This document shows positions 1 through 62,863 of a stretch of DNA of 62,863 nt, piece after piece (position 1 is the first letter of the stretch; each line of letters opens with the position of its first letter). The notes beneath the pieces are model-generated. The model saw nothing but the letters and a program-made list of their open reading frames with translations. It was not told the DNA's origin and did no database searches. This DNA is from Acidobacteriota bacterium (GTDB taxonomy: Bacteria > Actinomycetota > Acidimicrobiia > Acidimicrobiales > CADCSY01): contig JAEKLB010000022.1 of assembly GCA_019510095.1 (NCBI GenBank), positions 1-62,863 of the forward strand, given 5' to 3'. The translations under genes were made by a program, and so were the position numbers.

Positions 1-411
1 CGCCACGAAGGTGTCGCCGAACGCGTCGTCGGCCGCCAAGCCGGTGAAGCCGCCCCACAGGAACCCGAGCGCGAGGGCGAGCGCCCCAACCGCCACGGCG
101 CCGGCCACTGCGGTCACGGCTCCGTGCAGCACGGCGCCGGCCACGGCGCCGAGGACGGCCCCGGCGAACCCGACGAGCACAGCGCCGACACCGGCGCGGC
201 GCCCGACGTAGCCCATCACGGCAAGATCGGTCTGGCGCTCTTCGTCGTTGGTGACCGGCAGCTTCGCGCGCGCCGCCCCCGGCCCTTCCAGGCCGATGTC
301 CTCAGCCTCAACCCCTCGGCGTTCCAAGGCCATCAGGCCGTCCCGCGCCTTGCGCATCGAGGGATAGGTCGCTCGGACCTCAGCACTGGGTCGCCCTGCG
401 CTGCTCGTCAT
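1..411 (-). CDS. Partial membrane protein (runs off the window edge), Gly/Ala-rich helices; possible general-stress membrane protein
   Basis: Not in the ORF track (no stop in window). Hand translation from ATG at 411: MTSSAGRPSAEVRATYPSMRKARDGLMALERRGVEAEDIGLEG...AVMGYVGRRAGVGAVLVGFAGAVLGAVAG...LALALGFLWGGFTGLAADDAFGDTFVA, open to position 1. Confidence 0.6.
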   Translation of the reverse strand, partial: MTSSAGRPSAEVRATYPSMRKARDGLMALERRGVEAEDIGLEGPGAARAKLPVTNDEERQTDLAVMGYVGRRAGVGAVLVGFAGAVLGAVAGAVLHGAVTAVAGAVAVGALALALGFLWGGFTGLAADDAFGDTFVA

Positions 412-519
412 GGAACGTCCTGTACCCGGTTCGGCCACGCCTGCTACGTGTGCCGACCTGGTTGTCGTCGCCGGGACCGGGTAGGGGATCGCCGGGACAC
501 CTGGCGGAGGAGGTCGCCT

Positions 520-2277
520 GTGAGGCTTGCGTCGGAAGCTCTTGTCGAACGTCTCGCTGAGTGGGGGGTCGACACCGTCTTCGGCCTGCCCGGCGACGGC
601 ATCAACGGGATCATGGAGGGGCTTCGCCGCCACCGGGATCGCATCCGCTTCGTGCTCGTGCACCACGAGGAAGCGGCCGCCTTCATGGCGACGGGCTACG
701 CCAAGTCGACGGGCCGGCTCGGGGTGTGCCTGGCGACCTCGGGCCCGGGCGGCATCCACCTGCTGAACGGGCTGTACGACGCCAAGCTCGACCATGTCCC
801 GGTGCTGGCCATCACCGGGATGCAGGGGACGTCCCTCCTCGGGACGGGCTTCCAGCAGGAGGTCCATCTCGAGCGGCTGTTCGAGGACGTTGCCGAGTAC
901 AACGTGCTCGTCCATGTGCCCGCCCAGATCCCGGCGCTGGTCGACAACGCGGTCAGGACGTCGCTGGCGCGTCGCACCGTGTCCCACATCACCCTGCCGG
1001 TCGACCTCCAGGAGGCCGACGCCGACCTCGCCCCCTTCGAGGGCGGCCTGGGCACCGGCCGGCTCCCGCACACCTCTGCCGTCTTCCTCCCGAGCCCGGT
1101 CGTTCCTCCGCCCGATCACCTCGATCGGGCCGCCGCCGTGCTCAACGAGGGCACCAAGGTCGCGATGTTGGTGGGTGTCGGCGCGCTCGGAGCACGGTCC
1201 GAGGTGCTGGCCGTGGCCGACCGGCTGGCCAGCCCGATCATCAAGACGCTTCCCGGCAAGGGGGCCGTCCCCGACGACGATCCGCTCACCACCGGCGGTC
1301 TGGGCCTGCTCGGCACCCGTCCCTCGGAGGACGCCATCGACCAGTGCGACACCCTGCTCATGGTGGGCACCAACTTCCCCTACACGGCCTACCTGCCGGA
1401 GAAGGCGCGGGTCGTGCAGATCGAGGTCGACCCGGTGCGGGCCGGTGGGCGCATCGCCACCGAGGTGCCCCTCGTCGGCGACGCCGCCGACACCCTCCGG
1501 TCCCTCCTGCCCCTGCTCGTGCGCAAGGAGGACCGGGCCTTTCTGGAGACGGCCCAGGCGGCGATGGTGGACTGGCGCGCCGAGCTGGCGGCGCTCGAGT
1601 CGGCGGAGCGGGAGCCCATCCAGCCCCAGTACCTGGCCCGGATGATCGATCGCGTCGCCGAGGACGACGCCATCCTGGCGACCGATTCCGGCACGATCGC
1701 CACCTGGGCGGCACGCCACTTCGACATCCGCGGCGATCGACGGTTCATGCTGTCCGGCAACTTGGCCACCATGGCGCCCGGACTGCCCTACGCGATCGCC
1801 GCCCAATGGGCCCATCCCGGCCGGCAGTGCGTCGCGTTCGTCGGCGACGGCGGCTTCGCCATGTTGATGGCCGAGTTCCTCACCGCCGTCCAGCACGGCC
1901 TTCCGATCAAGGTCGTGATCTGCAACAACGGTGAGCTCGGTCAGATCCTCTGGGAGCAGATGGCGCTCGGCTATCCCGAGCACGGCGTCCGGTTCCAAGG
2001 GCCAGCGAACTTCGCGTCGTGGGCCGAGGCGTGCGGCGGCCGCGGCATCCGGGTCGAGAAGCCAGCAGAGCTCGAGTCCGCGCTGCGAGCAGCGTTCTCG
2101 TACCAGGGCCCAGCGCTCGTCGACGCGGTGGTCAATCCCGACGAGCCGCCCATGCCGCCAAAGGTCACCTACAAGCAGGCCAAGGGCTTCGCCGAGTCGT
2201 TCCTCAAGGGTCAGCCGCGCCGTTCGACGATCGCGTCCACCCTCTTCCGCGACAAGATCGACGAGCTGCGCGCCTGA
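520..2277 (+). CDS. Thiamine pyrophosphate-requiring enzyme, pyruvate oxidase/dehydrogenase (PoxB-like) family
   Basis: GVDTVFGLPGDGIN, HEEAAAFMA, ATSGPGGIHLLNGLYDA and the TPP motif GDGGFAM...NN. Start trimmed to GTG 520 behind a GGAGGAGG RBS. Confidence 0.92.
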   Translation: MRLASEALVERLAEWGVDTVFGLPGDGINGIMEGLRRHRDRIRFVLVHHEEAAAFMATGYAKSTGRLGVCLATSGPGGIHLLNGLYDAKLDHVPVLAITGMQGTSLLGTGFQQEVHLERLFEDVAEYNVLVHVPAQIPALVDNAVRTSLARRTVSHITLPVDLQEADADLAPFEGGLGTGRLPHTSAVFLPSPVVPPPDHLDRAAAVLNEGTKVAMLVGVGALGARSEVLAVADRLASPIIKTLPGKGAVPDDDPLTTGGLGLLGTRPSEDAIDQCDTLLMVGTNFPYTAYLPEKARVVQIEVDPVRAGGRIATEVPLVGDAADTLRSLLPLLVRKEDRAFLETAQAAMVDWRAELAALESAEREPIQPQYLARMIDRVAEDDAILATDSGTIATWAARHFDIRGDRRFMLSGNLATMAPGLPYAIAAQWAHPGRQCVAFVGDGGFAMLMAEFLTAVQHGLPIKVVICNNGELGQILWEQMALGYPEHGVRFQGPANFASWAEACGGRGIRVEKPAELESALRAAFSYQGPALVDAVVNPDEPPMPPKVTYKQAKGFAESFLKGQPRRSTIASTLFRDKIDELRA

Positions 2278-2279
2278 GC

Positions 2280-5126
2280 ATGGGCGGCCTGGCCGAGGAT
2301 CTGGCGGCGCGGGTCGAAGGCGACGTCCGATTCGATGCCGGGTCCCGCGCCCTCGTCGCGACTGGCGGCTCGAACTACCGGCAGCTGCCGATCGGCGTGG
2401 TGGCACCGCGCACGGTCGACGACGTCATCGAGGCGGTGGCGGTGTGCCGCGAGCACGACGCACCCGTGCTGCCGCTGGGGGCAGACACCAGCCTGGCGGG
2501 GCAGTCGACCAACGCCGCGGTCGCCATCGACTTCTCCCGTCATCTCCATCACGTCGTCGACATCGACGCTGGTGGTGGCCAGGCCAGGGTCCAGCCCGGC
2601 GTCATCCGCGACCATCTCGACGCGGCAGCCGCTGCCCACCAGCTGACCTTCGGGCCCGATCCGTCGACGCACGCGTACTGCACGTTGGGGGGGATGATCG
2701 GCAACAACTCCTGTGGCGTGCACTCGGTCATGGCTGGCAAGACCGTCGACAACGTCGAGGAGCTCGATGTTCTCACCTATGACGGGCTGCGGCTCCGGGT
2801 CGGCCCGACCGACGAGGCGACCCTGGGGCGGCTCATCGCCGACGGTGGCCGGAAGGGGGAGATCTACCGTCAGCTCCGCGAGCTTCGCGACCGCTACGCC
2901 GACCTCATCCGGACCCGCTATCCGCGGCTCCCTCGGCGTGTCTCGGGTTACAACCTCGACGACCTGCTGCCCGAGCACGGCTGCAACGTGGCCCGAGCCC
3001 TGGTGGGCAGCGAAGGCACCTGCGTCACGATCTTGGAGGCGACCGTTCGGCTCGTCCCCCGGCCCCGGGCCAGATCGCTGCTCGTTCTTGGCTACCCGGA
3101 CGTGTACGCGGCCGCCGACCATGTCGTGGAGGTGATGGCCCACGGGCCGATCGGCCTCGAAGGCATCGACGAGGAGCTCATCGCCGACATGCGCGTCAAA
3201 CGGCTCCACGTCGAGGAGCTCGACCTCCTGCCAGAGGGGCGAGGCTGGCTGCTCGTCGAGTTCGGCGGGGACGACAAGGACGAGTCCGACGCCCGGGCCA
3301 GGGAGCTCATGGCCGCGCTCGAGGGCCACGGCCCCTCCATGAAGCTCTACGACGACGAGGACTCCGAACGCAAGGTGTGGGAGGTGCGCGAGGCCGGCCT
3401 CGGCGCCACCGCCTACGTGCCGGGGCAGCCCACCACCCATGAGGGTTGGGAGGACGCCGCGGTCCCGCCCGAACGCCTGGGCCGCTACCTCCGCGACTTC
3501 CGCGCCCTGCTCGACCGCTACGGCTACCAGGGCGCGCTCTACGGCCACTTCGGGCAGGGCTGCGTGCACACCCGCATCGACTTCGACCTCCGCACCGCCG
3601 CTGGCATCGCCTCGTTCCGCTCCTTCGTGCACGACGCCGCCGACCTCGTCGTCGCCAACGGCGGCTCGCTCTCGGGCGAGCACGGCGACGGCCAGTCCCG
3701 AGCCGAGCTGCTGCCGAAGATGTTCGGACCGGACCTGGTCCGGGCGTTTGCCGAGTTCAAGGCCATCTGGGATCCGCGCAATCGGATGAACCCCCACAAG
3801 ATCGTGGAGCCGTATCGCGTCGACGAGAACCTGAAGCTCGGCACCAGCTATCGGCCGGTGGCCGTCCGCACCCACTTCCGGTTCCCCGACGACCATGGCA
3901 GCTTCGCCGAGGCGACCCGGCGTTGCGTTGGCGTCGGGAAGTGCCGGCGGACGGGCGGAGGCACCATGTGCCCGAGCTTCATGGTCACCCGCGAGGAGCG
4001 GCACACAACCCGAGGACGGGCCCACCTCCTCTTCGAGATGCTGGAGGGTGACCTCGTCGCCGGTGGTTGGCGGGACGGCGGGGTGAAGGAGGCCCTCGAC
4101 CTGTGCCTGGCGTGCAAGGGCTGCAAGGGCGAGTGTCCGGTGAACGTCGACATGGCGACCTACAAGGCGGAGTTCCTGTCACACCACTACCGCTGGCGTC
4201 TTCGTCCGCGGAGCGCGTACGCCATGGGCCTCATCCACTGGGCGGCCCGCGTCGCCGCCCACGCCCCAGGTCTCACCAACCGGCTGACCCATGGCCGGCT
4301 GACCGGGCCCCTCCTGAAGTGGGCGGGCGGTGTCGCCCCCGAGCGGGAGATCCCCACCTTCGCCGACCGGACCCTCCGCCAGCGCCTCGGGAGCGGTCCG
4401 ATCGGCCGGCCCGACGGTCGGCCCGTGCTTCTGTGGATCGACACCTTCACCGACCACTTCGAGCCCCACATCGGCGAGGCGGCGATCCGTGTGCTCACCG
4501 CGGCCGGCTTCAAGGTGTCGACACCCGAGCGCCAGCTCTGCTGTGGACGGCCTCTCTACGACTACGGGATGCTCGGCCTCGCCAAGCACTTGCTGCGACG
4601 GGACCTCGAGGCGCTGCGGCCGATGCTGACTGCGGGCGTGCCCATCGTGGGGCTCGAGCCGAGCTGCCTGGCGGTGTTCCGGGACGAAGTGGTCAACCTC
4701 TTCCCCGACGACCCGGACGCGCTGCGCCTGCGCTCCCAGGCGATGACCCTCGGTGAGCTGTTCGCGCGTGAGGACGTCGCGCCGGTGGCCCACCTCGACG
4801 GCCGGGCTCTGCTGCACGGCCACTGCCACCAGAAGGCGGTGCTGGGCTTCGGCGACGACCAGCAGCTCTTGCGCTCGACCGGTCTCGACGTCGACGTCCT
4901 CGACGCCGGCTGTTGCGGCATGGCCGGCTCGTTCGGCTTCGAACGGGGTGAGCATCTCGACGTCTCGATCGCCGCCGGCGAACGGGTCCTGCTCCCGGCG
5001 GTGCGGAGCGCGCCCGCCGACGCCCTCATCGTGACCGATGGCTTCAGCTGCCGCCAGCAGATCCGCCAATGCACCGACCGATCGGCCCTGCACCTGGCCG
5101 AGGTGCTCGACCACGGCCTCCGCTGA
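2280..5126 (+). CDS. FAD-binding and (Fe-S)-binding oxidoreductase (GlcD/GlcF-type fusion, D-2-hydroxyacid oxidase-like)
   Basis: FAD-binding PCMH region (TLGGMIGNNSCG), HFGQGCVH and GEHGDG motifs, ferredoxin-like CVGVGKC and CLACKGCKGECP, two CCG motifs. ATG at 2280, 2 nt after the upstream stop. Confidence 0.9.
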   Translation: MGGLAEDLAARVEGDVRFDAGSRALVATGGSNYRQLPIGVVAPRTVDDVIEAVAVCREHDAPVLPLGADTSLAGQSTNAAVAIDFSRHLHHVVDIDAGGGQARVQPGVIRDHLDAAAAAHQLTFGPDPSTHAYCTLGGMIGNNSCGVHSVMAGKTVDNVEELDVLTYDGLRLRVGPTDEATLGRLIADGGRKGEIYRQLRELRDRYADLIRTRYPRLPRRVSGYNLDDLLPEHGCNVARALVGSEGTCVTILEATVRLVPRPRARSLLVLGYPDVYAAADHVVEVMAHGPIGLEGIDEELIADMRVKRLHVEELDLLPEGRGWLLVEFGGDDKDESDARARELMAALEGHGPSMKLYDDEDSERKVWEVREAGLGATAYVPGQPTTHEGWEDAAVPPERLGRYLRDFRALLDRYGYQGALYGHFGQGCVHTRIDFDLRTAAGIASFRSFVHDAADLVVANGGSLSGEHGDGQSRAELLPKMFGPDLVRAFAEFKAIWDPRNRMNPHKIVEPYRVDENLKLGTSYRPVAVRTHFRFPDDHGSFAEATRRCVGVGKCRRTGGGTMCPSFMVTREERHTTRGRAHLLFEMLEGDLVAGGWRDGGVKEALDLCLACKGCKGECPVNVDMATYKAEFLSHHYRWRLRPRSAYAMGLIHWAARVAAHAPGLTNRLTHGRLTGPLLKWAGGVAPEREIPTFADRTLRQRLGSGPIGRPDGRPVLLWIDTFTDHFEPHIGEAAIRVLTAAGFKVSTPERQLCCGRPLYDYGMLGLAKHLLRRDLEALRPMLTAGVPIVGLEPSCLAVFRDEVVNLFPDDPDALRLRSQAMTLGELFAREDVAPVAHLDGRALLHGHCHQKAVLGFGDDQQLLRSTGLDVDVLDAGCCGMAGSFGFERGEHLDVSIAAGERVLLPAVRSAPADALIVTDGFSCRQQIRQCTDRSALHLAEVLDHGLR

Positions 5127-6196
5127 TGCCCATCGACGAGCTCGCGGTCAGCGCCTACACGCTCCCGCTCGACGAACCCGAGTCCGATGGGACCCTGACC
5201 TGGACCGCTACGAGCGTCGTGGTCGCCGAGCCGCGTGCCGAAGGCGTGCAAGGCCTTGGGTTCACCTACGGTCCCACCGCCTGTGCCCATCTCATCAGTG
5301 AACTCCTCGCCGGCGTCGTGCTGGGCCGCGACCCGATGGACGTGCCCGGGGCATGGACGGCCATGGTCCGGGCGATCCGCAACACCGGGCGCCCGGGTGT
5401 GGCGTCGATGGCCATCGCCGCCGTCGACACCGCCCTGTGGGACCTCAAGGCCCGCCTGCTCGAACAGCCCCTGGCCCGCCTGCTGGGCATGGCCCGAACG
5501 AAGGTGCCGGTCTACGGAAGCGGCGGCTTCATCTCGATGACCGACGATGCACTCGCCGCCCAGCTCGGGGGATGGGTGCACGACCAAGGCATCCCCAGGG
5601 TCAAGATCAAGATCGGCAGCGACCGCGACAGCGAACGGGTCGCCCACGCCCGCCGGGCGATCGGCCCCGATGCCGAGCTGTTCGTCGACGCCAACGGCGC
5701 GTACAGCCGCAAGCACGCCGTCCGGATGGCCCGGCTGTTCGACGGTGAGCGGGTCACGTGGTTCGAGGAGCCAGTCTCCTCCGACGACCTCGACGGCCTG
5801 CGAGAGGTCCGTGACCTGGTGGACGTCGAGGTGGCAGCCGGCGAATACGGCTACGACCTCGTCTACTTCGAACGCATGGCCTCAGCGGTCGATGTCCTCC
5901 AGGCCGACGTCTCCCGCTGCGCCGGCATCACCGAATGGCTGCGAGCGGCAGCGGTGGCGGCCGCCCACGGCCTCGAGGTCTCCGGCCACACGGCCCAATC
6001 GCTCCACGCCCACCCCGCGTGCGCCGTCCCCAACCTGCGTCATCTCGAGTACTTCGCCGACCACGCGCGGGCCGACCGCATCCTCTTCCATGGCGTGCTC
6101 GACCCCGATGGCGGCTCGCTCGAGCCCGACCTCACCCGCAACGGCTGCGGCCTCGACCTCAATCGGGGCGCCGCCGAGCGATTCCGGACCGCCTGA
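5126..6196 (+). CDS. Mandelate racemase/muconate lactonizing (enolase superfamily) enzyme
   Basis: AAVDTALWDLKAR, KIKIG, metal ligands in VDAN, WFEEP, AAGEY. TGATG overlap with the upstream gene. Confidence 0.9.
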   Translation: MPIDELAVSAYTLPLDEPESDGTLTWTATSVVVAEPRAEGVQGLGFTYGPTACAHLISELLAGVVLGRDPMDVPGAWTAMVRAIRNTGRPGVASMAIAAVDTALWDLKARLLEQPLARLLGMARTKVPVYGSGGFISMTDDALAAQLGGWVHDQGIPRVKIKIGSDRDSERVAHARRAIGPDAELFVDANGAYSRKHAVRMARLFDGERVTWFEEPVSSDDLDGLREVRDLVDVEVAAGEYGYDLVYFERMASAVDVLQADVSRCAGITEWLRAAAVAAAHGLEVSGHTAQSLHAHPACAVPNLRHLEYFADHARADRILFHGVLDPDGGSLEPDLTRNGCGLDLNRGAAERFRTA

Positions 6197-6252
6197 GTCA
6201 TCCATGGAGCCCGACCGGGGCGCCGACCGATGGCAATGGGCTTCCTCAGGAG

Positions 6253-6917
6253 TCAGGCCCTGACCGAGGACCCGTCGGAAGCGGCATCGGTGAGGAGTTG
6301 GACGACCTCCTCGTCAGTCGTCTGGCCGAACCGCTCGTACCACCGCCGACGGCGATGAAGTCGATCGGCGTGTGGAGGCAGACGACCTCGTCCGCGACCA
6401 GGCGCAGTCGGGCCACCGTGTCCGGCGCGCCGGCCGGTACCGCCAGCACCACCCGTGCGGGCGCGTGAGCTCGCAGGGAGCGCACGGCGGCCTCGGCGGT
6501 GACGCCGGTCGCCAAGCCATCGTCGACGAGGATGACCGACCGCCCCTCTAGCGGCGGGAGAGGCCGTCCGTGGCGATAGCGGCGCACCCGACGGTAGAGC
6601 TCGACCTGCTGGGCCGCGGCCAGTCGATCGAAATCGTCCACCGTCAGGTCGAGGGCTCGCAGCACCTCGTCGTCGCGCACGACGGCGCCGCCCTCGGCGA
6701 TGGCGCCGGTCCCGAACTCGGGCTGATGAGGGGCGCCGACCTTGCGGGCCACGAACACCTCGAGCGGCGCGCCCAGGACGCAGGCCACTTCGTAGCCCAC
6801 CGGCACCCCGCCACGGGGCAGGGCCAACACAACCGGAGCCACCAGAGGCCCGAGCTGCTCCTGGCGCAGCCGCTCCGCCAGCTGTCGCCCTGCGTCGTGG
6901 CGGTCGTGGAATCGCAT
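6253..6917 (-). pseudogene. Phosphoribosyltransferase family protein with an apparent 1-nt frameshift near 6343
   Basis: FHDRHDAG start, LALPRGGVPVG, PRPP motif ILVDDGLATG. After FIAVG the expected WYERFGQTTDEEVVQLL continues in a shifted frame to TGA at 6253-6255. Real lesion or assembly indel. Confidence 0.8.
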
Positions 6918-7052
6918 CACTCCACTCCTGCGTCGGGCGTCATCACCTACCCGGACCGGGATCCCATGACACCGGCGGGACAATGGTGCGGTCCGGCGAC
7001 GCGGGTAGGACAACAGCGACCGGCTGGGCGCGACGCCTGACTCCGGGACCCG

Positions 7053-7355
7053 CTAGGAGGCCTGCTCCAAGCGGGCCCCCGGGCCATCGGCCGCGTGACG
7101 CCCCTTGGGCGCGGGCCGGGCGGCGGGGGACTGGCCGTCCTCGACGGGGTGCTCGACGATCGCGATGACCCGGGCGGCCATGAACCGAGCGGTCCGCACC
7201 GGTTGGCCGGTGCGCGTGACCTCAGCCACCTCGATCACACCTCGGCCCGTGCTCGTCTCGATGCGGCGCCCGGCGCGAGTGGCGATGAGCTCGAACTCCC
7301 GGACTCGCTCGCCGGCATCGATGACGACCTCGACCCGATCACCTTTCACTGCCAC
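7053..7355 (-). CDS. Hypothetical protein (100 aa, beta-rich)
   Basis: Protein-like composition (RVEVVIDAGERVREFELIAT...VIEVAEVTRTG), purine-rich sequence before the GTG start, fills an otherwise empty gap. Confidence 0.7.
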   Translation of the reverse strand: MAVKGDRVEVVIDAGERVREFELIATRAGRRIETSTGRGVIEVAEVTRTGQPVRTARFMAARVIAIVEHPVEDGQSPAARPAPKGRHAADGPGARLEQAS

Positions 7356-7464
7356 CTTTCTTCCCCGATGACCTCTTCGCCACGCTGGCGGCAGCCGGTC
7401 TCAGGGGGTCAGGGGCTGGCTGAGCCGTCAGTCCGGCGGATGTTGGACGATCACCCGTACACGA

Positions 7465-7734
7465 CTACTCGTGCCCGAGCGCGCGGGCTAGCTCGGCCCG
7501 GCCCATCTTCGACCGGCCCGGCAGGTCGCGCCGCTTTGCCTCGTCGTAGAGCTCCTGCCGCGTCCGAGGACCCTTGGCCCCCGTGCGCTTGCGCTTCGCC
7601 ACGGCGGCGCCCTGCTTGCCCAGCGCGGTCCGGGTCTTGGCCGGCAGGTGGGCGATCGACCGCTTGGCCTGGGCGCCGGCCCTCGCCTTCTTGATGTTGC
7701 GCTTCGCCGCCTGCACCTGCTTCGCCGAGGCCAT
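7465..7734 (-). CDS. Small basic protein with C-terminal Rho-N-like helix-extension-helix motif
   Basis: MASAKQVQAAKRNIKKA...TRQELYDEAKRRDLPGRSKMGRAELARAL; TGATG overlap with the upstream gene at 7734. Confidence 0.75.
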   Translation of the reverse strand: MASAKQVQAAKRNIKKARAGAQAKRSIAHLPAKTRTALGKQGAAVAKRKRTGAKGPRTRQELYDEAKRRDLPGRSKMGRAELARALGHE

Positions 7735-7973
7735 CAGGCGGCCTTCTTGCGGGCGGTCGCCTTGCCGCCCTTCCGGCCGGCGGCCTTGTGCTGGGCGGTC
7801 GTGCCGCCCTGATGGCTCTGCGACTTGCCGGCGCCGCTGTGTGACTTGCTGCCGCCCTTCTTCGACGCGCCGGGGGAGTTGGCGATCTTGGCCGCCCGCT
7901 CCTTCGACATGCCCTTGTCCTTGAGCGCCTCGTACTGCTTCTCGTTCTTCACGTTGGCTCGGGTGCCGGGCAC
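7734..7973 (-). CDS. Small basic stress-type protein (KGG-like low-complexity tail; DUF7218-like N-terminus)
   Basis: KNEKQYEALKDKGMSKERAAKIAN followed by SKKGG and GRKGG motifs. Confidence 0.75.
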   Translation of the reverse strand: MPGTRANVKNEKQYEALKDKGMSKERAAKIANSPGASKKGGSKSHSGAGKSQSHQGGTTAQHKAAGRKGGKATARKKAA

Positions 7974-8097
7974 GATGACCTCCTCGTGTTCCGTCGATCC
8001 AAATCGTCGTCCGCGCCACTACCCAGATCTCGCCGAGGAAATGACAACGCAACGACCGACGGGTCGGGCGGAGACGCCTCGTTCGTGCCGGAGGGCC

Positions 8098-8298
8098 TTA
8101 CGCCGGCTCGTTCGGCTCCGGCGGATCGTCCGACGATGGATCGAGCACACCGTTGGCTGGGGCGTCGGGGTCCGGCGGCTCGCCGCCGCCGAACGGCGGG
8201 CGTTCCCCGATCTGGGCCGTGACGTCCTGGCTCTCGGCGTCGGGACCCGCGGGAGTGCTGGTGGGATCGCCGGTGCTGTCGTTCCGCCCGTCATCCAT
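8098..8298 (-). CDS. Small acidic Pro/Asp-rich hypothetical protein (66 aa)
   Basis: ATG overlaps the stop of the upstream small acidic ORF (ATGGATGA), consistent with translational coupling. Confidence 0.5.
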   Translation of the reverse strand: MDDGRNDSTGDPTSTPAGPDAESQDVTAQIGERPPFGGGEPPDPDAPANGVLDPSSDDPPEPNEPA

Positions 8299-8533
8299 GG
8301 CGATGGCCCCCCGCTGCGCCGGAGGGGGGTGTCTCCCGGTCCGGATACTCGCCGCCGCCGAGCTCGTTTCCGGGGCCGACGTTCTCTTGGCGTATCACGG
8401 CCTTCTCGTTGCCCTCGCCGAGATCGACCGGCTCGCTCTCCACCATGTCATCGGATGGCTCGTAGGCAACCCGGTTCTCGTCGCCAGGCAAGCCACCTCG
8501 TGGCTCATCGTGGCCCTTGTTGGGTTCATCCAT
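8291..8533 (-). CDS. Small acidic hypothetical protein (80 aa)
   Basis: MDEPNKGHDEPRGG...VIRQENVGPGNELGGGEYPD; the longer track ORF upstream is the shadow of the SBP gene, so start trimmed to ATG 8533. Confidence 0.6.
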   Translation of the reverse strand: MDEPNKGHDEPRGGLPGDENRVAYEPSDDMVESEPVDLGEGNEKAVIRQENVGPGNELGGGEYPDRETPPSGAAGGHRHG

Positions 8534-8632
8534 GGCTGCGCTGTGCCCAGCGGGACCGATGATGACTCGCACGCAGGCTCCAGACCAGCGGCAACGGCCG
8601 GCCCGAAGTTGTACGGACGCAGGGTCGCCTGA

Positions 8633-8646
8633 ATGTGACATCACAT
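8633..8646. promoter_or_regulatory. Palindromic operator-like site ATGTGA-CA-TCACAT
   Basis: Perfect 6-bp inverted repeat 10 nt upstream of a TTGACA -35 element in a divergent intergenic region. Confidence 0.45.
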
Positions 8647-8656
8647 GCCGTATCCC

Positions 8657-8685
8657 TTGACACATCGAGCCACCTTCGGTAAACC
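8657..8685 (+). promoter_or_regulatory. Sigma70-type promoter for the SBP gene (TTGACA-N17-TAAACC)
   Basis: Exact -35 consensus at 8657-8662, 17-nt spacer, -10-like TAAACC at 8680-8685. Confidence 0.55.
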
Positions 8686-8753
8686 CGAGGTGGGCGCCCG
8701 ACGTTGTCGTGGTCCCGTCGTCATCGCTCGCACCATCGCTCCAGGGGGGACAC

Positions 8754-10436
8754 ATGCACAGCGGTCGTAGGACCATCGGCGCGCTCGTCGCCACACTCGT
8801 TCTCTTGCTCGGCCTGACCAGCGCGACCAGCGTTTCGGCAGCGGCCAAGAAGCCGGCGAAGAAGTCGGCGAAGAAGAAGACGACGAAGAAGAAGACCACC
8901 AAGAAGGTGATCACCCGCGTCATTGACTCGCCATCGTCGTCCACGGCTGCGGGCGGCAAGGCCCGCCCGGCCAACGTCGACCCCGACGGCACCCTCGCCA
9001 TTGGCTTCGCCGCAGCCGCCAACTCCCTGGATCCGATAGCGCGGCCCACACCGCTCACCACCTACCTGTCGCCGCTCTACGACCGGCTCACCAACATCGA
9101 CGCAAATCTCAACGTCCAGCCGATGCTGGCGACGTCGTGGCGGTTCCCGGACCGCAGCACGATGGAGCTCACCCTCCGGACTGACGCCACCTTCGAGGAT
9201 GGCACCAAGTTCGATGCTGCCGCGGTCAAGGCCAACATCGAGCGCGACAAGCAGCCGAGCAGCGGCCTCTTCTCGCAACTGTCGGGTGTGTCCTCCGTGG
9301 AGGTCGTGCGTCCTGACCTCGTGCGCTTCCACCTGTCCTCGGGCGGAACCGAGCTGCCGGGTCTCCTCGCCACGCAGGCGGGGATGATGATGAGCCCGAA
9401 GGTGATTGCGAGCGGGGTGAAGCTCGACAATGGCACCCATGGCGCTGGCTCCGGTCCATACACCGTGAGCAGCTTCGTCCCTGGTGACAAGATCACCTAC
9501 AAGCAGTCAAGCCTTGTCACCAGCGGAAGCTACTGGGACAAGGGTGCCGGCCTGCTGAAGCAGATGAGCATCCAGTACATCGTGCAGAACATCCAGCGCA
9601 TCAATGCTGTGCGGTCGGGCGATCTCGACCTGGGGTTCGTCACGGGCTCCGATGTGGCCACTGCGGCCAAGGCCATCAAAGACGGCACGGTCCAGGGCAT
9701 CACCGTCGACGTCCCCCTGACCGAAGCCGTGTTCCAGATGCGTCAGACGCGCCCGCCATTCGACAACCTGCAGTTCCGCCAGGCGATGGAGTACGGCATC
9801 AACAAGGAGCTCTTCAACCAGGCGATCTACGAAGGCCAGTGTGCTCCGTCGAACATCTTCTGGACACCGTCCCACTGGTCGTATTCGAAGTCGGCTGACT
9901 CGATCTACCACTTCGACCATGACAAGGCCCAGCAGCTCGTCAAGCAGAGCGGCATCTTCAACCCCACCTTCACCATGGGTTATTCGGCGATCTTCGCCCA
10001 GCAGGCCCAGGTCATCCAGGGCATGCTCGGCGACTACGGCATCAACGTGAAGCTCGAGCTCCTGCCCACAGGTGACACACGCTTCCAGACCGGCCAGCTC
10101 GATGCCCTCTACGGCGCGGCGACAGCGCCGGGTGTCGATCCGCTCGGCTACATCAAGGCGTTCTACCTCGGGACGTCGGGCCTCGGGCTGTACAACGACG
10201 CCGACGCCTCCGTCACCAAGGCCCTTGCCCAGGCATCGGATCCGAGCACGCCGCAGGTGACTGCCAAGGCGCTCTACGACACCATCTACACGAAGCTGGC
10301 CAACCAGGCAGTCCAGGTCGATCTCTGCCACATTCGGCAGGCGTACGTCCACGCTGGCAAGGTCGCCAACATCAGCGACGTCGGCTTCAAGTTCAGCGGC
10401 CTGCCCGACTTCCGTTACTTGTACGTGAAGAAGTAG
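8754..10436 (+). CDS. ABC transporter substrate-binding protein, family 5 (OppA/DppA-like)
   Basis: Signal peptide, then LYDRLT...PMLATSW...LTLRTDATFEDGTKFDAAAVKANIER, GSGPY and RQAMEYGINKE. ATG 8754 after a G-rich RBS. Confidence 0.9.
   Translation: MHSGRRTIGALVATLVLLLGLTSATSVSAAAKKPAKKSAKKKTTKKKTTKKVITRVIDSPSSSTAAGGKARPANVDPDGTLAIGFAAAANSLDPIARPTPLTTYLSPLYDRLTNIDANLNVQPMLATSWRFPDRSTMELTLRTDATFEDGTKFDAAAVKANIERDKQPSSGLFSQLSGVSSVEVVRPDLVRFHLSSGGTELPGLLATQAGMMMSPKVIASGVKLDNGTHGAGSGPYTVSSFVPGDKITYKQSSLVTSGSYWDKGAGLLKQMSIQYIVQNIQRINAVRSGDLDLGFVTGSDVATAAKAIKDGTVQGITVDVPLTEAVFQMRQTRPPFDNLQFRQAMEYGINKELFNQAIYEGQCAPSNIFWTPSHWSYSKSADSIYHFDHDKAQQLVKQSGIFNPTFTMGYSAIFAQQAQVIQGMLGDYGINVKLELLPTGDTRFQTGQLDALYGAATAPGVDPLGYIKAFYLGTSGLGLYNDADASVTKALAQASDPSTPQVTAKALYDTIYTKLANQAVQVDLCHIRQAYVHAGKVANISDVGFKFSGLPDFRYLYVKK
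8847..8906 (+). repeat. Imperfect AAGAAG-based tandem repeat encoding a Lys-rich linker (KKPAKKSAKKKTTKKKTTKK)
   Basis: aagaagccggcg aagaagtcggcg aagaagaagacgacg aagaagaagaccacc aagaag, seen directly. Confidence 0.8.
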
Positions 10437-10510
10437 TCCCTACCGGTCGCGCGTTCAATGCACGGGGCGACCGTCACGCGCTGGCAAGCCAATGCAAGGA
10501 AGGGCTTCAG

Positions 10511-12847
10511 GTGACCATCACCAACACGGACGCGGACGAGCACGGAGCGCTGCACGGGGTGCGAGTGCTCGAAATCGCCGACAGCATCGCCGGTACGACC
10601 GCGGCCATGCTGCTCGGCGATCTCGGGGCTGACGTCGTGCGCGTCGAAGGGCAGAGGGCCTCGCTCGCCCGAGATCCGGGCTACGTCTGCTGGACGCGCA
10701 ACAAGATGGTCGTAGAGCTCGACCGGGCAACCCCTGCCGGGTTGACGGAGATCCGCCGCCTGGTGGCCGCGACCGACGTTGTGGTTACCGACCTGGGCCG
10801 CGCCGAGCTCGAGCAGCTGCGGCTCGACGCCGCCAGTGTGCGGGCAGTGAACGAACGCGTCGTGCACATCTGGGAGCCCGCCTATGGGCATGTTGGGCAG
10901 TGGAGCAACCTGCCCCACGACCATGTCGTGCTCGGAGCCGTCAGCGGGCACGCGGGCGTCGGGATAGGCGCCCCGGCCGGGTCGCCGCTCAAGCCGTCGT
11001 CGGTCGTTGTGCCACTGCTCGCCTACCAGCAGGGCGCCATGGCGGCGACGGCGGCCGTGGCCGGGCTCTTCCGTCGGGCACGCACCGGCGTGGCACAGGC
11101 GGCATCGACGAGCGGTCTGCAGTCCGTGGCCGCGATGCTCGCCGCGGTCATGGCCGATGCACCACGCAAGGCAGCGGGCGGCGGCAGCGGCGGCCTCCCG
11201 CACTATCGGATGTATCAGTGCGGCGACGGCGAATGGCTCTTCCTGGGCGCGCTCGCGCAGCCGTTCTTTCTGCGCGCGCTCGAGGTACTCGAGCTGATGG
11301 ATGTCATGGTCATGCCCGGTGTCGACGGCCAGTGGCTGAATCTTCAGCTGGCGGACGTCGCCCCAACCGTCATCGAACGCCTCGCGGCCCGCTTCCAGGA
11401 GCGTTCCCGCGACGAGTGGCTGAAGGTGCTCTACGAGGCCGACGTTCCCTGCGCCCCGCTGAGCACTCGCGACGAGTGGTTCGACAGCGAGACCGTGGCA
11501 CTCAACGGCTGGCGCGTGGCACGTCCGCATGCCGAGCTTGGCGTCGTTGACCTGCCGAGCCCGCCCCTGCGGATGTCGGACGCAGCGACGGAGGTGCGTC
11601 ACCTGGCGGATGGCACGCGGCGTGTCGCCCCGGGCACCTGCTGGACGGCGCCTCCGCCCGCCTTGCCGGCGGCGACTGCGCCCGAACTTGCCGACGCAGC
11701 GCCGCTCGCGGGCATCCGAGTCCTGGATCTGGCCGCCTTCGTTGCGGGGACCTTCGGCCCATCGATCCTCTGTGATCTCGGTGCCGAGGTCATCAAGGTC
11801 GAGGCACCGGGGGGTGACCCCTACCGAGACTTCCCAATCTCGTTCGCCGCCTTCAACCAGTCGAAGCGCGGCCTTGGGCTCGACATGAAGCAGGTCGAGG
11901 GCCGAGCTCTCTTCCTGGAGCTCGTCGCGGGTGTCGATGTGGTCGCCGATGGGGTGCGACCTGGCGTGCGCACGCGTCTCGGAACCGACGCCGCCACGCT
12001 TCACCGCGTGAACCCTCGCCTCGTCCGCTGCTCGGTGACAGGCTGGGGGGAAGTCGGCCCCCTGGCCGAAACACCGGCGTTCGACCCTCTCGTGCAGTCC
12101 CGCAGCGGCCTTGCCGTCGCACAGGGCGGCCCAACCACGCCTCAGCTGATCCAAGGGATGTTGGTGCACGACATCGGCACCGGGACCCTCGCCGCCCTCG
12201 GCATCCTTGCCGCGCTGTACCAGCGTGAGACCGCAACTGGCCGGGGCCAAGAGGTCGTGCTCTCCTTGGCCAGCGCCTCGACCTTCTTCCAATCGGGCGA
12301 GCTCACCCGCTACGCGTCGAAGCCGGTATCGCCTGTTGGCAACCCGGGTTGGGCAGGGCCATCCGCGGTCCGGCGCCTCTACGAGTGTGTCGACGGCTGG
12401 ATCGTGGTCGGGGCCCGGGACGAGATCGAGGCGAGGACACTCGTCGACGAGCTCGGTCTCGACGTGACGCTGGTGGACCCGACGTCGCCGCAGGCGGCGT
12501 TACTCGCCGAGAGCGTTGGCGCCGCCATCGCGTCGTGCTCCTCGGCCGAGCTGGTCGACCGCTTGTGCTTGCGCGGCATCCCGGCGGCCGCAGTGCTGCC
12601 GCGGGACCACGTCTTCACGGACCCGTGGCTGGCAGAGAACGGCATGTTCCACCACGTCGAGCAGCCGGATCTAGGAACGTGCACGCTGATGAGCGGCTAC
12701 ATCACGTGGCCCGGGGTCCCTGTGGGCTATCGGGCGTACTCACCGGGAATCGGTGCCAACAGCCGGGAGGTCCTCGCCGAGCTCGGCGTGGACGCCGGGC
12801 GCATCGACGCGCTGCTGGCGACCGGTGCCGTTCACGGCACCGCCTAG
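10511..12847 (+). CDS. Family III (CaiB/BaiF) CoA-transferase with two tandem domains
   Basis: Two copies of the signature: LHGVRVLEI...LGDLGADVVRVE...RNK and LAGIRVLDL...LCDLGAEVIKVE...NQSKR. Confidence 0.9.
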   Translation: MTITNTDADEHGALHGVRVLEIADSIAGTTAAMLLGDLGADVVRVEGQRASLARDPGYVCWTRNKMVVELDRATPAGLTEIRRLVAATDVVVTDLGRAELEQLRLDAASVRAVNERVVHIWEPAYGHVGQWSNLPHDHVVLGAVSGHAGVGIGAPAGSPLKPSSVVVPLLAYQQGAMAATAAVAGLFRRARTGVAQAASTSGLQSVAAMLAAVMADAPRKAAGGGSGGLPHYRMYQCGDGEWLFLGALAQPFFLRALEVLELMDVMVMPGVDGQWLNLQLADVAPTVIERLAARFQERSRDEWLKVLYEADVPCAPLSTRDEWFDSETVALNGWRVARPHAELGVVDLPSPPLRMSDAATEVRHLADGTRRVAPGTCWTAPPPALPAATAPELADAAPLAGIRVLDLAAFVAGTFGPSILCDLGAEVIKVEAPGGDPYRDFPISFAAFNQSKRGLGLDMKQVEGRALFLELVAGVDVVADGVRPGVRTRLGTDAATLHRVNPRLVRCSVTGWGEVGPLAETPAFDPLVQSRSGLAVAQGGPTTPQLIQGMLVHDIGTGTLAALGILAALYQRETATGRGQEVVLSLASASTFFQSGELTRYASKPVSPVGNPGWAGPSAVRRLYECVDGWIVVGARDEIEARTLVDELGLDVTLVDPTSPQAALLAESVGAAIASCSSAELVDRLCLRGIPAAAVLPRDHVFTDPWLAENGMFHHVEQPDLGTCTLMSGYITWPGVPVGYRAYSPGIGANSREVLAELGVDAGRIDALLATGAVHGTA

Positions 12848-12857
12848 CGTCGTCAGG

Positions 12858-13487
12858 TCAGCCGAACGTCGTGCCCAGCACGTCGATATAGGCGGCGGCC
12901 CAGTCGGTGGGATCGCCCTGGCCGCCGCTGGTCCACCACATGGCGTAGGCCCGGCGTCCGATGGCGTGCATCGCCACCATCATGACCTCGGCCTGGCGAC
13001 GGTCAGCAGTGGGACCCATTCGACGTGTCAGCTCGGCGATGATCCGCTCCTCGGCGTCCATCTCCTCGGCCGACGCGCTCGCTTCCGTCCGTTGCAGCGG
13101 CACGTCGTGCAACACCTGCCAGCGCTTCAGAACCGTGAGGCGCTCCTCTTCGGGAACGACCACGCTGGCGAGAAGGGCCTTACTCATGGCATCGAACGCG
13201 CTGACACCTTTGGGCTGTTCTTCAAGGTGAAGTAACAGGCGGTCGATCAGGGTCGCGCCCGAGGCCAGCAGCACCGCGTCCTTCGACGGGAAGTACCGGA
13301 AGAAGGTGCGCAGCGATATGCCGGCGGCGTTGGCGATCTCGGCGACTGTGACGTCGTCATAGCTTCGCTCGCTGAAGAGGTCGAGTGCGGCGCGCTCGAT
13401 TGTCAACCGCACCTGGCGCCGACGTTGACGTCGGAGGGACTCAGTCGGAACGACTTCTTCGGTGCTGACCATGGCCGGGGATCTCAC
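12858..13487 (-). CDS. TetR/AcrR family transcriptional regulator
   Basis: AALDLFSERSYDDVTVAEIANAAGISLRTFFRYFPSK helix-turn-helix. GTG overlaps the VOC stop; ATG 13472 is an alternative start. Confidence 0.92.
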   Translation of the reverse strand: MRSPAMVSTEEVVPTESLRRQRRRQVRLTIERAALDLFSERSYDDVTVAEIANAAGISLRTFFRYFPSKDAVLLASGATLIDRLLLHLEEQPKGVSAFDAMSKALLASVVVPEEERLTVLKRWQVLHDVPLQRTEASASAEEMDAEERIIAELTRRMGPTADRRQAEVMMVAMHAIGRRAYAMWWTSGGQGDPTDWAAAYIDVLGTTFG

Positions 13488-13879
13488 GCAACCCGTCGGG
13501 TGATCTCGATGATGTTGCCGTCCGGATCAGCGAGCAACGCCATGGTCGTGGACTCGTTTGCGGTCTGGCGGATGATGGTCGCGCCCGCTGCCTCGGCCGA
13601 CGCGATGGTCTCTTCGACGTTCTGGATGCGCATCGTGAGATAGCGCAAGCCGGCGCAGCCGAGCAGTTCGTCCACCTTGGCCGCCGCTTCGGGAGGGGGA
13701 GCGGGGCAGACCATCTTTATGAGCGTGCCACCCGCGTCGAGCCAGTACACCTTGATCGCACCAACCTCGAGCTCGTCCGTGACGGCAAGACCGAGGAAGT
13801 CGCGGTAGAAGGCGAGCATGCGCTCCTCATCCCGCACGACGAGTGCTACTTCTGCGCCGCTGGTGAAGATGAGGGACAT
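13484..13879 (-). CDS. VOC (glyoxalase/bleomycin resistance) family protein
   Basis: VALVVRDEERMLAFYRDFLGL...ADPDGNIIEI. Confidence 0.85.
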   Translation of the reverse strand: MSLIFTSGAEVALVVRDEERMLAFYRDFLGLAVTDELEVGAIKVYWLDAGGTLIKMVCPAPPPEAAAKVDELLGCAGLRYLTMRIQNVEETIASAEAAGATIIRQTANESTTMALLADPDGNIIEITRRVA

Positions 13880-14032
13880 CGGTCTCCTGGCCTCGAGGAC
13901 GAGGCGGAGAGTACCGCGGGAAGACTGCGACGAAAGGGGTCGAGAGGGTCCTGGGCAGTGCGGATCGCGAAGCCAACACGCGGGTTCTACAGAGGCGCTC
14001 GTCGGTTGGGTTCTCGGTCAGTACGACGGCGC

Positions 14033-15253
14033 TCAGCTCCAGACGAGCGGCAACGGCCGTGGTGCCCGCGGCTGTACGGCGTAGTGCAGCTGGTGACCCG
14101 GGGCCAGCTGGTAGGCGGGGATGCGCTCGTGCCACACGGTCAGCGCGGTGACCATCTCCATACGGGCGAGGTGCGACCCCAGGCATCGGTGGAAGCCGGC
14201 GGCGAAACCGACGTGGGGGTTCGGCTGCCGGTCGAGGTCGACGGCTAGCGGGTCGGCGAAGACCGCCGGATCGAGGTTGGCCGCGGCCCAGGAGACGTGC
14301 ACGTCGGCACCCGCCGGGATCACCGTGCCGCTCGGCAGGACGACCTCGCCGGTGGTGACGCGGTAGCCGTCGGGTACGGGTGACTCGAACCGCATCAGCT
14401 CCTCGACGGCTGGGCGGATGAGCGCCGGGTCGGTCACGAGACGCTCGCGCTGGTCGGGGTGCTGGGCGAGATGGGCGAGGAAGCAGCTCAGCGCGGACGT
14501 CACCGTGTCGAGTCCCGCCACCATCAGGAGGCCGAGGATGTCGAGGATCTCCTCCTGGGTCAGGTGATGCCCGTCGACCTCGGCAGCGAGGAGGCCACCG
14601 ATCACGTCGTCGCCGGCCCCACCGCCGGCTGCCCTGCGTTCGAGCTCGGCGAGGAAGTACCCCTGGATCCAGGCCACACCCTGCTCCCGGCGAGCCAGCC
14701 GGTCCTCGGGCGAGGCGGTCGGGTCGGCGTTCGAGAGGATCAGCGACTTGAACCGCATGAAGTCGGCGAGGTCCTCGGAGGGAAGGCCCATGATCGAGAG
14801 GAAGATCGTCGACGGCAACGGCTCGCACCATGCGCCGTACGCATCGACCTCCCCGTCAGGCACGAAGCTGTCCAGCAAGTCGGACGCCAACGCCCGCACC
14901 GTGCCGGCGAGCGGAGCGACACGTCGTGCGGTGAAGATGGGATCGAGGAGCCGGCGGTACTTCCGGTGCTCCGGACCGTCGAGACCGAGCGGGATCGCCG
15001 GGCGGGGGCTGCCGAGGAACTTCGATCCCTGCTCGACGGCGTGGTGCTTGGTGAGATGGAGGAGGTCCTCCATGCTGAGGATCGAGTAGCGGGCGTCGCC
15101 GAGGTCGCGTACGGCCGATGCGTCCGCGGCGGCGACGTACATCGGCTGCGGCGACGGCCCGCCGCGCGCTGCCGCCTCACCAGGGCCGGCGAACGCCCGG
15201 GCGTAGAGCTCGATCATCGCTGCCACCGATTCGGCCTGGCTCACCTCGGCCAT
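14033..15253 (-). CDS. Cytochrome P450
   Basis: DGPEHRKYRR, I-helix AGLDTVT, ExxR (EELMR), heme ligand motif FAAGFHRCLG. Confidence 0.95.
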   Translation of the reverse strand: MAEVSQAESVAAMIELYARAFAGPGEAAARGGPSPQPMYVAAADASAVRDLGDARYSILSMEDLLHLTKHHAVEQGSKFLGSPRPAIPLGLDGPEHRKYRRLLDPIFTARRVAPLAGTVRALASDLLDSFVPDGEVDAYGAWCEPLPSTIFLSIMGLPSEDLADFMRFKSLILSNADPTASPEDRLARREQGVAWIQGYFLAELERRAAGGGAGDDVIGGLLAAEVDGHHLTQEEILDILGLLMVAGLDTVTSALSCFLAHLAQHPDQRERLVTDPALIRPAVEELMRFESPVPDGYRVTTGEVVLPSGTVIPAGADVHVSWAAANLDPAVFADPLAVDLDRQPNPHVGFAAGFHRCLGSHLARMEMVTALTVWHERIPAYQLAPGHQLHYAVQPRAPRPLPLVWS

Positions 15254-15292
15254 CGATCCCCCTCGGATCAGTCGCGCCGGTCCGCGGCGCGG

Positions 15293-16600
15293 TCAGCGGA
15301 GTAGGAACTTCTCCAGGTTGTCGCGCATGATCAGCTTCTGGTCCTGTTCGCTGAAGGCCGACAACTGGGCCTCGACGTACTTCGAGGGGTACGCCAGCCC
15401 CTCGCCGTGGGGGAAGTCCGAGCCGAACACGATCGGCTCGATGCCGACCTCGGCCACCACCCGCTGGACGTTCTCCTCCGGGTACGGCGCCACGACGAAG
15501 TGCTGCCGGAAGATCTCGGACGGACGCCGGTCGAGCCGCCCATTCTCGGCCCACTTGGCCTTGCGCCCCATCAGGAAGGCGTGATCCATCTTGCGCATGG
15601 TGTACGGGAGCCACACGGTGCCCATCTCCGAGAGGCAGACCTTCATGTTCGGGAAGCGCCCGAAGAAGTTGTGCAGGATCAAGCCCGAGGTGAGCTCCAT
15701 GGCCGGGCGGTCACCCCAGTACATCATCCACTGGAAGGCGTCGAAGTCGCCGAACACGGCCTCGGGGTCCTCTGACCAGTCGGCGCCGTACTTCTGGTAA
15801 TCGGTGCCGCCCAGGTGAACGGCCAGCCGGATGTCGGCCTCGTTGCAGATCGACCAGAAGCGGTCGAAGGCCGGATCCGCCAATGACCGTCCGCCGAACG
15901 GGTTGTCGCGACCGCCGTGGGCATGGCCCGACTTCGTCTGGATCATCGTCGCGCCGTCGGCGATGACGGTCTCCAGCTCCTGCACGGCCAGGACGGGGTC
16001 GGCCAAGGCGATGTAGGGCGGCACCCACATCCGGTTCTGGGCGACGTAGCCGACCTCTTCCTTGATCCACCGGTTGAAGGCGCGGATGTTGGCGTACAGC
16101 GCCTCGATGTTGTCGGCGAACTCGTACTCGATGTCGTGGGCCGCGGCGGGGAACATCAACGCCTTGTCGATTCCCTGCTCGTCCATCAGCGCCAAGCGCA
16201 GGTCGCGGTTCCCGTAGGCCTCGGAGCGGTGCCGCCACTCGTCGATGAACGCCTTTCGCTCCTCTTCGCTGAGGTCCCGCAAGGGGTTCAGGCGGTTCAG
16301 CTTCACGCCCGGAACGTCACGCCGGATCAGGTCCGAGTCCTGGGGGTCGAACGCGACCGGCGCGCCCAACATCTTGGTGAGCTCCTCTTGCGAGAACGTC
16401 ACCTGGCCGGACGCGGAGCTCAGGAACTTGGACGGCTGCCCTGCGAACAGTTGCATCCGTCGCCCGTCCGGCGTCAGGACGTACCGAATGGCCAGGTGGA
16501 GCTTGGACGGATCGATGTAGCGCTCGAAGCAGTCCGGGGGTTCGGTGAAGTGATTGTCGGCGTCGTTGATGCTGTAGGGAAGGTCGCTCGTCACAGCCAT
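15293..16600 (-). CDS. Amidohydrolase family 2 protein
   Basis: DADNH metal motif, AVHLGG, SEMGTVWLP, FGSDFPHGEG. Start trimmed to ATG 16600 behind GAGGAGG. Confidence 0.9.
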   Translation of the reverse strand: MAVTSDLPYSINDADNHFTEPPDCFERYIDPSKLHLAIRYVLTPDGRRMQLFAGQPSKFLSSASGQVTFSQEELTKMLGAPVAFDPQDSDLIRRDVPGVKLNRLNPLRDLSEEERKAFIDEWRHRSEAYGNRDLRLALMDEQGIDKALMFPAAAHDIEYEFADNIEALYANIRAFNRWIKEEVGYVAQNRMWVPPYIALADPVLAVQELETVIADGATMIQTKSGHAHGGRDNPFGGRSLADPAFDRFWSICNEADIRLAVHLGGTDYQKYGADWSEDPEAVFGDFDAFQWMMYWGDRPAMELTSGLILHNFFGRFPNMKVCLSEMGTVWLPYTMRKMDHAFLMGRKAKWAENGRLDRRPSEIFRQHFVVAPYPEENVQRVVAEVGIEPIVFGSDFPHGEGLAYPSKYVEAQLSAFSEQDQKLIMRDNLEKFLLR

Positions 16601-16925
16601 GTCGTCCTCCTCGACGTCGCTCCGGCCATCATCGCGCCGCCCGTCGGCACCTCGCATGGCGCCCGTCAGCGCTGACCACACAGCGAGGAGAAGCGACGAC
16701 GCGGCGGGGAGACTTGTAGGACGGCCGTAACCGAGTGTTGTTCGTGCCGTTTTGGATCCGACCACGTCGTCTGGATAGGTTTGTCGCATTCAGGGTGATT
16801 CGCCCATCAGTGACGAACGCCGTCGGTCAGCACGCTGACCAGACGACCGCATCCGACCCGACGACATCTGCGCACCTTCCGCATCACGTGCGGCCGAGCG
16901 GCGCCCGGACCCCAAGGACTGGATC

Positions 16926-17723
16926 ATGCGCCTGGACATCGTCATTCCCGCTCACAACGAGCAGGACCGCATCGCCCGAACGTTGCGGGCCTACAGCGCC
17001 GTCCTGACCGACCCGTCTGTGCGGTTCCATGTCGCGCTCGACCAGTGCACCGATCGCACCGTGGACGTCGTCCGGGAGCAGGCCGTCCACGACGAGCGCA
17101 TCGTCGTGCACGAGTACCCGAAGCTGGGGAAGGGCGGTGTCGTCATGGAGACCTTCCGCCGTTGCGGCGGCGACGTGATCGGCTTCGTCGACGCCGACTG
17201 CTCCACGCCGCCAGCCGAGTACCTCCGCCTCGTCGACGTGGTCGCGGCCGGTGCCGATGTCGCGATCGCCTCTCGTTGGCACCCATCGGCGGTGGTGCCC
17301 CGGCCACGCTCACGAGCGCGCCGCGCCACCAGCTCGGTGTTCCCGTTGCTGGTGGCGGCGCTGTTCCGGCTCGGCGTTCGCGACACGCAGTGTGGCGCCA
17401 AGGTGGCGCGTCGAGCGGTGCTCGACACCGCCCTGCCGCTCCTGTCGTCACGGGACTTCCTGTTCGACGTCGACCTGCTCGTCGTCGCCAGCCACTTCGG
17501 GTACCGGGTCATCGAGGTGCCGACCGTCTGGGTCGACCGCGACGGCTCCCACTTGCACCCATTCGCCGACGCGCGGCGGATGGCAGCGTCGTCATTTCGC
17601 CTGTGGCTCCACCACCGCGTGCTGCCGTTGCCGGCTCCAGGGCAGCGCGAGGCGGTCGTCGACGCCGAGGTCATCGACCTCCGGGACCATGACGCCGAGG
17701 AGGTGCGCGATGCCGTCCGCTGA
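16926..17723 (+). CDS. Glycosyltransferase family 2, polyprenol-phosphate glycosyltransferase (DPM/DPG synthase-like)
   Basis: IVIPAHNEQ, GKGG, FVDADCST, ASR, DTQCGAK, FDVDLL. Confidence 0.88.
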   Translation: MRLDIVIPAHNEQDRIARTLRAYSAVLTDPSVRFHVALDQCTDRTVDVVREQAVHDERIVVHEYPKLGKGGVVMETFRRCGGDVIGFVDADCSTPPAEYLRLVDVVAAGADVAIASRWHPSAVVPRPRSRARRATSSVFPLLVAALFRLGVRDTQCGAKVARRAVLDTALPLLSSRDFLFDVDLLVVASHFGYRVIEVPTVWVDRDGSHLHPFADARRMAASSFRLWLHHRVLPLPAPGQREAVVDAEVIDLRDHDAEEVRDAVR

Positions 17724-18900
17724 CGTGGCGATGGTCGCGCCGTACCCGACGGCCGACGGTCGGGTCCGCTCCGGGGTCGAGTCCTACGTCGCCAGCCTCA
17801 CCGGTGCCATGGCCAAGGCCGGTGCTGAGGTCGTCGTCATCGCGCCGCACGAGGACGGCGAAGCCGATCGGCGTGTCCACGACGGCGTGCGGGTCGAGCG
17901 CTCCTTCCGTCGTGGCCCCGCGGCCCTGCCCGCGGCCGCCCGAGCGGCGGCCCGCAGTGGGGCGCCGGTGGTGCACCTGCAGCACGAGGTCTTTCTCTAC
18001 GGCGGGCCGGCTTCGGTGCCGGGACTTCCCTGGGCGCTGGCTCGCCTGCGGGGCGCCGGCTGCCCGGCGGTCGTGACCCTCCACCACGTGGTCGATCCTG
18101 CCGGCGTCGATCGCGACTTCACCCGCCTGCACCGTGTGCGGGTTCCGGCCGGCCCGGCGCGGGTGGCCCTGAGCGGCGTGCAGGCGGCGGTACGCCGACT
18201 GTCGTCGGTCGCAGTGGTGCACGAGCCGGGCTTCGCCCCGGTGGTACCCGGTGCTCGGGTGATCCCGCTCGGCATCGAGCCGACTCCGCCCGGCGACCGC
18301 GTCACCGAGCGGGCCCGGCTCGGCCTCGACGACGAACGCCTCACGGTCCTGTGCTTCGGGTTCCTCAGCCCGTACAAGGGCTTGGAGGCGGCGCTGGCGG
18401 CCGCCGAGTTGGCCGCCGCCGACGTCGAGCTCGTGGTGGCGGGCGGACCCCATCCCCGCCTCGTCGGTCGGGACAGCTACGCCGACCAGCTGGTCGCCAG
18501 AGGATCGACCGCGGCCCGGTTCACCGGCTTCGTCGACGACCGGGACGTGCCGGCCTGGTTCGCCGCAGCCGACATCGTCCTCGTCCCCTACCCGCGCCCG
18601 TTCTCGAGCAGCGGACCGCTCGGCCTGGCCCTCGGGTACGGCCGGCCCGTGCTGCTGTCGTCGGCGATGGCCGCGTGCGTCGGAGCGCCCGAGCTCGGGA
18701 CGTCATGTGAGCCCCGGGCGCTCGCGGCACGACTCGTCGAGCTGGCCCGCCACCCCGAGGCGAGGGCCGGTCTGGCTACCGCGTCCTCGGAGCTGGCCCG
18801 CGGGCGGACCTGGTCGTCGGTGGCGGAGCGCCATCTCGAGCTCTACGAGGAGGTGCGGCATGGGGCGCGTTCTGGTCACGACCGCCTACCGGTGGTCTGA
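17710..18900 (+). CDS. Glycosyltransferase family 4 (GT-B)
   Basis: SGVESY, HLQHE, CFGFLSPYKGLE, SSSGPLGLALGYGRPV. Start trimmed to ATG 17710. Confidence 0.85.
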   Translation: MPSADVAMVAPYPTADGRVRSGVESYVASLTGAMAKAGAEVVVIAPHEDGEADRRVHDGVRVERSFRRGPAALPAAARAAARSGAPVVHLQHEVFLYGGPASVPGLPWALARLRGAGCPAVVTLHHVVDPAGVDRDFTRLHRVRVPAGPARVALSGVQAAVRRLSSVAVVHEPGFAPVVPGARVIPLGIEPTPPGDRVTERARLGLDDERLTVLCFGFLSPYKGLEAALAAAELAAADVELVVAGGPHPRLVGRDSYADQLVARGSTAARFTGFVDDRDVPAWFAAADIVLVPYPRPFSSSGPLGLALGYGRPVLLSSAMAACVGAPELGTSCEPRALAARLVELARHPEARAGLATASSELARGRTWSSVAERHLELYEEVRHGARSGHDRLPVV

Positions 18901-19807
18901 TCCGGCCGGTCGCGCCGTCGTCCAGTCCCTCTCGGAAGGGCTCCCGGGCTGGGAGATCCGGTCGGCGGCGCTGCCCGACAGGCTCGACCTCGGCCGGGCA
19001 GTCCGGGGGGTTGACGCTGTCGTCGTGGCGGGCGGCCCGGCGTTCGGCGCGCCGCTGGCCGGCGTTGCCCGCCTCGCCCGCTCGGCGCGCCGTCACGGTC
19101 GTGCCGTGGCCCTGATGGGCGTCGGAGTACCGGCGGTCGCCTCATCAGGTCGGGCGGCTCGGCAGATCGGGCGCCTCGGCGACGGCGCTGATCTGCTCAT
19201 CGTGAGCGACGAGGTCGCCGCCGGCCTGTTGAGCCGCAGTGGCGCCACCCCACCCTTCCGCATCGGCGCCGATCCGGTGTGGACCTTGCTCGATCGCTGG
19301 GCGGGCTCGCCGAGCGAACGGGGTGGCGCGGTCACGGTGGTCGTGCCGCATCCGCCTGCCGCCCGGGCGCTCGCGGTCGCCGGCCGCCTTGCCGCCCTCG
19401 CCGTCGACTGCACGGTGTTGTCGTGGACCGCGGGCCTTGGCGTGCTCGATCTCCGGGACGCTCTCGCCGCATCCGGCGGCGTCGCCGTCGTCTGCCAGCT
19501 GCACGCGCTGATTGCCGCCGCCGCCGCCGGGGTGCCCGCGGTCGCCGTGGGCGACGAGCCGGGGCTGGAGCCCCTGGCCCGGCGACTGCGGCAGCCATGG
19601 GTGCCGTGGGACGTCGACGGCCCCGCCCTCGATGCCGCCGTCGGCGCGACCAGCGCAGCCGGTCCTCCCGCAGCGGCGGTGAAGGCGGAGGTGGCCCTGG
19701 CCGAGGAGGCGATGCGGCTCCTGCGAATCGTGCTGTCGCGCGGTGAGACCGACGAGATGGAGACGCTCGTCGGACTGCCGATGGGACCGGTGTCGCTGGC
19801 ATGGTGA
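18860..19807 (+). CDS. Polysaccharide pyruvyl transferase-like (CsaB/WcaK-like) protein, divergent
   Basis: DAVVVAGG, ALMGVGV, IVSDE, IGADPV, QLHALIAAAAAGVPAVAV. The family fit is approximate. Confidence 0.6.
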   Translation: MGRVLVTTAYRWSDPAGRAVVQSLSEGLPGWEIRSAALPDRLDLGRAVRGVDAVVVAGGPAFGAPLAGVARLARSARRHGRAVALMGVGVPAVASSGRAARQIGRLGDGADLLIVSDEVAAGLLSRSGATPPFRIGADPVWTLLDRWAGSPSERGGAVTVVVPHPPAARALAVAGRLAALAVDCTVLSWTAGLGVLDLRDALAASGGVAVVCQLHALIAAAAAGVPAVAVGDEPGLEPLARRLRQPWVPWDVDGPALDAAVGATSAAGPPAAAVKAEVALAEEAMRLLRIVLSRGETDEMETLVGLPMGPVSLAW

Positions 19808-22479
19808 GCGCTGCCGTCACGCTGCGGCCAGGCACCGCGCCGGACCGAGCTCGAACTGTCGCCGTCGAGCAACTGCTGGTGGCGGCCGGGCAGATCGGCG
19901 CCGGCGCCGGCAACCTGCTGTTCGCGATCGTCATGGCGCGGCTCCTGGCGCCGGCAGCCTTCGCCCACCTCACCGCCTTTCTCGGTCTGTTCGTGCTTGC
20001 CGGTCTCCCCTCCACGAGTCTCAGCGCGGTGGGGGCGTTGGCGCCCGCTGGGTCGGGCCGGCTCGACGCCCTCCTGGGTCGAGCGGGCCTCGCCGTTGCC
20101 GCCGCGCTCGTGGGCTTCAGCCCGTGGCTGGCCCGGGATCTCGGTTTGCCGGTGGGCGTGGTGATCGCCTTGGCGATGGCCGCCCCCGTGGTCGCACCGT
20201 TGGGCCTGCAGCGGGGCCGCCTCTTCGGCGTCGGTCGTCACGCCGATCTGCTGGCCTCGTTGCTGGCCGAGCCGGTTGGCCGGCTCACCATCGGTGTGCT
20301 CCTTGGCCTGGGCTTCGGCGCGACCGGCGCCGCCTTCGGTGTGGCGGTGGCTGCGGTGCTCGCGCTGCGCGTGTCCTACGGCCCCATGGCGCCATCGCTC
20401 CCGGGCGTCGAGGGTGTGGCCACCGCCGGCCTCGGCGGGACCGTCGCCGCATTCTTGTTGCTGGCCGTCGTCCAGACCCAGGACCTCCTGTTCGCCAACC
20501 GGCTGCTCGGCGGCGCCGAGGCCGGCCGCTTCGCAGTGCTCTCCACCCTCGGCGGCATCGCCGCGTTCGCCACGCTGACGGTGCCGCTCGTGCTGTTGCC
20601 GAGAGCGGCCAGCGGCCAGCCGCGGGCCCTGCCGATCGCGGTTGGGATCGCGGCCGCGATCGGCGGCACGGCGGTCGTCGTGGGCGCCGTGGCCCACGAT
20701 CTGCTGACCCGATCGCTGTTCGGTGCCCGCTACGGGGCGGTCGCCCCACTGCTGGCTCCGTACCTCCTGGCGATGGCCCTCCTCGGCGTCAGCCGTGTCC
20801 TGGTGGCACACCGCTGTGCGCGGGGCGAGGCGTCGTCGGCAGTCGTCGTCGTCGGACTCGTGGCCGCCGGTCAGGCGTGGCTGATCGTCCACTTCGCCCA
20901 CAGCGCGGCTGCCGTCGCCGGTTCGACGCTGTCGGCCACCGCCACGGCCACCGCCGTGCTCGGGGGCATGGAGGTTGCCGAAAGGATGCGGTGGCGGGCA
21001 CGGCTGGCCGAGCGGGTGGCGACCGCCGGCAACTCGGTCGTCGTGGGCCTCGCTGGCATCACCGCCGTCGGGCTCGCAGTACGGCTGGTCGTGCCCCGAG
21101 GTCTCTGGCTCGACGAAGCCACCAGCGTCTTCCAGGCGAAGATGGGCTTCTCGGAGATGTTGACGAACTTGCGGACGACCGACGTCCATCCGCCCCTCTA
21201 CTTCACCGTGCTGTGGGGCGCCGTACGACTGTTCGGCAGCAGCGAGATGGCAGTGCGGCTTCCTTCCATCGTGGCCGGGCTCGCCCTGTTGCCGGTCCTG
21301 TACCTCTGCGGTGAGGAGCTCTACGACCGCCGCACCGGCCTCGTGGCCGCCGCGATCGGCAGCGTGTCGCCGCTTCTCGTCTGGTACTCACAAGAAGCCC
21401 GGATGTACGCGCTGTTCATGGTCTTCGCCGTGGCCGCCGTCTGGCTGCAGGCCCGGGCCATACGCCGCGGGCGAACGCTCGACTGGATGCTCTACGCCGT
21501 GGTCACCGCCGCGCTCGTCTGGACGCAGTACTTCGCCGTGTTGCAGGTCCTGGTGCAGCAGGCTGCCTTCCTCGTGGTCATCGCCCGGCGCCAGGCACGG
21601 CGCACGCTCGACCGGCGCGTGATCTACGGATGGCTTGGCTCCGCTGCCCTCGCCGGGTTGGCGCTCGCGCCCCTCGTGCCGTTCGCTCATCACCAGTTCA
21701 GCGTCAACCAGCACGCCGGCCGAGGTTTCCTCGCCGCCTCGCAGGCCGGTGCCGCCGTGTCGGGATTGGCCCACCGCCCGTCGGTGTACACGCTCGCCGC
21801 CAACCTCGTCTGGGCGGCGTGGGGCTACCACTCTGACGCGGTGATGGCCGCCGCTGTCGCGCTGTGGCCGGGGCTGATGTTCCTCGGCCTGCTCGCCCTC
21901 GGACGCCGGCGACGACCGCCGACGACGCTGCTGGTCGCCGCCTGCCTCGTCCCGGTACTGGCGCTGTTCGCCATTGGCATGGTGAAGCGTGACCTGTTCG
22001 ACGTGCGCTACTTCTCCGGCACGGCCGCACTTGGTGTCGTGCTCCTGGCCCGGCTGATGACAGGGACAGCTCGCCACCGCATCGGCCTGGCGCTGCTGAG
22101 CGTCATCATCGTCACCGGGCTGGTGGTGGGCCTGGTCGACCAGCAGACCAACGGCTCGAACCCCCGGCGCTACTCGTTCCGGGAGGCGACGCACGCGCTC
22201 AACCGCGCCGGGCGCGACGGCGACACGGTCCTCTATGCGCCAGCCGACGTCGGCCCGGTCGTCGGCTACTACGACCGCGGTCGTTATCGCCTCCGCCCGC
22301 TCAGCGACCACGTCGCTCGCGACAGCAGCCGCGGCCGGCTCTTCGTGCTCGTCTCGCCCCGGCTGCTGGACCCGGGCGAGGCCAAGCGGATCGGCGACGT
22401 CCTGGCCCAGCTCCGGCAGCGACGGCGCGTCACCCGCGTGCTGCGATTCGACAACGTCCAGGTGTGGGAGCTCACATGA
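19801..22479 (+). CDS. Fusion of Wzx/MOP-like flippase (N-terminal ~390 aa) and GT-C glycosyltransferase (GT39/PMT/ArnT-like)
   Basis: N-half has about 12 hydrophobic helices (NLLFAIVMARLLAPAAF, QDLLFANRLL); C-half has GLWLDEA, DVHPPLYF, RLPS, YSQEARMY. Confidence 0.8.
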   Translation: MVSAAVTLRPGTAPDRARTVAVEQLLVAAGQIGAGAGNLLFAIVMARLLAPAAFAHLTAFLGLFVLAGLPSTSLSAVGALAPAGSGRLDALLGRAGLAVAAALVGFSPWLARDLGLPVGVVIALAMAAPVVAPLGLQRGRLFGVGRHADLLASLLAEPVGRLTIGVLLGLGFGATGAAFGVAVAAVLALRVSYGPMAPSLPGVEGVATAGLGGTVAAFLLLAVVQTQDLLFANRLLGGAEAGRFAVLSTLGGIAAFATLTVPLVLLPRAASGQPRALPIAVGIAAAIGGTAVVVGAVAHDLLTRSLFGARYGAVAPLLAPYLLAMALLGVSRVLVAHRCARGEASSAVVVVGLVAAGQAWLIVHFAHSAAAVAGSTLSATATATAVLGGMEVAERMRWRARLAERVATAGNSVVVGLAGITAVGLAVRLVVPRGLWLDEATSVFQAKMGFSEMLTNLRTTDVHPPLYFTVLWGAVRLFGSSEMAVRLPSIVAGLALLPVLYLCGEELYDRRTGLVAAAIGSVSPLLVWYSQEARMYALFMVFAVAAVWLQARAIRRGRTLDWMLYAVVTAALVWTQYFAVLQVLVQQAAFLVVIARRQARRTLDRRVIYGWLGSAALAGLALAPLVPFAHHQFSVNQHAGRGFLAASQAGAAVSGLAHRPSVYTLAANLVWAAWGYHSDAVMAAAVALWPGLMFLGLLALGRRRRPPTTLLVAACLVPVLALFAIGMVKRDLFDVRYFSGTAALGVVLLARLMTGTARHRIGLALLSVIIVTGLVVGLVDQQTNGSNPRRYSFREATHALNRAGRDGDTVLYAPADVGPVVGYYDRGRYRLRPLSDHVARDSSRGRLFVLVSPRLLDPGEAKRIGDVLAQLRQRRRVTRVLRFDNVQVWELT

Positions 22480-24005
22480 TCGAAGCTGATCCTCGCCTCG
22501 AGCCCCTGCGGTGGGATCCTGCCGAGTCATGGCGGGCAAGCCGGCGCAAGCTGCGCCTCCTCGCACCGCTGAACGTCGTGGCCGCCATCTGGTACTTCAC
22601 GTGGTTGCTGCGACCGGGTCGCGTCGGCAACCCCATCCTCTACGGCTTCCTCGTCGCCGCCGAGGTCTTCAACCTGGTCCAGGCGGCCGGCTTCTGGTGG
22701 ACGTGCTGGGGCGCCCGCCGGCGCCGGCCGGTGCCATCGTGGCCCGATCCTCGTGTCGCCGTCGACGTCCTGATCCCGGTGTACAACGAGCCTGTCGGCG
22801 TGGTCGAGCCGACGGTCGCGGCCGCTCGCCGGCTTGGCGGGGCCGACGTCACCGTGTGGCTGCTCGACGACGCCAACCGTGACGACCTCGCTGCCCTTGC
22901 CGCTCGTCACGGTGTCCGCTACCTGCGGCGGCCCCATCACGTCGGCGCCAAGGCGGGCAACCTCAACCACGCACTCGCCCGCACGACGGCGCCCTTCGTC
23001 GTCGTCCTCGACTGCGATCACGTCGCCGACCAGCGGTTGCTCGATGAGACGCTCGGGCATTTCGTGGAGCCCGACGTCGCGTTCGTGCAGACGCCGCAGT
23101 ACTACGCCAATGCCGACCAGGGCCGGCTGGCGTCGGCGGCCTGGAGCCAGCAGGCGCTGTTCTTCGGCGGCATCGCCCGCGGCAAGGACGCCATGGGGTC
23201 GATGTTCTGCTGCGGCACAAACGTGGTGTTCAGGCGGGAGGCGTTGGCTGCAGTGGGTGGGTTCCCGGAAGGGTCGCTCACCGAGGACTTCGAGCTCTCG
23301 TTGCGCCTGCACGAGCAGGGCTGGCGGTCGGTGTACGTGCCGGTGGTGCTGGCCCGTGGCCTGGGCCCGGAGGACGCCGCGTCGTACGTGAGTCAGCAGC
23401 AGCGCTGGGCGCTGGGTTGCCTGTCGGCGCTCCCCGCGGCAGCCCGGGCCGACCTCCCGTGGCGGCTGCGGCTGCAATACGTGCTCTCGGGCCTGTTCTT
23501 CCTCTCCGGTTGGACGTTCCTCGTGTACATGGCCCTCCCCGCCGTCCGACTGCTGCTCGGCGCGCAGCCGCTCGCCGGCGCTGGTGCCGACCAGTTCCTC
23601 GTGCACTTCGCGCCCTACTGGGGCTTGTCCCAGGCAGCGGTGGCCGTGGTTGGCGGCGGCTCCTACACCTTCGCCACCTTCACCCTGCTGATCGCGACAT
23701 CGTGGATCCACATCGTGGCCAGCGTGCTCTCGCTCCTCGGTCGCACCGGCCGGTTCGTGGTCACGCCCAAGGAGGGCACCGGCCGACCGCAACCAATGGC
23801 GGTTGCCCCCGCGCTCGGCGCCATGGCCGTCTTGGTGTTCGCGGCGATCACCGGTCTGGCACGCGACCAGTCGCCGGGCACGTTGAACAACGTGGCGTTC
23901 GCCGCCATGCACATCGCGCTCTTGGGTGCCGGAGTGTGGCCAGCGCTCGTGCCATCGCCGGCGGCGATGCCGCTCCCCGCGCTCGAGGAGGTCCGGGCCG
24001 CCTAA
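22476..24005 (+). CDS. Cellulose synthase-like processive GT2 (BcsA/CslA-like catalytic subunit), no PilZ domain
   Basis: PVYNEP, LLDD, AKAGNLN, LDCDH, QTPQ, FCCGT, TED and QQQRW, with flanking TM helices. ATGA overlap with the upstream gene. Confidence 0.9.
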   Translation: MIEADPRLEPLRWDPAESWRASRRKLRLLAPLNVVAAIWYFTWLLRPGRVGNPILYGFLVAAEVFNLVQAAGFWWTCWGARRRRPVPSWPDPRVAVDVLIPVYNEPVGVVEPTVAAARRLGGADVTVWLLDDANRDDLAALAARHGVRYLRRPHHVGAKAGNLNHALARTTAPFVVVLDCDHVADQRLLDETLGHFVEPDVAFVQTPQYYANADQGRLASAAWSQQALFFGGIARGKDAMGSMFCCGTNVVFRREALAAVGGFPEGSLTEDFELSLRLHEQGWRSVYVPVVLARGLGPEDAASYVSQQQRWALGCLSALPAAARADLPWRLRLQYVLSGLFFLSGWTFLVYMALPAVRLLLGAQPLAGAGADQFLVHFAPYWGLSQAAVAVVGGGSYTFATFTLLIATSWIHIVASVLSLLGRTGRFVVTPKEGTGRPQPMAVAPALGAMAVLVFAAITGLARDQSPGTLNNVAFAAMHIALLGAGVWPALVPSPAAMPLPALEEVRAA

Positions 24006-24018
24006 CTACCGTGGCCGA

Positions 24019-25065
24019 ATGCGACTGGTCACGGCAGCGGTGGCCGTCGTGATCGCCGCGCTGTTGGCGGCTGGTAGCGGGGGGACGCTGGGCGACAGCT
24101 TGCCGCTCGACGCCCGGGCAGTACGGGACGCCCGTACCTTCCTCGACGCCTATGAGCGGCGTGATGGCCGCGTCGTGCGAACCGACCAGGGAGGTGACAC
24201 GGTCAGCGAGGGGCAGGGATATGCGCTCCTGGCGGCCGTCGCCATCGGTGACCGGGGCCGATTCGCGTCGGCGTGGCGTTGGTCGGCCGCGCACCTCGCC
24301 CGGGCCGACGGGCTCCTGTCGTGGCACTGGAAGGACGGGCGAGTGCTCGACCCCGAATCGGCCACCGACGCTGACCTCGCGGTGGCGTGGGCGCTCACCC
24401 TCGCCGACCGTCGGTTCGGGATCCCGGCGTACGGCGCCGCTGCGGCGCGTCTGGGCGCCGCGATCGTTGCCGGCGAGAGCACGAACCGGCCCCATGGCCC
24501 GGTGCTCGTGGCCGGGCCGTGGGCCCGGGCGGCGCCACCGGTGGTGAACCCCAGCTACCTCGCCCCCCAGGCGGCTGCCGTGCTACCGGGTCCCGTCGTG
24601 GCTGCCGACCGCGTCGCCATCCTCGGGCTGGTCGCCAGCGGTCGGCTGCCGTCGGACTGGGCCAACCTCGATGCAGATGGTGGCCTGGTGCGAGCCAGCG
24701 GCGACCGAGGCCGGTTCGGCTTGGACGCCCAGCGGCTGCCGGTGTTGCTGGCCGCCTCGTGCGACGCTCGCGACGTTGCCGCGGCCGCTCGCCTGTGGCC
24801 GGCGGTCGCCCGGCTCGACGACGACGGTGCCGCCCTTGCCTACGAGGCCGACGGCACTCGGGCGTCGCCGTACACGAGCCCCCTCGGCCTGGTGGCCGCC
24901 GCCGCGACGGCCGGCGCGGCGGGCGACAAGAGCGCGGCACGGGCCCTCCTCGACGCGGCCGACCAGCTGGCGGGCACCCGGCCGACCTACTACGGCGCCG
25001 CGTGGGCCGCCCTCGGTCGCCTCCTGCTCACCACCCGACGCCTGGCGACCTGCCCGGTGCTCTGA
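24019..25065 (+). CDS. Glycoside hydrolase family 8 (BcsZ-like endoglucanase), secreted
   Basis: Signal peptide, TVSEGQGYALL (catalytic Glu), SATDADL, NPSY, DAQR. Confidence 0.88.
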   Translation: MRLVTAAVAVVIAALLAAGSGGTLGDSLPLDARAVRDARTFLDAYERRDGRVVRTDQGGDTVSEGQGYALLAAVAIGDRGRFASAWRWSAAHLARADGLLSWHWKDGRVLDPESATDADLAVAWALTLADRRFGIPAYGAAAARLGAAIVAGESTNRPHGPVLVAGPWARAAPPVVNPSYLAPQAAAVLPGPVVAADRVAILGLVASGRLPSDWANLDADGGLVRASGDRGRFGLDAQRLPVLLAASCDARDVAAAARLWPAVARLDDDGAALAYEADGTRASPYTSPLGLVAAAATAGAAGDKSAARALLDAADQLAGTRPTYYGAAWAALGRLLLTTRRLATCPVL

Positions 25066-25080
25066 CGCCCGCGGCCAGCG

Positions 25081-26670
25081 TCAGCCGCCCAGCACGATGG
25101 CGCGGGCGACGGCGTTCGCCGGCAGCGTCACCGGGGCACTGGCGGGCGGCGCCGCCGCCGCGCCGACGCTGAACGGGGCAACGGTGCCGTCCTCGGCCAG
25201 GGTGTAGCCGCCGGTGCCGCCGGTGGTCAGCACCATCGAGCGGGCGACGTCCCGGTTGAGCCAGTAGGTGCTGAGCGCCACGCCGGCAGGCAGGGGACTG
25301 GTGCCGATGGCGAAGGGGTGGACGCCGCCCCAGCCGTCGAGGACGTAGCCGCCGGCGCCGGTTGGCAGGACAGCTACCGCTCGGGCGATGTCCCACTGGT
25401 CCCAGCCAGCGGAGAGGGTGGCGCTCGGGGGCATCGGATGGGTGCCGATGGCGAACGGGTGGACGCCGCCCCAGCCGTCGAGCACGTAGCCGCCGGTGCC
25501 ATCGGGCAGCAACGCGCTCGAGCGAGCGATGTTCCAGCCGGGCCACGCGTCCGAGCTGCGTACTGCAGCCGGGCCGTGCAGGGCGCCGTAGCCGTCCAGC
25601 ACGTACGTCGCCGGTGCCTCGTCCAGCGCCGCGAAGTGGGAACGGAGGCCCACGCCGAACGACGTCGGTGCCCCGTCATAGGTACCGATCATGCCGGGGC
25701 CGCCGGCGCAGTCAGCGGTGTTCCACGACCACCCGAGGTACGACACGCCGTGGCGGTCTGCCCAAGCCATGTAGGCATCGACGAACCCGTGGGCGCAGTC
25801 GTTCTCGCCGATCTCGCCGGTCACGACCGGGACCTTGGCGGCGACAGGCGCCACGGTCTGATCCCAGCACGCCGCCGTGTTGCAGCCCGAGAAGTTGTAG
25901 AGGTGGGCCGACGCCGCGAGCTGACCGGCGGGGTCGGTCGGCGCCCAGGTGAGCCATTGGGAGAGGTCGCCGGCCCAACCGAGGCCGGCGGCGAGCACGG
26001 GCTGGGTGGCGCCGGTGGCGCGGACGGCATCGACGAGTTGCTGCATCCCTGCGGTGGGCCAGCCGGTGCTCGTCGTGCAGCCGTCGCGCCAGCACGACCA
26101 CGAGATGTCGTGGGGTTCGTTGTAGAGGTCGAACACCACGTTCGGGTCGGCGCGGAACGACCCGGCGACCGACGACCAGAACGCCGGCGAGTGGTCGGCG
26201 TCGGCCATGGGCTGTTGGCTCAGCGCTCGGGTGGTGCCGGGCGCCGACCAGTGGAGATCGAGGATGGCAATCAGCCCGTCGGCGTGGAGCTCGTCCACGT
26301 AGTGGTGCACGGCCGCCTGGTAGTTGGTGCCGCTGTAGGCCGGGCTGACGCCGTTGATGCCGAGCCAGCAGTCCTCGTTGAGTGGCACTCGTACGGCGTT
26401 CATGTGCCAGGCGGCCATGGCGTCCACCGACGTCTGGTCGGAGGGGCCGTCGAAGAGGCCCCAACCCTGGGCACAGGCGTACTCCAGCCCGGACCGGTTG
26501 GCGCCGACCAGGCGCAGTGTCGTCCCGGAACCGTCGACGAGGTGGTTGCCGACGACCCGCACGCCGGTCGGGCCGGCGGCACTGGCGTGGGCCGGCGGGG
26601 TGGGGGTGCTCAGCAGGGAGGCGACCATCGACGCGACGAAGAGAAGGGCGAAGGAGGACGTTCTGCGCAT
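25081..26670 (-). CDS. Glycoside hydrolase family 5 (cellulase-like) with C-terminal beta-propeller-like repeats
   Basis: Signal peptide, VRVPLNEDCW, LDLHW, DLYNEPH (acid/base) and VTGEIG (nucleophile); repeated GGYVLDGWGGVHPF units. Confidence 0.9.
   Translation of the reverse strand: MRRTSSFALLFVASMVASLLSTPTPPAHASAAGPTGVRVVGNHLVDGSGTTLRLVGANRSGLEYACAQGWGLFDGPSDQTSVDAMAAWHMNAVRVPLNEDCWLGINGVSPAYSGTNYQAAVHHYVDELHADGLIAILDLHWSAPGTTRALSQQPMADADHSPAFWSSVAGSFRADPNVVFDLYNEPHDISWSCWRDGCTTSTGWPTAGMQQLVDAVRATGATQPVLAAGLGWAGDLSQWLTWAPTDPAGQLAASAHLYNFSGCNTAACWDQTVAPVAAKVPVVTGEIGENDCAHGFVDAYMAWADRHGVSYLGWSWNTADCAGGPGMIGTYDGAPTSFGVGLRSHFAALDEAPATYVLDGYGALHGPAAVRSSDAWPGWNIARSSALLPDGTGGYVLDGWGGVHPFAIGTHPMPPSATLSAGWDQWDIARAVAVLPTGAGGYVLDGWGGVHPFAIGTSPLPAGVALSTYWLNRDVARSMVLTTGGTGGYTLAEDGTVAPFSVGAAAAPPASAPVTLPANAVARAIVLGG
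25301..25496 (-). repeat. Two near-identical 55-bp units, 141-nt period, inside the GH5 C-terminal domain
   Basis: 25301-25355 and 25442-25496 differ at 2 positions. Confidence 0.85.
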
Positions 26671-26718
26671 GTGTGCTGCATCGGCCGATTTCGGCCCATG
26701 CTTGAGCGGGCTGCGGTG

Positions 26719-27474
26719 CTACTGGCCGTCGCCTCGGGCCGCCTTCGGCTCCTCGGGGTCCCGATGGGGATGGGTGAGGAAGCTCGCCGCGACTGCGACC
26801 ACGGCGCCGATCGCTGGGCCGAGCACGTAGACCCAGGCATCGGTCCAGCTCGACGCCACGACGACGGGACCGAGCGAACGTGCCGGGTTCATCGATGCGC
26901 CGCTCAACGGTTCGCCGAAGAGGCCGCAGAGCACGATCGTGAACCCGACGGCGAGGGCGGCATCGGACCCGACGACGCGATGGCGGCTGGCCGTGTTGAG
27001 GATGACAGTGACGAGGATCGCCGTGAGGGTGGCCTCCAGGACCAGTCCGCGACCGGCGCTCACATGGAGCTGGTTCGCCCCTCCGTGGGCGATCGTCCCG
27101 AAGAGGGCGCGGAGCAGGCCGCCTCCGGCAATGGCGCCGACGATCTGGGCGAGCCAATAGAGCGGGACGAGCCGCCAGGCGAAGACCCCACGCAGGGCGA
27201 AGGCCAGGGTCACGGCCGGGTTGAAATGAGCGCCCGAGACATCGCCGAAGGCGTAGATCATGACCATGATCAGCAAGCCGGGGGCAAACGCCTTGGCCAC
27301 CAGGTCGACCTGTCCGGGCCGGAGGGCGGCGGCCATCTCGACGCCGCCGGCCACGATGGTGAGCATGCCCGCACCCAGTGCCTCCACGACGGCGCGCCGC
27401 CCGATGGGGGCCTCCCTCCCGGTGTCCTCGCCGACGGGACGGGCGCTGGACTCGGGGCGAGGTTGCTCCCTCAC
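26719..27474 (-). CDS. Aquaporin / MIP family channel
   Basis: Two NPA boxes (SGAHFNPAVT, ASMNPARS). Start placed at a GTG overlapping the upstream stop. Confidence 0.92.
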   Translation of the reverse strand: MREQPRPESSARPVGEDTGREAPIGRRAVVEALGAGMLTIVAGGVEMAAALRPGQVDLVAKAFAPGLLIMVMIYAFGDVSGAHFNPAVTLAFALRGVFAWRLVPLYWLAQIVGAIAGGGLLRALFGTIAHGGANQLHVSAGRGLVLEATLTAILVTVILNTASRHRVVGSDAALAVGFTIVLCGLFGEPLSGASMNPARSLGPVVVASSWTDAWVYVLGPAIGAVVAVAASFLTHPHRDPEEPKAARGDGQ

Positions 27475-28430
27475 GGGGATCGATCGAGGTGAGGCGCCAC
27501 CTGCTCGAACCAGAAGTCCAGGAACCCCAGCTGGTCGGGACCCACCTGCTGCACGTAGACCTCGTCGAAGCCGGCGTCGACGTAGCTCTGCACGGAACGG
27601 ATGTAGGGCTCGGGGTCGGGCCCGCACGGTTTCGAGCCGACGGCGTGCTCTTCGGTGACGAGCTGGCTGGCCTGCTCGAACAGCGCGGGGGTCTTCAGCT
27701 CCTGGGCCAGCTCGCCGGGAAGCCCCGATGTCGGCCAGACCCGGTGCATGAGCCGGCGCGCCTCGGCGGCGTCGGCGTGCCAGCAGACCTTGGCCAACGC
27801 CAACGTCGGTCCGGTGCCGCCGCCGGCGCGATAGCGCTTGACCAGGTCAGCATCAGGCGCGGTGTTGACATAGCCGTCGCCCACCCGGGCGGCGAGCTCA
27901 GTGGCCTTGGGCCCGAGGCCCGACACGAAGATCGGCGGCGGTGACTCCGGCAGGCTGTAGATGCGGGCATCGTCGACGGTGTAGTAGTCGCCGTCGAAGC
28001 TCGAGGTCTCGCCCTGCCAGAGCAGGCGGATGATCTCGATGGCCTCCTCCAACATGGCGAGCCGCTCGTCGACGGATGGCCAGCGGTCGCCGAGGACGTG
28101 CTCGTTCAGGTTCTCGCCCGAACCGACGCCCAGGAAGAACCCACCACCACACATCGACGCGGTCGTGGCGGCGGCATGGGCGATGATCGCCGGGTGGATC
28201 CGCATGATCGGGCAGGTGACGCCCGTCCCGATCCGCAGGCCAGTGGTGGCCGCGATCCCGCCCAGCACTGACCACACGAACGGGCTGTTCCCCTGCTCGT
28301 CGACCCAGGGGTGAAAGTGGTCGGAGATCACGAGATCGCCGAAGCCCGCGTCCTCGGCAGCGACGGCGAAGCGCACCAGATCGGGCGCGCCGTGCTCCTC
28401 GCCCGACAAGCAGAAGCCGATGAGCGTCAT
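27471..28430 (-). CDS. F420-dependent LLM-class oxidoreductase (TIGR03557-like)
   Basis: ISDHFHPW, GTGVTCP, LGVGSGENLNEH, LEEAIEIIRLLW. Confidence 0.9.
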   Translation of the reverse strand: MTLIGFCLSGEEHGAPDLVRFAVAAEDAGFGDLVISDHFHPWVDEQGNSPFVWSVLGGIAATTGLRIGTGVTCPIMRIHPAIIAHAAATTASMCGGGFFLGVGSGENLNEHVLGDRWPSVDERLAMLEEAIEIIRLLWQGETSSFDGDYYTVDDARIYSLPESPPPIFVSGLGPKATELAARVGDGYVNTAPDADLVKRYRAGGGTGPTLALAKVCWHADAAEARRLMHRVWPTSGLPGELAQELKTPALFEQASQLVTEEHAVGSKPCGPDPEPYIRSVQSYVDAGFDEVYVQQVGPDQLGFLDFWFEQVAPHLDRSP

Positions 28431-28528
28431 GCCAGCACAATGCCCAGAACCCCGCGGCGGTCATGCGCCCCTGAGGCGGCGGAAAGGCGTGCGTTTGCCC
28501 ATCGTCGGTCGTCGGGCAATGAGCGGGC

Positions 28529-29272
28529 ATGCTCCGCGTCGGATGCTCCGGTTGGTCGTATGCAGACTGGCGAGGGCCCGTCTACCCGGCGAAGGGCCCG
28601 ACGACCACGTGGTTTGCCCACTACGCGGCGCGCTTCGACACCGTCGAGCTCAACAACACGTTCTACCGACTGCCACCGGTGTCGACCGTCGATCGCTGGT
28701 CGCTCCAGGCGCCACCGGGATTCGTCTACGCAGTCAAGGTCGGCCAGTTCGTCACTCACCGCGTGAAGCTGAAGGATCCTGAGCGGTGGTTGGCAAACCA
28801 CCTCGACCGGGTGCGGCGACTGGGTGAGCACCTTGGGCCGAACCTCGTGCAGCTCCCTCCTCGCTGGCACCGCGACGTGGCTCGGCTCGACGAGTTCCTT
28901 GCCGCCGCCCCGAGCGATCTCCGGTGGGCCGTCGAGCTGCGCGATCCGACGTGGCTCCACGACGATGTCCTGTCGACCCTCGAACGGCACCGCGCCGCGC
29001 TCTGCATCCACGACCTCCTTGCCGACCACCCGTGGGTCCGCACCGCCGACTGGACCTATGTGCGGTTCCACGGCCCCCACGCACTCGACGATCGCTACCG
29101 CGGCCGCTACACCGGAACCCGGCTCTGGCGGGTCGCCGAACGGCTGGCAACGTGGCTCGACGAGGGCGCTGACGTGTACGCCTACTTCAACAACGACACC
29201 AATGGTGACGCCGTTCTCGATGCCACCTGGCTGCGTGACCGGGTGCTCGCCCTTCGACAGCAGCCTGTCTGA
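28529..29272 (+). CDS. DUF72 domain protein
   Basis: GCSGWSY, VELNNTFYRLP, KVGQFVTH, QLPP, AVELR, YVRFHG, YFNND. Confidence 0.92.
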   Translation: MLRVGCSGWSYADWRGPVYPAKGPTTTWFAHYAARFDTVELNNTFYRLPPVSTVDRWSLQAPPGFVYAVKVGQFVTHRVKLKDPERWLANHLDRVRRLGEHLGPNLVQLPPRWHRDVARLDEFLAAAPSDLRWAVELRDPTWLHDDVLSTLERHRAALCIHDLLADHPWVRTADWTYVRFHGPHALDDRYRGRYTGTRLWRVAERLATWLDEGADVYAYFNNDTNGDAVLDATWLRDRVLALRQQPV

Positions 29273-29296
29273 GCGCTCCGATGCGATCGAGCGCCG

Positions 29297-29695
29297 TCAG
29301 GCCTGGGCGATGCGGACCAGGTTGCCCGACGGGTCGCGAAAGGCGCAGTCGCGCGCGCCCCACGGCTGGGACACCGGCTCCTGGAGCACCTCGGCCCCCG
29401 ACGCCCGAACCTTCTCGAAGGTGGTGTCGAGGTCGTCGGTGCGGAAGATCGCAGCCTGCAGCGTCCCCTGGGTCACGAGCGCCAGGAGGGCGTCGCCCTC
29501 CGCTTCGGAACGACCGCCGTGGGGCTGGGAGAGGACGATCTCGACGTCCTGTCCTGGAGCGCCGACGGTGACCCAGCGAAACCCACCCGACGCGACGTCG
29601 TTGCGGACTTCGAGGCCGAGGGCGTCGCGGTAGAAGACGAGCGCCTCATCGGGGTCGTGCACGGGGATGAACATGGTTGAGACGGTGACTGTCAT
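29297..29695 (-). CDS. VOC family protein
   Basis: VHDPDEALVFYRDALGL, QPWGARDCAFRDPSGNLVRI. Confidence 0.9.
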   Translation of the reverse strand: MTVTVSTMFIPVHDPDEALVFYRDALGLEVRNDVASGGFRWVTVGAPGQDVEIVLSQPHGGRSEAEGDALLALVTQGTLQAAIFRTDDLDTTFEKVRASGAEVLQEPVSQPWGARDCAFRDPSGNLVRIAQA

Positions 29696-29770
29696 GGTTC
29701 GACGGTACGAGGACCGGCCGCGTCGATGCTTCTCCGATCCTGCTCGGGTTGGCGCAGCTGTCGGCAGGGC

Positions 29771-30181
29771 TCAGGCGGTGACCGCGCGACGCCTCGGCCT
29801 TGTCACGACCATGCTCACGCACGACGGGACGACCTCGTGGTGCCGGTGGTCGCGCCCGCGGTACTGCGAGGGCGTCTCGCCGACGATCTCGGTGAAGCGC
29901 GAGCTGAACGAGCCGAGCGATGTGCAACCAACGGCCAGGCAGGTGTCGGTGACCGAGATCCCCTGGCGCAACAGTGCCTTGGCCCGCTCGATGCGCCGGG
30001 TCATGAGGTAGGAGTAGGGCGTCTCGCCATAGGCCGTACGGAACTTCCGCGAGAAATGCGCGGGCGACATGAGCGCGGCTCGCGCCATCGCGGGGACGTC
30101 GAGCGGCTCGGCGTAGTCACGGTCGATGAGGTCGCGTGCCCGGCGCAGGTGCACCAGATCGGCAAGCTCCTCCGGCGTCAT
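29771..30181 (-). CDS. AraC family transcriptional regulator (HTH only)
   Basis: LRRARDLIDRDYAEPLDV, MSPAHFSRKF, VGCTSLGSFSSRF; the usual partner of the adjacent VOC gene. Confidence 0.92.
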   Translation of the reverse strand: MTPEELADLVHLRRARDLIDRDYAEPLDVPAMARAALMSPAHFSRKFRTAYGETPYSYLMTRRIERAKALLRQGISVTDTCLAVGCTSLGSFSSRFTEIVGETPSQYRGRDHRHHEVVPSCVSMVVTRPRRRAVTA

Positions 30182-30273
30182 GCCGATGACGATACGCCGC
30201 TCGGGTCGGGCGACCGTGACGCCGCCGACGTCGGTGACGGGCGCGCCGGCTGACCTCGTTAGGGTCCATCCTC

Positions 30274-31206
30274 GTGCACGAGGGTGGGCGTCGGGCGGTC
30301 GTGGCGGCCCTGCTCGCCAACGCCGGCATCGCGTTGGCCAAGCTCGTTGGCTTCGTGCTCACCGGAGCCGCGTCCCTGTTGGCCGAGGCCGTGCACTCGC
30401 TGGCCGACACCAGCAACCAGGCCCTGCTCCTCCTCGGGAGCACGAGGGCCAAGCGGTCGGCCACTCGATCGCACCCGTTCGGCTACGGGCGGGAGACCTA
30501 CTTCTGGGCCTTCGTCGTGGCGCTCGTGCTGTTCCTGCTCGGTGGTGTGTTCGCCATCGTCGAGGGCATCGAGAAGTTGCGCCATCCGCACGAGGTCGAG
30601 GGCCTCGGCGTGGCCGTTGGCATCCTGCTGGTGGCCGTCACCCTCGAGAGCTTCTCGCTGCGGACCGCGATCCACGAGGCCAACCAGGTGCGCGGCGACG
30701 ACTCGTGGTGGGCCTTCATCCGCCGGTCGAAGCGGCCGGACCTGCCGATCGTGCTCCTCGAGGACGTCGGTGCCGAGGTCGGCCTGGCCTTCGCGCTCAC
30801 CGGTGTGTTGCTGGCGCGGATCACCGACAACCCGCGCTGGGACGCGGCCGGCAGCCTGGCCATCGGCGTGCTCCTCGTGGTCGTGGCGGTCATCCTGGTC
30901 ATCGAGATGAAGAGCCTGCTGATTGGCGAGTCGGCGACCCTCGCCGACGAGGAGGCCATCGGGTCGGCCATCGAGTCGGCCCCGGGTGTCCGGCGGTTGA
31001 TCCACCTCCGGACCGAGCATCTCGGGCCCGACGAGCTGCTGGTGGTGGCCAAGATCGAGCTCGACGCCACCCTGACGGTGGCCGAGGTCGCCGATCGCAT
31101 CAACGGCGCCGAGGCGGCGCTGCGGGCGGCGGTACCGGCCGCCCGGCTGGTCTTCCTGGAGCCGGACGTCGCCCGGCCCGAGCTCGACCGCCCCGAGCCG
31201 GCCTAG
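30274..31206 (+). CDS. Cation diffusion facilitator (CDF) family transporter
   Basis: EAVHSLADTSNQ, HPFGYGRE, LLEDVGA, WDAAGS, C-terminal dimerisation domain. Confidence 0.9.
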   Translation: MHEGGRRAVVAALLANAGIALAKLVGFVLTGAASLLAEAVHSLADTSNQALLLLGSTRAKRSATRSHPFGYGRETYFWAFVVALVLFLLGGVFAIVEGIEKLRHPHEVEGLGVAVGILLVAVTLESFSLRTAIHEANQVRGDDSWWAFIRRSKRPDLPIVLLEDVGAEVGLAFALTGVLLARITDNPRWDAAGSLAIGVLLVVVAVILVIEMKSLLIGESATLADEEAIGSAIESAPGVRRLIHLRTEHLGPDELLVVAKIELDATLTVAEVADRINGAEAALRAAVPAARLVFLEPDVARPELDRPEPA

Positions 31207-33293
31207 CGCGACGGCTGCGGCTGGAGCCCGGCCTTGACCACGTCGAGCAGGGCAGCGGCCGTCAGCGGATGGTGAAAGTGGAAGCCCTGCGCCCGACGCC
31301 CGCCGAGGGCCCGCAGCGCCGCCGCTTGCGCCGCGTTCTCGACGCCTTCGGCTACGACGTCGAGGCCGAGCGCCTCGGCCATGGTGAACATGGCCCGCAG
31401 GAGGGCGACGTCATTGGTGTCGAAGGGCAGCCCGGCGACGAAGCTCTGGTCGATCTTCAGGCCGTCGACCGGGAGCCGTTTGAGCGCCGACAGCGATGAG
31501 TACCCGGTGCCGAAGTCGTCGAGAACGATGGCGAGCCCGGCATCGCGAAGCTTGGTGAGACCCACGATGCAGGCATCGATGTCGGCGGTGAATGCGGTCT
31601 CGGTGATCTCGAGTGCCACGCGGCGAGGATCGACGCCACTGGCCCGGAGCGCATCGGTGACGGTGCCAGGGAAGCGAGGTGAGGCGAGCTGCCTGGTCGA
31701 GACGTTGACCGACAAGGCCAGCTCGGGGACGACCGAGTGCCACTGGGCCAGCTGGTGGAACGACTCGTGCAGCACCCACGCGCCGATGGGCACGATCAGC
31801 TCCGTCTCCTCGGCGATCTTCATGAAGTCCTCGGGCGCGAGGGTTCCGCGGAGGGGATGGTCCCACCGGAGCAGCGCCTCGACGCCGATGATCTGGCGGT
31901 CCTCGAGGTTCACGACCGGCTGGTAGCGCAGCGAGAACTCGTTGTGGTCGGTGGCACGCCGCAGATCGACGGTGATGGCCGCGCGCTCCTCGGCGATGTG
32001 CCGCAGATGCTCGGTGAAGAGCTCGGTTCGCATGCGGCCGCTGTCCTTGGCGTGCAGCAGGGCGAGGTCGGCGTCCCGGAGCAATGACGCCGCCGAGGAG
32101 TCCCGCGTGGCGACGGCGATGCCCATGCTGGCGCCCACTCGGAGCTCGACGCCACCGACGGAGCAGGGAAGGTCGATCGCCGATCGCAGGCGATCGCCCA
32201 AGTCGCCGACGAAGTCACCGCCACCGACGGCGAGGACGACGAACTCGTCGCCGCCGAAGCGGCCCACGGTGTCCGTCGGACGGACACTGCCGGCGAGGCG
32301 CTCGGCGATGCAGACGAGGAGCTCGTCGCCGCCGTCGTGGCCGTACCTGCTGTTGATCGCCTTGAACCCATCGAGGTCGAGGAACACCACCGCCACGGTT
32401 GCCTTCGACCGGTCAGCAGTCACCAGCGCCTCTTGCAGGCGCTCCATGAACAGGGTGCGATTCGGCAGCCTGGTCAGCGGATCGTGCTCGGCCTGGAACG
32501 CCAGCTGCTCCTCGTAGGCCTTTCGGTCGGTGAGGTCGGTGAGCATGGCCAGATGGCCGATCAGCGTGCCGGCGCTGTCCATGAGGGGGTTCATCTTGAC
32601 CAAGACGTGAAGCTCGGTCCCATCGGCCCGGATGGTGACCAGCTCGCGCTGGAAGCGCTTGATGCTGGTCGGCGCGAATCGCCGGTTGGGATCGCTCTGG
32701 AAGGGGAAGGCGGGCGCACCGACGAGCGCCTCGACGGTGCTGCCGAGCATGTCGGCCAAGCGCCGGTTGGCGAAGGTGATGGTGCGGTCGAGGTCGATGG
32801 TGACGATGCCTTCCTCGGCCGTCTCCACGATCTGGCGGTAGCGCTCCTCGCTCAGGCGGACCTGGCGGATCGCTTCGTCGCGCTCGTTCTGGGCGGCGTG
32901 CCAGTCCGTGAGGTCGGCGACGGTGGCGAAGTAGCCGTCGTCGCGGGGCAGCCTCGAGATGCGGAAGATCACGTAGACCTCGCTGCCGTCATGGCGCACG
33001 AGGTGGCCGACCCGGCGAACGACATGCCCGTTGTCGGTCTGCTCCCGCATGGTGGCAATCGCGGGCTGGAGGTCGTTGGCGATGAAGTCGGCCAAGGGGC
33101 GGCCGATCAGGCTCTCGGGACCCTCGACGCCCAGGACCTCGGCCATGGCCAGGTTCGCCATGGTGATCTGCTGGTCGGTCCCGAACGCCCAGATGCCCTG
33201 CTGGGCGTGCTCGACGATCTGCCGGTACGACGCCTCGTGCCCATCGAAGATGCCGAGGTCGGCGACGGTGTCCTGACCTCCATCCCTTGCCAT
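31203..33293 (-). CDS. PAS-PAS-GGDEF-EAL c-di-GMP turnover protein
   Basis: Two PAS-like segments, HDPLTRLPNR, RFGGDEF, EALLRW, DDFGTGYSSL, AEGVE. Alternative start 33332. Confidence 0.92.
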   Translation of the reverse strand: MARDGGQDTVADLGIFDGHEASYRQIVEHAQQGIWAFGTDQQITMANLAMAEVLGVEGPESLIGRPLADFIANDLQPAIATMREQTDNGHVVRRVGHLVRHDGSEVYVIFRISRLPRDDGYFATVADLTDWHAAQNERDEAIRQVRLSEERYRQIVETAEEGIVTIDLDRTITFANRRLADMLGSTVEALVGAPAFPFQSDPNRRFAPTSIKRFQRELVTIRADGTELHVLVKMNPLMDSAGTLIGHLAMLTDLTDRKAYEEQLAFQAEHDPLTRLPNRTLFMERLQEALVTADRSKATVAVVFLDLDGFKAINSRYGHDGGDELLVCIAERLAGSVRPTDTVGRFGGDEFVVLAVGGGDFVGDLGDRLRSAIDLPCSVGGVELRVGASMGIAVATRDSSAASLLRDADLALLHAKDSGRMRTELFTEHLRHIAEERAAITVDLRRATDHNEFSLRYQPVVNLEDRQIIGVEALLRWDHPLRGTLAPEDFMKIAEETELIVPIGAWVLHESFHQLAQWHSVVPELALSVNVSTRQLASPRFPGTVTDALRASGVDPRRVALEITETAFTADIDACIVGLTKLRDAGLAIVLDDFGTGYSSLSALKRLPVDGLKIDQSFVAGLPFDTNDVALLRAMFTMAEALGLDVVAEGVENAAQAAALRALGGRRAQGFHFHHPLTAAALLDVVKAGLQPQPSR

Positions 33294-33456
33294 TGCGCCT
33301 CCGGCCCGCATGTTGTCGCAGATCATCGGCACGCGCCAGGACTACGTGTAGCGACCACAGGGAGTGGCCCGGGCAGCGCCAGCCTAGGATCGACGTATCG
33401 CCATCGGGCGGTGGGTGAGCCGGGAAGCCTGGTCGGCACGAGTCCAAGGAGGACGT

Positions 33457-34137
33457 GTGCCTGACGCCGCTCATGACCTGAAGCCCGAGATCGATTCGCT
33501 GGATCACCTGCGGGCGGGTCTTCGCATCTCCCGGGTGTCGATCATCTGGACCTTGGCGTCGAGCTCACTCGGGCTGGTGATCGGCCTGCGGGCGGGGAGC
33601 CTCGTCTTGGTGGGCTTCGCCCTCACCGGGCTGCTCGACGTGGTCGGGTCGAGCGCGCTCGTGCTCCACTTCCGGCACGCACTCCGCCACGAGACGTTCT
33701 CCGAGCGTCGCGAGCAGCTGGCATTGCGGGTGGTCATCGGCGGCCTGGCCGTCATCGGCCTGGCCGTGGCCGCCCAGAGTGCACGCGAGCTCATCGCCAG
33801 CGGACCAGCGCATTCGGCGCCGAGCGGGGTCGTGCTGGCTGCGCTGTCAGTGGTGGTGCTCGCCGTTCTGGCCGATCGCAAGCGTCGCGTCGCCCGTCTC
33901 ATTCCCAGCCAGGCCTTGCTGGCCGACGGCTGGCTGTCGGGCGTGGGCACCCTCCTCGCTGCCGTCACTGTCGCCGGGACGGGGGCGACGTCGCTGTTCG
34001 GCTGGTGGTGGGTCGATCCCGTCGCCGCGGGTGTGGTGGCGTGTGGGGCGGTCGCCGTCGCAGTCGTGCTGGCGAAGGGTTCGGATGGACCGGACCAACC
34101 CGGCGATCAATCGGGCGTCGGCCCGATCAGCCGGTAG
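33457..34137 (+). CDS. Small CDF-like cation transporter (no C-terminal domain)
   Basis: SLVLVGFALTGLLD, ALLADG, WWWVDPVAA; GTG behind AAGGAGG. Confidence 0.75.
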   Translation: MPDAAHDLKPEIDSLDHLRAGLRISRVSIIWTLASSSLGLVIGLRAGSLVLVGFALTGLLDVVGSSALVLHFRHALRHETFSERREQLALRVVIGGLAVIGLAVAAQSARELIASGPAHSAPSGVVLAALSVVVLAVLADRKRRVARLIPSQALLADGWLSGVGTLLAAVTVAGTGATSLFGWWWVDPVAAGVVACGAVAVAVVLAKGSDGPDQPGDQSGVGPISR

Positions 34138-34805
34138 CCGAGCCCCGGTTCGCTCATGATCGAAGGACGGTCCGGCCCGCTCCCGAGCTTCTTCCGGAGC
34201 TGGGTGATGTGGACGCGGAGCGACTCCGTTTTGCGCAGATCGGTGGTTCCCCAGACCGTGTCGAGCAATGTCCGGTGTGGCAGGAGCCGCCCAGGCCTTA
34301 GCGCGAGGCATTTCAGGAGGGCGAACTCCTTAGCGGTGAGGGTGAGCGGGGCGCCGTCGACCGCCGCGCCATGAGCTGCGGCATCGATCGTCAGGTCGCC
34401 GACCGTGATGAGCCGGGTCTCGCCCACGATCGTCGCCAGCGTCTGACGGTGGCGGAGAGCCACCCGGATACGGGCCAACAGCTCAGGGATCGAGAAGGGC
34501 TTGGTGATGTAGTCGTCGGCGCCCTCGTCGAGCGCGGCCACCTTGCGGGCGTCGTCACCCGCCGCACTCAGCACGAGGATCGGGTTTACGAACCAGCGCC
34601 GTAGCTCGCGACACACCTCGAGGCCGTCGATGTCAGGCAGGCCGAGATCAAGGATGATCAGATCGGGTTCGTCGGTCGAGGCCCGATCGAGCGCGGTTCG
34701 CCCGTCGGCGGCGACGTCCACCACGTACTCGCGAGCTCGGAGGGCAGTCGTGACGATCTCGGCCATCGACCGGTCGTCCTCGACGTAGAGGATCGAGCTA
34801 CGCAA
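34107..34805 (-). CDS. OmpR-family response regulator, KdpE-like
   Basis: YVEDD, IILDLGLPDIDG, DYITKPF, C-terminal wHTH (LRVHITQLRKKL...EPGLGYR). TTG start overlapping the kinase stop is inferred. Confidence 0.9.
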   Translation of the reverse strand: MRSSILYVEDDRSMAEIVTTALRAREYVVDVAADGRTALDRASTDEPDLIILDLGLPDIDGLEVCRELRRWFVNPILVLSAAGDDARKVAALDEGADDYITKPFSIPELLARIRVALRHRQTLATIVGETRLITVGDLTIDAAAHGAAVDGAPLTLTAKEFALLKCLALRPGRLLPHRTLLDTVWGTTDLRKTESLRVHITQLRKKLGSGPDRPSIMSEPGLGYRLIGPTPD

Positions 34806-35835
34806 GCGGAAGCACCACCCGGAAGGCCGACCCGCAGGGCTCACGGTTGCCGGCGTCGATCGTGCCGCCGTGGGCTTCGACGACGGCCTTGCAGATCGCC
34901 AGGCCCACGCCGCTCGTGCCGGGATTGGCGCCGCTGCGGAACGCGTCGAACACCACCGGCAGCTCTGCCGGTGTCATCCCAGGTCCCTCGTCGAGGATCT
35001 CGATCTGCAGCTGGTCGTCCCTCGCCGCCGCGACGATCTGGATGCCCGCGCCGGGTGGCGTGTGCCTCGCCGCGTTCTCGACCAGGTTGGTCACCACCTG
35101 CTCGAGCAGCGCGTGGTCGGCCCTGACGAGCGGGAGCCCATCGGCGATGCTCACCTCGATCCGGATGTCGTGGAGCGGCGCCTGCAGCCGGGTCGTACAC
35201 AGCTCGATCAGCTCGCCGATGTCGACGGCCTGCCGGTTCGGCACGAGCATGTCGGCTTCGATCCGGGCCAGGCTGAGGAGGTTGCCCACCAGCCGCTCGA
35301 GTCGCTCCGCTTCTCGCCGGGCGGTCGTGGCAAGCCCCCGGCGGGTTGCCTGCGTATGGAGCTCCGTGTCCTCCAACTCGGACAAGGCCGCCTGGATGCT
35401 GGCGAGGGGGGTTCGCAGGTCATGCGACACGGCCCGGAGTAAGGCGGCGTGGTGGCGTTCGACTCGCCGCAGCGCCTCGACCCGACTGGTGACGAGCATG
35501 CCGATCAGGAAGACCACTACGAAGAAGACGACGAGGGCGACCACGTCCTGCGCCACCGATACCCGAGGTGACCCGATCGGTTCGAGCAGCAGCGAGAACG
35601 AGACGGTCGCGACGACGGCCACGGCGGCGGCAGCATGCCGCCCGCCGACGACCGCCGTCGCGACCACGGGGACAACGAGGATGAGGGCCTGGGCCGGATG
35701 CCCGAGCCTGGTGTTGACCAACCCGGCCACCACCAGGATGACGCCGGTCGCAGTGGCTCCGCTGACTGCGGCAGCGGTCGACGACATCCCCCGCAAGAAG
35801 ATGCGGGAGCGGTCCGAGTCGCCGCTTCTAGCCAT
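34798..35835 (-). CDS. Sensor histidine kinase, minimal KdpD-like (4-TM DUF4118-like + HisKA + HATPase)
   Basis: SHDLRTPL, NLVENAARH, DEGPG, GVGLAIC; N-terminal four hydrophobic helices only. Confidence 0.88.
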   Translation of the reverse strand: MARSGDSDRSRIFLRGMSSTAAAVSGATATGVILVVAGLVNTRLGHPAQALILVVPVVATAVVGGRHAAAAVAVVATVSFSLLLEPIGSPRVSVAQDVVALVVFFVVVFLIGMLVTSRVEALRRVERHHAALLRAVSHDLRTPLASIQAALSELEDTELHTQATRRGLATTARREAERLERLVGNLLSLARIEADMLVPNRQAVDIGELIELCTTRLQAPLHDIRIEVSIADGLPLVRADHALLEQVVTNLVENAARHTPPGAGIQIVAAARDDQLQIEILDEGPGMTPAELPVVFDAFRSGANPGTSGVGLAICKAVVEAHGGTIDAGNREPCGSAFRVVLPLA

Positions 35836-35847
35836 AAGCGCCTGACG

Positions 35848-36189
35848 TTAGATGGCTGCCTCTCCGGACTCGCCGGTGCGAACTCGCATGAGCGCGTCGA
35901 GCGGCAGCGACCAGATCTTCCCGTCGCCGATCTTGCCGGTGCGGGCCGAGTCGGAGACGACGAGCATTACTTTCTCGGCCTCCGCCGACTCGACGATGAT
36001 GTCGAGTCGGACCTTGGGGACGAAGTCGATCGTGTACTCGGAGCCGCGGAACGTCTCGGTCTTGCCGCCTTGGCGTCCGTAGCCCTGGACCTCGCTGACG
36101 GTGAGGCCGAGAACGCCGGCGGCTCGCAGTGCTTCCTTCACCTCCTCGAGCTTGTGGGGCTTGATGATGGCGGTGATGAGATGGGGCAT
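35848..36189 (-). CDS. glnK: Nitrogen regulatory protein P-II
   Basis: AIIKPHKL, T-loop GYGRQGGKTETFRGSEY (Tyr51 equivalent kept), PKVRL, TGKIGDGKI, RVRTGE; amt linkage. Confidence 0.95.
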   Translation of the reverse strand: MPHLITAIIKPHKLEEVKEALRAAGVLGLTVSEVQGYGRQGGKTETFRGSEYTIDFVPKVRLDIIVESAEAEKVMLVVSDSARTGKIGDGKIWSLPLDALMRVRTGESGEAAI

Positions 36190-36494
36190 CAGGTTCCTTC
36201 GTGGGGGTTGAGGCCGACCTCGAGGAGGAAGCCCCGTGCGCGAATGGTGTGAATGGTCAGGCCGAGCGGGCGCATCCGGCGGCGGAGCCGGTGTACCAGG
36301 TTGTTGAGCGACCCGTCGGCGGCGGTGCCGTCGGGCCAGAGGGTGGCGGCGAGATCCTCGCGAGGGACGACCTCGCCCGGTTGGGCCAGCAGAGACCGCA
36401 AGGCGAGCTCCTCCAGCGGGCTCACTGCCACCCAGGCGCCGTGATAGCGCAGCAACCCGTGATCATCGAGCTCGGGAGCTGGGGCGTCCATCAC
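36189..36494 (-). CDS. Stand-alone OmpR/PhoB-type winged-helix DNA-binding domain protein
   Basis: SPLEELALRSLLAQPGEVVPREDL...LW...SLNNLVHRLRRRM...IHTIRARGFL; no receiver domain; coupled to both neighbours. Confidence 0.8.
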   Translation of the reverse strand: MMDAPAPELDDHGLLRYHGAWVAVSPLEELALRSLLAQPGEVVPREDLAATLWPDGTAADGSLNNLVHRLRRRMRPLGLTIHTIRARGFLLEVGLNPHEGT

Positions 36495-36495
36495 G

Positions 36496-38064
36496 TCAGA
36501 CCGACGAGTCGATCCTGTCGGAGGTGGGCGGGATCGGCGCCCGACCCGGCAGGCCGGCCGGCGTCATGTACGTCATGCCCATACCGAACTCGACGTGGTA
36601 GGCGGGCGTGCCGTGCTCGTGGATGTCGAGGCCTTCGAGCTCGATGTCCTGGGACACTCGCAGGCCCCATTCGCCGGGGATGGCCTTGATGGCGAACATC
36701 ACGATGGCAGCGAGGCCCCCGACGACGACCAGGCACGACAGGCTGCCGATCGCTTGGGAGACGAGCTGGTCGGTGCCGCCGCCGTAGAACAGGCCGTTGA
36801 CGCCATAGCCGCCGGTGGCGAACAGACCCACGCTGAGCGTGCCCCAGACGCCGGCGAGCATGTGCACCGGTACTGCGCCGATCGGGTCGTCGATGCGGAG
36901 GTGCTCCAGCGCGTCGATCCCGAGCGGCACGACGATGCCGGCGATGGCCCCGATCCACACTGCTCCGGCTGGCGACACCCAATAGCACGGGGCGGTGATG
37001 GCGACCAGGCCGCCGAGGAAGCCGTTGAGCGACATGCCCAGGTCCCACTTCTTTGAGCGGGGGTAGACGAACAGGACGGCGATGAGGCCGCCGGCGCATG
37101 CTGCCAGCGTGGTGTTGGCGGCCACCCGGCCGATGCCCTCGAAGTCCATACCCGACAGGGTCGAGCCGGGGTTGAACCCATACCAACCGAACCAGAGGAT
37201 CACCGCGCCGATCGACGCCATGGTGAGGTCGTGCGGCGGGGTCGGGCCACCGCCGTCGCGCTTGAACTTGCGGCCGAGGCGGGGGCCGAGGGCGATGGCG
37301 CCCATGAGAGCGATGGTGCCGCCAACGGTGTGCACGACGGTCGAGCCGGCGAAGTCACGGAAGAACGTGTCGGGGCTCAGGCTGTGGAACCAGCCCATGG
37401 TCGTGGCCAGCCAGCCGCCCGGCCCCCACACCCAGTGCCCGAAGATCGGATAGAAGAAGCCCGAGACGCAGGTCGAGTAGAGGATGTCGCCCTTGAAGCT
37501 GGTGCGGCCGACCATGGCGCCCGACGTGATGGTCGAGGCGGTGTCGGCGAAGGCGAACTGGAACAGGAAGAACGCCAGGAACGCCACACCGGTGTCGGGC
37601 CCGAGCCCGGCGTAGTCGTAGGTCGACGGGATCCCGTGCAGGAAGAAGTAGGAGTGGCCGATGAGCCCGTTGCCCAGCCCGAACTGGAAGGCGAAGCCGA
37701 ACGCCCAGTAGAGGATGCCGCAGAGGCAGGTGTCGAACACGCACTCCATGAGCACGTTCACCGTTTCCCGGGAGCGGGCGACGCCCGCTTCGAGGGCCAT
37801 GAAGCCGGCCTGCATGAAGAAGACCAGGAAGGCAGTCACCAGCACCCACACCGTGTTGATGGCGCTGACCTGATGGGCGAGCTGCTGGGGAATCGACTCC
37901 TTCGTCTGGGCCCCTGCTGGGGACTCGAAGAGCCAGAAGAAGCCGCGCACCGCCGCCAACACCGTGGCGATGCCGATCATCTTGCCGGCCAGGACCGTGG
38001 CGAAGAGCTTCCGCGTCTCCCACTGCTTGAACTGGCTGAGTTTCCGTCGCATGCCGAGGACCAT
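36496..38064 (-). CDS. amt: Ammonium transporter (Amt) with N-terminal extension
   Basis: FFMQAGF, FQFAFA, DFAGSTVVH, WFGWYGFN, NGFLGGLVAIT, DDPIGAVPVH. Alternative start 38052. Confidence 0.95.
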   Translation of the reverse strand: MVLGMRRKLSQFKQWETRKLFATVLAGKMIGIATVLAAVRGFFWLFESPAGAQTKESIPQQLAHQVSAINTVWVLVTAFLVFFMQAGFMALEAGVARSRETVNVLMECVFDTCLCGILYWAFGFAFQFGLGNGLIGHSYFFLHGIPSTYDYAGLGPDTGVAFLAFFLFQFAFADTASTITSGAMVGRTSFKGDILYSTCVSGFFYPIFGHWVWGPGGWLATTMGWFHSLSPDTFFRDFAGSTVVHTVGGTIALMGAIALGPRLGRKFKRDGGGPTPPHDLTMASIGAVILWFGWYGFNPGSTLSGMDFEGIGRVAANTTLAACAGGLIAVLFVYPRSKKWDLGMSLNGFLGGLVAITAPCYWVSPAGAVWIGAIAGIVVPLGIDALEHLRIDDPIGAVPVHMLAGVWGTLSVGLFATGGYGVNGLFYGGGTDQLVSQAIGSLSCLVVVGGLAAIVMFAIKAIPGEWGLRVSQDIELEGLDIHEHGTPAYHVEFGMGMTYMTPAGLPGRAPIPPTSDRIDSSV

Positions 38065-38114
38065 AAGGAAGGAGCGTTAAGCAAACATTCGGTGAAGATG
38101 GCCAATCGACGTCG

Positions 38115-38136
38115 AGTTCCTGACCACTGTCTGACG
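38115..38136 (-). promoter_or_regulatory. Two 11-bp direct-repeat units (CGTCAGACAGT GGTCAGGAACT), candidate OmpR/GlnR-type box upstream of amt
   Basis: Read on the minus strand; the same NNTCAG core and 11-nt period occur upstream of the second amt. Confidence 0.5.
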
Positions 38137-38140
38137 AAGG

Positions 38141-40867
38141 TCAGGGAGTGGTTGCCGCGGCGACCGGCGCATAGGTCCGTCGGCCGAACCACGATCGGCG
38201 GGTCGTCACCCCACCGCAGAGGAAGCGCCGCACGGCCTCCTGGGCGTCGTCGTCGAGCTTGTTCCCGTCGGCGTCGACCAGCTCGAAGCGGTCGTCGGCG
38301 AGGGCATCGGTGGCCACGATGGTGGCGGCGACCACCTCGACATGGGCCGCGGCGAACGCGGTGGCGATGACGTGCAGCAGCCCGGGCTTGTCGGCCGCCG
38401 TCACCTCGCAGACGGTGTGCCACGGGGACGACGCGTTGTCGAAGGCAATCGTCACGTCGGCGAGGAGCGGGCTCTCCAACGGCTGGTCGAACGCAGCGGC
38501 GACGTCGCGCTCGAGCCCGACACGGTCGGGTGCGATCGCCGCTCGCACGAGAAACGACTCAAGGGCGATGCGGTCGGGCCACGTGGCCACCACCGCCTCC
38601 ACCACGTCGAGGTCGTGGTCGGCGAGGACACCCGTCACCACGGCCAGCAGGCCGTGCCGGTCGCGGGCGGCGACATCGACGTACCACGTGTCGGGTTCGC
38701 CGTTCGGGCCGACCCGGACGCGGGCCTCGCGGCCGTGCGGTGGGGGATTGAGGAGCTTGGCGTGGCGGGCCATTGCCGAGGGCTCCTGGCGGATCACGTA
38801 GGGCCGGGGGGCACGGGCGAGGCGGTCGCGTACGGCCTCGTCGTCGCTCGCCAAGGCAATTGCCTCCGTGCGGCGGCGCCCGATGAGGTTGCGGGCCTCC
38901 TCGCCGGTCAGCTGGTCATGGGCGAGCACCTCCTGAACGAGCCGGTGCAGCTCGCGCAGCCGAGTGAGCTCCCAGGTCGGGCGGTCGCCGTTAGTCAAGG
39001 CCGACAGGACGTAGAGGGCGCGTGCCCGCTCGGGTGTGTCGAGGTGTGACGCCAGCTGGGTGACGGCCTCCTCGCTGAACGCCCCGGCACGCAGGGCGGC
39101 AGCCCACGGCAGGTGCCGGTCGTCGATGAGCGAGCCGATCTCGGCTTCGGCCTCGGTGCCCACGCCCAGCCGCCGCACCACCGCCCGGGCCGTGTCGCCC
39201 GGCGCCGGTTCGTGCTCGAGGGCGTCGACCAGCAGCAGCGCGAGGACGAGCCAGTCGGGATGCAGCAGGCGTTCGGCCTCGATGGCGACGGGGGCACCGG
39301 CGTCGAGCCGCCGGAGTCGCTCGAGGGCGGGGAAGCGGTACGACTCGAGCTGGTCGATCGCCATCGACCCGGAGCGTCGGGTCTCGAGCGCCCGGGCGAG
39401 ATCGGGAGCAGCGGCGGCGAGAACACCGGTGGTGTCGAGGAACCGCCACGATCGGCCGTTGCCCCGCTCGATCAGGTCGAGCAGGTCGTCGAGGGCGTCA
39501 CGCCGCCAGCGGAGGGCCGATTCCGGAAGACCAGTCAGCCATTCGACAAGTTCCCGGCCTGGCTCTCGGCGGCCGACTGCGACCGCGGCCTGGAGCGCCA
39601 GCTCCAGGCTGGCGGACTCCGGTGGGCGGGCAGCCAGATCGACCATGTCGTCGGTGACCCCCAGCCAGCCGCCGGGCGGCATGACGTCGGTGACGTCGAC
39701 CTGGGCCCGGCGGGCGGCATTCAGCCGCGTGTAGCGGAGCTTGAGGATCTGGGGTGTGGCGAGCGTGGTCACCAGCACGACGAGCAGCAGCGCGGCATAG
39801 AGGTTGTCGTCGAGCACGCCGTTGGAGAGGCCGATGGTGGCGAAGATCAGGCCGACCTCGCCGCGCGGGAGCATGCCGATGCCGATGAGCAGCTTGTCGC
39901 CAGGGCTGCCGGCGGCGCCAAGTGGTGACACGAGCTTGCCGGCGACCGCGGCCAGCAGGAGGAGCGCCGCATCGCGCAGCACGGTGGCGTGGCCGAAGGC
40001 GCCGATCTGGGCATCGATGCCGATCTGGAGGAAGAAGACCGGGATGAAGAGGTGGCCGACGGGCGCCAGCTCGCGGCGGATCCGGTCGGACTGGTCGCTG
40101 CGGGTCAGGGCGAGCCCGGCGACGAAGGCGCCCACGATGGGGGCCAGCTTGGCGGCGTCGGCCACCCGGGCGAAGGCGAGGGTGAAGGCCAGCGCCAGGG
40201 CGACCATGGTGCCGGTCGAGCGGGAGAGCCGGGCAACCAGGGCGAAGAGGGGCCCGCTCAGCCGCAGGCCGACGGCGCCCCCGACGACCAGGAAGGCGAC
40301 GGCGACGCCGACGATGCCGGCGACCGACAGGGCCGAGACCGAACCCTCGGTGACGAGTCGCACGACGACGGTGAGCACGACGAGGCCCATGACGTCGTCG
40401 GCCACCGCGGCGCCGAGCACGATCCTCGCCTCGGTGGTGGCCAGGGCGCGGAGGTCGCCGAACACGCGAGCAGTGATGCCCACGCTGGTCGCCGTGAGGG
40501 CGGCGCCGACGAACAGCGATGTCTTGAAGTCGTCGCCGATGAGCTCCATGGCCCCGATGCCGAGCACCATCGGGCAGATCACGCCGACCGTCGCCACCAG
40601 CAACGAGGCGCGTCCGACCTTGCTCAGCTCGCCGAGATCCATCTCCATGCCGACCTCGAGCAGCAGGAGGATCACACCGATCTCGCCGAGGGTGCGCAGC
40701 ACCTCGTCGTGGTGTCCGACCAGGCCGAGCATCGAGGGACCGACCAGCACGCCGGCGACGATCTCGCCGACCACGGCCGGCACGCCGACGCGCTCGGCCA
40801 GCTCGGCCGCGACCTTGGCGGCGACGAGCACGATGAGGATGTCGGTGAGAACGGTGGTGATGTCCAT
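38141..40867 (-). CDS. Cation:proton antiporter (CPA2-like) fused to a degenerate GlnD-like HD region and two ACT domains
   Basis: Antiporter motifs GEIGVILLL, ATSVGIT, AVADDVMG, GMLPRGEVG in about aa 1-378; then LALLLVDALE (HD position degenerate) and ACT-like AARDRHGLL and AADKPGLL. Confidence 0.85.
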   Translation of the reverse strand: MDITTVLTDILIVLVAAKVAAELAERVGVPAVVGEIVAGVLVGPSMLGLVGHHDEVLRTLGEIGVILLLLEVGMEMDLGELSKVGRASLLVATVGVICPMVLGIGAMELIGDDFKTSLFVGAALTATSVGITARVFGDLRALATTEARIVLGAAVADDVMGLVVLTVVVRLVTEGSVSALSVAGIVGVAVAFLVVGGAVGLRLSGPLFALVARLSRSTGTMVALALAFTLAFARVADAAKLAPIVGAFVAGLALTRSDQSDRIRRELAPVGHLFIPVFFLQIGIDAQIGAFGHATVLRDAALLLLAAVAGKLVSPLGAAGSPGDKLLIGIGMLPRGEVGLIFATIGLSNGVLDDNLYAALLLVVLVTTLATPQILKLRYTRLNAARRAQVDVTDVMPPGGWLGVTDDMVDLAARPPESASLELALQAAVAVGRREPGRELVEWLTGLPESALRWRRDALDDLLDLIERGNGRSWRFLDTTGVLAAAAPDLARALETRRSGSMAIDQLESYRFPALERLRRLDAGAPVAIEAERLLHPDWLVLALLLVDALEHEPAPGDTARAVVRRLGVGTEAEAEIGSLIDDRHLPWAAALRAGAFSEEAVTQLASHLDTPERARALYVLSALTNGDRPTWELTRLRELHRLVQEVLAHDQLTGEEARNLIGRRRTEAIALASDDEAVRDRLARAPRPYVIRQEPSAMARHAKLLNPPPHGREARVRVGPNGEPDTWYVDVAARDRHGLLAVVTGVLADHDLDVVEAVVATWPDRIALESFLVRAAIAPDRVGLERDVAAAFDQPLESPLLADVTIAFDNASSPWHTVCEVTAADKPGLLHVIATAFAAAHVEVVAATIVATDALADDRFELVDADGNKLDDDAQEAVRRFLCGGVTTRRSWFGRRTYAPVAAATTP

Positions 40868-40888
40868 GTCGTCCGTGTCTGGGACGCA

Positions 40889-40923
40889 GATCGGGCGGGT
40901 GCGGAGCCCGCACCCGCCCGATC
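40889..40923. terminator. Perfect 16-bp GC-rich stem-loop between amt and the antiporter fusion (terminator or mRNA-stabilising hairpin)
   Basis: GATCGGGCGGGTGCGG-AGC-CCGCACCCGCCCGATC; no U-tract. Confidence 0.6.
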
Positions 40924-40948
40924 GCGTGAGTCGGATGTGTCGGTGGTG

Positions 40949-42490
40949 CTAGAGCGAGACGGTCTCGTTGGTGGGGCTGCCGCCGGCGTGGGCGACGAGC
41001 ACGTCTGCTTCCATGAACTCCGGATAGGCAAGGGCGCCCATCTCGGGCATGTCCATGCCGGCGATCTCCATCTCGGCCGGCGGGCGGATGCCACCCTTCA
41101 TGACCGCGTTCTGGATCTTGAAGAAGGCATAGGCCACCCCGAGGATGACCGTCCAGATGACGACCGCGCCCAGTGCCTGAGCACCCAGCTGGCCGAGACC
41201 GGGATTCATGCCGTAGAAGATGCCGGTGACGCCCTTGGCGGCGGCCGAACCTTCCGTGGTGAGGTTCCAACCGGCGCCATAGTGGCCGTTCGAGAACAGG
41301 CCGATGCACAGGACGCCGAAGGTGCCGCACACGCCGTGCACCGCGATGGCGCCGACCGGATCATCGACGTGCAGCTTGGTGTCGATGAACACTGCGGCGA
41401 ACACCACGAGCACACCGGCGAGGGCACCGATCAGGGCAGCGGCCCACGGATCGACGAACGCGCACGGGGCCGTGATGGCGACGAGGCCGGCGAGCATGCC
41501 GTTCACCATCATCCCCGGATCGGGCTTGCCCCAGCGCCACATCACCCAGAACATCGCGGACGTTGCGCCGAAGGCGGCGGCGAGCGCGGTGTTGGTGGCG
41601 ACCATGGCGAACTGGATGTCGGTCGCCGCCAGGGTGGAGGCGGCGTTGAAGCCGAACCAACCGAACAGCAGGATGAAGCAGCCGAGCATGGCCATCGGGA
41701 TGTGGTGGCCGGGCAGTGTGTTCGAGGAGCCGTCGCGGTTGTACTTGCCGATGCGGGGCCCGAGCACGAGGGCGCCCGCCAAACCGGCGACGCCGCCCAC
41801 CGCGTGCACCACGCCGGAACCGGCGAAGTCCACGTAGCCGAGGCCGAGGTGCATGCTGTTGCCGACCTGGGCCAGCCAGCCGCCACCCCAGGTCCACGCG
41901 CCGAACAGCGGGTAGTACACGGCGCCACAGAACACGCCCCAGCCCACGAAGGCGTTCCACTTCCACCGCTCGGCCATGGCGCCGGTCGGGATCGTGGCCG
42001 TTGTGTCCATGAAGGCCACCATGTAGAGGAAGAAGCCGGCAACTGCCGCGCCACCGCTCTTGCCGATGTCGCCGAGGGCGAAGCCGCCCTTCCACAGGAA
42101 CACCCATTGGCCGGAGCCGATCAGGCTGCTGCCAACGGCGTGGTTGTAGCCGATCAACGAGGTCGAGTAGCCGCCGAACATGAAGGCGTAGCCGACGAGG
42201 AAGTAGCCGACGAAGCCCAGGCCGAAGATGGCGAAGTTCGTCGACACCACGTGGGCGGCGTGCTTGGCCCGGCAAAAGCCGGTTTCGACCAGCGCGAAAC
42301 CGGCCTGCATGAAGATGACGAGGACGGCGCCGATGACGACCCAGAGCAGGTTGGTCTGCGTGCCGAGCGTCTTGACCGCCTCGTCGACCGTCTTGACCGT
42401 GGGGGCATCGGACTGGGCGAAGGCGGTGCCCGACATGGCGAGGAGGGCGGTGGTACCGAGCCCGAAGGCGACGGCGAGCTTGCGGCGCAT
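40949..42490 (-). CDS. amt: Ammonium transporter (Amt), second paralog
   Basis: IFMQAGF, DFAGSGVVH, FGWFGFN, NGMLAGLVAIT, DDPVGAIAVH; signal-like N-terminus ending AFAQ; GAAGGAG RBS. Confidence 0.95.
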   Translation of the reverse strand: MRRKLAVAFGLGTTALLAMSGTAFAQSDAPTVKTVDEAVKTLGTQTNLLWVVIGAVLVIFMQAGFALVETGFCRAKHAAHVVSTNFAIFGLGFVGYFLVGYAFMFGGYSTSLIGYNHAVGSSLIGSGQWVFLWKGGFALGDIGKSGGAAVAGFFLYMVAFMDTTATIPTGAMAERWKWNAFVGWGVFCGAVYYPLFGAWTWGGGWLAQVGNSMHLGLGYVDFAGSGVVHAVGGVAGLAGALVLGPRIGKYNRDGSSNTLPGHHIPMAMLGCFILLFGWFGFNAASTLAATDIQFAMVATNTALAAAFGATSAMFWVMWRWGKPDPGMMVNGMLAGLVAITAPCAFVDPWAAALIGALAGVLVVFAAVFIDTKLHVDDPVGAIAVHGVCGTFGVLCIGLFSNGHYGAGWNLTTEGSAAAKGVTGIFYGMNPGLGQLGAQALGAVVIWTVILGVAYAFFKIQNAVMKGGIRPPAEMEIAGMDMPEMGALAYPEFMEADVLVAHAGGSPTNETVSL

Positions 42491-42657
42491 CAGCACGACT
42501 CCTTCCATCGGGCTGGCCGGGTGGCGGGACGACACATGGGCAGGTTCCTTTCAGGGGCCGGTAGCTGAACGCCGGGGCAGGGGTCTTTCTGACCTGTCCC
42601 TGAACGTAGGGACAGCCGATCACGGGTCTGTCTCCGGGTTGTAAAGGCTGCCGTTCC

Positions 42658-42690
42658 ACTTGATGACAGAAATCTGACGGGGGTCTGAAC
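42658..42690 (-). promoter_or_regulatory. Three 11-bp direct-repeat units (GTTCAGACCCC CGTCAGATTTC TGTCATCAAGT), candidate OmpR/GlnR-type box
   Basis: Minus strand; lies just upstream of a -10-like TACAAC (42638-42643). Confidence 0.5.
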
Positions 42691-42726
42691 GGTACGCGGG
42701 CAGGGCTGGCGCGACAGACTCAGGCC

Positions 42727-42930
42727 ATGCCGGACCCTGCTCCCGAGATCGACCCGCGCCGCATCCGAATCGGTCTGGCCATCGTCACGATCGCCTTCGT
42801 CGTGGGCCTCGTGCTCCTGTTCGTGGTCGACGATCCCGTGGGCCGGGCGATGATGGCCGCCGTCAGCGTCGTGGCCCTCATACGCGGCGGCCTGCTGGTG
42901 CGGTCGATCCGGCGCGACCAGACCGCCTGA
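42727..42930 (+). CDS. Small two-TM hypothetical membrane protein
   Basis: Two hydrophobic helices, ATG start, 11 nt upstream of the MFS gene. Confidence 0.7.
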   Translation: MPDPAPEIDPRRIRIGLAIVTIAFVVGLVLLFVVDDPVGRAMMAAVSVVALIRGGLLVRSIRRDQTA

Positions 42931-42941
42931 TCGAGGCCCCG

Positions 42942-44390
42942 GTGGCCCGCCACGAAGCCATTCGCTACGGCACGCCGGCGGCCCGCTGGGTGCTGGCCGC
43001 CACCGTCCTGGGATCGGGCGTCGCCTTCCTCGACGGCACGGTCGTCAACGTCGCCCTGCCGGCCATCAGCAACGACCTGCACGCGTCGTTGGCGGCACTG
43101 CAGTGGACCCTCGACGCCTACCTGGTGACCTTGTCGGCGCTGCTGCTCCTGGGCGGCAGTCTCGGCGACCGCTACGGGCGGCGCACGATGTTCGTTGCCG
43201 GCCTGGCGGCGTTCATCGCCGCCTCGGTGCTGTGCGGGCTGGCGCCGACAGCCGGCTTCCTCGTCGGGGCCCGGGCCCTGCAGGGCGTCGGTGGCGCGTT
43301 GCTCGTGCCCGGGAGCCTCTCGATCATCTCGGCCTCCTTCCACCCCGACGACCGCGGGCGGGCCGTCGGTGCATGGTCGGGCCTGGCCGGGGTGACCACG
43401 GCCATCGGCCCCTTCGTGGGCGGCTGGTTGATCGATGCCGCCAGCTGGCGGCTCATCTTCCTGCTCAACGTGCCGCTGGCCGGTCTCGCGGCCTGGATCG
43501 CCGTGCGCCACGTTCCCGACACCAGCGATCGGGAGCCGGGCGCCCTCGACCTTCCCGGCGCCGCGCTGGTGACCGTTGGCCTGGCCGCTGTCGCCTACGC
43601 CCTGATCGAGCGGGCTGGCGCGGCGAGCGTGCTCGCCGGCGTCATCGGCGTCGCCGCCATCGTGGCGTTCCTCGCGGTCGAGGCGCGGGTGTCCCACCCG
43701 ATGCTGCCGCTGTCGTTGTTCGGCTCGCGCCAGTTCACCGGGGCCAACGTCACCACCTTCGCCGTCTACGGCGGTCTCGGTGGCGCCCTGTTCCTCGTCG
43801 TGCTGCGCCTGCAGCTGTCGCTCGGCTACTCGGCGTTGGAGGCCGGCTCCTCCCTGGTGCCGTTCACCGCGCTCATGCTCGCGCTCTCACCGTCGGCCGG
43901 CGCCCTCTCCCAGCGCATCGGGCCGCGGCTCCCGATGACGATCGGGCCACTGATGGCCGGCCTGGGCCTCGTGCTCTTCGCCGGCGTCGGCCCCGGCGAT
44001 GGTTACCTGGCGTCGGTGTTCCCGGCGGTGGTCGTCTTCGGCCTCGGCATGACGCTGACCGTCGCGCCCCTCACCGCCACCGTGCTGGCCAGCGTCGACA
44101 ACCGGCATGCGGGGGTCGCTTCGGGTGTCAACAACGCGGTGGCGCGTCTTGCCGGCCTGCTGGCGGTGGCCGTGCTCCCTGCCCTCGCCGGCATCGCGAC
44201 CGACGGCGACCTGGCTCGGACGCTCGACCACGGCTTCGCCACAGCCCTCCACATCGCCGCCGGGATGTGCGTGGCCGGTGGCCTGGCGTCGCTGGCGCTC
44301 GTCCGCGACGGCTCGGTGGACCAGGCGTCGCACGGCCTCATGTTCCATCCGTGCGACGACCTCTCGGAGGCGGGGACTCAGGCCCGATAG
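42942..44390 (+). CDS. MFS transporter, DHA2 (EmrB/QacA) family
   Basis: FLDGTVVNVALP, GSLGDRYGRR, ARALQGVGGA, WRLIFLLNVP, ASGVNN. Confidence 0.93.
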   Translation: MARHEAIRYGTPAARWVLAATVLGSGVAFLDGTVVNVALPAISNDLHASLAALQWTLDAYLVTLSALLLLGGSLGDRYGRRTMFVAGLAAFIAASVLCGLAPTAGFLVGARALQGVGGALLVPGSLSIISASFHPDDRGRAVGAWSGLAGVTTAIGPFVGGWLIDAASWRLIFLLNVPLAGLAAWIAVRHVPDTSDREPGALDLPGAALVTVGLAAVAYALIERAGAASVLAGVIGVAAIVAFLAVEARVSHPMLPLSLFGSRQFTGANVTTFAVYGGLGGALFLVVLRLQLSLGYSALEAGSSLVPFTALMLALSPSAGALSQRIGPRLPMTIGPLMAGLGLVLFAGVGPGDGYLASVFPAVVVFGLGMTLTVAPLTATVLASVDNRHAGVASGVNNAVARLAGLLAVAVLPALAGIATDGDLARTLDHGFATALHIAAGMCVAGGLASLALVRDGSVDQASHGLMFHPCDDLSEAGTQAR

Positions 44391-45328
44391 GGACGCAGCC
44401 CGTCAGCGGGAACCGTGCCGAGGCGCCCTGCATTGAAGTCGTCCACGGCCTGCTGGAGCTCGGCGCGCGTGTTCATCACGAACGGGCCGTAGTGGGCGAC
44501 CGGTTCGCCGATCGGCTTCCCGCCGAGCAGGAGCACGTCGAGCGGGTCGGACGGGTGCCCCTCGAAGGTGAGCTGGTCGCCGGCACCGAACACGACGAGC
44601 TGGCCCTTCGTGATCGGGCGGTGCTCGGCGGCGGCCGTGCCTTGACCAGACAGGACGTAGGCGAGGGCATTGAAGTCGGCGCGCCAGGGCACGACCAGCT
44701 GGGCGCCGGCGGTGACGGTGGCATGGGCGACGGTGATCGGTGTGTAGGTGGCCCCCGGTCCGTGGTGCCCGGCGATGTCGCCGGCGATCAGGCGGACGAG
44801 GGCGCCACCATCGCGTGACGACAGCAACGTGACCTGGTCGGCCTCGAGGCTCTGGTACCGGGGGGCGACCATCTTGTCCTTGGCCGGGAGGTTCACCCAC
44901 AGCTGCACGCCGTGGAAGAGGCCTCCACTGATGACCAGCTGTTCGGGCGGCGTCTCGATGTGGAGGATGCCGCCGCCCGCCGTCATCCACTGGGTGGCGC
45001 CGTCGGAGATGACGCCACCGCCACCATGTGAGTCCTGGTGCTGGAAGGTCCCGTCGATCATGTAGGTCACGGTCTCGAAGCCGCGGTGCGGGTGCCAGTC
45101 GGTGCCCCGCGGCTCGCCCGGGCCGTAGTCGACCTCGCCCATCTGGTCCATGTGGATGAAGGGGTCGAGGTCGCGCTGGTCGACGCCAGCGAAGGCCCGG
45201 CGGACGGGAAAGCCCAGGCCCTCGTGACTGGCGGGTGCGGTGGTGACCGACCGGACCGGCCGGTCGTGGGCCTCGATGGTGGACTCGATCTTGGGCAGGC
45301 GCAGCGGGTCAGCGGTCACGGCGGGCAT
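44378..45328 (-). CDS. Pirin family protein
   Basis: DPFIHMD, HPHRGFETVTY, QWMTAGGGILHIE, QLWVNLP, GPFVMNT. Confidence 0.95.
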   Translation of the reverse strand: MPAVTADPLRLPKIESTIEAHDRPVRSVTTAPASHEGLGFPVRRAFAGVDQRDLDPFIHMDQMGEVDYGPGEPRGTDWHPHRGFETVTYMIDGTFQHQDSHGGGGVISDGATQWMTAGGGILHIETPPEQLVISGGLFHGVQLWVNLPAKDKMVAPRYQSLEADQVTLLSSRDGGALVRLIAGDIAGHHGPGATYTPITVAHATVTAGAQLVVPWRADFNALAYVLSGQGTAAAEHRPITKGQLVVFGAGDQLTFEGHPSDPLDVLLLGGKPIGEPVAHYGPFVMNTRAELQQAVDDFNAGRLGTVPADGLRPYRA

Positions 45329-45344
45329 TGGGGCCCCTTCCAGA

Positions 45345-45362
45345 TAGTTGCGGATACAACTA
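45345..45362. promoter_or_regulatory. Palindromic operator TAGTTG-N6-CAACTA upstream of pirin
   Basis: Perfect 6-bp inverted repeat in an AT-rich patch 16 nt upstream of the pirin start; MarR-like geometry (inference). Confidence 0.55.
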
Positions 45363-45441
45363 CTTTAACGGTCGGCGGGCCTGGATTGTTCCCCTGGAGA
45401 ACGCCGGCAGGCCCGAGCCATGATCCCGTAGGTTCGGGCCG

Positions 45442-45990
45442 ATGACCGACGGTCCCCGCATCGCACCGCTCCCCGAGGAGGACTGGACCGACCGCCAGCG
45501 GGAGGTGATGACGCCGCTGTTGGGCAACAACGCCCGCAACATCTACACGACCCTGGTTCGGGCACCCGACCTCGCCGAGAAGATGACGACCTTCGGCCGC
45601 ACCCTTCGAGGCGAGCCACTGTCGTTGCGCCAGCGGGAGACGCTCATCCTCCGAACCGGTTGGAACTGCGGGTCGGAGTACGAGTTCGCCCAGCACCGCG
45701 TCCTCGCCACCAAAGGGGGCATGACCGACGACGACCTCCGGCGGATCGTCGCCGGGCCGGACGCCGATGGATGGGACTCGGTCGAGCGAGCCCTGTGCCG
45801 AGCCGCCGACGAGCTGCATGCCGACTCCGTCGTCAGCGACGCCACGTGGGCCGAGCTGAGCGCGGTGTTCGGCGAGCAGGAGCTGATCCAGGCCGTCCTC
45901 CTCGTGGGCTACTACCACGTGGTGTCCTTCGCGTTGAACACCTGCCGCACACCGCTCGAGCCAGGACGCGTCGGCTTCCCGACCGACTGA
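45442..45990 (+). CDS. Carboxymuconolactone decarboxylase / AhpD-like protein
   Basis: RETLILRTGWNCGSEYEFAQH, RAADELH, ATWAEL. Confidence 0.88.
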   Translation: MTDGPRIAPLPEEDWTDRQREVMTPLLGNNARNIYTTLVRAPDLAEKMTTFGRTLRGEPLSLRQRETLILRTGWNCGSEYEFAQHRVLATKGGMTDDDLRRIVAGPDADGWDSVERALCRAADELHADSVVSDATWAELSAVFGEQELIQAVLLVGYYHVVSFALNTCRTPLEPGRVGFPTD

Positions 45991-45993
45991 CGC

Positions 45994-48819
45994 GTGCACG
46001 ACTACCTGCCGTTCGTCCTGATCGGCATGACCACCGGCTCGGTCTACGGACTGATGTCCGTCGGCCTCGTGCTCACCTACCGGACCTCGGGGATCTACAA
46101 CCTTGCCCACGGGTCGATCGCCGCTCTCGCCATCACCCTCTTCTCGATCTTCTTCCGCGCCCACGGCTTCCCGTTGTGGCTGTCGTTGGTCATCTGCGTG
46201 CCGCTGCTGGGGTTCGTGCTCGGATCGCTGCTGGAGCGGCTGGCCCGTCGGCTCACCTCGGCCACCGCCGCCCACAAGGTCGTCGCGACCGTCGGGCTGC
46301 TGCTCGTCGTCGACTGGCTGGCGCCGACCATCTCTCGGGTCGTGCTCCAGAAGCTGTGGGTTCCCAACCTCGCAGCGTTGTTCGCCCGCGGCCTGATCGG
46401 CCGTTTCGGCTTCGGTCCGCTGACGTGGCTGCCGACTGGCACCAGCACGATGTGGGACGTCGTCATCGGATATGACCAGATCGTGATCATGGCGGTCGCC
46501 TTGGTGGCCACCATCGCCCTGTGGCTCCTGCTTCGTGTCACTCGGCTGGGCATCGCCATGCGGGCCGTCGTCGACAACCCGGAGCTGGCAGAGCTCACCG
46601 GCGCCAGCCCCTCACGGGTGCGACGCTGGGCGTGGACCATCGGGGCCAGCTACGCCTGCCTCGCTGGGTTGCTGCTGTCGAACCGGGTGGGGACCAACTC
46701 GACGATCCTGACGCCACTGGTGGTGCAGGCGACCGGTGCAGCAGCGTTCGGCGCGTTCGGCAGCATTCCGCTGGCCTACATCGGGGGCATCGCCCTGGGT
46801 GTTGCCTCCGCCATCGGCACCAAGTCATTGCACGGCAACCGGGTCATCGAGGGCCTGCCCGTCGCCATGCCGTTCTTGTTCCTCTTCGTCGCATTGCTGG
46901 TCGTGCCCAAGCGACGCCTCCTCGAGACGGCACGAACGCTGCCGGGAACGATCCGTCGCGATCTCGCGACCCGGGTGCCCCGGTCGGTTCGCGTCCTGGC
47001 CATCGTGGCTCTCTACGCCGGCCTGCTGGTGGTCCCCCCGCTGGGCCTCGACCTGCAGCCGTGGATGCGAGTGCTGTCGTTCGTGGTGCTCTGCCTCGGC
47101 CTCGGCCTCTTGGTGCGCACGTCGGGCCAGATCTCGCTCTGCCACTACGCGTTCGCGGCGGTCGGCGCCGCCGCGTTTCACGGCTACGCCGCGTCGGCGG
47201 GCGTCCCGTGGGCGGTCGCCCTGCTGCTCGCAGGCCTGACTGCCGTACCGGTCGGTGCCTTGATCGCTGTCCCCGCGATCCGGCTCTCCGGGCTGTTCCT
47301 CGCCCTGGCCACCTTCGCCTTCGCCTATGGGATGCAGTACCTGTTGTACGGCGCCTCGTTCATGTTCAAGGTCCAGTTGTCCATGCCGCGGCCGGCGATC
47401 GCCCAGACGGAGGAGCGCTTCTACTACGTCCTCCTGCTGTGTGTGACGCTCTGCGTCGCCTTCGTGATCGCCCTGCAACGCAGTCGACTCGGACGACTGC
47501 TCGCCGCCCTGTCCGACTCGCCGACGGCGCTCGAGACCCATGGCACGACGGTGAACGTCACGCGGCTCCTCGTCTTCTGCATCTCAGCGTTCCTCGCCGG
47601 CGTCGGGGGAGCGTTGCTCGGCTGCAGCGTGTACTTCGTCGGCGACTCCCGCTTCTCGGCGTTCGCCTCGCTGACCCTGCTCACCGTGGTCATGGTCGCT
47701 CCCGGCCGGCGGCCGTGGTACGCGTTCCCCGCCGCTGGCGGCTTGGCGGTCATGACCCGCGACATACCGCTCAGCGACGTCAACTGGAGCCGGTGGCACC
47801 TGGGGTTCCTGACTGACTACCTGGGCTTCGGCAACCTCAACCTGACGTCGCAGCTGTTCGTCGGAGCGTTGGCCATCGGCGTGGCAGTCAGCGCCTATCC
47901 GCCGACCCGGCGATCCGTGTTCTCGCGCCTCCTTCGCCGGTCCGCGGCCCGGACCGTCACCGACGCTCGTCCCGAGCCAGCTCTCCGCCTGGCGGCGGCC
48001 GCCTCGGGCGAGCTGCCGGCGCTGCACCGACCCGTCCGTGCCGAGGACGCCGGCCTGGTGGTCGATCGGCTGGTCGTGCGCTACGGCGCCCTGGTGGCGG
48101 TCGACGACCTCAGCCTCCAGGCTCCCATGGCGAGGGTCACCGGGCTGATCGGTCCCAACGGTGCCGGGAAGTCGACGACCTTCGACGCCTGCTCCGGGCT
48201 GCTCCGGCCGAGCCAGGGCACGGTGCAGCTGCACGGCCGGGACGTGTCGCACAGCGGCCCGGCTGCTCGCGCCCGGATGGGGCTGGGCCGGACCTTCCAG
48301 CGGGTGCAGCTCTGGGGCTCCCTGAGCGTCGGCGACAACGTCGCCCTCGGGCGGGAAGGCGGCATGGCGGGTGGGGACCCGCTGCGGCAGGTCGTGAGCC
48401 GCGCCGGCGAGCGAGGCGAGGTGCGAGGCGCCGCCGACTGGGCGATGGAGGTGTGCGGCGTGGGTCACCTGCGGAGCCTGGCCGTTGCCGGCCTCACCAC
48501 CAGCGAGCGACGACTGGTTGAGCTCGCCCGTTGCCTGGCGTCGTCGGCCGATCTCCTGCTGCTCGACGAGCCCAGCTCAGGTCTCGACCAGGCCGAGACC
48601 GAGGCCTTTGGGCGCATCCTCCAGGACGTGGTCGAGCGTCATCGCATCGGGGTGCTGCTCGTGGAGCACGACATGTCGCTGGTGATGGACGTGTGCCAGC
48701 ACATCTACGTGCTTGACGTCGGCAAGCTCATCGCCGAGGGTTCCCCCGACCAGGTCCGGGCTAGCGACGCGGTGCGGGCCGCCTACCTCGGCGTCGACGG
48801 GGCAGCGGTCGCCGGCTGA
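45994..48819 (+). CDS. Fused branched-chain amino acid-type ABC transporter (LivH-like + LivM-like permeases + LivG-like ATPase)
   Basis: GIYNLAHG, GIAMRAVVDN, GQISLCH, RLSGLFLALAT, Walker A GPNGAGKST, LLDEPSSG. Confidence 0.9.
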   Translation: MHDYLPFVLIGMTTGSVYGLMSVGLVLTYRTSGIYNLAHGSIAALAITLFSIFFRAHGFPLWLSLVICVPLLGFVLGSLLERLARRLTSATAAHKVVATVGLLLVVDWLAPTISRVVLQKLWVPNLAALFARGLIGRFGFGPLTWLPTGTSTMWDVVIGYDQIVIMAVALVATIALWLLLRVTRLGIAMRAVVDNPELAELTGASPSRVRRWAWTIGASYACLAGLLLSNRVGTNSTILTPLVVQATGAAAFGAFGSIPLAYIGGIALGVASAIGTKSLHGNRVIEGLPVAMPFLFLFVALLVVPKRRLLETARTLPGTIRRDLATRVPRSVRVLAIVALYAGLLVVPPLGLDLQPWMRVLSFVVLCLGLGLLVRTSGQISLCHYAFAAVGAAAFHGYAASAGVPWAVALLLAGLTAVPVGALIAVPAIRLSGLFLALATFAFAYGMQYLLYGASFMFKVQLSMPRPAIAQTEERFYYVLLLCVTLCVAFVIALQRSRLGRLLAALSDSPTALETHGTTVNVTRLLVFCISAFLAGVGGALLGCSVYFVGDSRFSAFASLTLLTVVMVAPGRRPWYAFPAAGGLAVMTRDIPLSDVNWSRWHLGFLTDYLGFGNLNLTSQLFVGALAIGVAVSAYPPTRRSVFSRLLRRSAARTVTDARPEPALRLAAAASGELPALHRPVRAEDAGLVVDRLVVRYGALVAVDDLSLQAPMARVTGLIGPNGAGKSTTFDACSGLLRPSQGTVQLHGRDVSHSGPAARARMGLGRTFQRVQLWGSLSVGDNVALGREGGMAGGDPLRQVVSRAGERGEVRGAADWAMEVCGVGHLRSLAVAGLTTSERRLVELARCLASSADLLLLDEPSSGLDQAETEAFGRILQDVVERHRIGVLLVEHDMSLVMDVCQHIYVLDVGKLIAEGSPDQVRASDAVRAAYLGVDGAAVAG

Positions 48820-50371
48820 GCGAGACGCCCGGCTGGAGGGCGTCGAGCTGCCGTTGCACCCGCCGCACATGCAGCAGGTCGCTCGGCGTGACGATGCCGA
48901 CGACCGTTCCCGCGTGGTCGACGACCGCGACCCGCTCGATCTGCTCGTCGAGCATCACCTCGACGGCCCGCAGGGCGGCGTCGTCGATCGAGACGGCGAC
49001 CTGCTCCGGCGTCCCCTCGGTGGCCGGGCTCATGATCTCCCGAACCGCGACTGATGCGAGCGGATCGACGCCGTAGTGGCGGCCGATGCGGAGTCCCCGG
49101 CGGTGGAGCTTCTCGGTCATGATGCTGTGCTCGTTGATGGCGTTGTAGACGAGGTCGGCGACCACGGTGGCCAGCATCAGCGGCAGGATCACCTGGTAGT
49201 CGCGCGTCAGCTCGAAGACGAAGACGATCGCGGTGAACGGCGCTCGGGCCGCCGACCCGAAGGTGGCCGCCATGGCCACGAGGGCGAAGGCACCGATTGC
49301 CACGTCCGGACCGGGCAGCACATGGTCGAGGCCCTGGCCGACGAGGGTGCCGTACGCCGCGCTGACCAGGAGGATCGGCGCCAGCGTCCCGCCTGACGTG
49401 CCCGAGGCCAGCGCTAGCCACCAGGCGACCAGCTTGGCCGCGGCGAGCGCGGCGAGGACGTGAAGCGTGAGACGCCCGCCGAGGACGTCGCCGATCACGT
49501 CGTAGCCGACCCCGAGGGCTCGGGGTTGGAAGATCCCGATGCTGACGAAAGCCACCGCGCCGATGGCGGGGTGCCAGAACTCGCCGATCGGCAGCCGTCG
49601 ATAGAGGCTCTCGAGCCCGAACAGGCCGCGGGTCAGGACGATGGCCATGGCGCCGCAGGCCACACCGAGCAGGAGGAACGCGGGCAGGGCGGCGAGGCCC
49701 TGATAGTCGTGACGCGGCACCGTGAACAGCGGGCCGTTGCTGTAGAGGGCGGCGTGCATGCCGCCCGCGACCGACGTGGCGGCGACGAGCGGGATCAGCG
49801 CCCGGGCCGAGAACTCGAACAGGAGGAGCTCGACGGCGAGCACGACGGCGGCGAGCGGCGAGCCGAACGTGGCCGCCATGCCCGCCGCCGCGCCACACGA
49901 GAGGAGGATCTTGCGCTCGACTGGCGAGACCGGCAACACCTGGCCGAGGAGCGAGCCAATCGAGCCGCCGGTGACGATGATGGGCCCCTCGGCGCCGAAC
50001 GGCGCCCCTGTGCCGATGGCGATGGCTGCCGAGAGGGGCTTGGCCAGCGCGGTGCGGGGGGCAATGCGACTCTGCCGCGTCAGCACCGCCTCCATGGCCT
50101 CGGGGATGCCATGACCCCGGATGACGGGCGCCCACAGCGCGAGGAGGCTGATCACGATGGCCCCGCCGACGGCGACGGCATAGGTCGTCCACCCAACGTG
50201 GAGCTCGCCGAGCGGCGGGTGGTGCCACGACAGTTGGTGGAACAGGGTGACGGCGGTGATGGCGTCGATGAGATGGAGCAGCACCCATGCCGCCGCCCCG
50301 CCTGCGAATCCGAGCAACACGCCGAGACCGGCCAGGAGCGCGAGCCGACGAGTGGGATGGGGCTGGGTCAC
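48761..50371 (-). CDS. ClC chloride channel family protein with C-terminal CBS-like segment
   Basis: GHGIPEAM, GAEGPII, GAAAGMAATF, GTSGGTLAP. Start trimmed to GTG 50371; the track extension to 51097 overlaps MarR. Confidence 0.88.
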   Translation of the reverse strand: MTQPHPTRRLALLAGLGVLLGFAGGAAAWVLLHLIDAITAVTLFHQLSWHHPPLGELHVGWTTYAVAVGGAIVISLLALWAPVIRGHGIPEAMEAVLTRQSRIAPRTALAKPLSAAIAIGTGAPFGAEGPIIVTGGSIGSLLGQVLPVSPVERKILLSCGAAAGMAATFGSPLAAVVLAVELLLFEFSARALIPLVAATSVAGGMHAALYSNGPLFTVPRHDYQGLAALPAFLLLGVACGAMAIVLTRGLFGLESLYRRLPIGEFWHPAIGAVAFVSIGIFQPRALGVGYDVIGDVLGGRLTLHVLAALAAAKLVAWWLALASGTSGGTLAPILLVSAAYGTLVGQGLDHVLPGPDVAIGAFALVAMAATFGSAARAPFTAIVFVFELTRDYQVILPLMLATVVADLVYNAINEHSIMTEKLHRRGLRIGRHYGVDPLASVAVREIMSPATEGTPEQVAVSIDDAALRAVEVMLDEQIERVAVVDHAGTVVGIVTPSDLLHVRRVQRQLDALQPGVSLSRRPLPRRRRGRRPAPRR

Positions 50372-50384
50372 GAAGCAAGGATAG

Positions 50385-50399
50385 TATCGTGACACGATA
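50385..50399. promoter_or_regulatory. Perfect palindrome TATCGTG-A-CACGATA between divergent ClC and MarR genes
   Basis: Seen directly; overlaps the first base of the MarR start codon. Confidence 0.65.
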
Positions 50400-50812
50400 T
50401 GTCCACATCGGCCCAGCTCAGCGACAGTGACTTCGCCCGGCTGCTGGCGTTCAGGGACGGGCTGCGGCGGTTCCAGCGGTGGAGCGAGCAACAGGCCCGG
50501 GCGGCCGGGATCACCCCCGCCCAGCACCAGCTGCTGCTGGCGGTTCGCGGCCACCGTGGGGAGCCGTCGCTGACCGAGATCGCCGGCCACCTCCTGCTCC
50601 GGCACAACAGCGTCGTCGAGCTGGTCGACCGGGCCGAGCTGGCCGGTCTCGTCCGGCGGGTCACCGACACCAACGACAGCCGGGTGGTGCGGGTGGTCCT
50701 GACGCCGACGGGCGAGCGCCACCTCCGTGACCTGTCGCTCGTGCACCTGGAGGAGCTGTCGCGCCTGCGCCGCAGCTTCGGGTCGTTGTGGGATCGTCTC
50801 GTGGTCGACTGA
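50399..50812 (+). CDS. MarR family transcriptional regulator
   Basis: ITPAQHQLLLAV, HNSVVELVDRAELAGLVRR, DSRVVRVVLTPTG. Confidence 0.92.
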   Translation: MSTSAQLSDSDFARLLAFRDGLRRFQRWSEQQARAAGITPAQHQLLLAVRGHRGEPSLTEIAGHLLLRHNSVVELVDRAELAGLVRRVTDTNDSRVVRVVLTPTGERHLRDLSLVHLEELSRLRRSFGSLWDRLVVD

Positions 50813-50835
50813 GGATCGTCCCGAGAGCGTGCGAG

Positions 50836-51738
50836 TCAGGCCAGGCGGCGGGAGAGGATGCAGTCCTCGGCGAAGGCGAGCGCCTTCAGGTGGTAGGTGC
50901 GGGCGGCCCAGCCCAGGCTGACGTTGTGGCCGGCGTTGGGCTCGCTGTCGATCATCAGTCGGGGCACGTGGCCCAGCACGGCGCGGAGCTCGGCGAAGTG
51001 CGCTTCGTCGATCATCCACAGTCGGTCGTGCTCGCCGAAGGTGAGGCGGATGGGGATGTCGATGCGCCCGGCCATGGCCCGGAGCTCGTCGGGCCACCCG
51101 GCGCCCTCGGAGGACTGGACGGCTGGAGCCGCATGCAGCGGCAACGCCTTCCGGCTGAAGGTGCCCTTCGGGTAGCTGTCGCTCGGGCCCCAGGACGCCC
51201 CGCGGTCGCCGGGCAGCGTCTCCGGCTCGATCCGCTCGATGCCGGGCTGGGCGAAGGTGAACGCATAGCGGATGCCGCTGCCGGCACCGTCGAGGCCGAG
51301 CAGCGCGTGGCCCCGCTGCTCGGCGGCCATGGCGAAGGCCACCTTCAGCCCGTACGAATGGCCCATCAGGAAGACCCCGGCGCCAGTCGGATGGTCGGCG
51401 GCGAACGCCTCGATCGCGTCGTGGAAGATGCGGGCCTGCTCGAACATCCCGAGCGACGACTCGGGCAGGTCGGCGCTGGCACCGTGGCCCGGCCGGTCTG
51501 GTGCCCAGACGCTGAAGCCGAGCTCGCTGCCGAGCTCGAGCAGCGAGAGACCGGGGGCCGCGCTGGCGTGGAAGTAGCCGCCGTGCATGCCGGCCCCGTG
51601 GACGGCCATCACCAGCGCCCGCGGCTCGGCACCGTCGGCCGGTTCGGCCAGCAGTCCCGACAGTGTCACGCCGTTGGCGGTGACCTCGATCTCCCGGGCA
51701 GGCGGGTGGGCGGCCGGGCTGCGCTCGAACTCGGTCAC
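50836..51738 (-). CDS. Alpha/beta hydrolase fold protein
   Basis: AVHGAG, APDRPGHG, nucleophile motif GHSYG, GHNVS. Confidence 0.85.
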   Translation of the reverse strand: MTEFERSPAAHPPAREIEVTANGVTLSGLLAEPADGAEPRALVMAVHGAGMHGGYFHASAAPGLSLLELGSELGFSVWAPDRPGHGASADLPESSLGMFEQARIFHDAIEAFAADHPTGAGVFLMGHSYGLKVAFAMAAEQRGHALLGLDGAGSGIRYAFTFAQPGIERIEPETLPGDRGASWGPSDSYPKGTFSRKALPLHAAPAVQSSEGAGWPDELRAMAGRIDIPIRLTFGEHDRLWMIDEAHFAELRAVLGHVPRLMIDSEPNAGHNVSLGWAARTYHLKALAFAEDCILSRRLA

Positions 51739-52721
51739 GACAGCCCCACTTCGGCGGGTCGGACCACGTTGGCCATCGGCTCGCCCCGGAGGTAGGCGTC
51801 GAGGTTGCTGACGAACAGGTCGACGAGGCGGGCGACGTTGCCTTCGCCCGACCCCGACACGTGGGGCGTGAGCGTGATCCGCGGGTCAGCCCAGAACGGA
51901 TGGTCGGGGGGGGCCGGCTCCGTCACCGTGACGTCGAGTGCGGCCGCTCCCGGTGCTCCCCGGTCAAGCGCACGCAGCAGGGCATCCTCGTCGACCAACC
52001 CACCGCGGCCCACGTTCACGAGCAGCGAGCCCGGTGCCATGGCGGCGAAGAACTCGTCGTTGGCCATGCCCCTCGTCGTGGTGTCGAGGGGCGCCGCCAG
52101 CACCACCACGTCGGCGCCGGCCAGCGCCTCGGGGGTGCGTGCGGTGGTGAACATCTGGTCGGCCGGATCGTCGGCGGCGGGGCTGCGCCGTACACCCCGC
52201 ACGTGCACGCCGAGGGCTTGGGCCACCGGGGTGATCGCCCGGCCGATGGAGCCGTAGCCGACGATCGTCCAGGTCTGGCCTCGGACCTCGGCATGGGAGC
52301 CACCGACCCACTCGTGCTTCTGCTCGTTCTCCCGCCAGGCCGGGGCGCCGAGCGTGTGATCGAGGACGGCGTGGACGACGTACTCGGCGATGGGGGAGCC
52401 GTTGACATGTGAAGCGGTCAAGGCGGCGCCTGTGGCGAGGAAGCGGGCATAGAAGGGATCGTCGAATCCAGCCGCCGGCGACTGCATCCACCGGAACGAC
52501 GGCGTGTGGATCACGCCGCCGAAGAACTGGCGACCCAGCGTTCCCCGATAGAGGTCGCTGGTGGCGAAGGCGACCTCGGTGCCGTCGAGCTCGCCGGCGA
52601 GCGTGCCGTCGTCGAGCAGCCGCACGGCCATGGCGTTCGGCGCCACTTCGAGAACCTTGTCCCAGAAGTGCTGGTACGTGTAGTCGGTCAGGAAGATCGA
52701 GACGGGGCGTGTCGGGTCCAC
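51735..52721 (-). CDS. D-2-hydroxyacid dehydrogenase family NAD(P)-binding protein
   Basis: IVGYGSIG, LVNVGRG, AALDVT, LTPHVSG. Confidence 0.9.
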   Translation of the reverse strand: MDPTRPVSIFLTDYTYQHFWDKVLEVAPNAMAVRLLDDGTLAGELDGTEVAFATSDLYRGTLGRQFFGGVIHTPSFRWMQSPAAGFDDPFYARFLATGAALTASHVNGSPIAEYVVHAVLDHTLGAPAWRENEQKHEWVGGSHAEVRGQTWTIVGYGSIGRAITPVAQALGVHVRGVRRSPAADDPADQMFTTARTPEALAGADVVVLAAPLDTTTRGMANDEFFAAMAPGSLLVNVGRGGLVDEDALLRALDRGAPGAAALDVTVTEPAPPDHPFWADPRITLTPHVSGSGEGNVARLVDLFVSNLDAYLRGEPMANVVRPAEVGLS

Positions 52722-52788
52722 CCGTTCTGTCTACCTGGCCGGCCAGCGGGCCCGTGGCGTCCCTTCGCGAACTGGCAGGCTCGTCGGC

Positions 52789-53865
52789 GTGACGACACCG
52801 GTTCGACTGCTCATGGGCCCCGGGCCCAGCAACCCCTATCCGGAGGCGACCGCCGCCCTTGGCCTGCCGATGCTCGGGCACCTGGATCCCGCGTTCCTCG
52901 CCGTCCTCGACGAGACCTGCGACCGGCTGCGCCAGGTCTGGCAGACCACCAACGAGCTGACCCTTCCGGTCTCCGGTACCGGGTCGGCCGGCATGGAGGC
53001 GTGCTTCGTGAACCTCGTCGGGCGGGGCGATGTCGTCGTGGTCGGTGTGAACGGGCTGTTCGGTGAGCGCATGTGCGACGTAGCCGCCCGCTGCGGCGCC
53101 GAGGTGGTCCGGGTCGACGCCCCGTGGGGCACGCCGCTCGACCCCGAGGCGGTGCTCGCCGCCCATCCCTCACCCAAGGTCATCGCCCTGGTGCACGCCG
53201 AGACGAGCACCGGCATCCGCAACGACGTCGAGACGGTGGCCGCCGGCAAGGGCGATGCGCTGGTGCTCGCCGACTGCGTGACGTCGCTCTGCGGCATCCC
53301 CGTGGCCATCGACGCCTGGGGCGTCGACGTGGCCTACGCCGGCACCCAGAAATGTGTGGGTGTGGCGCCCGGACTGGCCCCGATCACCATGGGCGAACGG
53401 GCTCGGTCCCGCCGTGTCGAGCGGCCCCAGAGCTGGTACCTCGACCTGGGCATGATCGGTGACTACACGTCGGGCGCCACCCGCAAGTATCACCACACCG
53501 CGCCCGTGGCCATGGTGCAGTCGCTGAACGCCGGCCTGGGCGTCGTGCTGGACGAAGGGCTCGAGGCCACCTGGAAGCGCCACGCCGAGTGTGGCGCCCT
53601 GCTCCAGGACGGTCTCGAGGCCATGGGACTCGAGCTGTGGGCCACCGAGGGCCACCGGCTGCCCGAGCTCACCACCGTGCTCGTGCCCGATGGTGTCGAC
53701 TCGGCCCAGGTCCGCCGCCGGCTGCTCGACGACTACGACATCGAGATCGGGGGCGGCGTCGGCGAGTGGGCGGCGAAGGTGTGGCGGATCGGCTGCATGG
53801 GCCACACCGCCAGGCGGGCCAACGTTACGACACTCCTCGGTGCGTTGGCCGGCGTGCTCGCATGA
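52789..53865 (+). CDS. Alanine-glyoxylate / serine-pyruvate aminotransferase (PLP class V)
   Basis: LMGPGPS, SGTGSAGME, HAETSTG, DCVTS, GTQKC, WRIGCMG. Confidence 0.93.
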   Translation: MTTPVRLLMGPGPSNPYPEATAALGLPMLGHLDPAFLAVLDETCDRLRQVWQTTNELTLPVSGTGSAGMEACFVNLVGRGDVVVVGVNGLFGERMCDVAARCGAEVVRVDAPWGTPLDPEAVLAAHPSPKVIALVHAETSTGIRNDVETVAAGKGDALVLADCVTSLCGIPVAIDAWGVDVAYAGTQKCVGVAPGLAPITMGERARSRRVERPQSWYLDLGMIGDYTSGATRKYHHTAPVAMVQSLNAGLGVVLDEGLEATWKRHAECGALLQDGLEAMGLELWATEGHRLPELTTVLVPDGVDSAQVRRRLLDDYDIEIGGGVGEWAAKVWRIGCMGHTARRANVTTLLGALAGVLA

Positions 53866-54460
53866 CCTCGATGCCGATCGGCAGCAGCGAGATGGCGATG
53901 ATCACGAGGATCACCGGCGTCAGGTAGTTCTCGAGCTTCGGGTAGCGCTTCCCGAGGCCGTAGCCCAACAGGGTCGCCAACGACGACCACGCAGCGGCGC
54001 CGATGACGTTGTAGGTGACGAAGGTGCGGTAGCGCATCCCGCCGACGCCGGCGAGGATCGGCGTGAAGGTGCGCACCACCGGAACGAACCGGGCGAGCAC
54101 CAGCGCCCGTGGGCCGTACCGCTCGAAGAACAGGTGTGACCGCGTCACGTTCGACTGCTTGAACAGGCGCGAGTCGGGGCGGCGGAACAGGGTTGGGCCA
54201 ACGCGTGCCCCGAACAGGTAGCCGACCTGGTCGCCTGCCACCGCGGCGGCGAAGCAGCACAGGATGAGGATGGCGATGTTGGGGTTGCCGCCGAGGGCGA
54301 TCACCAGCCCGGCCGAGAAGAGCAACGAGTCGCCGGGGAGGAAGAAGCCGAGCAGCAGACCTGACTCAGCGAAGATCATTGCGGCCACGGCGGCGACGAA
54401 CAGCGGCGCCCCGTGGCGCAGCAACGGCTCGAGGTCGGGATGCAGCAGCCAGTGGAGCAC
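53825..54460 (-). CDS. DedA/VTT family membrane protein
   Basis: FAESGLLLGFFLPGDSLL, GDQVGY, ARFVPVVRTF. Start estimated. Confidence 0.9.
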   Translation of the reverse strand: MLHWLLHPDLEPLLRHGAPLFVAAVAAMIFAESGLLLGFFLPGDSLLFSAGLVIALGGNPNIAILILCCFAAAVAGDQVGYLFGARVGPTLFRRPDSRLFKQSNVTRSHLFFERYGPRALVLARFVPVVRTFTPILAGVGGMRYRTFVTYNVIGAAAWSSLATLLGYGLGKRYPKLENYLTPVILVIIAISLLPIGIEVMRARRPTHRGVS

Positions 54461-54500
54461 GGGCGGCAACCCTAGGGGCGGAACGCATAGGGTCGAACCC

Positions 54501-55022
54501 GTGCCGGAGTCGTGGATCAGCGACGAGATGCGCGCCGCCCTCGGGCGCCAGTACGGGCAACGCACGTCGTTCCCCATCTCGACGTCCGACATCCGCAAGT
54601 GGGCCCAGGCGGTGTACTACCCGGAGCCGCCGCCCCGCCTCTACTGGGACGAGGCCTATGCGGCGACGACCAGCTACGGCGGCATCGTTGCGCCCGAGGA
54701 CTTCAACCCGTTCGCGTGGATGACCGCTTCCGGTCCACCCGAGCTCAGCCCCGACCTGTCGCCGATGTCGATGCTCTTCCCCGAGGCAAACGTCGGCGTC
54801 GAGCTGCCCGCCACCACCAACATGCTGAACGGCGGCATGGAGTGCACCTACGGCGTGCGCATGCGGCCCGGTGACGTGATCAGCGCGGTCACCAGCCTTG
54901 CCGAGTACACCGAGCGTCCTGGCCGCCTCGGCCTGATGCTCTTCGCCTACACCGAGCAACGGTGGACGAACCAGGAGGAGCAGCTGGTGAAGGCCCAGCG
55001 CGACATCCTCATCCGCTACTGA
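54501..55022 (+). CDS. MaoC/FAS1-like dehydratase (N-terminal hot-dog type)
   Basis: DIRKWAQAV, YGGIVAP, LNGG, RPGDVI. Start estimated at GTG 54501. Confidence 0.8.
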   Translation: MPESWISDEMRAALGRQYGQRTSFPISTSDIRKWAQAVYYPEPPPRLYWDEAYAATTSYGGIVAPEDFNPFAWMTASGPPELSPDLSPMSMLFPEANVGVELPATTNMLNGGMECTYGVRMRPGDVISAVTSLAEYTERPGRLGLMLFAYTEQRWTNQEEQLVKAQRDILIRY

Positions 55023-55429
55023 TGGATGTCAAGGTCGGGGATGAGCTCCCCACGTACGAGCGGATGTCGAGCTTCCAGCATTGGAACCGTTACGCGGCGG
55101 TGAACCACGAGTTCGTCGACATCCACATGGACGACCGGGCCGGCAAGGCGGCCGGCTATTCCGGTGCCTTCGGCATGGGCAACCTCCAGTGGGCCTACCT
55201 CCACTGCATGCTGCGCGAATGGATGGGCGAGGACGGCCGCATCGTTTCGATGGCGATCCAGTTCCGGGCGGCCAACCTCAACGACCTCCGCACCATCGCC
55301 CACGGCCGGGTGACCGCCGTGCGGGAGGAGGGCGGCGAGACCGTCGTCGACCTCGAGGTGTGGACCGAGAACGAGCTGGGCGCGGCCATGGCGCCCGGCA
55401 CGGCCACGGTGGCGCTCGCGCCAAGCTGA
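55022..55429 (+). CDS. MaoC family dehydratase
   Basis: YAAVNHEFVDIHMD, AFGMGNL, LEVWTEN; TGATG overlap. Confidence 0.82.
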   Translation: MDVKVGDELPTYERMSSFQHWNRYAAVNHEFVDIHMDDRAGKAAGYSGAFGMGNLQWAYLHCMLREWMGEDGRIVSMAIQFRAANLNDLRTIAHGRVTAVREEGGETVVDLEVWTENELGAAMAPGTATVALAPS

Positions 55430-55433
55430 GGGT

Positions 55434-56519
55434 GTGGGCAGCGTGCAGGTCCCGGCCGATGACGCACTGCTGATCGCACGCGGCACCGCCTCGGCGGTCG
55501 ATCCGGGGGGCGGGCTGGCGGCCGCCCAGATGAGCCTGCTCGGGGCGGTCCACGCCGCCCTGATGGGGGCCGAGATCGACTTCTCGAGCCTCGACCCGCT
55601 CGGCCCCGATGAGCTGGCTGATGCGCTCGCCACGAGGTCAGACGCGTTCCGGCACCGGGTCGTGCACCACATGGTGCTCGGTGAGCTGATCCTCCGGCCG
55701 ATCCCGCCCCACGTCGCCCGCCGGGTGGCCGACTATGCCAAGGCGCTCGGGATCGAGGACCAGTTCGTTCGCATCGCCCGGCGCTACGCCCAGGGGGCGT
55801 TCGGCCTGGCCTGGCTCGACCTCCACCGAAGTGGCTTCGCCGAGCATTGGGAGCGGGCACGCATGGACCAGCTGAAGACCAACGTCAAGCTCGAGCACCA
55901 GCTCGCCGCGGGCGTCGAGGACGCTGTTCTTGCCGAGCGATGGATCAGCTTCGCCGACCTCGCACCCGGCACCCTCGGTCGCGGGGTCTGGGACATGTAC
56001 CGGAGTCGGGGCTTCGGTCTCCCGGGATCGATCGGTGGCGCGTCGGCCTATCTCGCCCAGCACGACTTCGTGCACGTGCTGGCCGACTACGGCACCAACC
56101 TCAACGGCGAGCTCGAGGTGTTCGCCCTCATCGGCCGGGCCGATCCCGACCCGAAGGGCTTCGCCTGGCTGGTGACCCTCATCGGGTTGTTCGAGACCGG
56201 TTACGTGGCCGACGCCGGCTTCTTCTCGGGCGATGTCCGCGAGCGGCACCTCGACAGCCCCGAGATGCACGCTCGCCTTGCCGATGCCATGCGGCGGGGC
56301 CAGGACGTGTGTGACCGGCTGGGCGTCGATCTTCTCGATGTCGACTACCACGACTTCGTCGGCCGCCCGATATCGGAGGTCCGCGCCGAGCTGTCGATCG
56401 ACCCCAAGGGTGATCGGGCGGTATCGGCTGGCTCTGCCGGCGCGTTCGACCTTGCCGGCATGTCGCGGATCCAGCAGGAATACGCAGCATCGATCGATGG
56501 AGAGGTGGTTCAGCGATGA
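55434..56519 (+). CDS. Coq4-like protein (HDxxH-x11-E metal motif) with a helical N-terminal domain
   Basis: LAPGTLGR, F-x-LPG, HDFVHVLADYGTNLNGE fits HDxxH-x11-E exactly. Confidence 0.65.
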   Translation: MGSVQVPADDALLIARGTASAVDPGGGLAAAQMSLLGAVHAALMGAEIDFSSLDPLGPDELADALATRSDAFRHRVVHHMVLGELILRPIPPHVARRVADYAKALGIEDQFVRIARRYAQGAFGLAWLDLHRSGFAEHWERARMDQLKTNVKLEHQLAAGVEDAVLAERWISFADLAPGTLGRGVWDMYRSRGFGLPGSIGGASAYLAQHDFVHVLADYGTNLNGELEVFALIGRADPDPKGFAWLVTLIGLFETGYVADAGFFSGDVRERHLDSPEMHARLADAMRRGQDVCDRLGVDLLDVDYHDFVGRPISEVRAELSIDPKGDRAVSAGSAGAFDLAGMSRIQQEYAASIDGEVVQR

Positions 56520-56860
56520 GGTTCGCGCAGGGGATCAGGGTGCGGTGCGGCGACCCCGAGGCGCTGCAGCGGCTGCTGGCCGAGTGGGACGGCGGCCAGG
56601 CCACCACCGACGTCATGGGCTACATCGGCACTCGCTTGCTTGCCGATCGTGACGAGCCTGGGAGCTACCTGATCCTCGCCGAGTTCGCCGAGGTCGACGG
56701 CGATCTCACACCGGCCGAGGAAGCCGAGCGCAACAACCAGCGAGAGGAGACCGAGCGCTGGGCCCAGAAGCTGCGCTCGCTGGTCGACGGCGAGCCCGAT
56801 TGGATCCACTACGACGAGCTCTATCGCACCGGCATCACCGGAAATCTGCGCAGCGGCTGA
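56516..56860 (+). CDS. Hypothetical protein, possible dimeric alpha-beta barrel (ABM-like)
   Basis: ATGA overlap; beta-alpha-beta-beta pattern (GTRLLADRDEPGSYLILAEF). Confidence 0.65.
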   Translation: MRFAQGIRVRCGDPEALQRLLAEWDGGQATTDVMGYIGTRLLADRDEPGSYLILAEFAEVDGDLTPAEEAERNNQREETERWAQKLRSLVDGEPDWIHYDELYRTGITGNLRSG

Positions 56861-56871
56861 GAGGATCGCAG

Positions 56872-57498
56872 ATGCCCCAGGAGTATCACGAGCAGCAGCG
56901 AGCGCTCCAGGATCGCTTCGACACGCGCCGACTCGCCGACCGCCTCGCCGAGGGGATGAACGACCAGATCGGCGACGACCACGTCGCCTTCATCGAGTCA
57001 CGAGACATGTTCTTCCTCGCCACCGCCGACGAGCACGGGGTGCCGCAGTGCTCCTACAAGGGCGGCGAACCCGGCTTCGTGCGTGTCGTCGACGAGCGCA
57101 CGATCGCCTTTCCCGTCTATGACGGCAACGGCATGTTCCTGTCGATGGGCAACGTCGGGGTGAATCCCAACGTCGGCATCCTCTTCATCGACTTCGAGCG
57201 GGGCACCCGCCTGCGCTTCAACGGCGTCGCCTCCGTCGACGACGGCGACCCGCTGCTCGGTAGCTATCCCGGTGCGCAGCTCGTCGTGCGGGTGCGAGGG
57301 GATGCCGTGTTCGCCAACTGCCGGCGCTACGTCCACCACTACGAGCTGGTCGAGCGATCACCGTTCGTGCCCTCGGCGACGAACGACCCTCCCGTTCCCG
57401 ACTGGAAGCTCAGCCCGTGGTTGGAGGGCGCCCTGCCCGAGCACGATCCCGCGCGTGATCCCAACCATCCGACAGCGCCGTCGATCCCACAGTTCTGA
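56872..57498 (+). CDS. Pyridoxamine 5'-phosphate oxidase family flavin-binding protein
   Basis: FFLATAD, CSYKGGEPGFV, DGNGMFLSMGN, LFIDF, NCRRY. Confidence 0.9.
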   Translation: MPQEYHEQQRALQDRFDTRRLADRLAEGMNDQIGDDHVAFIESRDMFFLATADEHGVPQCSYKGGEPGFVRVVDERTIAFPVYDGNGMFLSMGNVGVNPNVGILFIDFERGTRLRFNGVASVDDGDPLLGSYPGAQLVVRVRGDAVFANCRRYVHHYELVERSPFVPSATNDPPVPDWKLSPWLEGALPEHDPARDPNHPTAPSIPQF

Positions 57499-57507
57499 GC
57501 CCGAGCG

Positions 57508-58140
57508 CTAGACGGGCAGGTCCACGCGAGAGCCATCGGCCAGGAAGCGTTCCGCCCGGACGACGGCGGCAGCATCCTCCAGCCCATCGACCACCGTCAC
57601 CTCGATCGGACGGCGATCGGGGAAGCGTGCGATGGGGAGGAAGGTCTTGACCGTCTTCTGGGGACCGCTGCGTCGAGCGAGTGCGCCGGCGTTCTGGCCG
57701 GCGAGCTCGATGCGGCCCTCGGCGGCCCGGAACAAGCGAAGGGGCGACAACCAGATCACCTCTTGGGCGCCGTCCTGCTCGACGTACTTCTTCAGGAGCT
57801 TCCGCATCGGGATCTCCTCGGTGAAGAAGTAGACCCGCCGGTTCAAGGTCTTGGTCCACTCGGCGATGTCGATCCCCTCGCCGAGCACCGAGGTCGGGTC
57901 CTTCTTGCCGTACAGCGAGCCCTGGTCGCGGAGGACGACCTCGTCCTCGCCGATCTTGAGCCGTACCGACTCCCGCCGGGGCGCCGACAGCAGCTCGAGC
58001 CGCTGCTGGTCGTCGACCGTGGCCGCTCCAATCAGCTGCTCCGCGGTACGAAAGCCCTCGCGGCTGATCCGCTCCCAGGCGCCGGCGGGTCCCACATGGC
58101 AGATGCGCTTGCAGTGGTGAAGAAACTGATCCGGAGTCAC
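57508..58140 (-). CDS. Hypothetical protein with DarT/ADP-ribosyltransferase-like motif spacing (DUF7002-like)
   Basis: ICHVGPAGAWERISREGFRT, LRDQ, LNRRVYFF, QNAG, EVTV. Family fit by eye only. Confidence 0.55.
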   Translation of the reverse strand: MTPDQFLHHCKRICHVGPAGAWERISREGFRTAEQLIGAATVDDQQRLELLSAPRRESVRLKIGEDEVVLRDQGSLYGKKDPTSVLGEGIDIAEWTKTLNRRVYFFTEEIPMRKLLKKYVEQDGAQEVIWLSPLRLFRAAEGRIELAGQNAGALARRSGPQKTVKTFLPIARFPDRRPIEVTVVDGLEDAAAVVRAERFLADGSRVDLPV

Positions 58141-58282
58141 ACATGAGGATCGCACGCCCGGGCCCCTCGTGGAGAACTGTCCTGGTCGGGGGCCGCGCGA
58201 AACTGGCCCGGTGGTGTGCCGACGATCCCGGGCGCGCGTGGACGAGATGCAACCGTCGACGGCCGCCCCGGAGTGATCTGAC

Positions 58283-58885
58283 ATGGCGCCGGAGCTCGAG
58301 AAGCTGCCGTTCGCGTCGGCCCCGGCGCTGCGGGCCTGGCTCGAGGCCAACCACGACACGTCACCCGGTATCTGGGTGATGATCGCCAAGAAGGGAAGCG
58401 GCGTCGACAGCGTCACCTACGACGAGGCCGTCGATGAAGGCCTGTGCTTCGGGTGGATCGACTCCCAGAAGGCCAGGCACGACGAGACGTACTTCCTGCA
58501 GCGCTTCACCCCTCGCACCAAGCGCAGCCCCTGGTCGAGGACCAACACCGAACGCGTCGGCCGACTCCTCAGGGCGAAGAGGATGCAACCTGCCGGAGCG
58601 CGTGAGGTCGCGGCGGCGAAGGCCGATGGGCGTTGGGAGGCCGCGTACGCCGGACAGGCCACTGCGGCCGTGCCCGACGATCTCCAGGAGGCGCTCGACG
58701 CGTCGCCGGCAGCCGCTGCACTTTTCGCCGAGCTCGATGGCAGGAACCGTTACGCCATCCTCTACCGCATCGCCTCGGTCAAGAAGGCTGAGACCAGGGC
58801 GAAGAAGATCGCAGGGTTCGTCGCCGATCTCGAGGTGGGCGTCACGCCCTACCCGCTCCGGCAGGAGGAGGGGTCGAATCCGTGA
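58283..58885 (+). CDS. YdeI/OmpD-associated family protein
   Basis: AVDEGLCFGWIDS, RFTPR..SPWS..N, VPDDL, VKKAETR. Confidence 0.92.
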   Translation: MAPELEKLPFASAPALRAWLEANHDTSPGIWVMIAKKGSGVDSVTYDEAVDEGLCFGWIDSQKARHDETYFLQRFTPRTKRSPWSRTNTERVGRLLRAKRMQPAGAREVAAAKADGRWEAAYAGQATAAVPDDLQEALDASPAAAALFAELDGRNRYAILYRIASVKKAETRAKKIAGFVADLEVGVTPYPLRQEEGSNP

Positions 58886-58942
58886 CGAGGTAGGAGCGCG
58901 CGCTGTGGCCGCCTACCGTCAGGCCCGTGACTTGGGCATCCC

Positions 58943-59158
58943 GTGCCGTCTGATCCGTGGGAGGAGGACGGCTTCCAGGTGCGCCGGGTGCAACCGTTCG
59001 AGGCGGTCAAGACGTACCAGTGCCCGGGTTGCTCCCAGGAGATCACCGCCGGAATCGGCCATCTGGTGGTCGTCCCGCCGGAGGCACCTGACCTGCGCCG
59101 CCACTGGCACAAGCCCTGCTGGGAGCACCGGAACCGCCGCCGCCCCGGCCGAGCCTGA
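58943..59158 (+). CDS. Small Cys/His-rich conserved actinobacterial-type protein (putative zinc binding)
   Basis: KTYQCPGCSQEI...GHLV...RRHWHKPCW. Confidence 0.75.
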   Translation: MPSDPWEEDGFQVRRVQPFEAVKTYQCPGCSQEITAGIGHLVVVPPEAPDLRRHWHKPCWEHRNRRRPGRA

Positions 59159-59234
59159 GCTCATGCCGGACGCGGGGTGGCACCGCGCACCACTCGGGTA
59201 GGTAGCTCGGGCTCGACTGATGGGAGGACGTCAC

Positions 59235-59774
59235 ATGGTTGTCGACCTGCTGGATCTCTACGAGCGTGCGAGTCAGTGGACGCAGTCGAAGGTGGCCGGA
59301 GCGACAGCTCAGATGGCCGCCAGGACACCGTGCGACGACTGGGACGTCCGCACGCTGCTCAACCACATGCTCGACACCCAGAACTACTTCACCAGCTCGG
59401 CCCGTGGCGAGCAGGCATCGCCCCCGTCGCCGATCCCGCCCGAGTTGCTGGGTGACGATCCCGCCGCCGACTTCGAGCAGGGGCGCCAGGACCTCATCAA
59501 GGCGTTCGGGGCTCCGGGTGTGATCGAGAAGACCGGACCGTCGCTCGGCATCGCCTTCAGCGACCAGCTGCTGCACGGCTGGGACCTCGCCCGGGCGACC
59601 GGCCAGGACGCGACCATGCCCAAGGGCCTTCCCGGGCCGGCGTTGGAGGCGATCCACGGGAAGTTCACCGAGGAGCAGCGGAAGGGCGTGTTCAAGCCCG
59701 AGATCAACGTGGACGCCAACGCGTCGGACCAGGACAAGCTGCTCGCCTACACCGGCCGCGACCCCACCACCTGA
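59235..59774 (+). CDS. TIGR03086-like metal-binding protein (MDMPI N-terminal superfamily)
   Basis: RTPCDDWDVRTLLNH, LLHGWDLARATGQ, LLAYTGRDP; GGAGG RBS. Confidence 0.9.
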   Translation: MVVDLLDLYERASQWTQSKVAGATAQMAARTPCDDWDVRTLLNHMLDTQNYFTSSARGEQASPPSPIPPELLGDDPAADFEQGRQDLIKAFGAPGVIEKTGPSLGIAFSDQLLHGWDLARATGQDATMPKGLPGPALEAIHGKFTEEQRKGVFKPEINVDANASDQDKLLAYTGRDPTT

Positions 59775-59822
59775 GGCAGTGAGCGGTCGCGGCCGTCATC
59801 GCACCATCATTCCCAGTGACCG

Positions 59823-60098
59823 TCAGTCGTCGACGAGTTGCTTCACGAGCGAGAAGAGGCGCTCGTTGGTGCGGAGTGCCGCACGGAGCCCACCGATGTC
59901 GTCGACGTCGACCATCATCGGCTGTCGCTGGAACCGCCCGTCGGGCCAGTACTGGCAGAACCGCAGCGACTGCCCGCCGGCCTCCCACTCGATGAGCTGG
60001 ATGACGGCCTCCTTGTACTGGTCGGGGGCCGACACCTCCTCGACGACGTGGCCCTTGCCCCACGGCATGGTCACTGGGCGGGGGAGTGGACGTGTCAT
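59823..60098 (-). CDS. Hypothetical protein (91 aa)
   Basis: MTRPLPR...LRFCQYWPDGRFQRQPMMV; protein-like; 25 nt downstream of the NUDIX gene. Confidence 0.6.
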   Translation of the reverse strand: MTRPLPRPVTMPWGKGHVVEEVSAPDQYKEAVIQLIEWEAGGQSLRFCQYWPDGRFQRQPMMVDVDDIGGLRAALRTNERLFSLVKQLVDD

Positions 60099-60123
60099 TC
60101 GCTCATGATGGCGTTCCGGGCGC

Positions 60124-60579
60124 TCACAGCCAGCCCAGCGCCTCGAAGGTCGCCCTGGCAAAGGGACCGAGATCGATGGTCGAGAGGTCCTCCGGTGCAA
60201 ACCAGCCGACCTCCAGGGTCTCGTCGCCGTCGGGCCGTTCGGCGCCGCTGACCTTCCGTGCCTCGTACACCACGGACACATACGCGGCCTGGTCACCGTT
60301 GGGGTAGGTGACCCGAAGGGTGGGCCCACCGAGGGCGGCGATCAGACTGGTGAGCTCGACGCGCAGACCGGTCTCCTCCTCTGTCTCCCGGATGGCGGCA
60401 TCCTCGGGGCTCTCGTCGATGTCGATGGCTCCGCCCACCAACCCCCACTTCCCGGAGTCGGCGTGTCGCACCAGCAGGAGCTGCCCCTCGTCATCCCGCG
60501 TCAGCACGCTGACAGCCGGTACCAGCAGCAGGTCGGTTCCCACCCGCTCGCGCAGCCGGCGCACATGATCCGGGATCAC
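60124..60579 (-). CDS. NUDIX hydrolase
   Basis: Nudix box GGAIDIDESPEDAAIRETEEETG. Confidence 0.92.
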   Translation of the reverse strand: MIPDHVRRLRERVGTDLLLVPAVSVLTRDDEGQLLLVRHADSGKWGLVGGAIDIDESPEDAAIRETEEETGLRVELTSLIAALGGPTLRVTYPNGDQAAYVSVVYEARKVSGAERPDGDETLEVGWFAPEDLSTIDLGPFARATFEALGWL

Positions 60580-60698
60580 GCTCCGGACGTTACGAGAGCC
60601 GAAAGGCCGTTCGGGCGCTCAGGTCTGGCGCCAGGGGCATCGAGCGGTCCGGCTGTCGGCGACGGTGGGACAGGCCTCCTGCATCCCCTGAGGGTTCC

Positions 60699-61289
60699 CT
60701 ACCGCTCATCGGCTCCGATCCAGCGTTCGGCAGCGCCGGGCTCGGACGCGGTGAGGACGCCGAGGGCTTCCTCGCTCGATCGGGCGAGCGGCAGAAGGGC
60801 GCGGTTCTCCGGCTTGAGGAGCCCGTGCGAGAGCATGAGATCGAGCTGCTCGGCGAGCGGCGCCCAGAACCCGGCGACGTCGAGGAGCACGGCGGGCTTG
60901 CGGTGGAGGCCCAGCTGCGACCATGTCACGACCTCGGCCAGCTCCTCGAGTGTGCCGAGACCGCCCGGCAGCGCCACGAACGCATCGGCCAGGTCGTACA
61001 TGAGCTCTTTGCGCGCGTGCATCGTCGCCACCTCGTGCAGCTGGGTGAGGCCACGGTGAGCGATCTCTCTGCTGAACAGGCCGACCGGGATCACGCCGGT
61101 CACTCGGCCGCCCGCGGCAATGGTCGCGTCGGCGATCTCGCCCATGAGACCGACGCTCCCGCCGCCGTAGACCAGCTCGATGCCGCGTTGGGCGAGGAGC
61201 TGGCCCAGGTCGCTCGCTGCCGTTCGATAGCGCTCGTCCGGTGGTGTCGATGAACCGCAGAACACGCACACGGCACGCAGGGTGACCAT
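60699..61289 (-). CDS. LOG family protein (TIGR00730; nucleotide phosphoribohydrolase)
   Basis: CVFCGSS, LVYGGG, MHARK, PGGLGTLEE. Confidence 0.93.
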   Translation of the reverse strand: MVTLRAVCVFCGSSTPPDERYRTAASDLGQLLAQRGIELVYGGGSVGLMGEIADATIAAGGRVTGVIPVGLFSREIAHRGLTQLHEVATMHARKELMYDLADAFVALPGGLGTLEELAEVVTWSQLGLHRKPAVLLDVAGFWAPLAEQLDLMLSHGLLKPENRALLPLARSSEEALGVLTASEPGAAERWIGADER

Positions 61290-61418
61290 CGTTCGACCGT
61301 AGGCCAGCCGAGCTGGACCAGGGCGACGGAGGTGGCAACGCCTGACCCACCGATGAGTTTGCAAGGCTGGCGGCGTCAGAGCATGTGGTAGCCGCCGTGC
61401 GAACAACAGGAGAGGCTC

Positions 61419-61892
61419 ATGCCCCGGATCACCCCCAACCTCTGGTTCGACACCCAGGCCCAGGACGCTGCTGAGTTCTACGTCTCGGTGTTCCCGAACT
61501 CGAAGATCAACGCCCTGACCCACTACGGCGAGGCCGGTCCCCGCGAAGCAGGCATGGTGCTGACCGTAGAGTTCGAGCTCGACGGTCAGCACTACACCGC
61601 GCTCAACGGTGGCCCGGAGTTCACCTTCGACGAGGCGATCTCGCTCCTCGTCGACTGCGCCGACCAGAGCGAGGTCGACTACTACTGGTCGAAGCTCTCC
61701 GAGGGTGGCGAGGAAGGGCCATGTGGTTGGCTCAAGGACCGCTTCGGCCTGTCGTGGCAGGTCTGCCCGGTCGGCATGGTCGAGATGCTGAACGACCCCG
61801 ACCAGGCGCGGGGGCAGCGGGCCATGAAGGCCATGCTCGGCATGAAGAAGATCGACCTGGCGGCCCTTCAGGCGGCCGCCGACGGCAAGTAG
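61419..61892 (+). CDS. VOC family protein, PhnB / 3-demethylubiquinone-9 3-methyltransferase-like
   Basis: ITPNLWF, ALNGGPEF, CGWLKDRFGLSWQ. Confidence 0.92.
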   Translation: MPRITPNLWFDTQAQDAAEFYVSVFPNSKINALTHYGEAGPREAGMVLTVEFELDGQHYTALNGGPEFTFDEAISLLVDCADQSEVDYYWSKLSEGGEEGPCGWLKDRFGLSWQVCPVGMVEMLNDPDQARGQRAMKAMLGMKKIDLAALQAAADGK

Positions 61893-61953
61893 CGCGGCAC
61901 ACCGCTGACCACCAGCCGCTCGGCGGGGGCAGCCACCTCGACCTAGGGTCGGC

Positions 61954-62095
61954 GTCAGCGCTCAGAACGACCTCAGCCTCCTGCGCCGGGACGCGCTCGA
62001 AGACGTGCTGCCGGCCTGTGAACGCCACGGCCTCGCCTTCCTGCCCTACTTCCCTCGATCGCCTGCTCGCCGAAGCGGGGCCATCTGCTTCGTGA
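61954..62095 (+). pseudogene. Aldo/keto reductase gene remnant
   Basis: Frame from 61954 reads VSAQNDLSLLRRDALEDVLPACERHGLAFLPYFP; a shifted frame then gives LDRLLAEAGPSAS-stop. No start or N-terminus. Confidence 0.6.
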
Positions 62096-62158
62096 AGGTC
62101 CAAGAACAGATGGCTGCCGCTGGCGGCCGGTCGGCCGGATGGTTGAGCCTCTAGGTTT

Positions 62159-62644
62159 GTGGCCGTGGATCTCTCCGAGTATCAGCACAGCGAGACCGTC
62201 ACCATCGCCCGACCGGCCGAGGAGCTCTACGACCTCGTTGCCGACGTGTCCCGCATGGGCGAGTGGAGCCCGGTGAACACCGGTGGCGAGTGGGAGGACG
62301 GGGAGCACTCGTGGTTCCGGGGTCGCAACCAGGTCGGCGACCGTGTGTGGGAGACACGGTGCCGCATCGACGTCGCCGAGCCGGGCAAGTCGTTCGCGTT
62401 CACCAACTGCGGAGCGGCCGGCGCCGTCGACATGGCCCAATGGGGCTACACCTTCACGCCCGTTGCCGACGGCACCGAGGTGACCGAGTGGTGGCGGCTG
62501 CTCCCGAGCTATGAGGGCGAGATGCTGCGCCGTGATCCCAACTCCGACATCCCGGAGATCTTCAAGGCGCGGTTGGTGGCGGCGCAGACGGGGATCGCCG
62601 AGACCTTGGCCAACCTGAAGCGAGCGGCCGAGGCCACCCGGTAG
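62159..62644 (+). CDS. SRPBCC (polyketide cyclase/dehydrase, START-like) family protein
   Basis: IARPAEELYDLVADVSRMGEWSP, FRGRN, WGYTF, TLANLKRAAE. Confidence 0.9.
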   Translation: MAVDLSEYQHSETVTIARPAEELYDLVADVSRMGEWSPVNTGGEWEDGEHSWFRGRNQVGDRVWETRCRIDVAEPGKSFAFTNCGAAGAVDMAQWGYTFTPVADGTEVTEWWRLLPSYEGEMLRRDPNSDIPEIFKARLVAAQTGIAETLANLKRAAEATR

Positions 62645-62645
62645 G

Positions 62646-62861
62646 TCAGCCCATGCGGGCGTGGATGGGCAGCCCCCAGCGAGCGGCGGTGAGCTGCTTG
62701 ATGCCCTGCGGAAACGCTTGCTTGGCGATGGCATGTGACTCGGCCAGCCCGCGCTGGGCCTTGGCGTGGCCGGCGAAGGCGTCGATGCACGCTTCCGGCT
62801 CGGCGTTGGCGAGCGCCAGGATTGCCCCGGCGCAGCCGAGCGGTCCGGCCAGGGAGAGGAT
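62646..62861 (-). CDS. C-terminal part of a gene entering from the right edge, probably dihydrodipicolinate synthase (class I aldolase) family
   Basis: Hand translation ILSLAGPLGCAGAILALANAEPEAC...FPQGIKQLTAARWGLPIHARMG-stop; GxI-x-A-x-AN pattern as in DapA-like proteins. Confidence 0.5.
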   Translation of the reverse strand: MLSLAGPLGCAGAILALANAEPEACIDAFAGHAKAQRGLAESHAIAKQAFPQGIKQLTAARWGLPIHARMG

Positions 62862-62863
62862 GG

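Follow-up and report, generated by a model that had tools for sequence, protein, structure and literature searches.

An 892-aa ORF (positions 19801-22479, plus strand) is a genuine two-domain inner-membrane protein, in which a Wzx-type flippase is joined to a GT-C glycosyltransferase in one chain. It lies in a 62,863-nucleotide stretch of DNA from an Acidobacteriota bacterium (GCA_019510095.1 JAEKLB010000022.1:1-62863), referred to here as the window. Conserved copies of the fusion occur in many soil Actinomycetota, and it is apparently unstudied to date. Its gene is the fourth of six in a translationally coupled operon (Table 1), and we consider the chances about even that a lipid-linked unit made by this cassette is flipped by the MOP domain and transferred by the attached GT-C domain, yielding a decorated cellulose-like exopolysaccharide.

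Table 1. Features of the six-gene cassette, the domains of the fusion protein, and the neighboring cellulase gene
Feature	Position	Strand	Basis
Small GT2, polyprenyl-phosphate sugar synthase-like, 265 aa (cassette gene 1)	16926..17723	+	Pfam Glycos_transf_2
GT4 (GT-B fold) glycosyltransferase	17710..18900 (start approximate)	+	Pfam Glyco_trans_1_4, Glyco_transf_4
Pyruvyl-transferase-like (CsaB/PS_pyruv_trans)	18860..19807	+	PF04230, sub-threshold
Fusion aa 1-397, Wzx/PST-type MOP domain, ~12 TM helices	19801..20991	+	hhalign, Foldseek, pLDDT
Fusion aa 398-411, Arg-rich inter-domain linker	20992..21033	+	Low pLDDT, variable length and sequence
Fusion aa 412-790, GT-C (PMT_2) membrane domain	21034..22170	+	PF13231, Foldseek, invariant residues
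Fusion aa 791-892 and stop, C-terminal α/β soluble domain	22171..22479	+	DSSP on model, pLDDT
BcsA-like processive GT2, cellulose-synthase-like, 513 aa	22476..24005	+	PDB BcsA, TIGR03030
GH8 endoglucanase, BcsZ-like, N-terminal signal anchor	24019..25065	+	PF01270 (E 2e-26)
Secreted GH5 cellulase, convergent with the operon	25081..26670	-	PF00150 (E 2e-30)

The two domains share one conserved reading frame

The sequence-only reading had described one 892-aa ORF, and this was confirmed: the ORF is a single coding frame with GC3 of 0.84-0.96 through both halves and no frame switch. The motifs that it named are all present in the translation (WLDEA, aa 436-440; HPPLY, aa 463-467; QEARMY, aa 531-536). 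More than 100 full-length homologs of the fusion were found, each of ~900 aa and with 97-100% query coverage. The two halves are equally conserved among the homologs, with median identities of 48% and 49%.

The MAG could in principle contain two adjacent genes merged through loss of a stop codon, a frameshift, or faulty assembly, and in one locus (L014) the MOP and GT-C halves do occupy separate frames with an overlap of 47 nt. However, the uniform GC3 within one frame argues against an artifact, as does the finding that 54 of the 55 loci with both domains, isolates and complete chromosomes among them, encode these in one frame without an intervening stop. A near-identical protein from another sequence (P0001; 99% identity, 4 differences in 609 aa) is continuous across an identical junction, and the linker can be aligned in 51 homologs. 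The probability of an artifact is negligible, and this explanation is close to refuted already; the homologs are fused rather than split.

The basic linker predicted between the halves is short, Arg-rich, and cytoplasmic, with the sequence ERMRWRARLAERV at approximately aa 394-406. Its pLDDT falls below 50 at aa 398-409, and the frequency of the most common residue is 0.37, compared with 0.63-0.65 in the domains. The anchors flanking the linker are separated by 38-74 residues in the 51 homologs.

The N-terminal half is a divergent MOP domain

Searches with aa 1-400 returned no direct Pfam match, even at E ≤ 10, so that neither Polysacc_synt (PF01943) nor Polysacc_synt_3 (PF13440) was detected, and the only Pfam match listed for the fusion homologs was PF13231. 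Ten stand-alone relatives of the N-half (phmmer E 1e-11 to 1e-17) all exceed the gathering score for PF01943 and/or PF13440. When the N-half profile was aligned with these Polysacc_synt-positive relatives using hhalign, the match had a probability of 99.94% (E 1.2e-36, 379 columns).

The AlphaFold 2 (AF2) model of the N-half contains ~12 long helices, with pLDDT mostly >90 in aa 30-395. Foldseek matched it to WzxE, MurJ, and MATE structures with a probability of 1.00 and TM-scores to target of 0.54-0.69, the best MOP match being WzxE (9g9p/9g9n; 0.67-0.69). The alignment of the N-half holds 34 invariant columns across 16 taxa. Profile comparison and modeling therefore predict a Wzx/PST-type MOP domain that is full-length although divergent, in agreement with the Wzx-like, multi-pass N-half first proposed.

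The C-terminal half is a GT-C transferase of the PMT_2 type

PMT_2 (PF13231) matched aa 463-624 with 65.6 bits, exceeding its cut-off of 26.1. Foldseek matches of the C-half to GT-C proteins had E-values from 3e-6 to 6e-4 and included ArnT (5f15/5ezm; TM-score to target 0.51-0.53) and Pmt4 (9i5k; 0.47). The best E-values belonged to the oligosaccharyltransferases STT3 and PglB, with TM-scores to STT3 of 0.35-0.41. The PMT/ArnT-like C-half of the sequence-only reading was thus upheld by the PMT_2 score and the GT-C fold, and structure prediction and domain searching together place a MOP fold in the N-half and PMT_2 in the C-half. The AF2 model of the whole fusion had a pTM of 0.66.

All 51 sequences share W436, D438, and E439, which immediately follow the first GT-C helix (aa 412-430). 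The first outer loop of the GT-C domain carries D438-E439 (21112-21117), and this putatively catalytic Asp-Glu loop is predicted to face outward. Further invariant residues are D461-P465, W528, Y529, E532, and R534-Y536. The C-terminal soluble domain, presumably located outside the membrane, contains 5-6 strands plus helices (pLDDT 78-92), and its invariant residues include F793, P814, Y823, Y824, and W889.

These features bear on whether the GT-C domain modifies secreted or envelope proteins, like actinobacterial Pmt/Ppm1, PgfS/PgfM, or archaeal Agl. The PMT_2 fold with its DE motif, the leading STT3 and PglB E-values, and a cassette GT2 that weakly resembles AglJ and PgfS would all fit such a role, and archaeal N-glycosylation likewise assembles a glycan on a monophosphate carrier before a GT-C enzyme transfers it. 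However, the STT3 TM-scores are lower than those for ArnT, and the window protein matches neither the PMT (PF02366), MIR, nor STT3 families. The only invariant neighbors of the GT-C domain are a processive β-glycan synthase and a GH8 enzyme. We regard protein glycosylation as quite unlikely. The marks of a GT39 protein O-mannosyltransferase (PF02366, MIR, PMT_4TMC) went unmatched in the C-half, where PF13231 stood alone, and an NCBIfam mannosyltransferase model with a cut-off of 900 gave 60 bits. NCBI labels the homologs GT39.

The fusion lies within a cellulose-synthase-like operon

The only PDB sequence relatives of the small GT2 were Dol-P-Man synthase (5mlz) and ArnC (9bhc/8vxh), at E ~1e-9. 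Its best NCBIfam models were ArnC, Dol-P-hexose transferase, AglJ, and PpgS, all under their cut-offs, and it weakly resembles AglJ and PgfS. The candidate start of the GT4 gene (ATG 17710) overlaps the GT2 stop, and the position of this gene in the cassette is conserved. The start of the pyruvyl-transferase-like gene is uncertain, being either ATG 18860 or GTG 18707, which gives the longest ORF. PF04230 matched this gene with E 3e-5 and 24.5 bits, slightly under the 25.3 cut-off, and TIGR03609 (CsaB) matched weakly; counterparts in homologous cassettes carry an unmarked PF04230 match. The ATG of the fusion at 19801 overlaps the preceding stop (ATGGTGA).

The start of the BcsA-like gene (ATG 22476) in turn overlaps the stop of the fusion (ATGA). 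Its product aligns with PDB BcsA (7lby/4hg6) at E 1e-49 to 7e-46, matches TIGR03030 (CelA) with 253 bits, under the cut-off, and shows DDA, DCD, TED, and QQQRW motifs (the D, DxD, TED, QxxRW class). Pfam found no PilZ domain in it, and the BcsA alignment stops at approximately residue 520-625 of the chain. The GH8 gene, probably starting at ATG 24019, matches NF008305 (BcsZ) with 85 bits, under the cut-off. A GH5 gene is also close to the cassette in L027, L043, L086, and L092, though not in every relative. No BcsB-like gene was found in three cassettes and their 10-kb flanks.

Repeat-unit assembly typically involves GT4 enzymes and pyruvyl transferases, and the nearest structural relative of the N-half, WzxE, flips a diphosphate-linked trisaccharide. 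Both would suit a Wzx/Wzy pathway, in which the MOP domain would flip a repeat unit linked to undecaprenyl diphosphate and the GT-C domain would serve as its polymerase or ligase. However, the Pfam lists for three cassettes with 10-kb flanks and for the window neighbors contain no phosphoglycosyl transferase, Wzy/O-antigen ligase, or chain-length regulator. The initiator that is present is a DPMS/ArnC-like GT2, a maker of monophosphate-linked sugars, and PMT_2 enzymes are not known to act as polymerases. A pathway of this kind is improbable here.

The GT-C module also occurs without the MOP module

The complete order GT2-GT4-PvT-fusion-CesA-GH8 (PvT, pyruvyl-transferase-like; CesA, the synthase) occurs in 36 loci, whose flanks differ and which represent at least two actinobacterial classes. 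GT2, MOP, and GT-C, the three-component glycosylation gene set, are co-located in at least 36 loci, and the small GT2 is found in every type A locus. In type A and type B loci alike, the synthase lies directly 3' of GT-C, an adjacency seen in nearly every locus that reaches beyond GT-C. Type B is a reduced cassette of stand-alone GT-C, synthase, and GH8, from which MOP, GT2, and GT4 are missing together. All 16 stand-alone GT-C loci with sufficient upstream flank lack MOP and GT4, and they also lack GT2 and PvT, save for weak GT2-like (L074) and PvT-like (L088) matches. Across loci, the presence of MOP tracks that of GT2 and GT4. Cultured carriers of the fusion include Aeromicrobium sp. IC_218 and Solirubrobacter.

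At least three clades that lie nested between fused ones carry the reduced form. In one type B clade, a GtrA+GT2 fusion lies upstream of the stand-alone GT-C and is an alternative synthase-plus-flippase supply for it. The MOP clade of the N-half is elsewhere fused to PvT, GT4, or GT2, and one protein (P0132) is a triple PvT-MOP-GT-C fusion. Because GT-C occurs with the synthase and GH8 without MOP, and MOP occurs with three cytoplasmic enzymes, the fusion joins two modules of a larger polysaccharide operon rather than forming a self-contained flip-and-transfer device.

The halves could also serve separate tasks, with the GT-C domain serving the synthase, the MOP domain exporting a different glycan made by GT2, GT4, and PvT, and the fusion merely co-localizing or co-regulating them. 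The GT-C domain would then use a housekeeping polyprenyl-phosphate sugar donor or act at the glucan end, perhaps to transfer or anchor a chain primed on lipid. Survival of the reduced cassette in the nested clades, only one of which has the GtrA+GT2 gene nearby, favors this explanation. However, the in-frame fusion persists in 54 of 55 loci with its halves equally constrained, the triple fusion argues for a functional link, and the three cassettes examined hold no further acceptor-side enzyme for a flipped glycan. We consider separate tasks unlikely.

A possible route to a decorated exopolysaccharide

In the joint flip-and-transfer pathway that we prefer, the GT2, by its similarity to DPMS, ArnC, and AglJ, would attach a sugar to polyprenyl phosphate on the cytoplasmic side of the membrane. 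Extension and pyruvylation of the lipid-linked unit may follow, by the GT4 and the pyruvyl-transferase-like enzyme. Fold and homology suggest that the MOP domain would flip this unit, which its co-occurrence with GT2, GT4, and PvT supports indirectly. Fold and motif suggest that the covalently attached GT-C domain would take the unit as donor outside the membrane, and the DPMS/ArnC-like GT2 of the operon lends contextual support to a polyprenyl-phosphate sugar donor. Gene linkage points to the β-glucan of the adjacent BcsA-like synthase, trimmed by GH8, as the most likely acceptor. The product would be a decorated, possibly acidic, cellulose-like exopolysaccharide. Fusion would impose 1:1 proximity of flipping and transfer, and the flipped sugar may be channelled directly to the transferase.

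Several observations count against this pathway. The N-half fails the Pfam Polysacc_synt models, and the PvT match in the window is just sub-threshold. Bacterial MOP flippases classically carry diphosphate-linked oligosaccharides, yet the cassette has no phosphoglycosyl transferase. Since some lineages have lost MOP, GT2, GT4, and PvT yet keep GT-C beside CesA and GH8, the GT-C domain is not strictly dependent on the donor that this module would make, and the halves may serve partly separate tasks.

A further proposal, which we hold to be doubtful, is a hybrid route outside the three textbook routes, in which the BcsA-like synthase would extrude a β-glucan backbone and the coupled flippase-transferase chain would decorate it en bloc, outside the membrane, with a short pyruvylated oligosaccharide built on polyprenyl monophosphate by AglJ-type logic. 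GT-C and the synthase would form its invariant core in several Terrabacteria phyla, with MOP, GT2, and GT4 modules fused differently by lineage.

The handover of a lipid-linked sugar from a flippase to an outward-facing transferase is a step of Wzx, GtrA, and GT-C systems alike. A natural, stable, widely conserved Wzx-GT-C chain provides a fixed 1:1 complex in which this step can be studied by cryo-EM and in flipping and transfer assays in vitro. Abundant soil Actinomycetota (Acidimicrobiia, Thermoleophilia) may, as the operon suggests, produce a decorated cellulose-like exopolysaccharide by uniting synthase-dependent and lipid-carrier routes. Such a polymer would be relevant to soil aggregation, biofilm biology, and modified-cellulose engineering.

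Comparison with known systems

The Bcs operon core (BcsA and BcsZ) resembles the 3' part of the cassette, in that the window synthase matches the catalytic and membrane core of BcsA and GH8 is the next gene. Bcs operons, however, have PilZ, BcsB, and BcsC, whereas the window synthase lacks PilZ and neither BcsB nor BcsC was recognized. The GT-C gene that precedes the synthase in nearly all loci is foreign to described Bcs operons.

WzxE, the lipid III flippase of enterobacterial common antigen (PDB 9g9p, 9g9n, 9g95), aligns with the N-half over ~415 columns (TM-score to target 0.58-0.69) and shares its size (~410 aa) and 12 TM helices, at an identity of only 17-18%. Unlike the N-half, WzxE is a stand-alone protein with Wzy and a phosphoglycosyl transferase as partners, and it carries a diphosphate-linked trisaccharide. 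ArnT (GT83, 5f15/5ezm) shares with the C-half the GT-C fold over ~585 columns, PMT_2, and the acidic motif of the first outer loop. It differs in its C-terminal soluble domain, its identity to the window domain is 13%, and the NCBIfam ArnT model did not match the window protein. Lipid A is an unlikely acceptor for the window GT-C domain, and no ArnT with an N-terminal MOP domain is known.

In Haloferax volcanii, a DPM1-like GT2 of the Agl system begins a glycan on a monophosphate carrier, where it is lengthened by soluble glycosyltransferases; AglR is implicated in membrane crossing, and AglS or AglB performs the outside transfer. AglD/AglR/AglS is a precedent for the set of a GT2, a Wzx-like protein (AglR), and a GT-C enzyme (AglS). 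Extension on a monophosphate carrier has its own precedent in the oligosaccharides that AglJ initiates on dolichol monophosphate. Compared with this system (AglJ/AglG/AglI/AglE; AglD-AglR-AglS), the window GT2 weakly matches the AglJ and Dol-P-hexose transferase models, and no window protein reaches an NCBIfam Agl cut-off. The Agl components are archaeal and separate and act on a protein-linked glycan, unlike those of the window.

The GacI/GacJ-GacK-GacL system, which adds the GlcNAc side chain to the group A carbohydrate of Streptococcus pyogenes, follows the same logic of GT2, Wzx-family protein, and GT-C. Its GT2 makes the polyprenyl-phosphate sugar, the Wzx-family protein GacK is the proposed flippase, and the GT-C enzyme GacL transfers the sugar outside the membrane onto a separately made polysaccharide. 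The Gac backbone is ABC-exported polyrhamnose, whereas that of the window is probably the product of the BcsA-like synthase. Relative to Gac, the window cassette adds the GT4 and pyruvyl-transferase-like genes, so its donor may exceed a monosaccharide.

The expectation that flippase and transferase are normally separate proteins holds for characterized systems, as in GacK/GacL and AglR/AglS. In the three-component systems (GtrB/A/C, CsbB/GtcA/YfhO, GacI/K/L, AglD/R/S), flippase and GT-C enzyme are separate chains; their union in a single chain is the respect in which the window system departs from them.

The fusion is a single, conserved reading frame

The fusion protein is encoded by one open reading frame of 892 codons, running from ATG to TGA. 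In 150-nt windows, third-position GC was 0.84-0.96 and second-position GC 0.42-0.64 in a single frame from about 19900 to 22450, and the phase did not change across the proposed MOP/GT-C junction. The motifs and basic linker described in the sequence-only reading were all found in the translation.

We mapped the proteins of the window cassette by tblastn onto homologous loci, comprising 80 fetched from GTDB species representatives together with contigs found by identity. A MOP match lay upstream of a GT-C match in 55 loci, and 54 of these loci read from one into the other in a single frame without a stop. In the one exception, the 4-kb metagenome contig L014, the halves occupy different frames and share 47 nt; this frameshift is either genuine or stems from a sequencing error. 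More than 100 proteins of ~880-940 aa aligned to the fusion with 97-100% query coverage and 45-56% identity, and the junction was read through in P0001, the protein of a near-identical strain (different sequence, 605/609 residues identical). These results answer the concern that homologs might be split or a stop codon lost. An apparently stand-alone close homologue of the N-half, P0124, proved to be the fused gene carrying a frameshift, not a natural split. We are almost certain of a genuine fusion composed of a MOP and a GT-C domain. Hundreds of copies exist in public databases, named at NCBI only as "glycosyltransferase family 39 protein"; JGI annotation of homologues carries both COG names, "O-antigen/teichoic acid export membrane protein" and "ArnT-like".

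Both halves have recognizable folds

The N-half (aa 1-400) matched no Pfam model even at E ≤ 10 and no NCBIfam model, and direct scoring did not place it in the Pfam Polysacc_synt models. PDB-sequence profile searches with full-length and N-half profiles likewise gave no useful match. An exhaustive phmmer search with aa 1-400 over 1.84 billion representatives returned 560 relatives. Close relatives were mostly ~900 aa long, and distant ones (E 1e-11 to 1e-17) were stand-alone proteins of 404-443 aa; all 10 of the latter tested passed Pfam thresholds for Polysacc_synt and/or Polysacc_synt_3. When a profile built from the N-halves of 16 fused proteins of different families was compared with a profile of the distant stand-alone relatives using hhalign, the two aligned end to end (99.94% probability, E 1.2e-36, 379 columns). 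Stand-alone invariants N30, L41, P43, D235, A248-G249, and G258 correspond in this alignment to window residues N38, L49, P51, D228, A241-G242, and G251.

Modeled in AlphaFold2 using 51 homologues, the complete protein had a mean pLDDT of 87 and a pTM of 0.66, with low confidence limited to aa 1-13, 398-409, and 647-657. The N-half modeled alone from a single sequence had a pLDDT of 47, too low for use. Foldseek matched both halves to PDB structures at probability 1.00. The best MOP match of the N-half was the lipid III flippase WzxE (9g9p, 9g9n; ~415 columns, TM-score to target 0.67-0.69), followed by MurJ and MATE transporters. The N-half is therefore a complete, divergent Wzx/PST-type MOP domain, in line with its description as Wzx-like in the sequence-only reading.

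The C-half is a GT-C enzyme. Its sole Pfam match was PMT_2 (PF13231; aa 463-624, 65.6 bits against a cut-off of 26.1), and its Foldseek matches were STT3/PglB, ArnT (5f15/5ezm, TM-score to target 0.51-0.53), and Pmt4, bearing out its description as PMT/ArnT-like. Direct model scoring did not assign the fusion to GT39 proper or to the ArnT equivalog. Directly after the first GT-C helix, W436, D438, and E439 are invariant among 51 sequences.

The two halves are equally conserved, with median identities to the window protein of 48% and 49% and top-residue frequencies of 0.63 and 0.65. The linker is variable (top-residue frequency 0.37), with 38-74 residues between flanking anchors. Given how WzxE and ArnT are known to be oriented in the membrane, the 12-helix MOP domain would end, and the GT-C domain begin, in the cytoplasm, so that a linker of ~14 residues would fit.

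The fusion gene lies in a cellulose-synthase-like operon

The fusion gene comes fourth in a compact plus-strand operon and overlaps both neighbors: its ATG with the stop of the upstream gene (ATGGTGA) and its stop with the ATG of the following gene (ATGA). A scan of the operon for promoters and terminators performed no better than on shuffled sequences.

Coordinates of the operon, motifs of the fusion protein, and related loci
Feature	Position	Strand	Remark
Small GT2	16926-17723	+	
GT4	about 17710-18900	+	
Pyruvyl-transferase-like gene	about 18860-19807	+	
MOP-GT-C fusion	19801-22479	+	
BcsA-like GT2	22476-24005	+	
GH8	24019-25065	+	
Secreted GH5 cellulase	25081-26670	-	convergent with operon
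Arg-rich linker ERMRWRARLAERV	~aa 394-406		fusion protein
WLDEA motif	aa 436-440		fusion protein
HPPLY motif	aa 463-467		fusion protein
QEARMY motif	aa 531-536		fusion protein
Reduced-cassette loci	L074-L077, L080-L083, L085-L088, L091-L094		example, L091:7974-9518 and following genes
GtrA_DPMS_TM-GT2 fusion	L080:4911-6278	+	
GtrA_DPMS_TM-GT2 fusion	L082:4587-5765	-	

The only solved-structure relatives of the small GT2 are Dol-P-Man synthase and ArnC, and its best NCBIfam models (ArnC, Dol-P-hexose transferase, AglJ, and PpgS) all scored below cut-off. The downstream GT2 matched the BcsA core (E 1e-49) and contains the motifs DDA, DCD, TED, and QQQRW; it lacks a PilZ domain. The GH8 resembles BcsZ. 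The flippase domain is unlikely to serve a classical Wzx/Wzy pathway, since the Pfam matches of three full cassettes and their 10-kb flanks include no phosphoglycosyl transferase, Wzy, or chain-length regulator.

The C-terminal ~200 aa of the convergent GH5 cellulase have no Pfam match and contain a motif resembling GGYVLDGWGGVHPF, repeated about four times. The cassette has GH5 genes nearby in L027, L043, L086, and L092 as well.

The fusion cassette is patchily distributed among Actinomycetota

All six cassette genes were present in 36 of the fetched loci. The same genes, in the same order and with 4-nt overlaps, occur between unrelated flanks in Acidimicrobiales and Solirubrobacteraceae contigs. 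The range also includes Ilumatobacteraceae, Iamiaceae, Thermoleophilaceae, Baekduia, Capillimicrobium, Nakamurella, Frankiaceae, and Nitriliruptorales, and carrier isolates include Aeromicrobium sp. IC_218 and "Ca. Solirubrobacter pratensis" URHD0082.

The distribution is patchy, as the fusion was missing from the 40 genomes nearest to that of the window (same genus to same order). These held only GT-C paralogues, 26-43% identical, with no CesA neighbor at 7 sampled loci. The apparent absence of the whole cassette (16926-25065) from these 40 genomes, its GC content of 73.0% compared with 69.4% in the remainder of the high-GC window, and the split of Acidimicrobiales copies between two distant clades of the GT-C tree together suggest horizontal transfer.

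Two further loci were noted. In L058 (contig DATLRG010000751.1, from a MAG labeled Chloroflexota), a GT-C-synthase fragment is sister to that of the Acidimicrobiales locus L043 with 100% support, reflecting either a binning error or recent transfer. A related genome of the same order (G025:C762:4472-5575 and 11953-13140, both minus strand) carries a 494-codon stand-alone ORF that is weakly N-half-like (E 5e-4), ~6 kb from a 578-codon GT-C paralogue; the two may be an unfused counterpart.

The GT-C domain persists without the flippase in a reduced cassette

A stand-alone GT-C of ~480-520 aa was found in 16 loci with 5-8 kb of upstream sequence, directly followed in nearly all by the BcsA-like GT2 and GH8. 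Within that upstream sequence, tblastn detected a MOP or GT4 match in none of the 16, arguing against a degraded MOP remnant; GT2 and the pyruvyl transferase were also absent, except for a weak GT2-like match in L074 and a weak pyruvyl-transferase-like match in L088. A long upstream open frame in L080 does not count as such a remnant, as it overlaps a kinase gene on the opposite strand.

Maximum-likelihood phylogeny of the GT-C domain (82 rows) placed the stand-alone copies in three or more well-supported clades nested among fused copies, with a minimum of 3 fused-to-alone changes. The simplest reading is an old fusion, followed by repeated loss of the whole module of MOP, GT2, GT4, and pyruvyl transferase. 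The two cassette types indicate a functional link of the MOP domain with the three cytoplasmic enzymes and of the GT-C with the synthase and GH8; GT-C and synthase look like the invariant core of the system. Because the GT-C survives without the MOP module, it may use another donor in the reduced cassette, or its role with the synthase may be independent of a flipped glycan. This persistence is the main weakness of a model in which the GT-C receives its donor from the MOP domain.

One stand-alone Thermoleophilia clade encodes, 2-3 kb upstream of the GT-C, a 455-aa fusion of GtrA_DPMS_TM to a DPMS-like GT2, which would be an alternative pair of lipid-sugar synthase and flippase. In two Acidimicrobiia contigs (L088:6961-9524 and L090:139-2436), a stand-alone GT-C lies immediately after a pyruvyl-transferase-like gene without an intervening MOP, an intermediate architecture. 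Matches of the N-half search place the same MOP clade in other predicted fusions: with pyruvyl transferase and a 3-keto-disaccharide-hydrolase-like domain (P0217), with GT4 (P0225), with GT2 (P0226, P0238), and, apparently, between pyruvyl transferase and GT-C in a triple fusion (P0132).

A proposed flip-and-transfer pathway

From the folds of the two halves, the catalytic motif, the conservation of the fusion, and the linkage of the genes observed here, we infer that the fusion is probably the flippase and transferase of a glycan made by the upstream enzymes. The small GT2 would charge polyprenyl phosphate with a sugar, and GT4 and the pyruvyl transferase, which need NDP-sugars and PEP, may elaborate the lipid-linked sugar in the cytoplasm. 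The MOP domain would then flip the product, and the tethered GT-C would pass it to an acceptor outside the membrane. The best candidate acceptor would be the glucan of the adjacent synthase, an assignment we make tentatively. The sequence-only reading, which had envisaged direct channeling of a flipped lipid-linked sugar or oligosaccharide to the transferase, is partly supported: its architecture stands, and direct channeling is a candidate mechanism.

A literature search covering few subscription-journal papers found no description of a MOP/Wzx-GT-C fusion or of this cassette. The cassette would work like three-component extracytoplasmic glycosylation systems. One precedent is the GacI/GacK/GacL system of S. 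pyogenes: polyrhamnose is decorated there by a GT-C, for which a Wzx-family protein is the proposed flippase of GlcNAc-P-undecaprenol. A second precedent is AglD/AglR/AglS of Haloferax, where AglJ-initiated oligosaccharides are assembled on dolichol monophosphate before flipping. The cassette differs from three-component systems in having a MOP-type flippase joined covalently to the GT-C and in being organized around a cellulose-synthase-like module.

Follow-up and report, generated by a model that had tools for sequence, protein, structure and literature searches.

In a soil actinobacterium of the Acidimicrobiales, a KdpDE-derived two-component system appears, on balance, to tune ammonium-uptake genes alongside GlnR, GlnK and a receiver-less winged-helix protein (wHTH), within a composite nitrogen island. 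The island lies in a window of 62,863 nt, the whole stretch of DNA analysed (Acidobacteriota bacterium, GTDB Actinomycetota; Acidimicrobiia; Acidimicrobiales; CADCSY01; assembly GCA_019510095.1, contig JAEKLB010000022.1). ORF reading, Pfam and NCBIfam delineated an ammonium-transport and nitrogen-signalling cluster of seven genes, all on the minus strand (Table 1), as the first-pass annotation had it. Direct sequence reading bore out the junctions given there: a 1-nt gap between amt2 and the wHTH gene, a TGATG overlap between the wHTH and P-II genes, a 12-nt gap devoid of a Shine-Dalgarno sequence between the P-II and kinase genes, and a regulator start overlapping the kinase stop (TTGCGTAG). 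The arrangement is not due to chance, since these sets of genes are found again in relatives. It comprises two modules, each conserved, which in this genome happen to lie side by side. Module A has the order small membrane protein / amt1 - hairpin - CPA2::GlnD', the last two genes being 81 nt apart with the hairpin in between. Module B (amt2 - wHTH - glnK - kinase - regulator) follows after 76 nt containing promoter-like boxes. It is tightly packed and probably a leaderless operon, with amt2 probably starting at 38052 as judged by promoter comparison. Its co-transcription is suggested by the spacing and by one possible soil metatranscriptome read pair spanning the amt2/wHTH junction, for which DNA carry-over may also account.

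Table 1. Features of the nitrogen island (window coordinates)
Feature	Position	Strand	Evidence
OmpR-family response regulator (receiver + wHTH, TTG start)	34107..34805	-	Response_reg 4e-29, Trans_reg_C 3e-20
Histidine kinase, minimal KdpD-like	34798..35835	-	Pfam; NCBIfam KdpD 151 bits
P-II, GlnK-type, with T-loop Arg47 and Tyr51 equivalents	35848..36189	-	Pfam P-II 3e-26; NCBIfam 131 bits
Receiver-less OmpR-type winged-helix protein (wHTH), 101 aa	36189..36494	-	Trans_reg_C 5.6e-10
amt2, receptor-like 'cluster 2' Amt, signature QFECDTTS	36496..38064	-	Pfam 2.7e-113; signature test
GTCAG-N6-GTCAG phased direct repeat upstream of amt2	38120..38134	-	Motif scan, promoter comparison
CPA2 cation:proton antiporter fused to GlnD back half (CPA2::GlnD')	38141..40867	-	Na_H_Exchanger 2e-63, ACT (Pfam); TIGR01693
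Strong GC-rich hairpin in the amt1/fusion gene interval	40884..40929	-	-46.5 kcal/mol, z -6.3
amt1, Amt with Sec signal peptide, signature QFENIFTT	40949..42535	-	Pfam 1.8e-99, synteny, signature test
15-codon uORF, stop TGA overlapping the likely amt1 start ATG	42490..42537	-	Sequence reading
Two GTCAG-N6-GTCAG boxes upstream of amt1	42589..42688	-	Motif scan
Gene of a small membrane protein (67 aa, two helices), divergent from amt1	42727..42930	+	tblastn; module A conserved

The kinase is composed of four transmembrane helices (DUF4118) joined directly to a HisKA-HATPase core with its His box; Pfam and NCBIfam revealed no KdpD N-terminal, Usp or GAF domain. Its match to NCBIfam KdpD is limited to model positions 661-882, against a cut-off of 1123 bits, and the KdpE/MtrA-like regulator, which has the acceptor Asp, Ser/Thr and Lys by direct sequence reading, is below all equivalog cut-offs (KdpE 180 bits, cut-off 325). 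More than 2000 proteins of ~330-350 aa, labelled 'KdpD' by JGI, make up the kinase family. The pair has in common with KdpD/KdpE of E. coli and mycobacteria, which controls kdpFABC, the four-helix domain, the catalytic core, an OmpR-type regulator and a position beside a high-affinity uptake system for a monovalent cation. It differs in lacking the three further KdpD domains, in its scores and in its partner, amt(-glnK) instead of kdpFABC.

This partnership is consistent. In 18 of 18 informative loci besides the window, sampled non-exhaustively by sequence similarity, amt lies within 3 kb of the kinase orthologue, usually as amt-glnK, which supports this part of the first-pass reading. Divergent, convergent and co-directional orientations of the pair relative to amt all occur, the commonest order among linked loci being kinase-regulator-amt-glnK(-wHTH); P-II is present in ~13 of 19 linked loci, the wHTH in ~9 and the fusion in ~6. 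The pair is rare (17 of 401 genomes of the class at E <= 1e-55, five candidates scored per genome), and most relatives clearly manage ammonium control in its absence. The regions upstream of the kinase genes yielded no motif in common.

A close parallel is provided by a sister clade of minimal KdpDE-like pairs in Acidimicrobiales, which share the architecture and the class of organisms and follow the same logic, with a cation importer next to the sensor pair. In seven of the eight pairs checked, an APC permease gene lies in divergent orientation, and the one permease compared with the PDB is KimA (6S3K, E 7e-123). This clade is separated in the tree (support 98/97) with all 20 Amt-linked rows outside, and none of its 15 loci has amt in its flanks: its partner is KimA (K+), that of the present pair Amt (NH4+). 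By analogy with these pairs and with KdpDE/kdpFABC, we infer that the four-helix domain may sense the availability of NH4+, a K+-like cation, or a closely coupled membrane signal. The kinase would then set phosphorylation of the regulator, and so tune transcription of the adjacent ammonium-uptake genes. To our knowledge, direct sensing of NH4+ by a DUF4118 domain has no experimental precedent, and we found no paper combining DUF4118 with an ammonium transporter.

The first-pass annotation had instead read the locus as a split version of an Amt-kinase sensor. In such a receptor amt2, non-transporting or dual in function, would relay its ligand-bound state, together with GlnK docking, to the sensor-less kinase inside the membrane, as in a two-chain Ks-Amt5 or in UhpC-UhpB. 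The ammonium receptors Ks-Amt5 and Sd-Amt1 are fusions of Amt, the former with a histidine kinase and the latter with HAMP-GGDEF (PMC5764959, PMC11152129). They belong to the same Amt sequence class as amt2, whose best PDB matches are Sd-Amt1 (2e-70) and Ks-Amt5 (4e-68), and like them the locus holds Amt and histidine kinase in one genetic unit. Of the seven residues of the published N1/N2 receptor signature, six are kept in amt2 and all amt2-type orthologues, among them the exit Asn and the two buried acidic residues; in place of the seventh, the key ligand Asn45, every amt2-type protein has Cys. Eight of the 11 amt2-type genes in the set examined adjoin the kinase pair, two further Amts partnering it carry the exact Sd-Amt1 signature, the kinase shows no sensor domain in Pfam, and amt linkage is universal in the kinase clade, although the locus set is biased by the method of collection.

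Against this, kinase-adjacent Amts are of several subtypes: one is amt1-type, and those of loci L101 and L125 are devoid of the N1/N2 ligands Glu29, Asp48 and Thr104. Such variation argues for transcriptional control of amt and against a fixed Amt-kinase sensing complex. Moreover, 'cluster 2' comprises ~30% of all Amts, true transporters included (PMC11152129), and all three Amts of the genome are cluster-2-like, so that at least one must transport. The present kinase stands alone as a membrane protein and has a transmembrane bundle of its own; module B includes GlnK, which the fused receptors do not need. A search of the kinase clade for an Amt-kinase fusion ('Rosetta stone') found none; the sole candidate was rejected as an open-frame artefact of high GC. 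The literal split sensor therefore found no support, and we regard a split receptor as unlikely.

Somewhat more doubtful still is an NtrB-like scheme in which GlnK binds the catalytic domain and switches the kinase between kinase and phosphatase states according to 2-oxoglutarate, ATP/ADP and modification state, so that the pair would report intracellular and not external nitrogen status. In proteobacteria, the histidine kinase NtrB is under P-II control, and in the window glnK lies immediately upstream of the kinase gene and is translationally coupled; the frequency of P-II among linked loci points the same way. The commonest gene order, however, places the kinase first and glnK last with regulator and amt between them, the flanks of L105, L111 and L123 have no P-II, the PAS/NtrB architecture is absent, and the regulator is OmpR-type instead of NtrC-type.

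Finally, a KdpDE paralogue of the usual potassium or osmotic kind, an accidental neighbour controlling kdp, kimA or other cation genes elsewhere, is disfavoured as highly improbable: the best family matches and JGI label, the KimA-tied sister clade and one metagenome locus with the pair between kdpFABC-kdpD and amt-glnK speak for it, but the scores are far under the KdpD/KdpE cut-offs, no sister-clade locus has amt, the genome holds, besides a separate canonical kdpFABC-kdpDE (contig C112: kdpB, kdpC, kdpD and the adjacent regulator), another kinase with a KdpD-N domain and a regulator of its own, and amt linkage throughout the informative loci, across rearrangements, is incompatible with accidental adjacency. 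Because kdpFABC has its own kdpDE and the pair is syntenic with amt, the contrary outcome named in the first-pass annotation, a pair away from amt-glnK that controls a kdp operon elsewhere, was not observed.

A KdpDE-derived input tuning the amt genes would act together with other regulators. The wHTH gene is translationally coupled to glnK; the best NCBIfam match of its product is the wHTH end of PRK07239. Pairing as wHTH-P-II or P-II-wHTH recurs in many loci and twice in the present genome, where a 169-aa paralogue adjoins a second P-II on C18. Of the four GTCAG-N6-GTCAG matches in the window, three fall upstream of amt1 and amt2, on the coding strand. At amt2, the 11-nt phase of the repeat is continued by a degenerate GlnR-like box and the -10 element TATGGT. 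Of the two boxes at amt1, the proximal one (42589-42603) shares positions with a -10-like TACGTT, and the distal one (42674-42688) extends to a third half-site. Among relatives, the coding-strand motif was found in 25 of 51 amt upstream regions; the opposite strand gave 0 and shuffling 0.24. None of 50 genome-wide matches was beside a gene that could be tied to nitrogen metabolism. The motif was present in 17 of 23 loci with the wHTH gene but 2 of 20 without (Fisher p 3.6e-5, shared ancestry uncorrected), and does not co-occur with the kinase pair. The wHTH is the best candidate to bind these repeats at both amt promoters, possibly under the control of GlnK. Pairing of a small DNA-binding protein with P-II recalls GlnK-AmtR (Corynebacterium), GlnK-TnrA (Bacillus) and P-II-PipX-NtcA (cyanobacteria), but the present protein has an OmpR-type fold without receiver, and gene coupling is what suggests its contact with P-II.

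Module A is a widespread unit, conserved across Acidimicrobiia and usually without the kinase: its amt1-fusion core is retained in 80 loci, only two of them with kinase-pair orthologues, and the 220 fusion relatives are all Acidimicrobiia-type. The small membrane protein gene has matches in at least 25 related loci, always directly upstream of and divergent from amt1, the conserved syntenic partner of the fusion gene. For amt1 itself, an extent to ~42659 had been given; this longer frame is a different one without Pfam match and was rejected. The true start is likely ATG 42490 ('MRRKL', signal peptide, SD GGAAGGAG), and equivalents of its uORF are present in L104 and L090. The hairpin, unique within the genome, is likely a terminator, attenuator or stabiliser; ~25 relatives have a hairpin at this position with different stem sequences.

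The gene first called 'antiporter/ACT' does encode both, but its tail is more than ACT: it matches positions 371-843 of the GlnD model TIGR01693, an HD-like region and two ACT domains, without the nucleotidyltransferase domain. With the HD motif unconserved among 64 orthologues, this tail is, as judged by sequence, catalytically degenerate. Kef/YbaL-type CPA2 antiporters carry KTN/RCK tails, and AmhT of Bacillus pseudofirmus, an NH4+/K+ efflux antiporter, exemplifies CPA2 transport of NH4+. The fusion shares with them a CPA2 membrane domain and a cytoplasmic regulatory tail; in module A, the usual tail is replaced by a catalytically dead GlnD sensor half, which may gate putative cation (K+ or NH4+)/H+ exchange by nitrogen status beside a secreted-signal Amt. 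As to the suggested link to K+/proton balance, ~7 loci have a cation/proton antiporter (the fusion, NhaA or another CPA) near the kinase pair, but the fusion belongs to the amt1 module, which is different and far more widespread.

In Streptomyces, Mycobacterium and Corynebacterium, amtB-glnK-glnD under GlnR likewise unites Amt, GlnK and a GlnD-derived gene. The present genome encodes a GlnR orthologue (C80; 8HIH, E 3.8e-44), its amt promoters carry OmpR-type direct repeats in 11-nt phase, and classic GTAAC-n6-GAAAC boxes occur at relatives' amt2-type promoters. In contrast to that operon, the repeats here are GTCAG and not gTnAc/GaAAC, the local GlnD-like gene is the antiporter-fused back half while true glnD is on C29, a receiver-less wHTH gene stands between amt and glnK, and a membrane two-component system is attached. 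We found no published description of a KdpD/KdpE-like switch paired with ammonium transporter genes; in this organism it would provide a local two-component input layered over global GlnR control and GlnK.

In the window, which is contig C99 of a 2.95-Mb metagenome-assembled genome (70% G+C) placed in Acidimicrobiales (Acidimicrobiia, Actinomycetota) by related records, the seven co-oriented minus-strand genes recognised in the first-pass annotation were recovered with a listing of ORFs, a gene call based on GC3 and scans against Pfam and NCBIfam. The frame of amt1 was corrected, an extension to ~42659 being a Pfam-less alternative frame. The tight junctions also described there are present: 1 nt between amt2 and a receiver-less winged-helix gene (wHTH), a TGATG overlap between wHTH and P-II, 12 nt (without a Shine-Dalgarno sequence) between P-II and the kinase, and overlapping kinase stop and regulator start. 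Features are collected in the following table.

Features of the ammonium locus and of sequences compared with it (C, other contigs of the same genome; L, related loci)
Feature	Location	Coordinates	Strand	Remark
67-aa gene	window	42727-42930	+	divergent from amt1
GTCAG repeat	window	42674-42688		coding strand, amt upstream region
GTCAG repeat	window	42589-42603		coding strand, amt upstream region
uORF, 15 codons	window	42490-42537	-	own Shine-Dalgarno
amt1	window	40949-42535	-	Amt
Hairpin	window	40884-40929		GC-rich
Antiporter fusion, 908 aa	window	38141-40867	-	
GTCAG repeat	window	38120-38134		coding strand, amt upstream region
amt2	window	36496-38064	-	single-domain Amt
Two 151-nt transcript records	window	36327-36651		run X5, facing
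wHTH, 101 aa	window	36189-36494	-	OmpR-type winged helix only
GlnK-type P-II	window	35848-36189	-	
Histidine kinase, 345 aa	window	34798-35835	-	
OmpR-type response regulator	window	34107-34805	-	TTG start
GGDEF-EAL gene	window	31203-33332	-	Pfam-checked
GGDEF-EAL gene	C18	14897-17602	-	read by eye
wHTH-like, P-II, Amt	C18	18404-20869	-	
GlnR orthologue	C80	~16440-17119	+	
DUF4118-only protein	C86	11059-11742		
DUF4118-only protein	C112	21029-21619		
DUF4118-only protein, 235 aa	L101	4219-4926		adjoins short kinase
DUF4118-only protein, 235 aa	L103	6247-6954		adjoins short kinase
PAS-GGDEF protein	L125	12642-14711		metagenome locus

The kinase-regulator pair is very consistently associated with ammonium transporter genes. 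Full-length kinase orthologues are rare, occurring in 2 of 32 genomes of the same family, and matches at E <= 1e-55 were found in 17 of 401 genomes of the class, with few candidates scored per genome. In all 18 informative loci besides the window (orthologues with full-length similarity; L107, cut by a contig end, was left out), the kinase is no more than 3 kb away from an amt gene, as shown below. The synteny expected in the first-pass annotation is thus borne out in relatives.

Arrangement of kinase-regulator pairs and amt genes in the informative loci (G, genome)
Locus	Arrangement
G001/L090	pair divergent from amt1-fusion
G009/L091	pair divergent from glnK-amt
G042/L092	pair convergent with amt2-glnK-wHTH
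L068	pair divergent from fusion-amt1
L101	pair, then amt-glnK-wHTH-glnD
L102, L106	pair-amt2-wHTH-glnK
L103	pair between kdpFABC-kdpD and amt-glnK
L104	amt1-fusion-kinase, convergent with NhaA-kinase-regulator-glnK-regulator at 7995-11873 (-)
L105	amt-pair-amt
L108, L109, L111	amt within 3 kb
L121, L122, L125	pair-amt-glnK
L123	pair, CPA antiporter, two amt genes
L124	glnD divergent; pair-amt-glnK-wHTH

The kinase is a minimal relative of KdpD. It carries the DUF4118 four-helix domain followed by a HisKA-HATPase core as in KdpD, with the four helices joined straight to the His box. DUF4118, HisKA and HATPase_c are its only Pfam domains; the KdpD N-terminal domain (PF02702), Usp and GAF are absent. 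Against the NCBIfam KdpD model it scores 151 bits (cut-off 1123), with coverage limited to model positions 661-882, and the regulator scores 180 bits against KdpE (cut-off 325). Both proteins hold a full set of catalytic motifs. The kinase belongs to a large family of 330-350 aa, labelled 'KdpD' at JGI, whose members share a conserved 'LPPxGxxR' loop. The pair differs from NtrB/NtrC, a PAS-containing soluble kinase with a sigma-54 AAA+ regulator, in having a membrane kinase without PAS and an OmpR-type regulator. Upstream of the kinase genes, a search for a shared autoregulation motif found nothing beyond TGGCACGCT, common to three closely related loci. Stand-alone DUF4118-only membrane proteins adjoin the short kinase in two related loci, and two more are encoded elsewhere in this genome, one of them adjoining the kdp operon.

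These Kdp-like traits could indicate an accidental Kdp paralogue, a very unlikely reading, and the first-pass annotation had named as refuting its view a pair not syntenic with amt-glnK and controlling a kdp operon elsewhere. This objection fails: amt synteny is complete in the informative loci, no kdp gene lies in the window, and contig C112 carries kdpB, kdpC, kdpD and a regulator next to them. A further kinase with the KdpD N-terminal domain is on C226, and kdp genes are near only one of 19 amt-linked loci. The pair is best classed as a putative KdpDE-derived two-component system dedicated to amt-glnK.

The flanks of more distant pairs (38–44% identity) contain no amt. Of eight such pairs checked, seven (L093, L097, L098, L110, L112, L113 and L116) lie divergently to an APC permease, that of L112 matching the potassium transporter KimA (6S3K, E 7e-123) in a single permease run against the PDB. 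Some of these sister-clade permeases carry an OB-fold tail. In a maximum-likelihood tree, the distant pairs together with unchecked rows from short contigs form one clade (support 98/97), and all 20 Amt-linked kinases fall outside it. The existence of an Amt-linked clade and a KimA-linked sister clade suggests that the four-helix KdpD membrane module may be a general sensor of K+-like cations, here re-tuned to NH4+.

The 'antiporter/ACT' gene of the first-pass annotation does encode both parts, and its tail is larger than ACT: the C-terminal 460 residues correspond to GlnD model positions 371-843, i.e. the HD region together with two ACT domains (found twice by Pfam, in agreement with alignment to the genome's own GlnD), the nucleotidyltransferase half being absent. 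The protein scores 97.5 bits against the GlnD model (cut-off 519) and lacks the nucleotidyltransferase and GlnD_UR_UTase features. The catalytic His-Asp of GlnD aligns to 'LLLVDALEH', and when 64 orthologues are aligned with the genome's GlnD, the HD columns prove unconserved. The tail is predicted to be a sensor-like pseudo-enzyme, since the catalytic columns are not conserved in the family. True GlnD is encoded on contig C29, distant from every amt or P-II gene. The membrane domain matches Na_H_Exchanger (Pfam, 214.9 bits) and scores 175 against TIGR00932, below the cut-off of 238; no KTN/RCK regulatory domain was detected by the Pfam/NCBIfam scan. All 220 relatives are full length (43–74% identity) and come from Acidimicrobiia-type MAGs.

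When the seven window proteins were mapped by tblastn on 80 related loci, the conserved partner of the fusion was an amt1-type Amt, usually immediately upstream, and a short wHTH gene was often near. Kinase-regulator orthologues occurred in 2 of the 80, and only in the window was the fusion followed by amt2-wHTH-glnK-kinase-regulator. On this distribution, the locus is best described as a probable composite nitrogen island, in which a module comprising a small membrane protein, amt1, a hairpin and the fusion (module A) has been joined to amt2-wHTH-glnK-kinase-regulator (module B).

The 81-nt spacer between amt1 and the fusion contains a very stable hairpin without U tract (-46.5 kcal/mol, z -6.3), unique within this genome. 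Its position is kept in ~25 related loci with differing, compensating stem sequences. The TGA stop of the uORF overlaps the likely amt1 start, and uORFs with different peptide sequences occupy the matching position in L104 and L090. The divergent 67-aa gene, encoding two predicted membrane helices, keeps its position in 25 or more related loci. Between the fusion and amt2, the 76-nt spacer has no structure and looks promoter-like. A scan for promoter and terminator consensus sequences gave nothing useful, and Rfam gave no match at E <= 1. GGDEF-EAL genes lie 1–2 kb past both amt loci of this genome and a PAS-GGDEF gene lies past one metagenome locus, possibly by coincidence.

In the first-pass annotation, the locus was interpreted as a split version of Amt-kinase sensors. 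This interpretation is partly supported: the pair-amt synteny stands, and the split sensor is unlikely, as relatives in this clade yielded no Amt-kinase fusion and the partner Amt subtype is variable; amt2 itself may be a receptor. Long open frames (in G421, G403 and other genomes) were discarded as fusion candidates; at L105, amt and kinase are in different frames and the open frame is a high-GC artefact. The C18 Amt and both window Amts have the vestibule Trp, the Phe gate and the twin His (W/F/F/H/H). In the PDB, amt1 and amt2 alike match the transporters Af-Amt1 and AmtB less well than the receptors Sd-Amt1 and Ks-Amt5. Receptor similarity is therefore a property of the clade and was rejected as a peculiarity of amt2.

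The receptor signature QX6EX15NX2D[F/T]X54-60TX2[S/T] of the N1/N2 sites (PMC11152129) gave a mixed picture. At Sd-Amt1 positions Q22/F25/E29/N45/D48/F49/T104/S107, amt2-type proteins read QFECDTTS, that is 6 of the 7 signature residues, with Cys for Asn45 in all 11 of them. Proteins of the amt1 type read QFENIFTT, Asp48 being lost (Ile). Two kinase-adjacent Amts carry the exact signature, and Glu29, Asp48 and Thr104 are absent from two others (L101 and L125). Since the partner subtype varies, a pair regulating whichever amt operon adjoins it would fit better than a fixed Amt-kinase sensing complex. A P-II-gated kinase is a further, improbable rival.

GlnK is encoded 306 nt past amt2, with wHTH between, and its T-loop 'GGKTETFRGSEYTIDF' holds the Arg47 and Tyr51 equivalents. 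wHTH/P-II gene pairs, joined in the window by an ATGA overlap, recur in many relatives in both orders, and on C18, where a 169-aa wHTH-like protein with a receiver remnant is followed by P-II and then by an Amt sharing 54% identity with amt1. The idea that wHTH duplicates the DNA-binding domain of the regulator was rejected, the two being weakly similar. P-II-controlled DNA binders have precedents in GlnK-AmtR, GlnK-TnrA and P-II-PipX, and the repeated gene pairing suggests by analogy that wHTH may be another.

A candidate operator was found upstream of the amt genes. The window contains four matches to TCAG-N7-TCAG (1.55 expected over its whole length), three of them in the two amt upstream regions. 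In relatives, the strict motif was present on the coding strand of 25 of 51 amt upstream regions and in none on the other strand (0.24 in shuffles), recurring as a distal GTCAGA-N5-GTCAGA and a proximal copy overlapping a -10-like TA(C/G)GTT. It accompanies 17 of 23 loci with a wHTH gene versus 2 of 20 without (Fisher p 3.6e-5, uncorrected for ancestry). Among kinase-linked loci, it was seen just where a short wHTH lies between amt2 and glnK (window, L102 and L106). Because of this co-occurrence, wHTH rather than the response regulator is the best candidate binder. That GTCAG marks a wider regulon in this genome was rejected: of the 50 matches genome-wide, few lie close upstream of a gene, no nitrogen-metabolism gene was identified beside these, and the exact motif is absent at the C18 amt locus.

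The repeats keep the 11-nt phase of GlnR a/b sites, gTnAc-n6-GaAAC (PMC10235972), but have GTCAG as pentamer. Proximal to amt2 only a degenerate CGAAT-n6-TTAAC was found, and other amt2-type promoters of relatives carry classic GTAAC-n6-GAAAC boxes. The genome encodes a GlnR orthologue, an orphan atypical OmpR-type protein with Mycobacterium tuberculosis GlnR as best PDB match (8HIH, E 3.8e-44); its identity was settled with 8HIH and 8HML, as NCBIfam has no GlnR model.

Most soil metatranscriptome contigs matched conserved stretches of P-II and Amt from other organisms. Two exact 151-nt records from one soil run flank the amt2/wHTH junction and point towards each other; they may be a read pair, a weak hint of transcription in soil by this organism or one nearly identical to it. 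Two such records do not demonstrate an operon.

We propose that the KdpD-type membrane bundle of the kinase would sense NH4+ as a K+-like cation, or a coupled membrane signal, and that the regulator it drives would tune transcription of the adjoining ammonium-uptake genes. GlnR would supply the global nitrogen signal, GlnK would gate Amt and possibly wHTH, and CPA2::GlnD' (the fusion) could link cation/proton exchange to nitrogen status via its ACT domains. We consider it rather improbable that module B is instead a multi-protein ammonium sensor, in which receptor-type amt2, its N1/N2-like pocket bearing the conserved Cys, and GlnK would jointly gate a sensor-less KdpD-like kinase in the membrane, and GlnK would also sequester or release a GTCAG-reading wHTH. 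If so, two OmpR-type DNA binders, only one of them phosphorylated, would bring external ammonium and internal 2-oxoglutarate/ATP status together at the same promoters.

Full-text literature searches returned Amt-kinase and Amt-GGDEF receptors and work on GlnR, and nothing combining DUF4118 kinases with ammonium transporters or describing a GlnD-antiporter fusion. The pair-amt linkage is very consistent and undescribed in the searched literature. To our knowledge, little has been learnt of how bacteria perceive external ammonium beyond the NtrBC paradigm of proteobacteria and the GlnR paradigm of actinomycetes, and we know of no characterised dedicated ammonium receptors other than Amt fusions from one anammox bacterium and one Shewanella. 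The comparisons made here point to stripped-down KdpD/KdpE relatives having been repeatedly kept beside amt-glnK by evolution. They also bring together three undescribed or barely described candidate parts, namely an antiporter whose regulatory tail would be a dead half of GlnD, a receiver-less wHTH coupled to P-II and a GTCAG direct-repeat operator. The whole could be reconstructed as a single system in a laboratory actinomycete. Since Acidimicrobiia abound in soils and waters, their nitrogen control matters for nitrogen-cycle models.

Follow-up and report, generated by a model that had tools for sequence, protein, structure and literature searches.

A conserved NapA-type antiporter with a degenerate GlnD-like tail, encoded beside an ammonium transporter in Acidimicrobiia

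The gene studied here encodes a NapA-type CPA2 antiporter (aa 1-390) that continues into a GlnD-like cytoplasmic tail, and this fusion is a conserved, previously undescribed protein family of Acidimicrobiia. It lies in a window of 62,863 nucleotides, by which we mean the whole stretch of DNA that was analysed, and it carries approximately 520 residues beyond its NapA-type core. A sequence-only reading of the window had proposed this combination of antiporter and GlnD-like tail, and Pfam, TIGR01693 and hhalign all bear it out for the complete product of 908 aa. Databases label the fusion proteins only as "cation:proton antiporter", and literature searches on GlnD, antiporter, ACT, Amt and PII found no published description of a GlnD-tailed antiporter. 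As far as function is concerned, there is probably a tie between nitrogen status and the exchange of ions for protons. More specifically, we see about an even chance that the antiporter is gated via the ACT pair of its tail by a ligand that signals nitrogen status, glutamine being the likeliest. The gene and the parts of its product are the following:

38141..40867 (-): fusion gene P0001, 908 aa, ATG start, TGA stop
39698..40867 (-): NapA-type CPA2 antiporter domain, aa 1-390, approximately 13 TM helices (Pfam PF00999, NapA 4bwz match, Foldseek)
Within the antiporter half: ion-site residues T127, S128, D157, D158, K311, R335 and E337 (alignment to NapA)
38243..39679 (-): GlnD-homologous cytoplasmic module, aa 397-875 (hhalign, TIGR01693, AlphaFold)
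38981..39373 (-): degenerate HD domain, approximately aa 499-629 (hhalign and alignment of 109 homologues)
38492..38725 (-): ACT domain 1, aa 715-792, with RDRHGLLA and an ATWPD motif (model, hhalign)
38213..38452 (-): ACT domain 2, aa 806-885, with SPWHTVCE and ADKPGLLH (Pfam, hhalign)

The N-terminal part, which had been read as a CPA2 antiporter, is matched by the Pfam family Na_H_Exchanger (PF00999) at aa 16-372 with 214.9 bits (E 2e-63; gathering cut-off 26.2), while the NCBIfam CPA2 subfamily model TIGR00932 gives 175 bits (E 2e-51), below its curated cut-off of 238.3, though clearly homologous. In particular, this half is NapA-like: a PDB profile search places it closer to NapA (PDB 4bwz, E 2e-81) than to KefC (E 3e-15), and Foldseek with the full model returns transporter matches only, the best fold being NapA 5bz2 (TM 0.90 on target, rmsd 2.9). 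The KefB/KefC models match the protein at aa 4-389 only, and Pfam and NCBIfam scans at E<=1 gave no match to a TrkA_N/KTN domain. NapA itself, the Na+/H+ antiporter of Thermus thermophilus (4bwz, 5bz2), shares the fold and about 38% identity with the TM domain of the fusion, and its D156/D157, K305, T126/S127 and R331/E333 correspond to D157/D158, K311, T127/S128 and R335/E337. The ion site is intact. Namely, D157, D158, K311, R335 and E337 are invariant in 109/109 fusion homologues, and T127 and S128 do not vary among 66 of them; the invariance of the first five argues that the transport function itself is under selection. The DD-plus-Lys signature of CPA2 antiporters goes with electrogenic cation/2H+ exchange, and such an exchanger is what we would predict this half to be.

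The strings on which the tail had been recognized (WRFLDTTGVLAAAAPDL, LALLLVDALE, RALYVLS, RDRHGLL and ADKPGLL) are all present. A profile-profile comparison with the GlnD that this genome encodes aligns aa 397-875 colinearly to its aa 300-756 (hhalign E 3.9e-50, probability 100%), beginning at residue 300 of 771 and running through the post-NTase helical linker, the HD domain, ACT1 and ACT2. Likewise, positions 371-843 of the 850 in the GlnD model TIGR01693 match aa 451-881 (E 6e-29), with a score of 100.9 bits that is below the equivalog cut-off of 519.4; the nucleotidyltransferase part of TIGR01693 found no match in the protein, and the reading of the tail as GlnD without this domain holds. 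The HD site, for its part, is dead, as had been suspected. In particular, the dyad position reads V547-D548, and across the family its His is never kept, all 109 members having V, A, L or I there, while the remaining His ligands have disappeared or are half-kept (Y48/H45) and the final Asp ligand falls in an alignment gap. In 12 true GlnDs, by comparison, all six HD-site residues are invariant. In other words, since the HD His is absent from every one of the 109 members, the tail cannot be a GlnD enzyme.

The two ACT units, each with a beta-alpha-beta-beta-alpha fold in the predicted model, pair in hhalign with ACT1 and ACT2 of GlnD, respectively; the first also gives a weak match to the RelA ACT domain, and the second is found by Pfam at aa 818-879 (40.4 bits). 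In pairwise BLAST between the tail and the genome's own GlnD, the ACT domains alone align, and the HD region needed profile-profile comparison. Although the tail-only AlphaFold model has a pLDDT of 87, its Foldseek matches are weak ones to the helical body of class-II tRNA nucleotidyltransferase (TM ~0.4), along with generic ACT pairs (the regulatory domains of aspartate kinase, SerB2 and IlvA), and PDB matches to the family profile comprise NapA, KefC and a weak RelA ACT only, with no GlnD structure among them. The structure search thus neither strengthens nor contradicts the profile evidence for a GlnD origin. Judging by its sequence, the tail is an old, diverged GlnD derivative rather than a recent swap, because its identity to the GlnDs of Acidimicrobiia is no more than about 23-28%. 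In this sense, the earlier suggestion that a transporter has replaced the catalytic N-terminus of GlnD fits the architecture of the protein, but not as a recent event.

Could the two halves have been brought together artificially? The source genome assembly is fragmented (227 contigs), which would speak for an assembly chimera or a decaying pseudogene, and the sequence-only reading had itself raised a chimeric join. Against this, the reading frame is uninterrupted, the AlphaFold model is confident through the junction between antiporter and tail, and more than 120 protein clusters at 90% identity share the architecture at about the same length. What is more, the same fused architecture is found in 67/67 testable genomic loci from independent assemblies, all of them uncultured Acidimicrobiia-type genomes. 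For this last reason we take the junction as real and consider an artefact or a decaying gene ruled out, its probability being practically nil. Both halves are strongly conserved in the homologue alignments, M1 and the N-terminus are kept across 66 homologues, and a search at E<=1e-30 gives 574 clusters at 50% identity. The carriers include Microthrixaceae and other Acidimicrobiia. Genuine free-standing tails without the transporter also occur, namely at loci L129 and L130. Many of the short tail matches at 50% clustering are fragments, with a start that lies within the final TM helix, and a further candidate, P0112, was set aside as a probable sequencing artefact, its contig (L114) carrying the amt gene and the CPA2 part in frameshifted pieces. 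The existence of free-standing tails means that the tail can act without the transporter and may have a protein partner.

The gene neighbourhood provides the link to nitrogen. As the sequence-only reading had it, the fusion lies between two ammonium transporter genes, and the row of genes around it reads as follows:

40949-42535 (-): amtA-type ammonium transporter P0004 (Pfam E 2e-99), conserved as the upstream neighbour of the fusion
40889..40923 (-): perfect GC-rich hairpin in the gap that separates the end of amtA from the start of the fusion gene
36496-38064 (-): second ammonium transporter P0002 (Pfam E 3e-113), 37% identical to P0004
36189..36494 (-): 101-aa winged-helix protein, Trans_reg_C only (Pfam E 6e-10)
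35848..36189 (-): P-II protein, GlnK-type, 113 aa, T-loop Tyr kept (Pfam P-II 92 bits)
34107..35835 (-): two-component pair, DUF4118-HisKA-HATPase kinase and OmpR-family response regulator

The fusion is coupled to one Amt clade. Namely, an orthologue of P0004, counted at an identity of at least 55%, stands directly upstream of it in 47/55 loci, and across genomes the two genes co-occur (16/18 versus 11/132 genomes, Fisher p 1e-12, without correction for phylogeny). Moreover, in the 31 loci flanked by 6 kb or more to either side an amt gene is present without exception, and the link of the homologues to nitrogen genes that had been anticipated is therefore borne out. In several genomes the canonical amt-glnK-glnD operon adjoins the fusion, and actinobacterial glnD is likewise found among amt and glnK genes (PMC4285133). 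Related loci have a hairpin there too, in 14/14 cases, though its sequence differs; a scan for promoter and terminator consensus sequences gave nothing beyond shuffled expectation. The two-component pair, whose kinase resembles the C-terminal half of KdpD, is not conserved beside the fusion in other genomes, locus L056 excepted, and was rejected as a part of the system.

Among 16 more divergent loci, nine have no amt gene within approximately 9 kb; the neighbours there are leuA, leuCD, leuB and ilvE, and three of these loci have the fusion beside hydantoinase/oxoprolinase genes. One can therefore ask if the ACT pair might sense another metabolite, such as branched-chain amino acids, with the antiporter following amino-acid or energy status. 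The leu and ilv neighbours would favor this, as would the generic nature of ACT domains as amino-acid sensors and the matches to aspartate kinase, SerB2 and IlvA. That said, the leu genes may be there simply because this stretch of chromosome is conserved, profiles identify the ACT pair specifically as GlnD-type, and the dominant, phyletically correlated partner is an Amt. What is more, a free ACT pair of the same genome (contig C34), paralogous to this one, lies at the end of a nirB-nasA operon, that is, with nitrate assimilation. We accordingly hold the sensing of another metabolite to be quite improbable.

A second question concerns P-II. The genome carries elsewhere a complete GlnD (594 bits versus the TIGR01693 cut-off of 519.4), which the sequence-only reading had advised looking for, and also a second glnK-amt pair; consequently, P-II modification does not depend on the tail. 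It could still dock GlnK, which would then switch antiport in the way that GlnK plugs AmtB. Indeed, a P-II gene belongs to the same gene row in the window and occurs within 10 kb of the fusion in 15/31 well-flanked loci, GlnD binds P-II, and P-II regulates membrane transporters by direct contact (PMC4285133). However, about half of the well-flanked loci are without a P-II gene, and GlnD handles P-II via its NTase and HD active sites, of which the former is absent here and the latter degenerate. In our judgment, gating by P-II is unlikely.

The winged-helix gene suggests a further possibility, namely that the fusion is one half of a sensor/transcription-factor pair, its tail binding or releasing the winged-helix protein (by sequestration at the membrane) according to nitrogen status or transporter state, and thereby controlling amt as a transceptor. 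In support of this, the gene is part of the row in the window, is the immediate upstream neighbour of the fusion in 11 of the 16 divergent loci, lies no more than 10 kb away in 19 of 31 well-flanked loci, and at L130 directly precedes the transporter-less tail. On the other hand, it is missing near many loci, and the invariant ion-binding residues indicate that transport itself is selected. As the principal role of the protein, such a pairing seems to us rather doubtful. Taken together, the free-standing tails and the recurrent winged-helix partner weaken the simple picture of a gated antiporter only. The winged-helix pairing and ligand gating can coexist.

How, then, might a ligand-gated antiporter work? 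An active NapA-type CPA2 cation/proton antiporter would be the output of the protein, and the ACT pair would bind a small molecule that reports nitrogen status, with glutamine, the ligand of GlnD, as the most likely candidate. The HD domain, devoid of metal ligands, may serve as a rigid scaffold passing ligand binding on to the transporter dimer, and the signal would switch antiport either on or off. In this way, exchange of Na+, K+ or possibly NH4+ for protons could be matched to ammonium uptake via the co-encoded AmtA, with nitrogen sensed directly, bypassing the relay from GlnD to P-II. The sequence alone does not tell the identity of the ligand, since ACT domains as a class accept a wide range of amino acids and no structure has located the glutamine site of GlnD, whose glutamine-binding determinants are undefined (PMC11190351). 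A single glutamine site, and a glutamine response that needs the ACT domains, are described for GlnD in PMC4285133 and in PMC11190351, the latter citing Zhang et al. 2010. The sequence-only reading had also suggested that the antiporter balances charge and pH during ammonium uptake. It should be noted that NH4+ uptake loads the cell with both charge and acid, and the inward 2H+ of an electrogenic antiporter would not obviously compensate for these. The earlier interpretation as a whole is partly supported. One could go further and imagine amtA, the fusion and the winged-helix gene as an Acidimicrobiia circuit that bypasses GlnD and P-II, in which the tail would read glutamine, gate an NH4+/K+ versus H+ safety valve opposite AmtA, and capture or release the winged-helix regulator of the amt genes, the protein being ligand-gated transporter and transceptor at once. 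We regard this complete scheme as speculative and improbable.

The principle of a CPA core set by a C-terminal ligand-binding or autoinhibitory domain is shared by KefC/KefB and the eukaryotic exchangers SLC9C1 and SOS1, and these are also the next-best structural matches to the TM core after NapA, which has no cytoplasmic regulatory domain, unlike the fusion. KefC/KefB, as K+/H+ exchangers gated by glutathione adducts via KTN domains, are the textbook case. The KTN/RCK domain of Kef, the CNBD and the SOS1 tail are all unrelated to the GlnD relic, for which GlnD itself, the uridylyl/adenylyl-transferase and removing enzyme for P-II, is the counterpart: the linker, the HD domain and two ACT domains are common to both, but GlnD has the NTase and the HD metal ligands, while the fusion lacks both and is joined to a membrane transporter. 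AmhT is a CPA2 member that exchanges K+ as well as NH4+ for H+ and has a separate, KTN-type regulatory partner. A passage of PMC9040632 mentions AmhT of alkaliphilic Bacillus as an NH4+/H+ antiporter, and, likened by description, it offers a precedent for an antiporter in ammonium homeostasis, though without a GlnD-like tail. GlnD-type ACT domains outside GlnD, presumed to be glutamine sensors, are found in plant ACR proteins and the ACT-regulated amylase AMA2 (PMC11190351, PMC12702975). The layout of these proteins matches that of the free ACT pair on contig C34; unlike the fusion, they are soluble and have neither a transporter nor an HD remnant.

Cells rely on CPA antiporters for the control of pH, volume and cation balance; to our knowledge, an allosteric input is known for very few of those in bacteria. 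Here, the sensor comes from an enzyme, GlnD minus both of its catalytic activities; joined to a NapA core, it has been kept for a long evolutionary time beside an ammonium transporter. If the tail reads glutamine, it would couple ion/proton homeostasis directly to the metabolism of nitrogen assimilation, and it would be a case from nature in which a pseudoenzyme domain has found new use as a scaffold for signal transmission. The system is tractable: its core resembles NapA, itself a structural model system, and the tail has a confident model and is found by itself as a free protein, too. The tail could therefore help to locate the unmapped glutamine site of GlnD-type ACT pairs. Finally, with Microthrixaceae and other Acidimicrobiia among its carriers, the physiology of this protein could matter environmentally.

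The fusion protein P0001 is encoded in a row of seven tightly packed genes, all on the minus strand of the window, which are given below.

Genes of the row, with window coordinates
42535-40949, minus strand: amt, ammonium transporter (P0004)
40867-38141, minus strand: fusion ORF, 908 aa (P0001)
38064-36496, minus strand: second amt (P0002)
36494-36189, minus strand: 101-aa protein with a Trans_reg_C winged helix only
36189-35848, minus strand: P-II protein
35835-34798, minus strand: DUF4118-HisKA-HATPase kinase
34844-34107, minus strand: OmpR-family response regulator

The sequence strings quoted in the sequence-only reading, which had proposed an antiporter joined to a dead GlnD back-half, are all found in the P0001 translation. 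As for the last two genes (34107-35835, minus strand), the top NCBIfam match of the kinase is the C-terminal part of KdpD, it has the DUF4118, HisKA and HATPase domains without the KdpD N-terminal sensor domains, and its partner is a KdpE/MtrA-like regulator. No kdp genes were seen in the examined part of the window, and of the other loci L056 alone, the closest relative, keeps the pair beside the fusion.

The fusion is real and no artefact, and has been retained over a long evolutionary time. The earlier reading had allowed for a chimeric join between the two halves; the CPA2 domain is joined in frame in 67 of 67 judgeable loci. An exhaustive profile search (E<=1e-30) returned 574 clusters at 50% identity, in whose full-length members the tail starts at residue 390-420. 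One-genome-per-species collections gave 73 loci, every one of them in a metagenome-assembled genome; the names of these genomes are mostly Acidimicrobiales, Microthrixaceae, Iamiaceae, Acidimicrobiaceae or the like. In evenly drawn samples of the window's class, 18 of 150 genomes carry the fusion, and junction-spanning matches occur in about 14 genomes that the tool placed in other classes of the phylum. A divergent relative from the representative library, P0259 (848 aa), has the tail at residues 314-832, while its N-terminal 300 residues are Ala/Gly-rich and look like a degenerate CPA2-like membrane domain with no obvious DD motif; this member may have lost transport. The fusion is no replacement for GlnD: the separate, complete glnD that it had been suggested to look for is present on contig C29 of the window genome (genome of 2.95 Mb in 227 contigs, 97% complete) and scores 594 bits, over the cut-off, and a second glnK-amt pair lies on contig C18.

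What, then, is the tail? The NCBIfam GlnD model TIGR01693 matches P0001 aa 451-881 over model positions 371-843 of 850 (E 6e-29), with a score of 100.9 bits where the cut-off is 519. The sequence-only reading had described GlnD-like HD and two ACT domains with no nucleotidyltransferase, and this description holds. Namely, when an alignment of 109 tails was compared (hhalign) with one of 12 true Acidimicrobiia GlnDs, that of the window genome among them, the match had a probability of 100% (E 3.9e-50), with tail aa 397-875 colinear with own-GlnD residues 300-756 of 771, that is, with the post-nucleotidyltransferase linker, the HD domain, ACT1 and ACT2; the nucleotidyltransferase domain found no counterpart in P0001 in this comparison. 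All six HD metal-ligand positions are invariant in 12 of 12 GlnDs. The HD-dyad His, whose loss had been suspected from the string LALLLVDALE, is absent from every one of the 109 fusion proteins, which have V, A, L or I instead; at the Asp position of the dyad E stands in 68 and D in 40, one HD-site His position holds Y in 48 and H in 45, and the remaining ligand positions are lost, the last Asp position being a deletion. By this census the HD domain is a conserved scaffold that is catalytically dead. Both ACT domains retain the D-x-x-G-L-L loop and are well modelled. Since three of the four tested defining features fail, P0001 stands outside the GlnD family.

The antiporter half (aa 1-390) belongs to the CPA2/NapA structural family. 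Pfam Na_H_Exchanger matches aa 16-372 (214.9 bits), the family profile hits NapA, the Na+/H+ antiporter of Thermus, in the PDB far more strongly than KefC (E 2e-81 as against 3e-15), and the full-length AlphaFold model (pLDDT 87.6) superposes on inward-facing NapA with a TM score of 0.90, normalised to NapA. Residue by residue, T127/S128 align with NapA T126/S127, D157/D158 with D156/D157, K311 with K305, and R335/E337 with R331/E333. Because these ion-site residues are invariant (D157, D158, K311, R335 and E337 among 109 full-length homologues, T127 and S128 in a 66-sequence alignment), purifying selection acts on this half as a transporter. The DD-plus-Lys signature of CPA antiporters denotes the electrogenic NapA/NhaA type, and by this signature P0001 should be electrogenic as well.

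The fusion is tightly coupled, genetically, to one Amt clade. In 47 of the 55 loci with enough upstream sequence, the gene immediately upstream, running in the same direction, is of the amtA type (P0004 orthologue, at least 55% identity); in three further loci (L111, L112, L116) such a gene lies directly downstream, so that the link to nitrogen genes on which the sequence-only reading had staked itself is borne out. An amt gene is present in all 31 well-flanked loci (at least 6 kb on both sides); 19 of these also have the small winged-helix gene, 15 encode a P-II protein and three carry a true glnD. Genome-wide, amtA-type genes occur in 16 of 18 fusion carriers versus 11 of 132 others (Fisher p 1e-12, treating genomes as independent, with no phylogenetic correction), and the two co-occur even when not adjacent. 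In actinobacteria, glnD is normally part of an amtB-glnK-glnD operon (PMC4285133). Gating of the antiporter by GlnK, as the P-II genes nearby might suggest, is in our view unlikely. Seven Microthrixaceae loci (L078, L087, L088, L095, L109, L120, L122) share an extended layout: about 5 kb downstream, an amtB-type gene comes first, and behind it a tandem pair of P-II genes and a further winged-helix gene.

amtA stops 81 nt before the fusion gene starts, and this spacer folds at -46.5 kcal/mol and contains a perfect, GC-rich hairpin (40889-40923, minus strand; stem about 16 bp), with a hairpin of different sequence at the same position in 14 of 14 related loci inspected (stems 13-21 bp). Given this hairpin, amtA and the fusion may have separate or attenuated transcripts; the hairpin, which has no U tract, could serve in termination or attenuation, or could stabilise the mRNA.

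Among the 16 loci of the class sample, which are more divergent, amt adjoins or lies nearby in seven, three of which have a canonical amt-glnK-glnD operon within a few kb. In the other nine the fusion neighbours are leuA, leuCD, leuB and ilvE, and in three loci from other Acidimicrobiia with no adjoining amt (L041, L042, L044) it is embedded among leuA, leuC, leuD, leuB and ilvE and followed by hydantoinase/oxoprolinase A and B genes, all these neighbours being named by eye from translations, without HMMs. We give a low probability to the rival reading in which the ACT pair has a ligand of another kind. The only constant partner there is the winged-helix gene, directly upstream of the fusion in 11 of 16 loci. 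Genuine free-standing tails exist: in L130 a tail of 499 aa, without a transporter, directly follows a winged-helix gene (178 aa), and in L129 one of 523 aa follows an unrelated gene. The tail is therefore an autonomous module, of which the winged-helix protein may be a partner. That tail and winged-helix protein form a sensor/transcription-factor pair is improbable as the main function, and this reading is compatible with ligand gating. Longer orthologues of the 101-aa protein (36189-36494, minus strand) run to 165-225 aa by crude ORF calls (L130:484-1020, 178 aa; L041:7843-8412), and some of them (L041, L130) keep at the N-terminus what looks like the remnant of a receiver domain. Such a gene stands immediately before the fusion in many Acidimicrobiia, and before the free tail in L130.

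The fusion-type ACT module also recurs in nitrogen-assimilation settings, since a free-standing 229-aa protein with two GlnD-type ACT domains closes a nirB/nasA-like nitrate-assimilation operon in the same genome, outside the window (contig C34, about 521-1210, minus strand). Its gene is immediately downstream of a nasA/nasC-like molybdopterin oxidoreductase gene and near nirB, whose product scores 1119 bits, over the cut-off. The protein shares 37% identity with P0001 aa 674-886 versus 28% with own GlnD, has the ATWPDG motif in common with P0001, and may sense nitrogen status on behalf of nitrate assimilation.

The sequence-only reading is supported in part: its architecture, the inactive HD site, the separate glnD and the synteny with nitrogen genes hold, while its gating and its substrate are proposals. 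GlnD has one glutamine site, which sets its activity, and it needs the ACT domains to respond to glutamine (PMC4285133; PMC11190351, citing Zhang et al. 2010). In the ligand-gating reading, the ACT pair of the fusion would bind a ligand that reports nitrogen status, with glutamine the likeliest candidate, the helical body of the dead HD domain would relay the ligand state to the antiporter, and cation/proton exchange would be tuned in step with ammonium uptake; drawn, like all functional claims here, from homology and from gene neighbourhoods in uncultured bacteria, this reading as a whole seems to us about evenly poised between right and wrong. A 2H+/cation exchanger imports protons, and it is not obvious how this would make up for the charge and acid load that comes with NH4+ uptake. 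Speculatively, an ammonium-homeostasis valve that lets NH4+ or K+ out in exchange for H+ would be the more sensible arrangement, and AmhT-like NH4+/H+ antiporters offer a precedent for it (PMC9040632).

KefC, SLC9C1 and SOS1 share with P0001 the principle that a regulatory domain is joined C-terminally to a CPA core, but not the domain itself, as Pfam and NCBIfam scans gave no KTN/RCK match in P0001. The antiporter+ACT combination of about 900 aa forms more than 120 clusters at 90% identity. The databases give them no names but the generic 'cation:proton antiporter' and 'KefB / ACT domain protein', and full-text searches yielded no paper joining GlnD, an antiporter and an ACT domain. We read the fusion as a putative ligand-gated CPA2 antiporter with a GlnD-derived pseudoenzyme sensor. 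It is a clear, conserved and undescribed architecture, and the hypothesis it suggests is directly testable.
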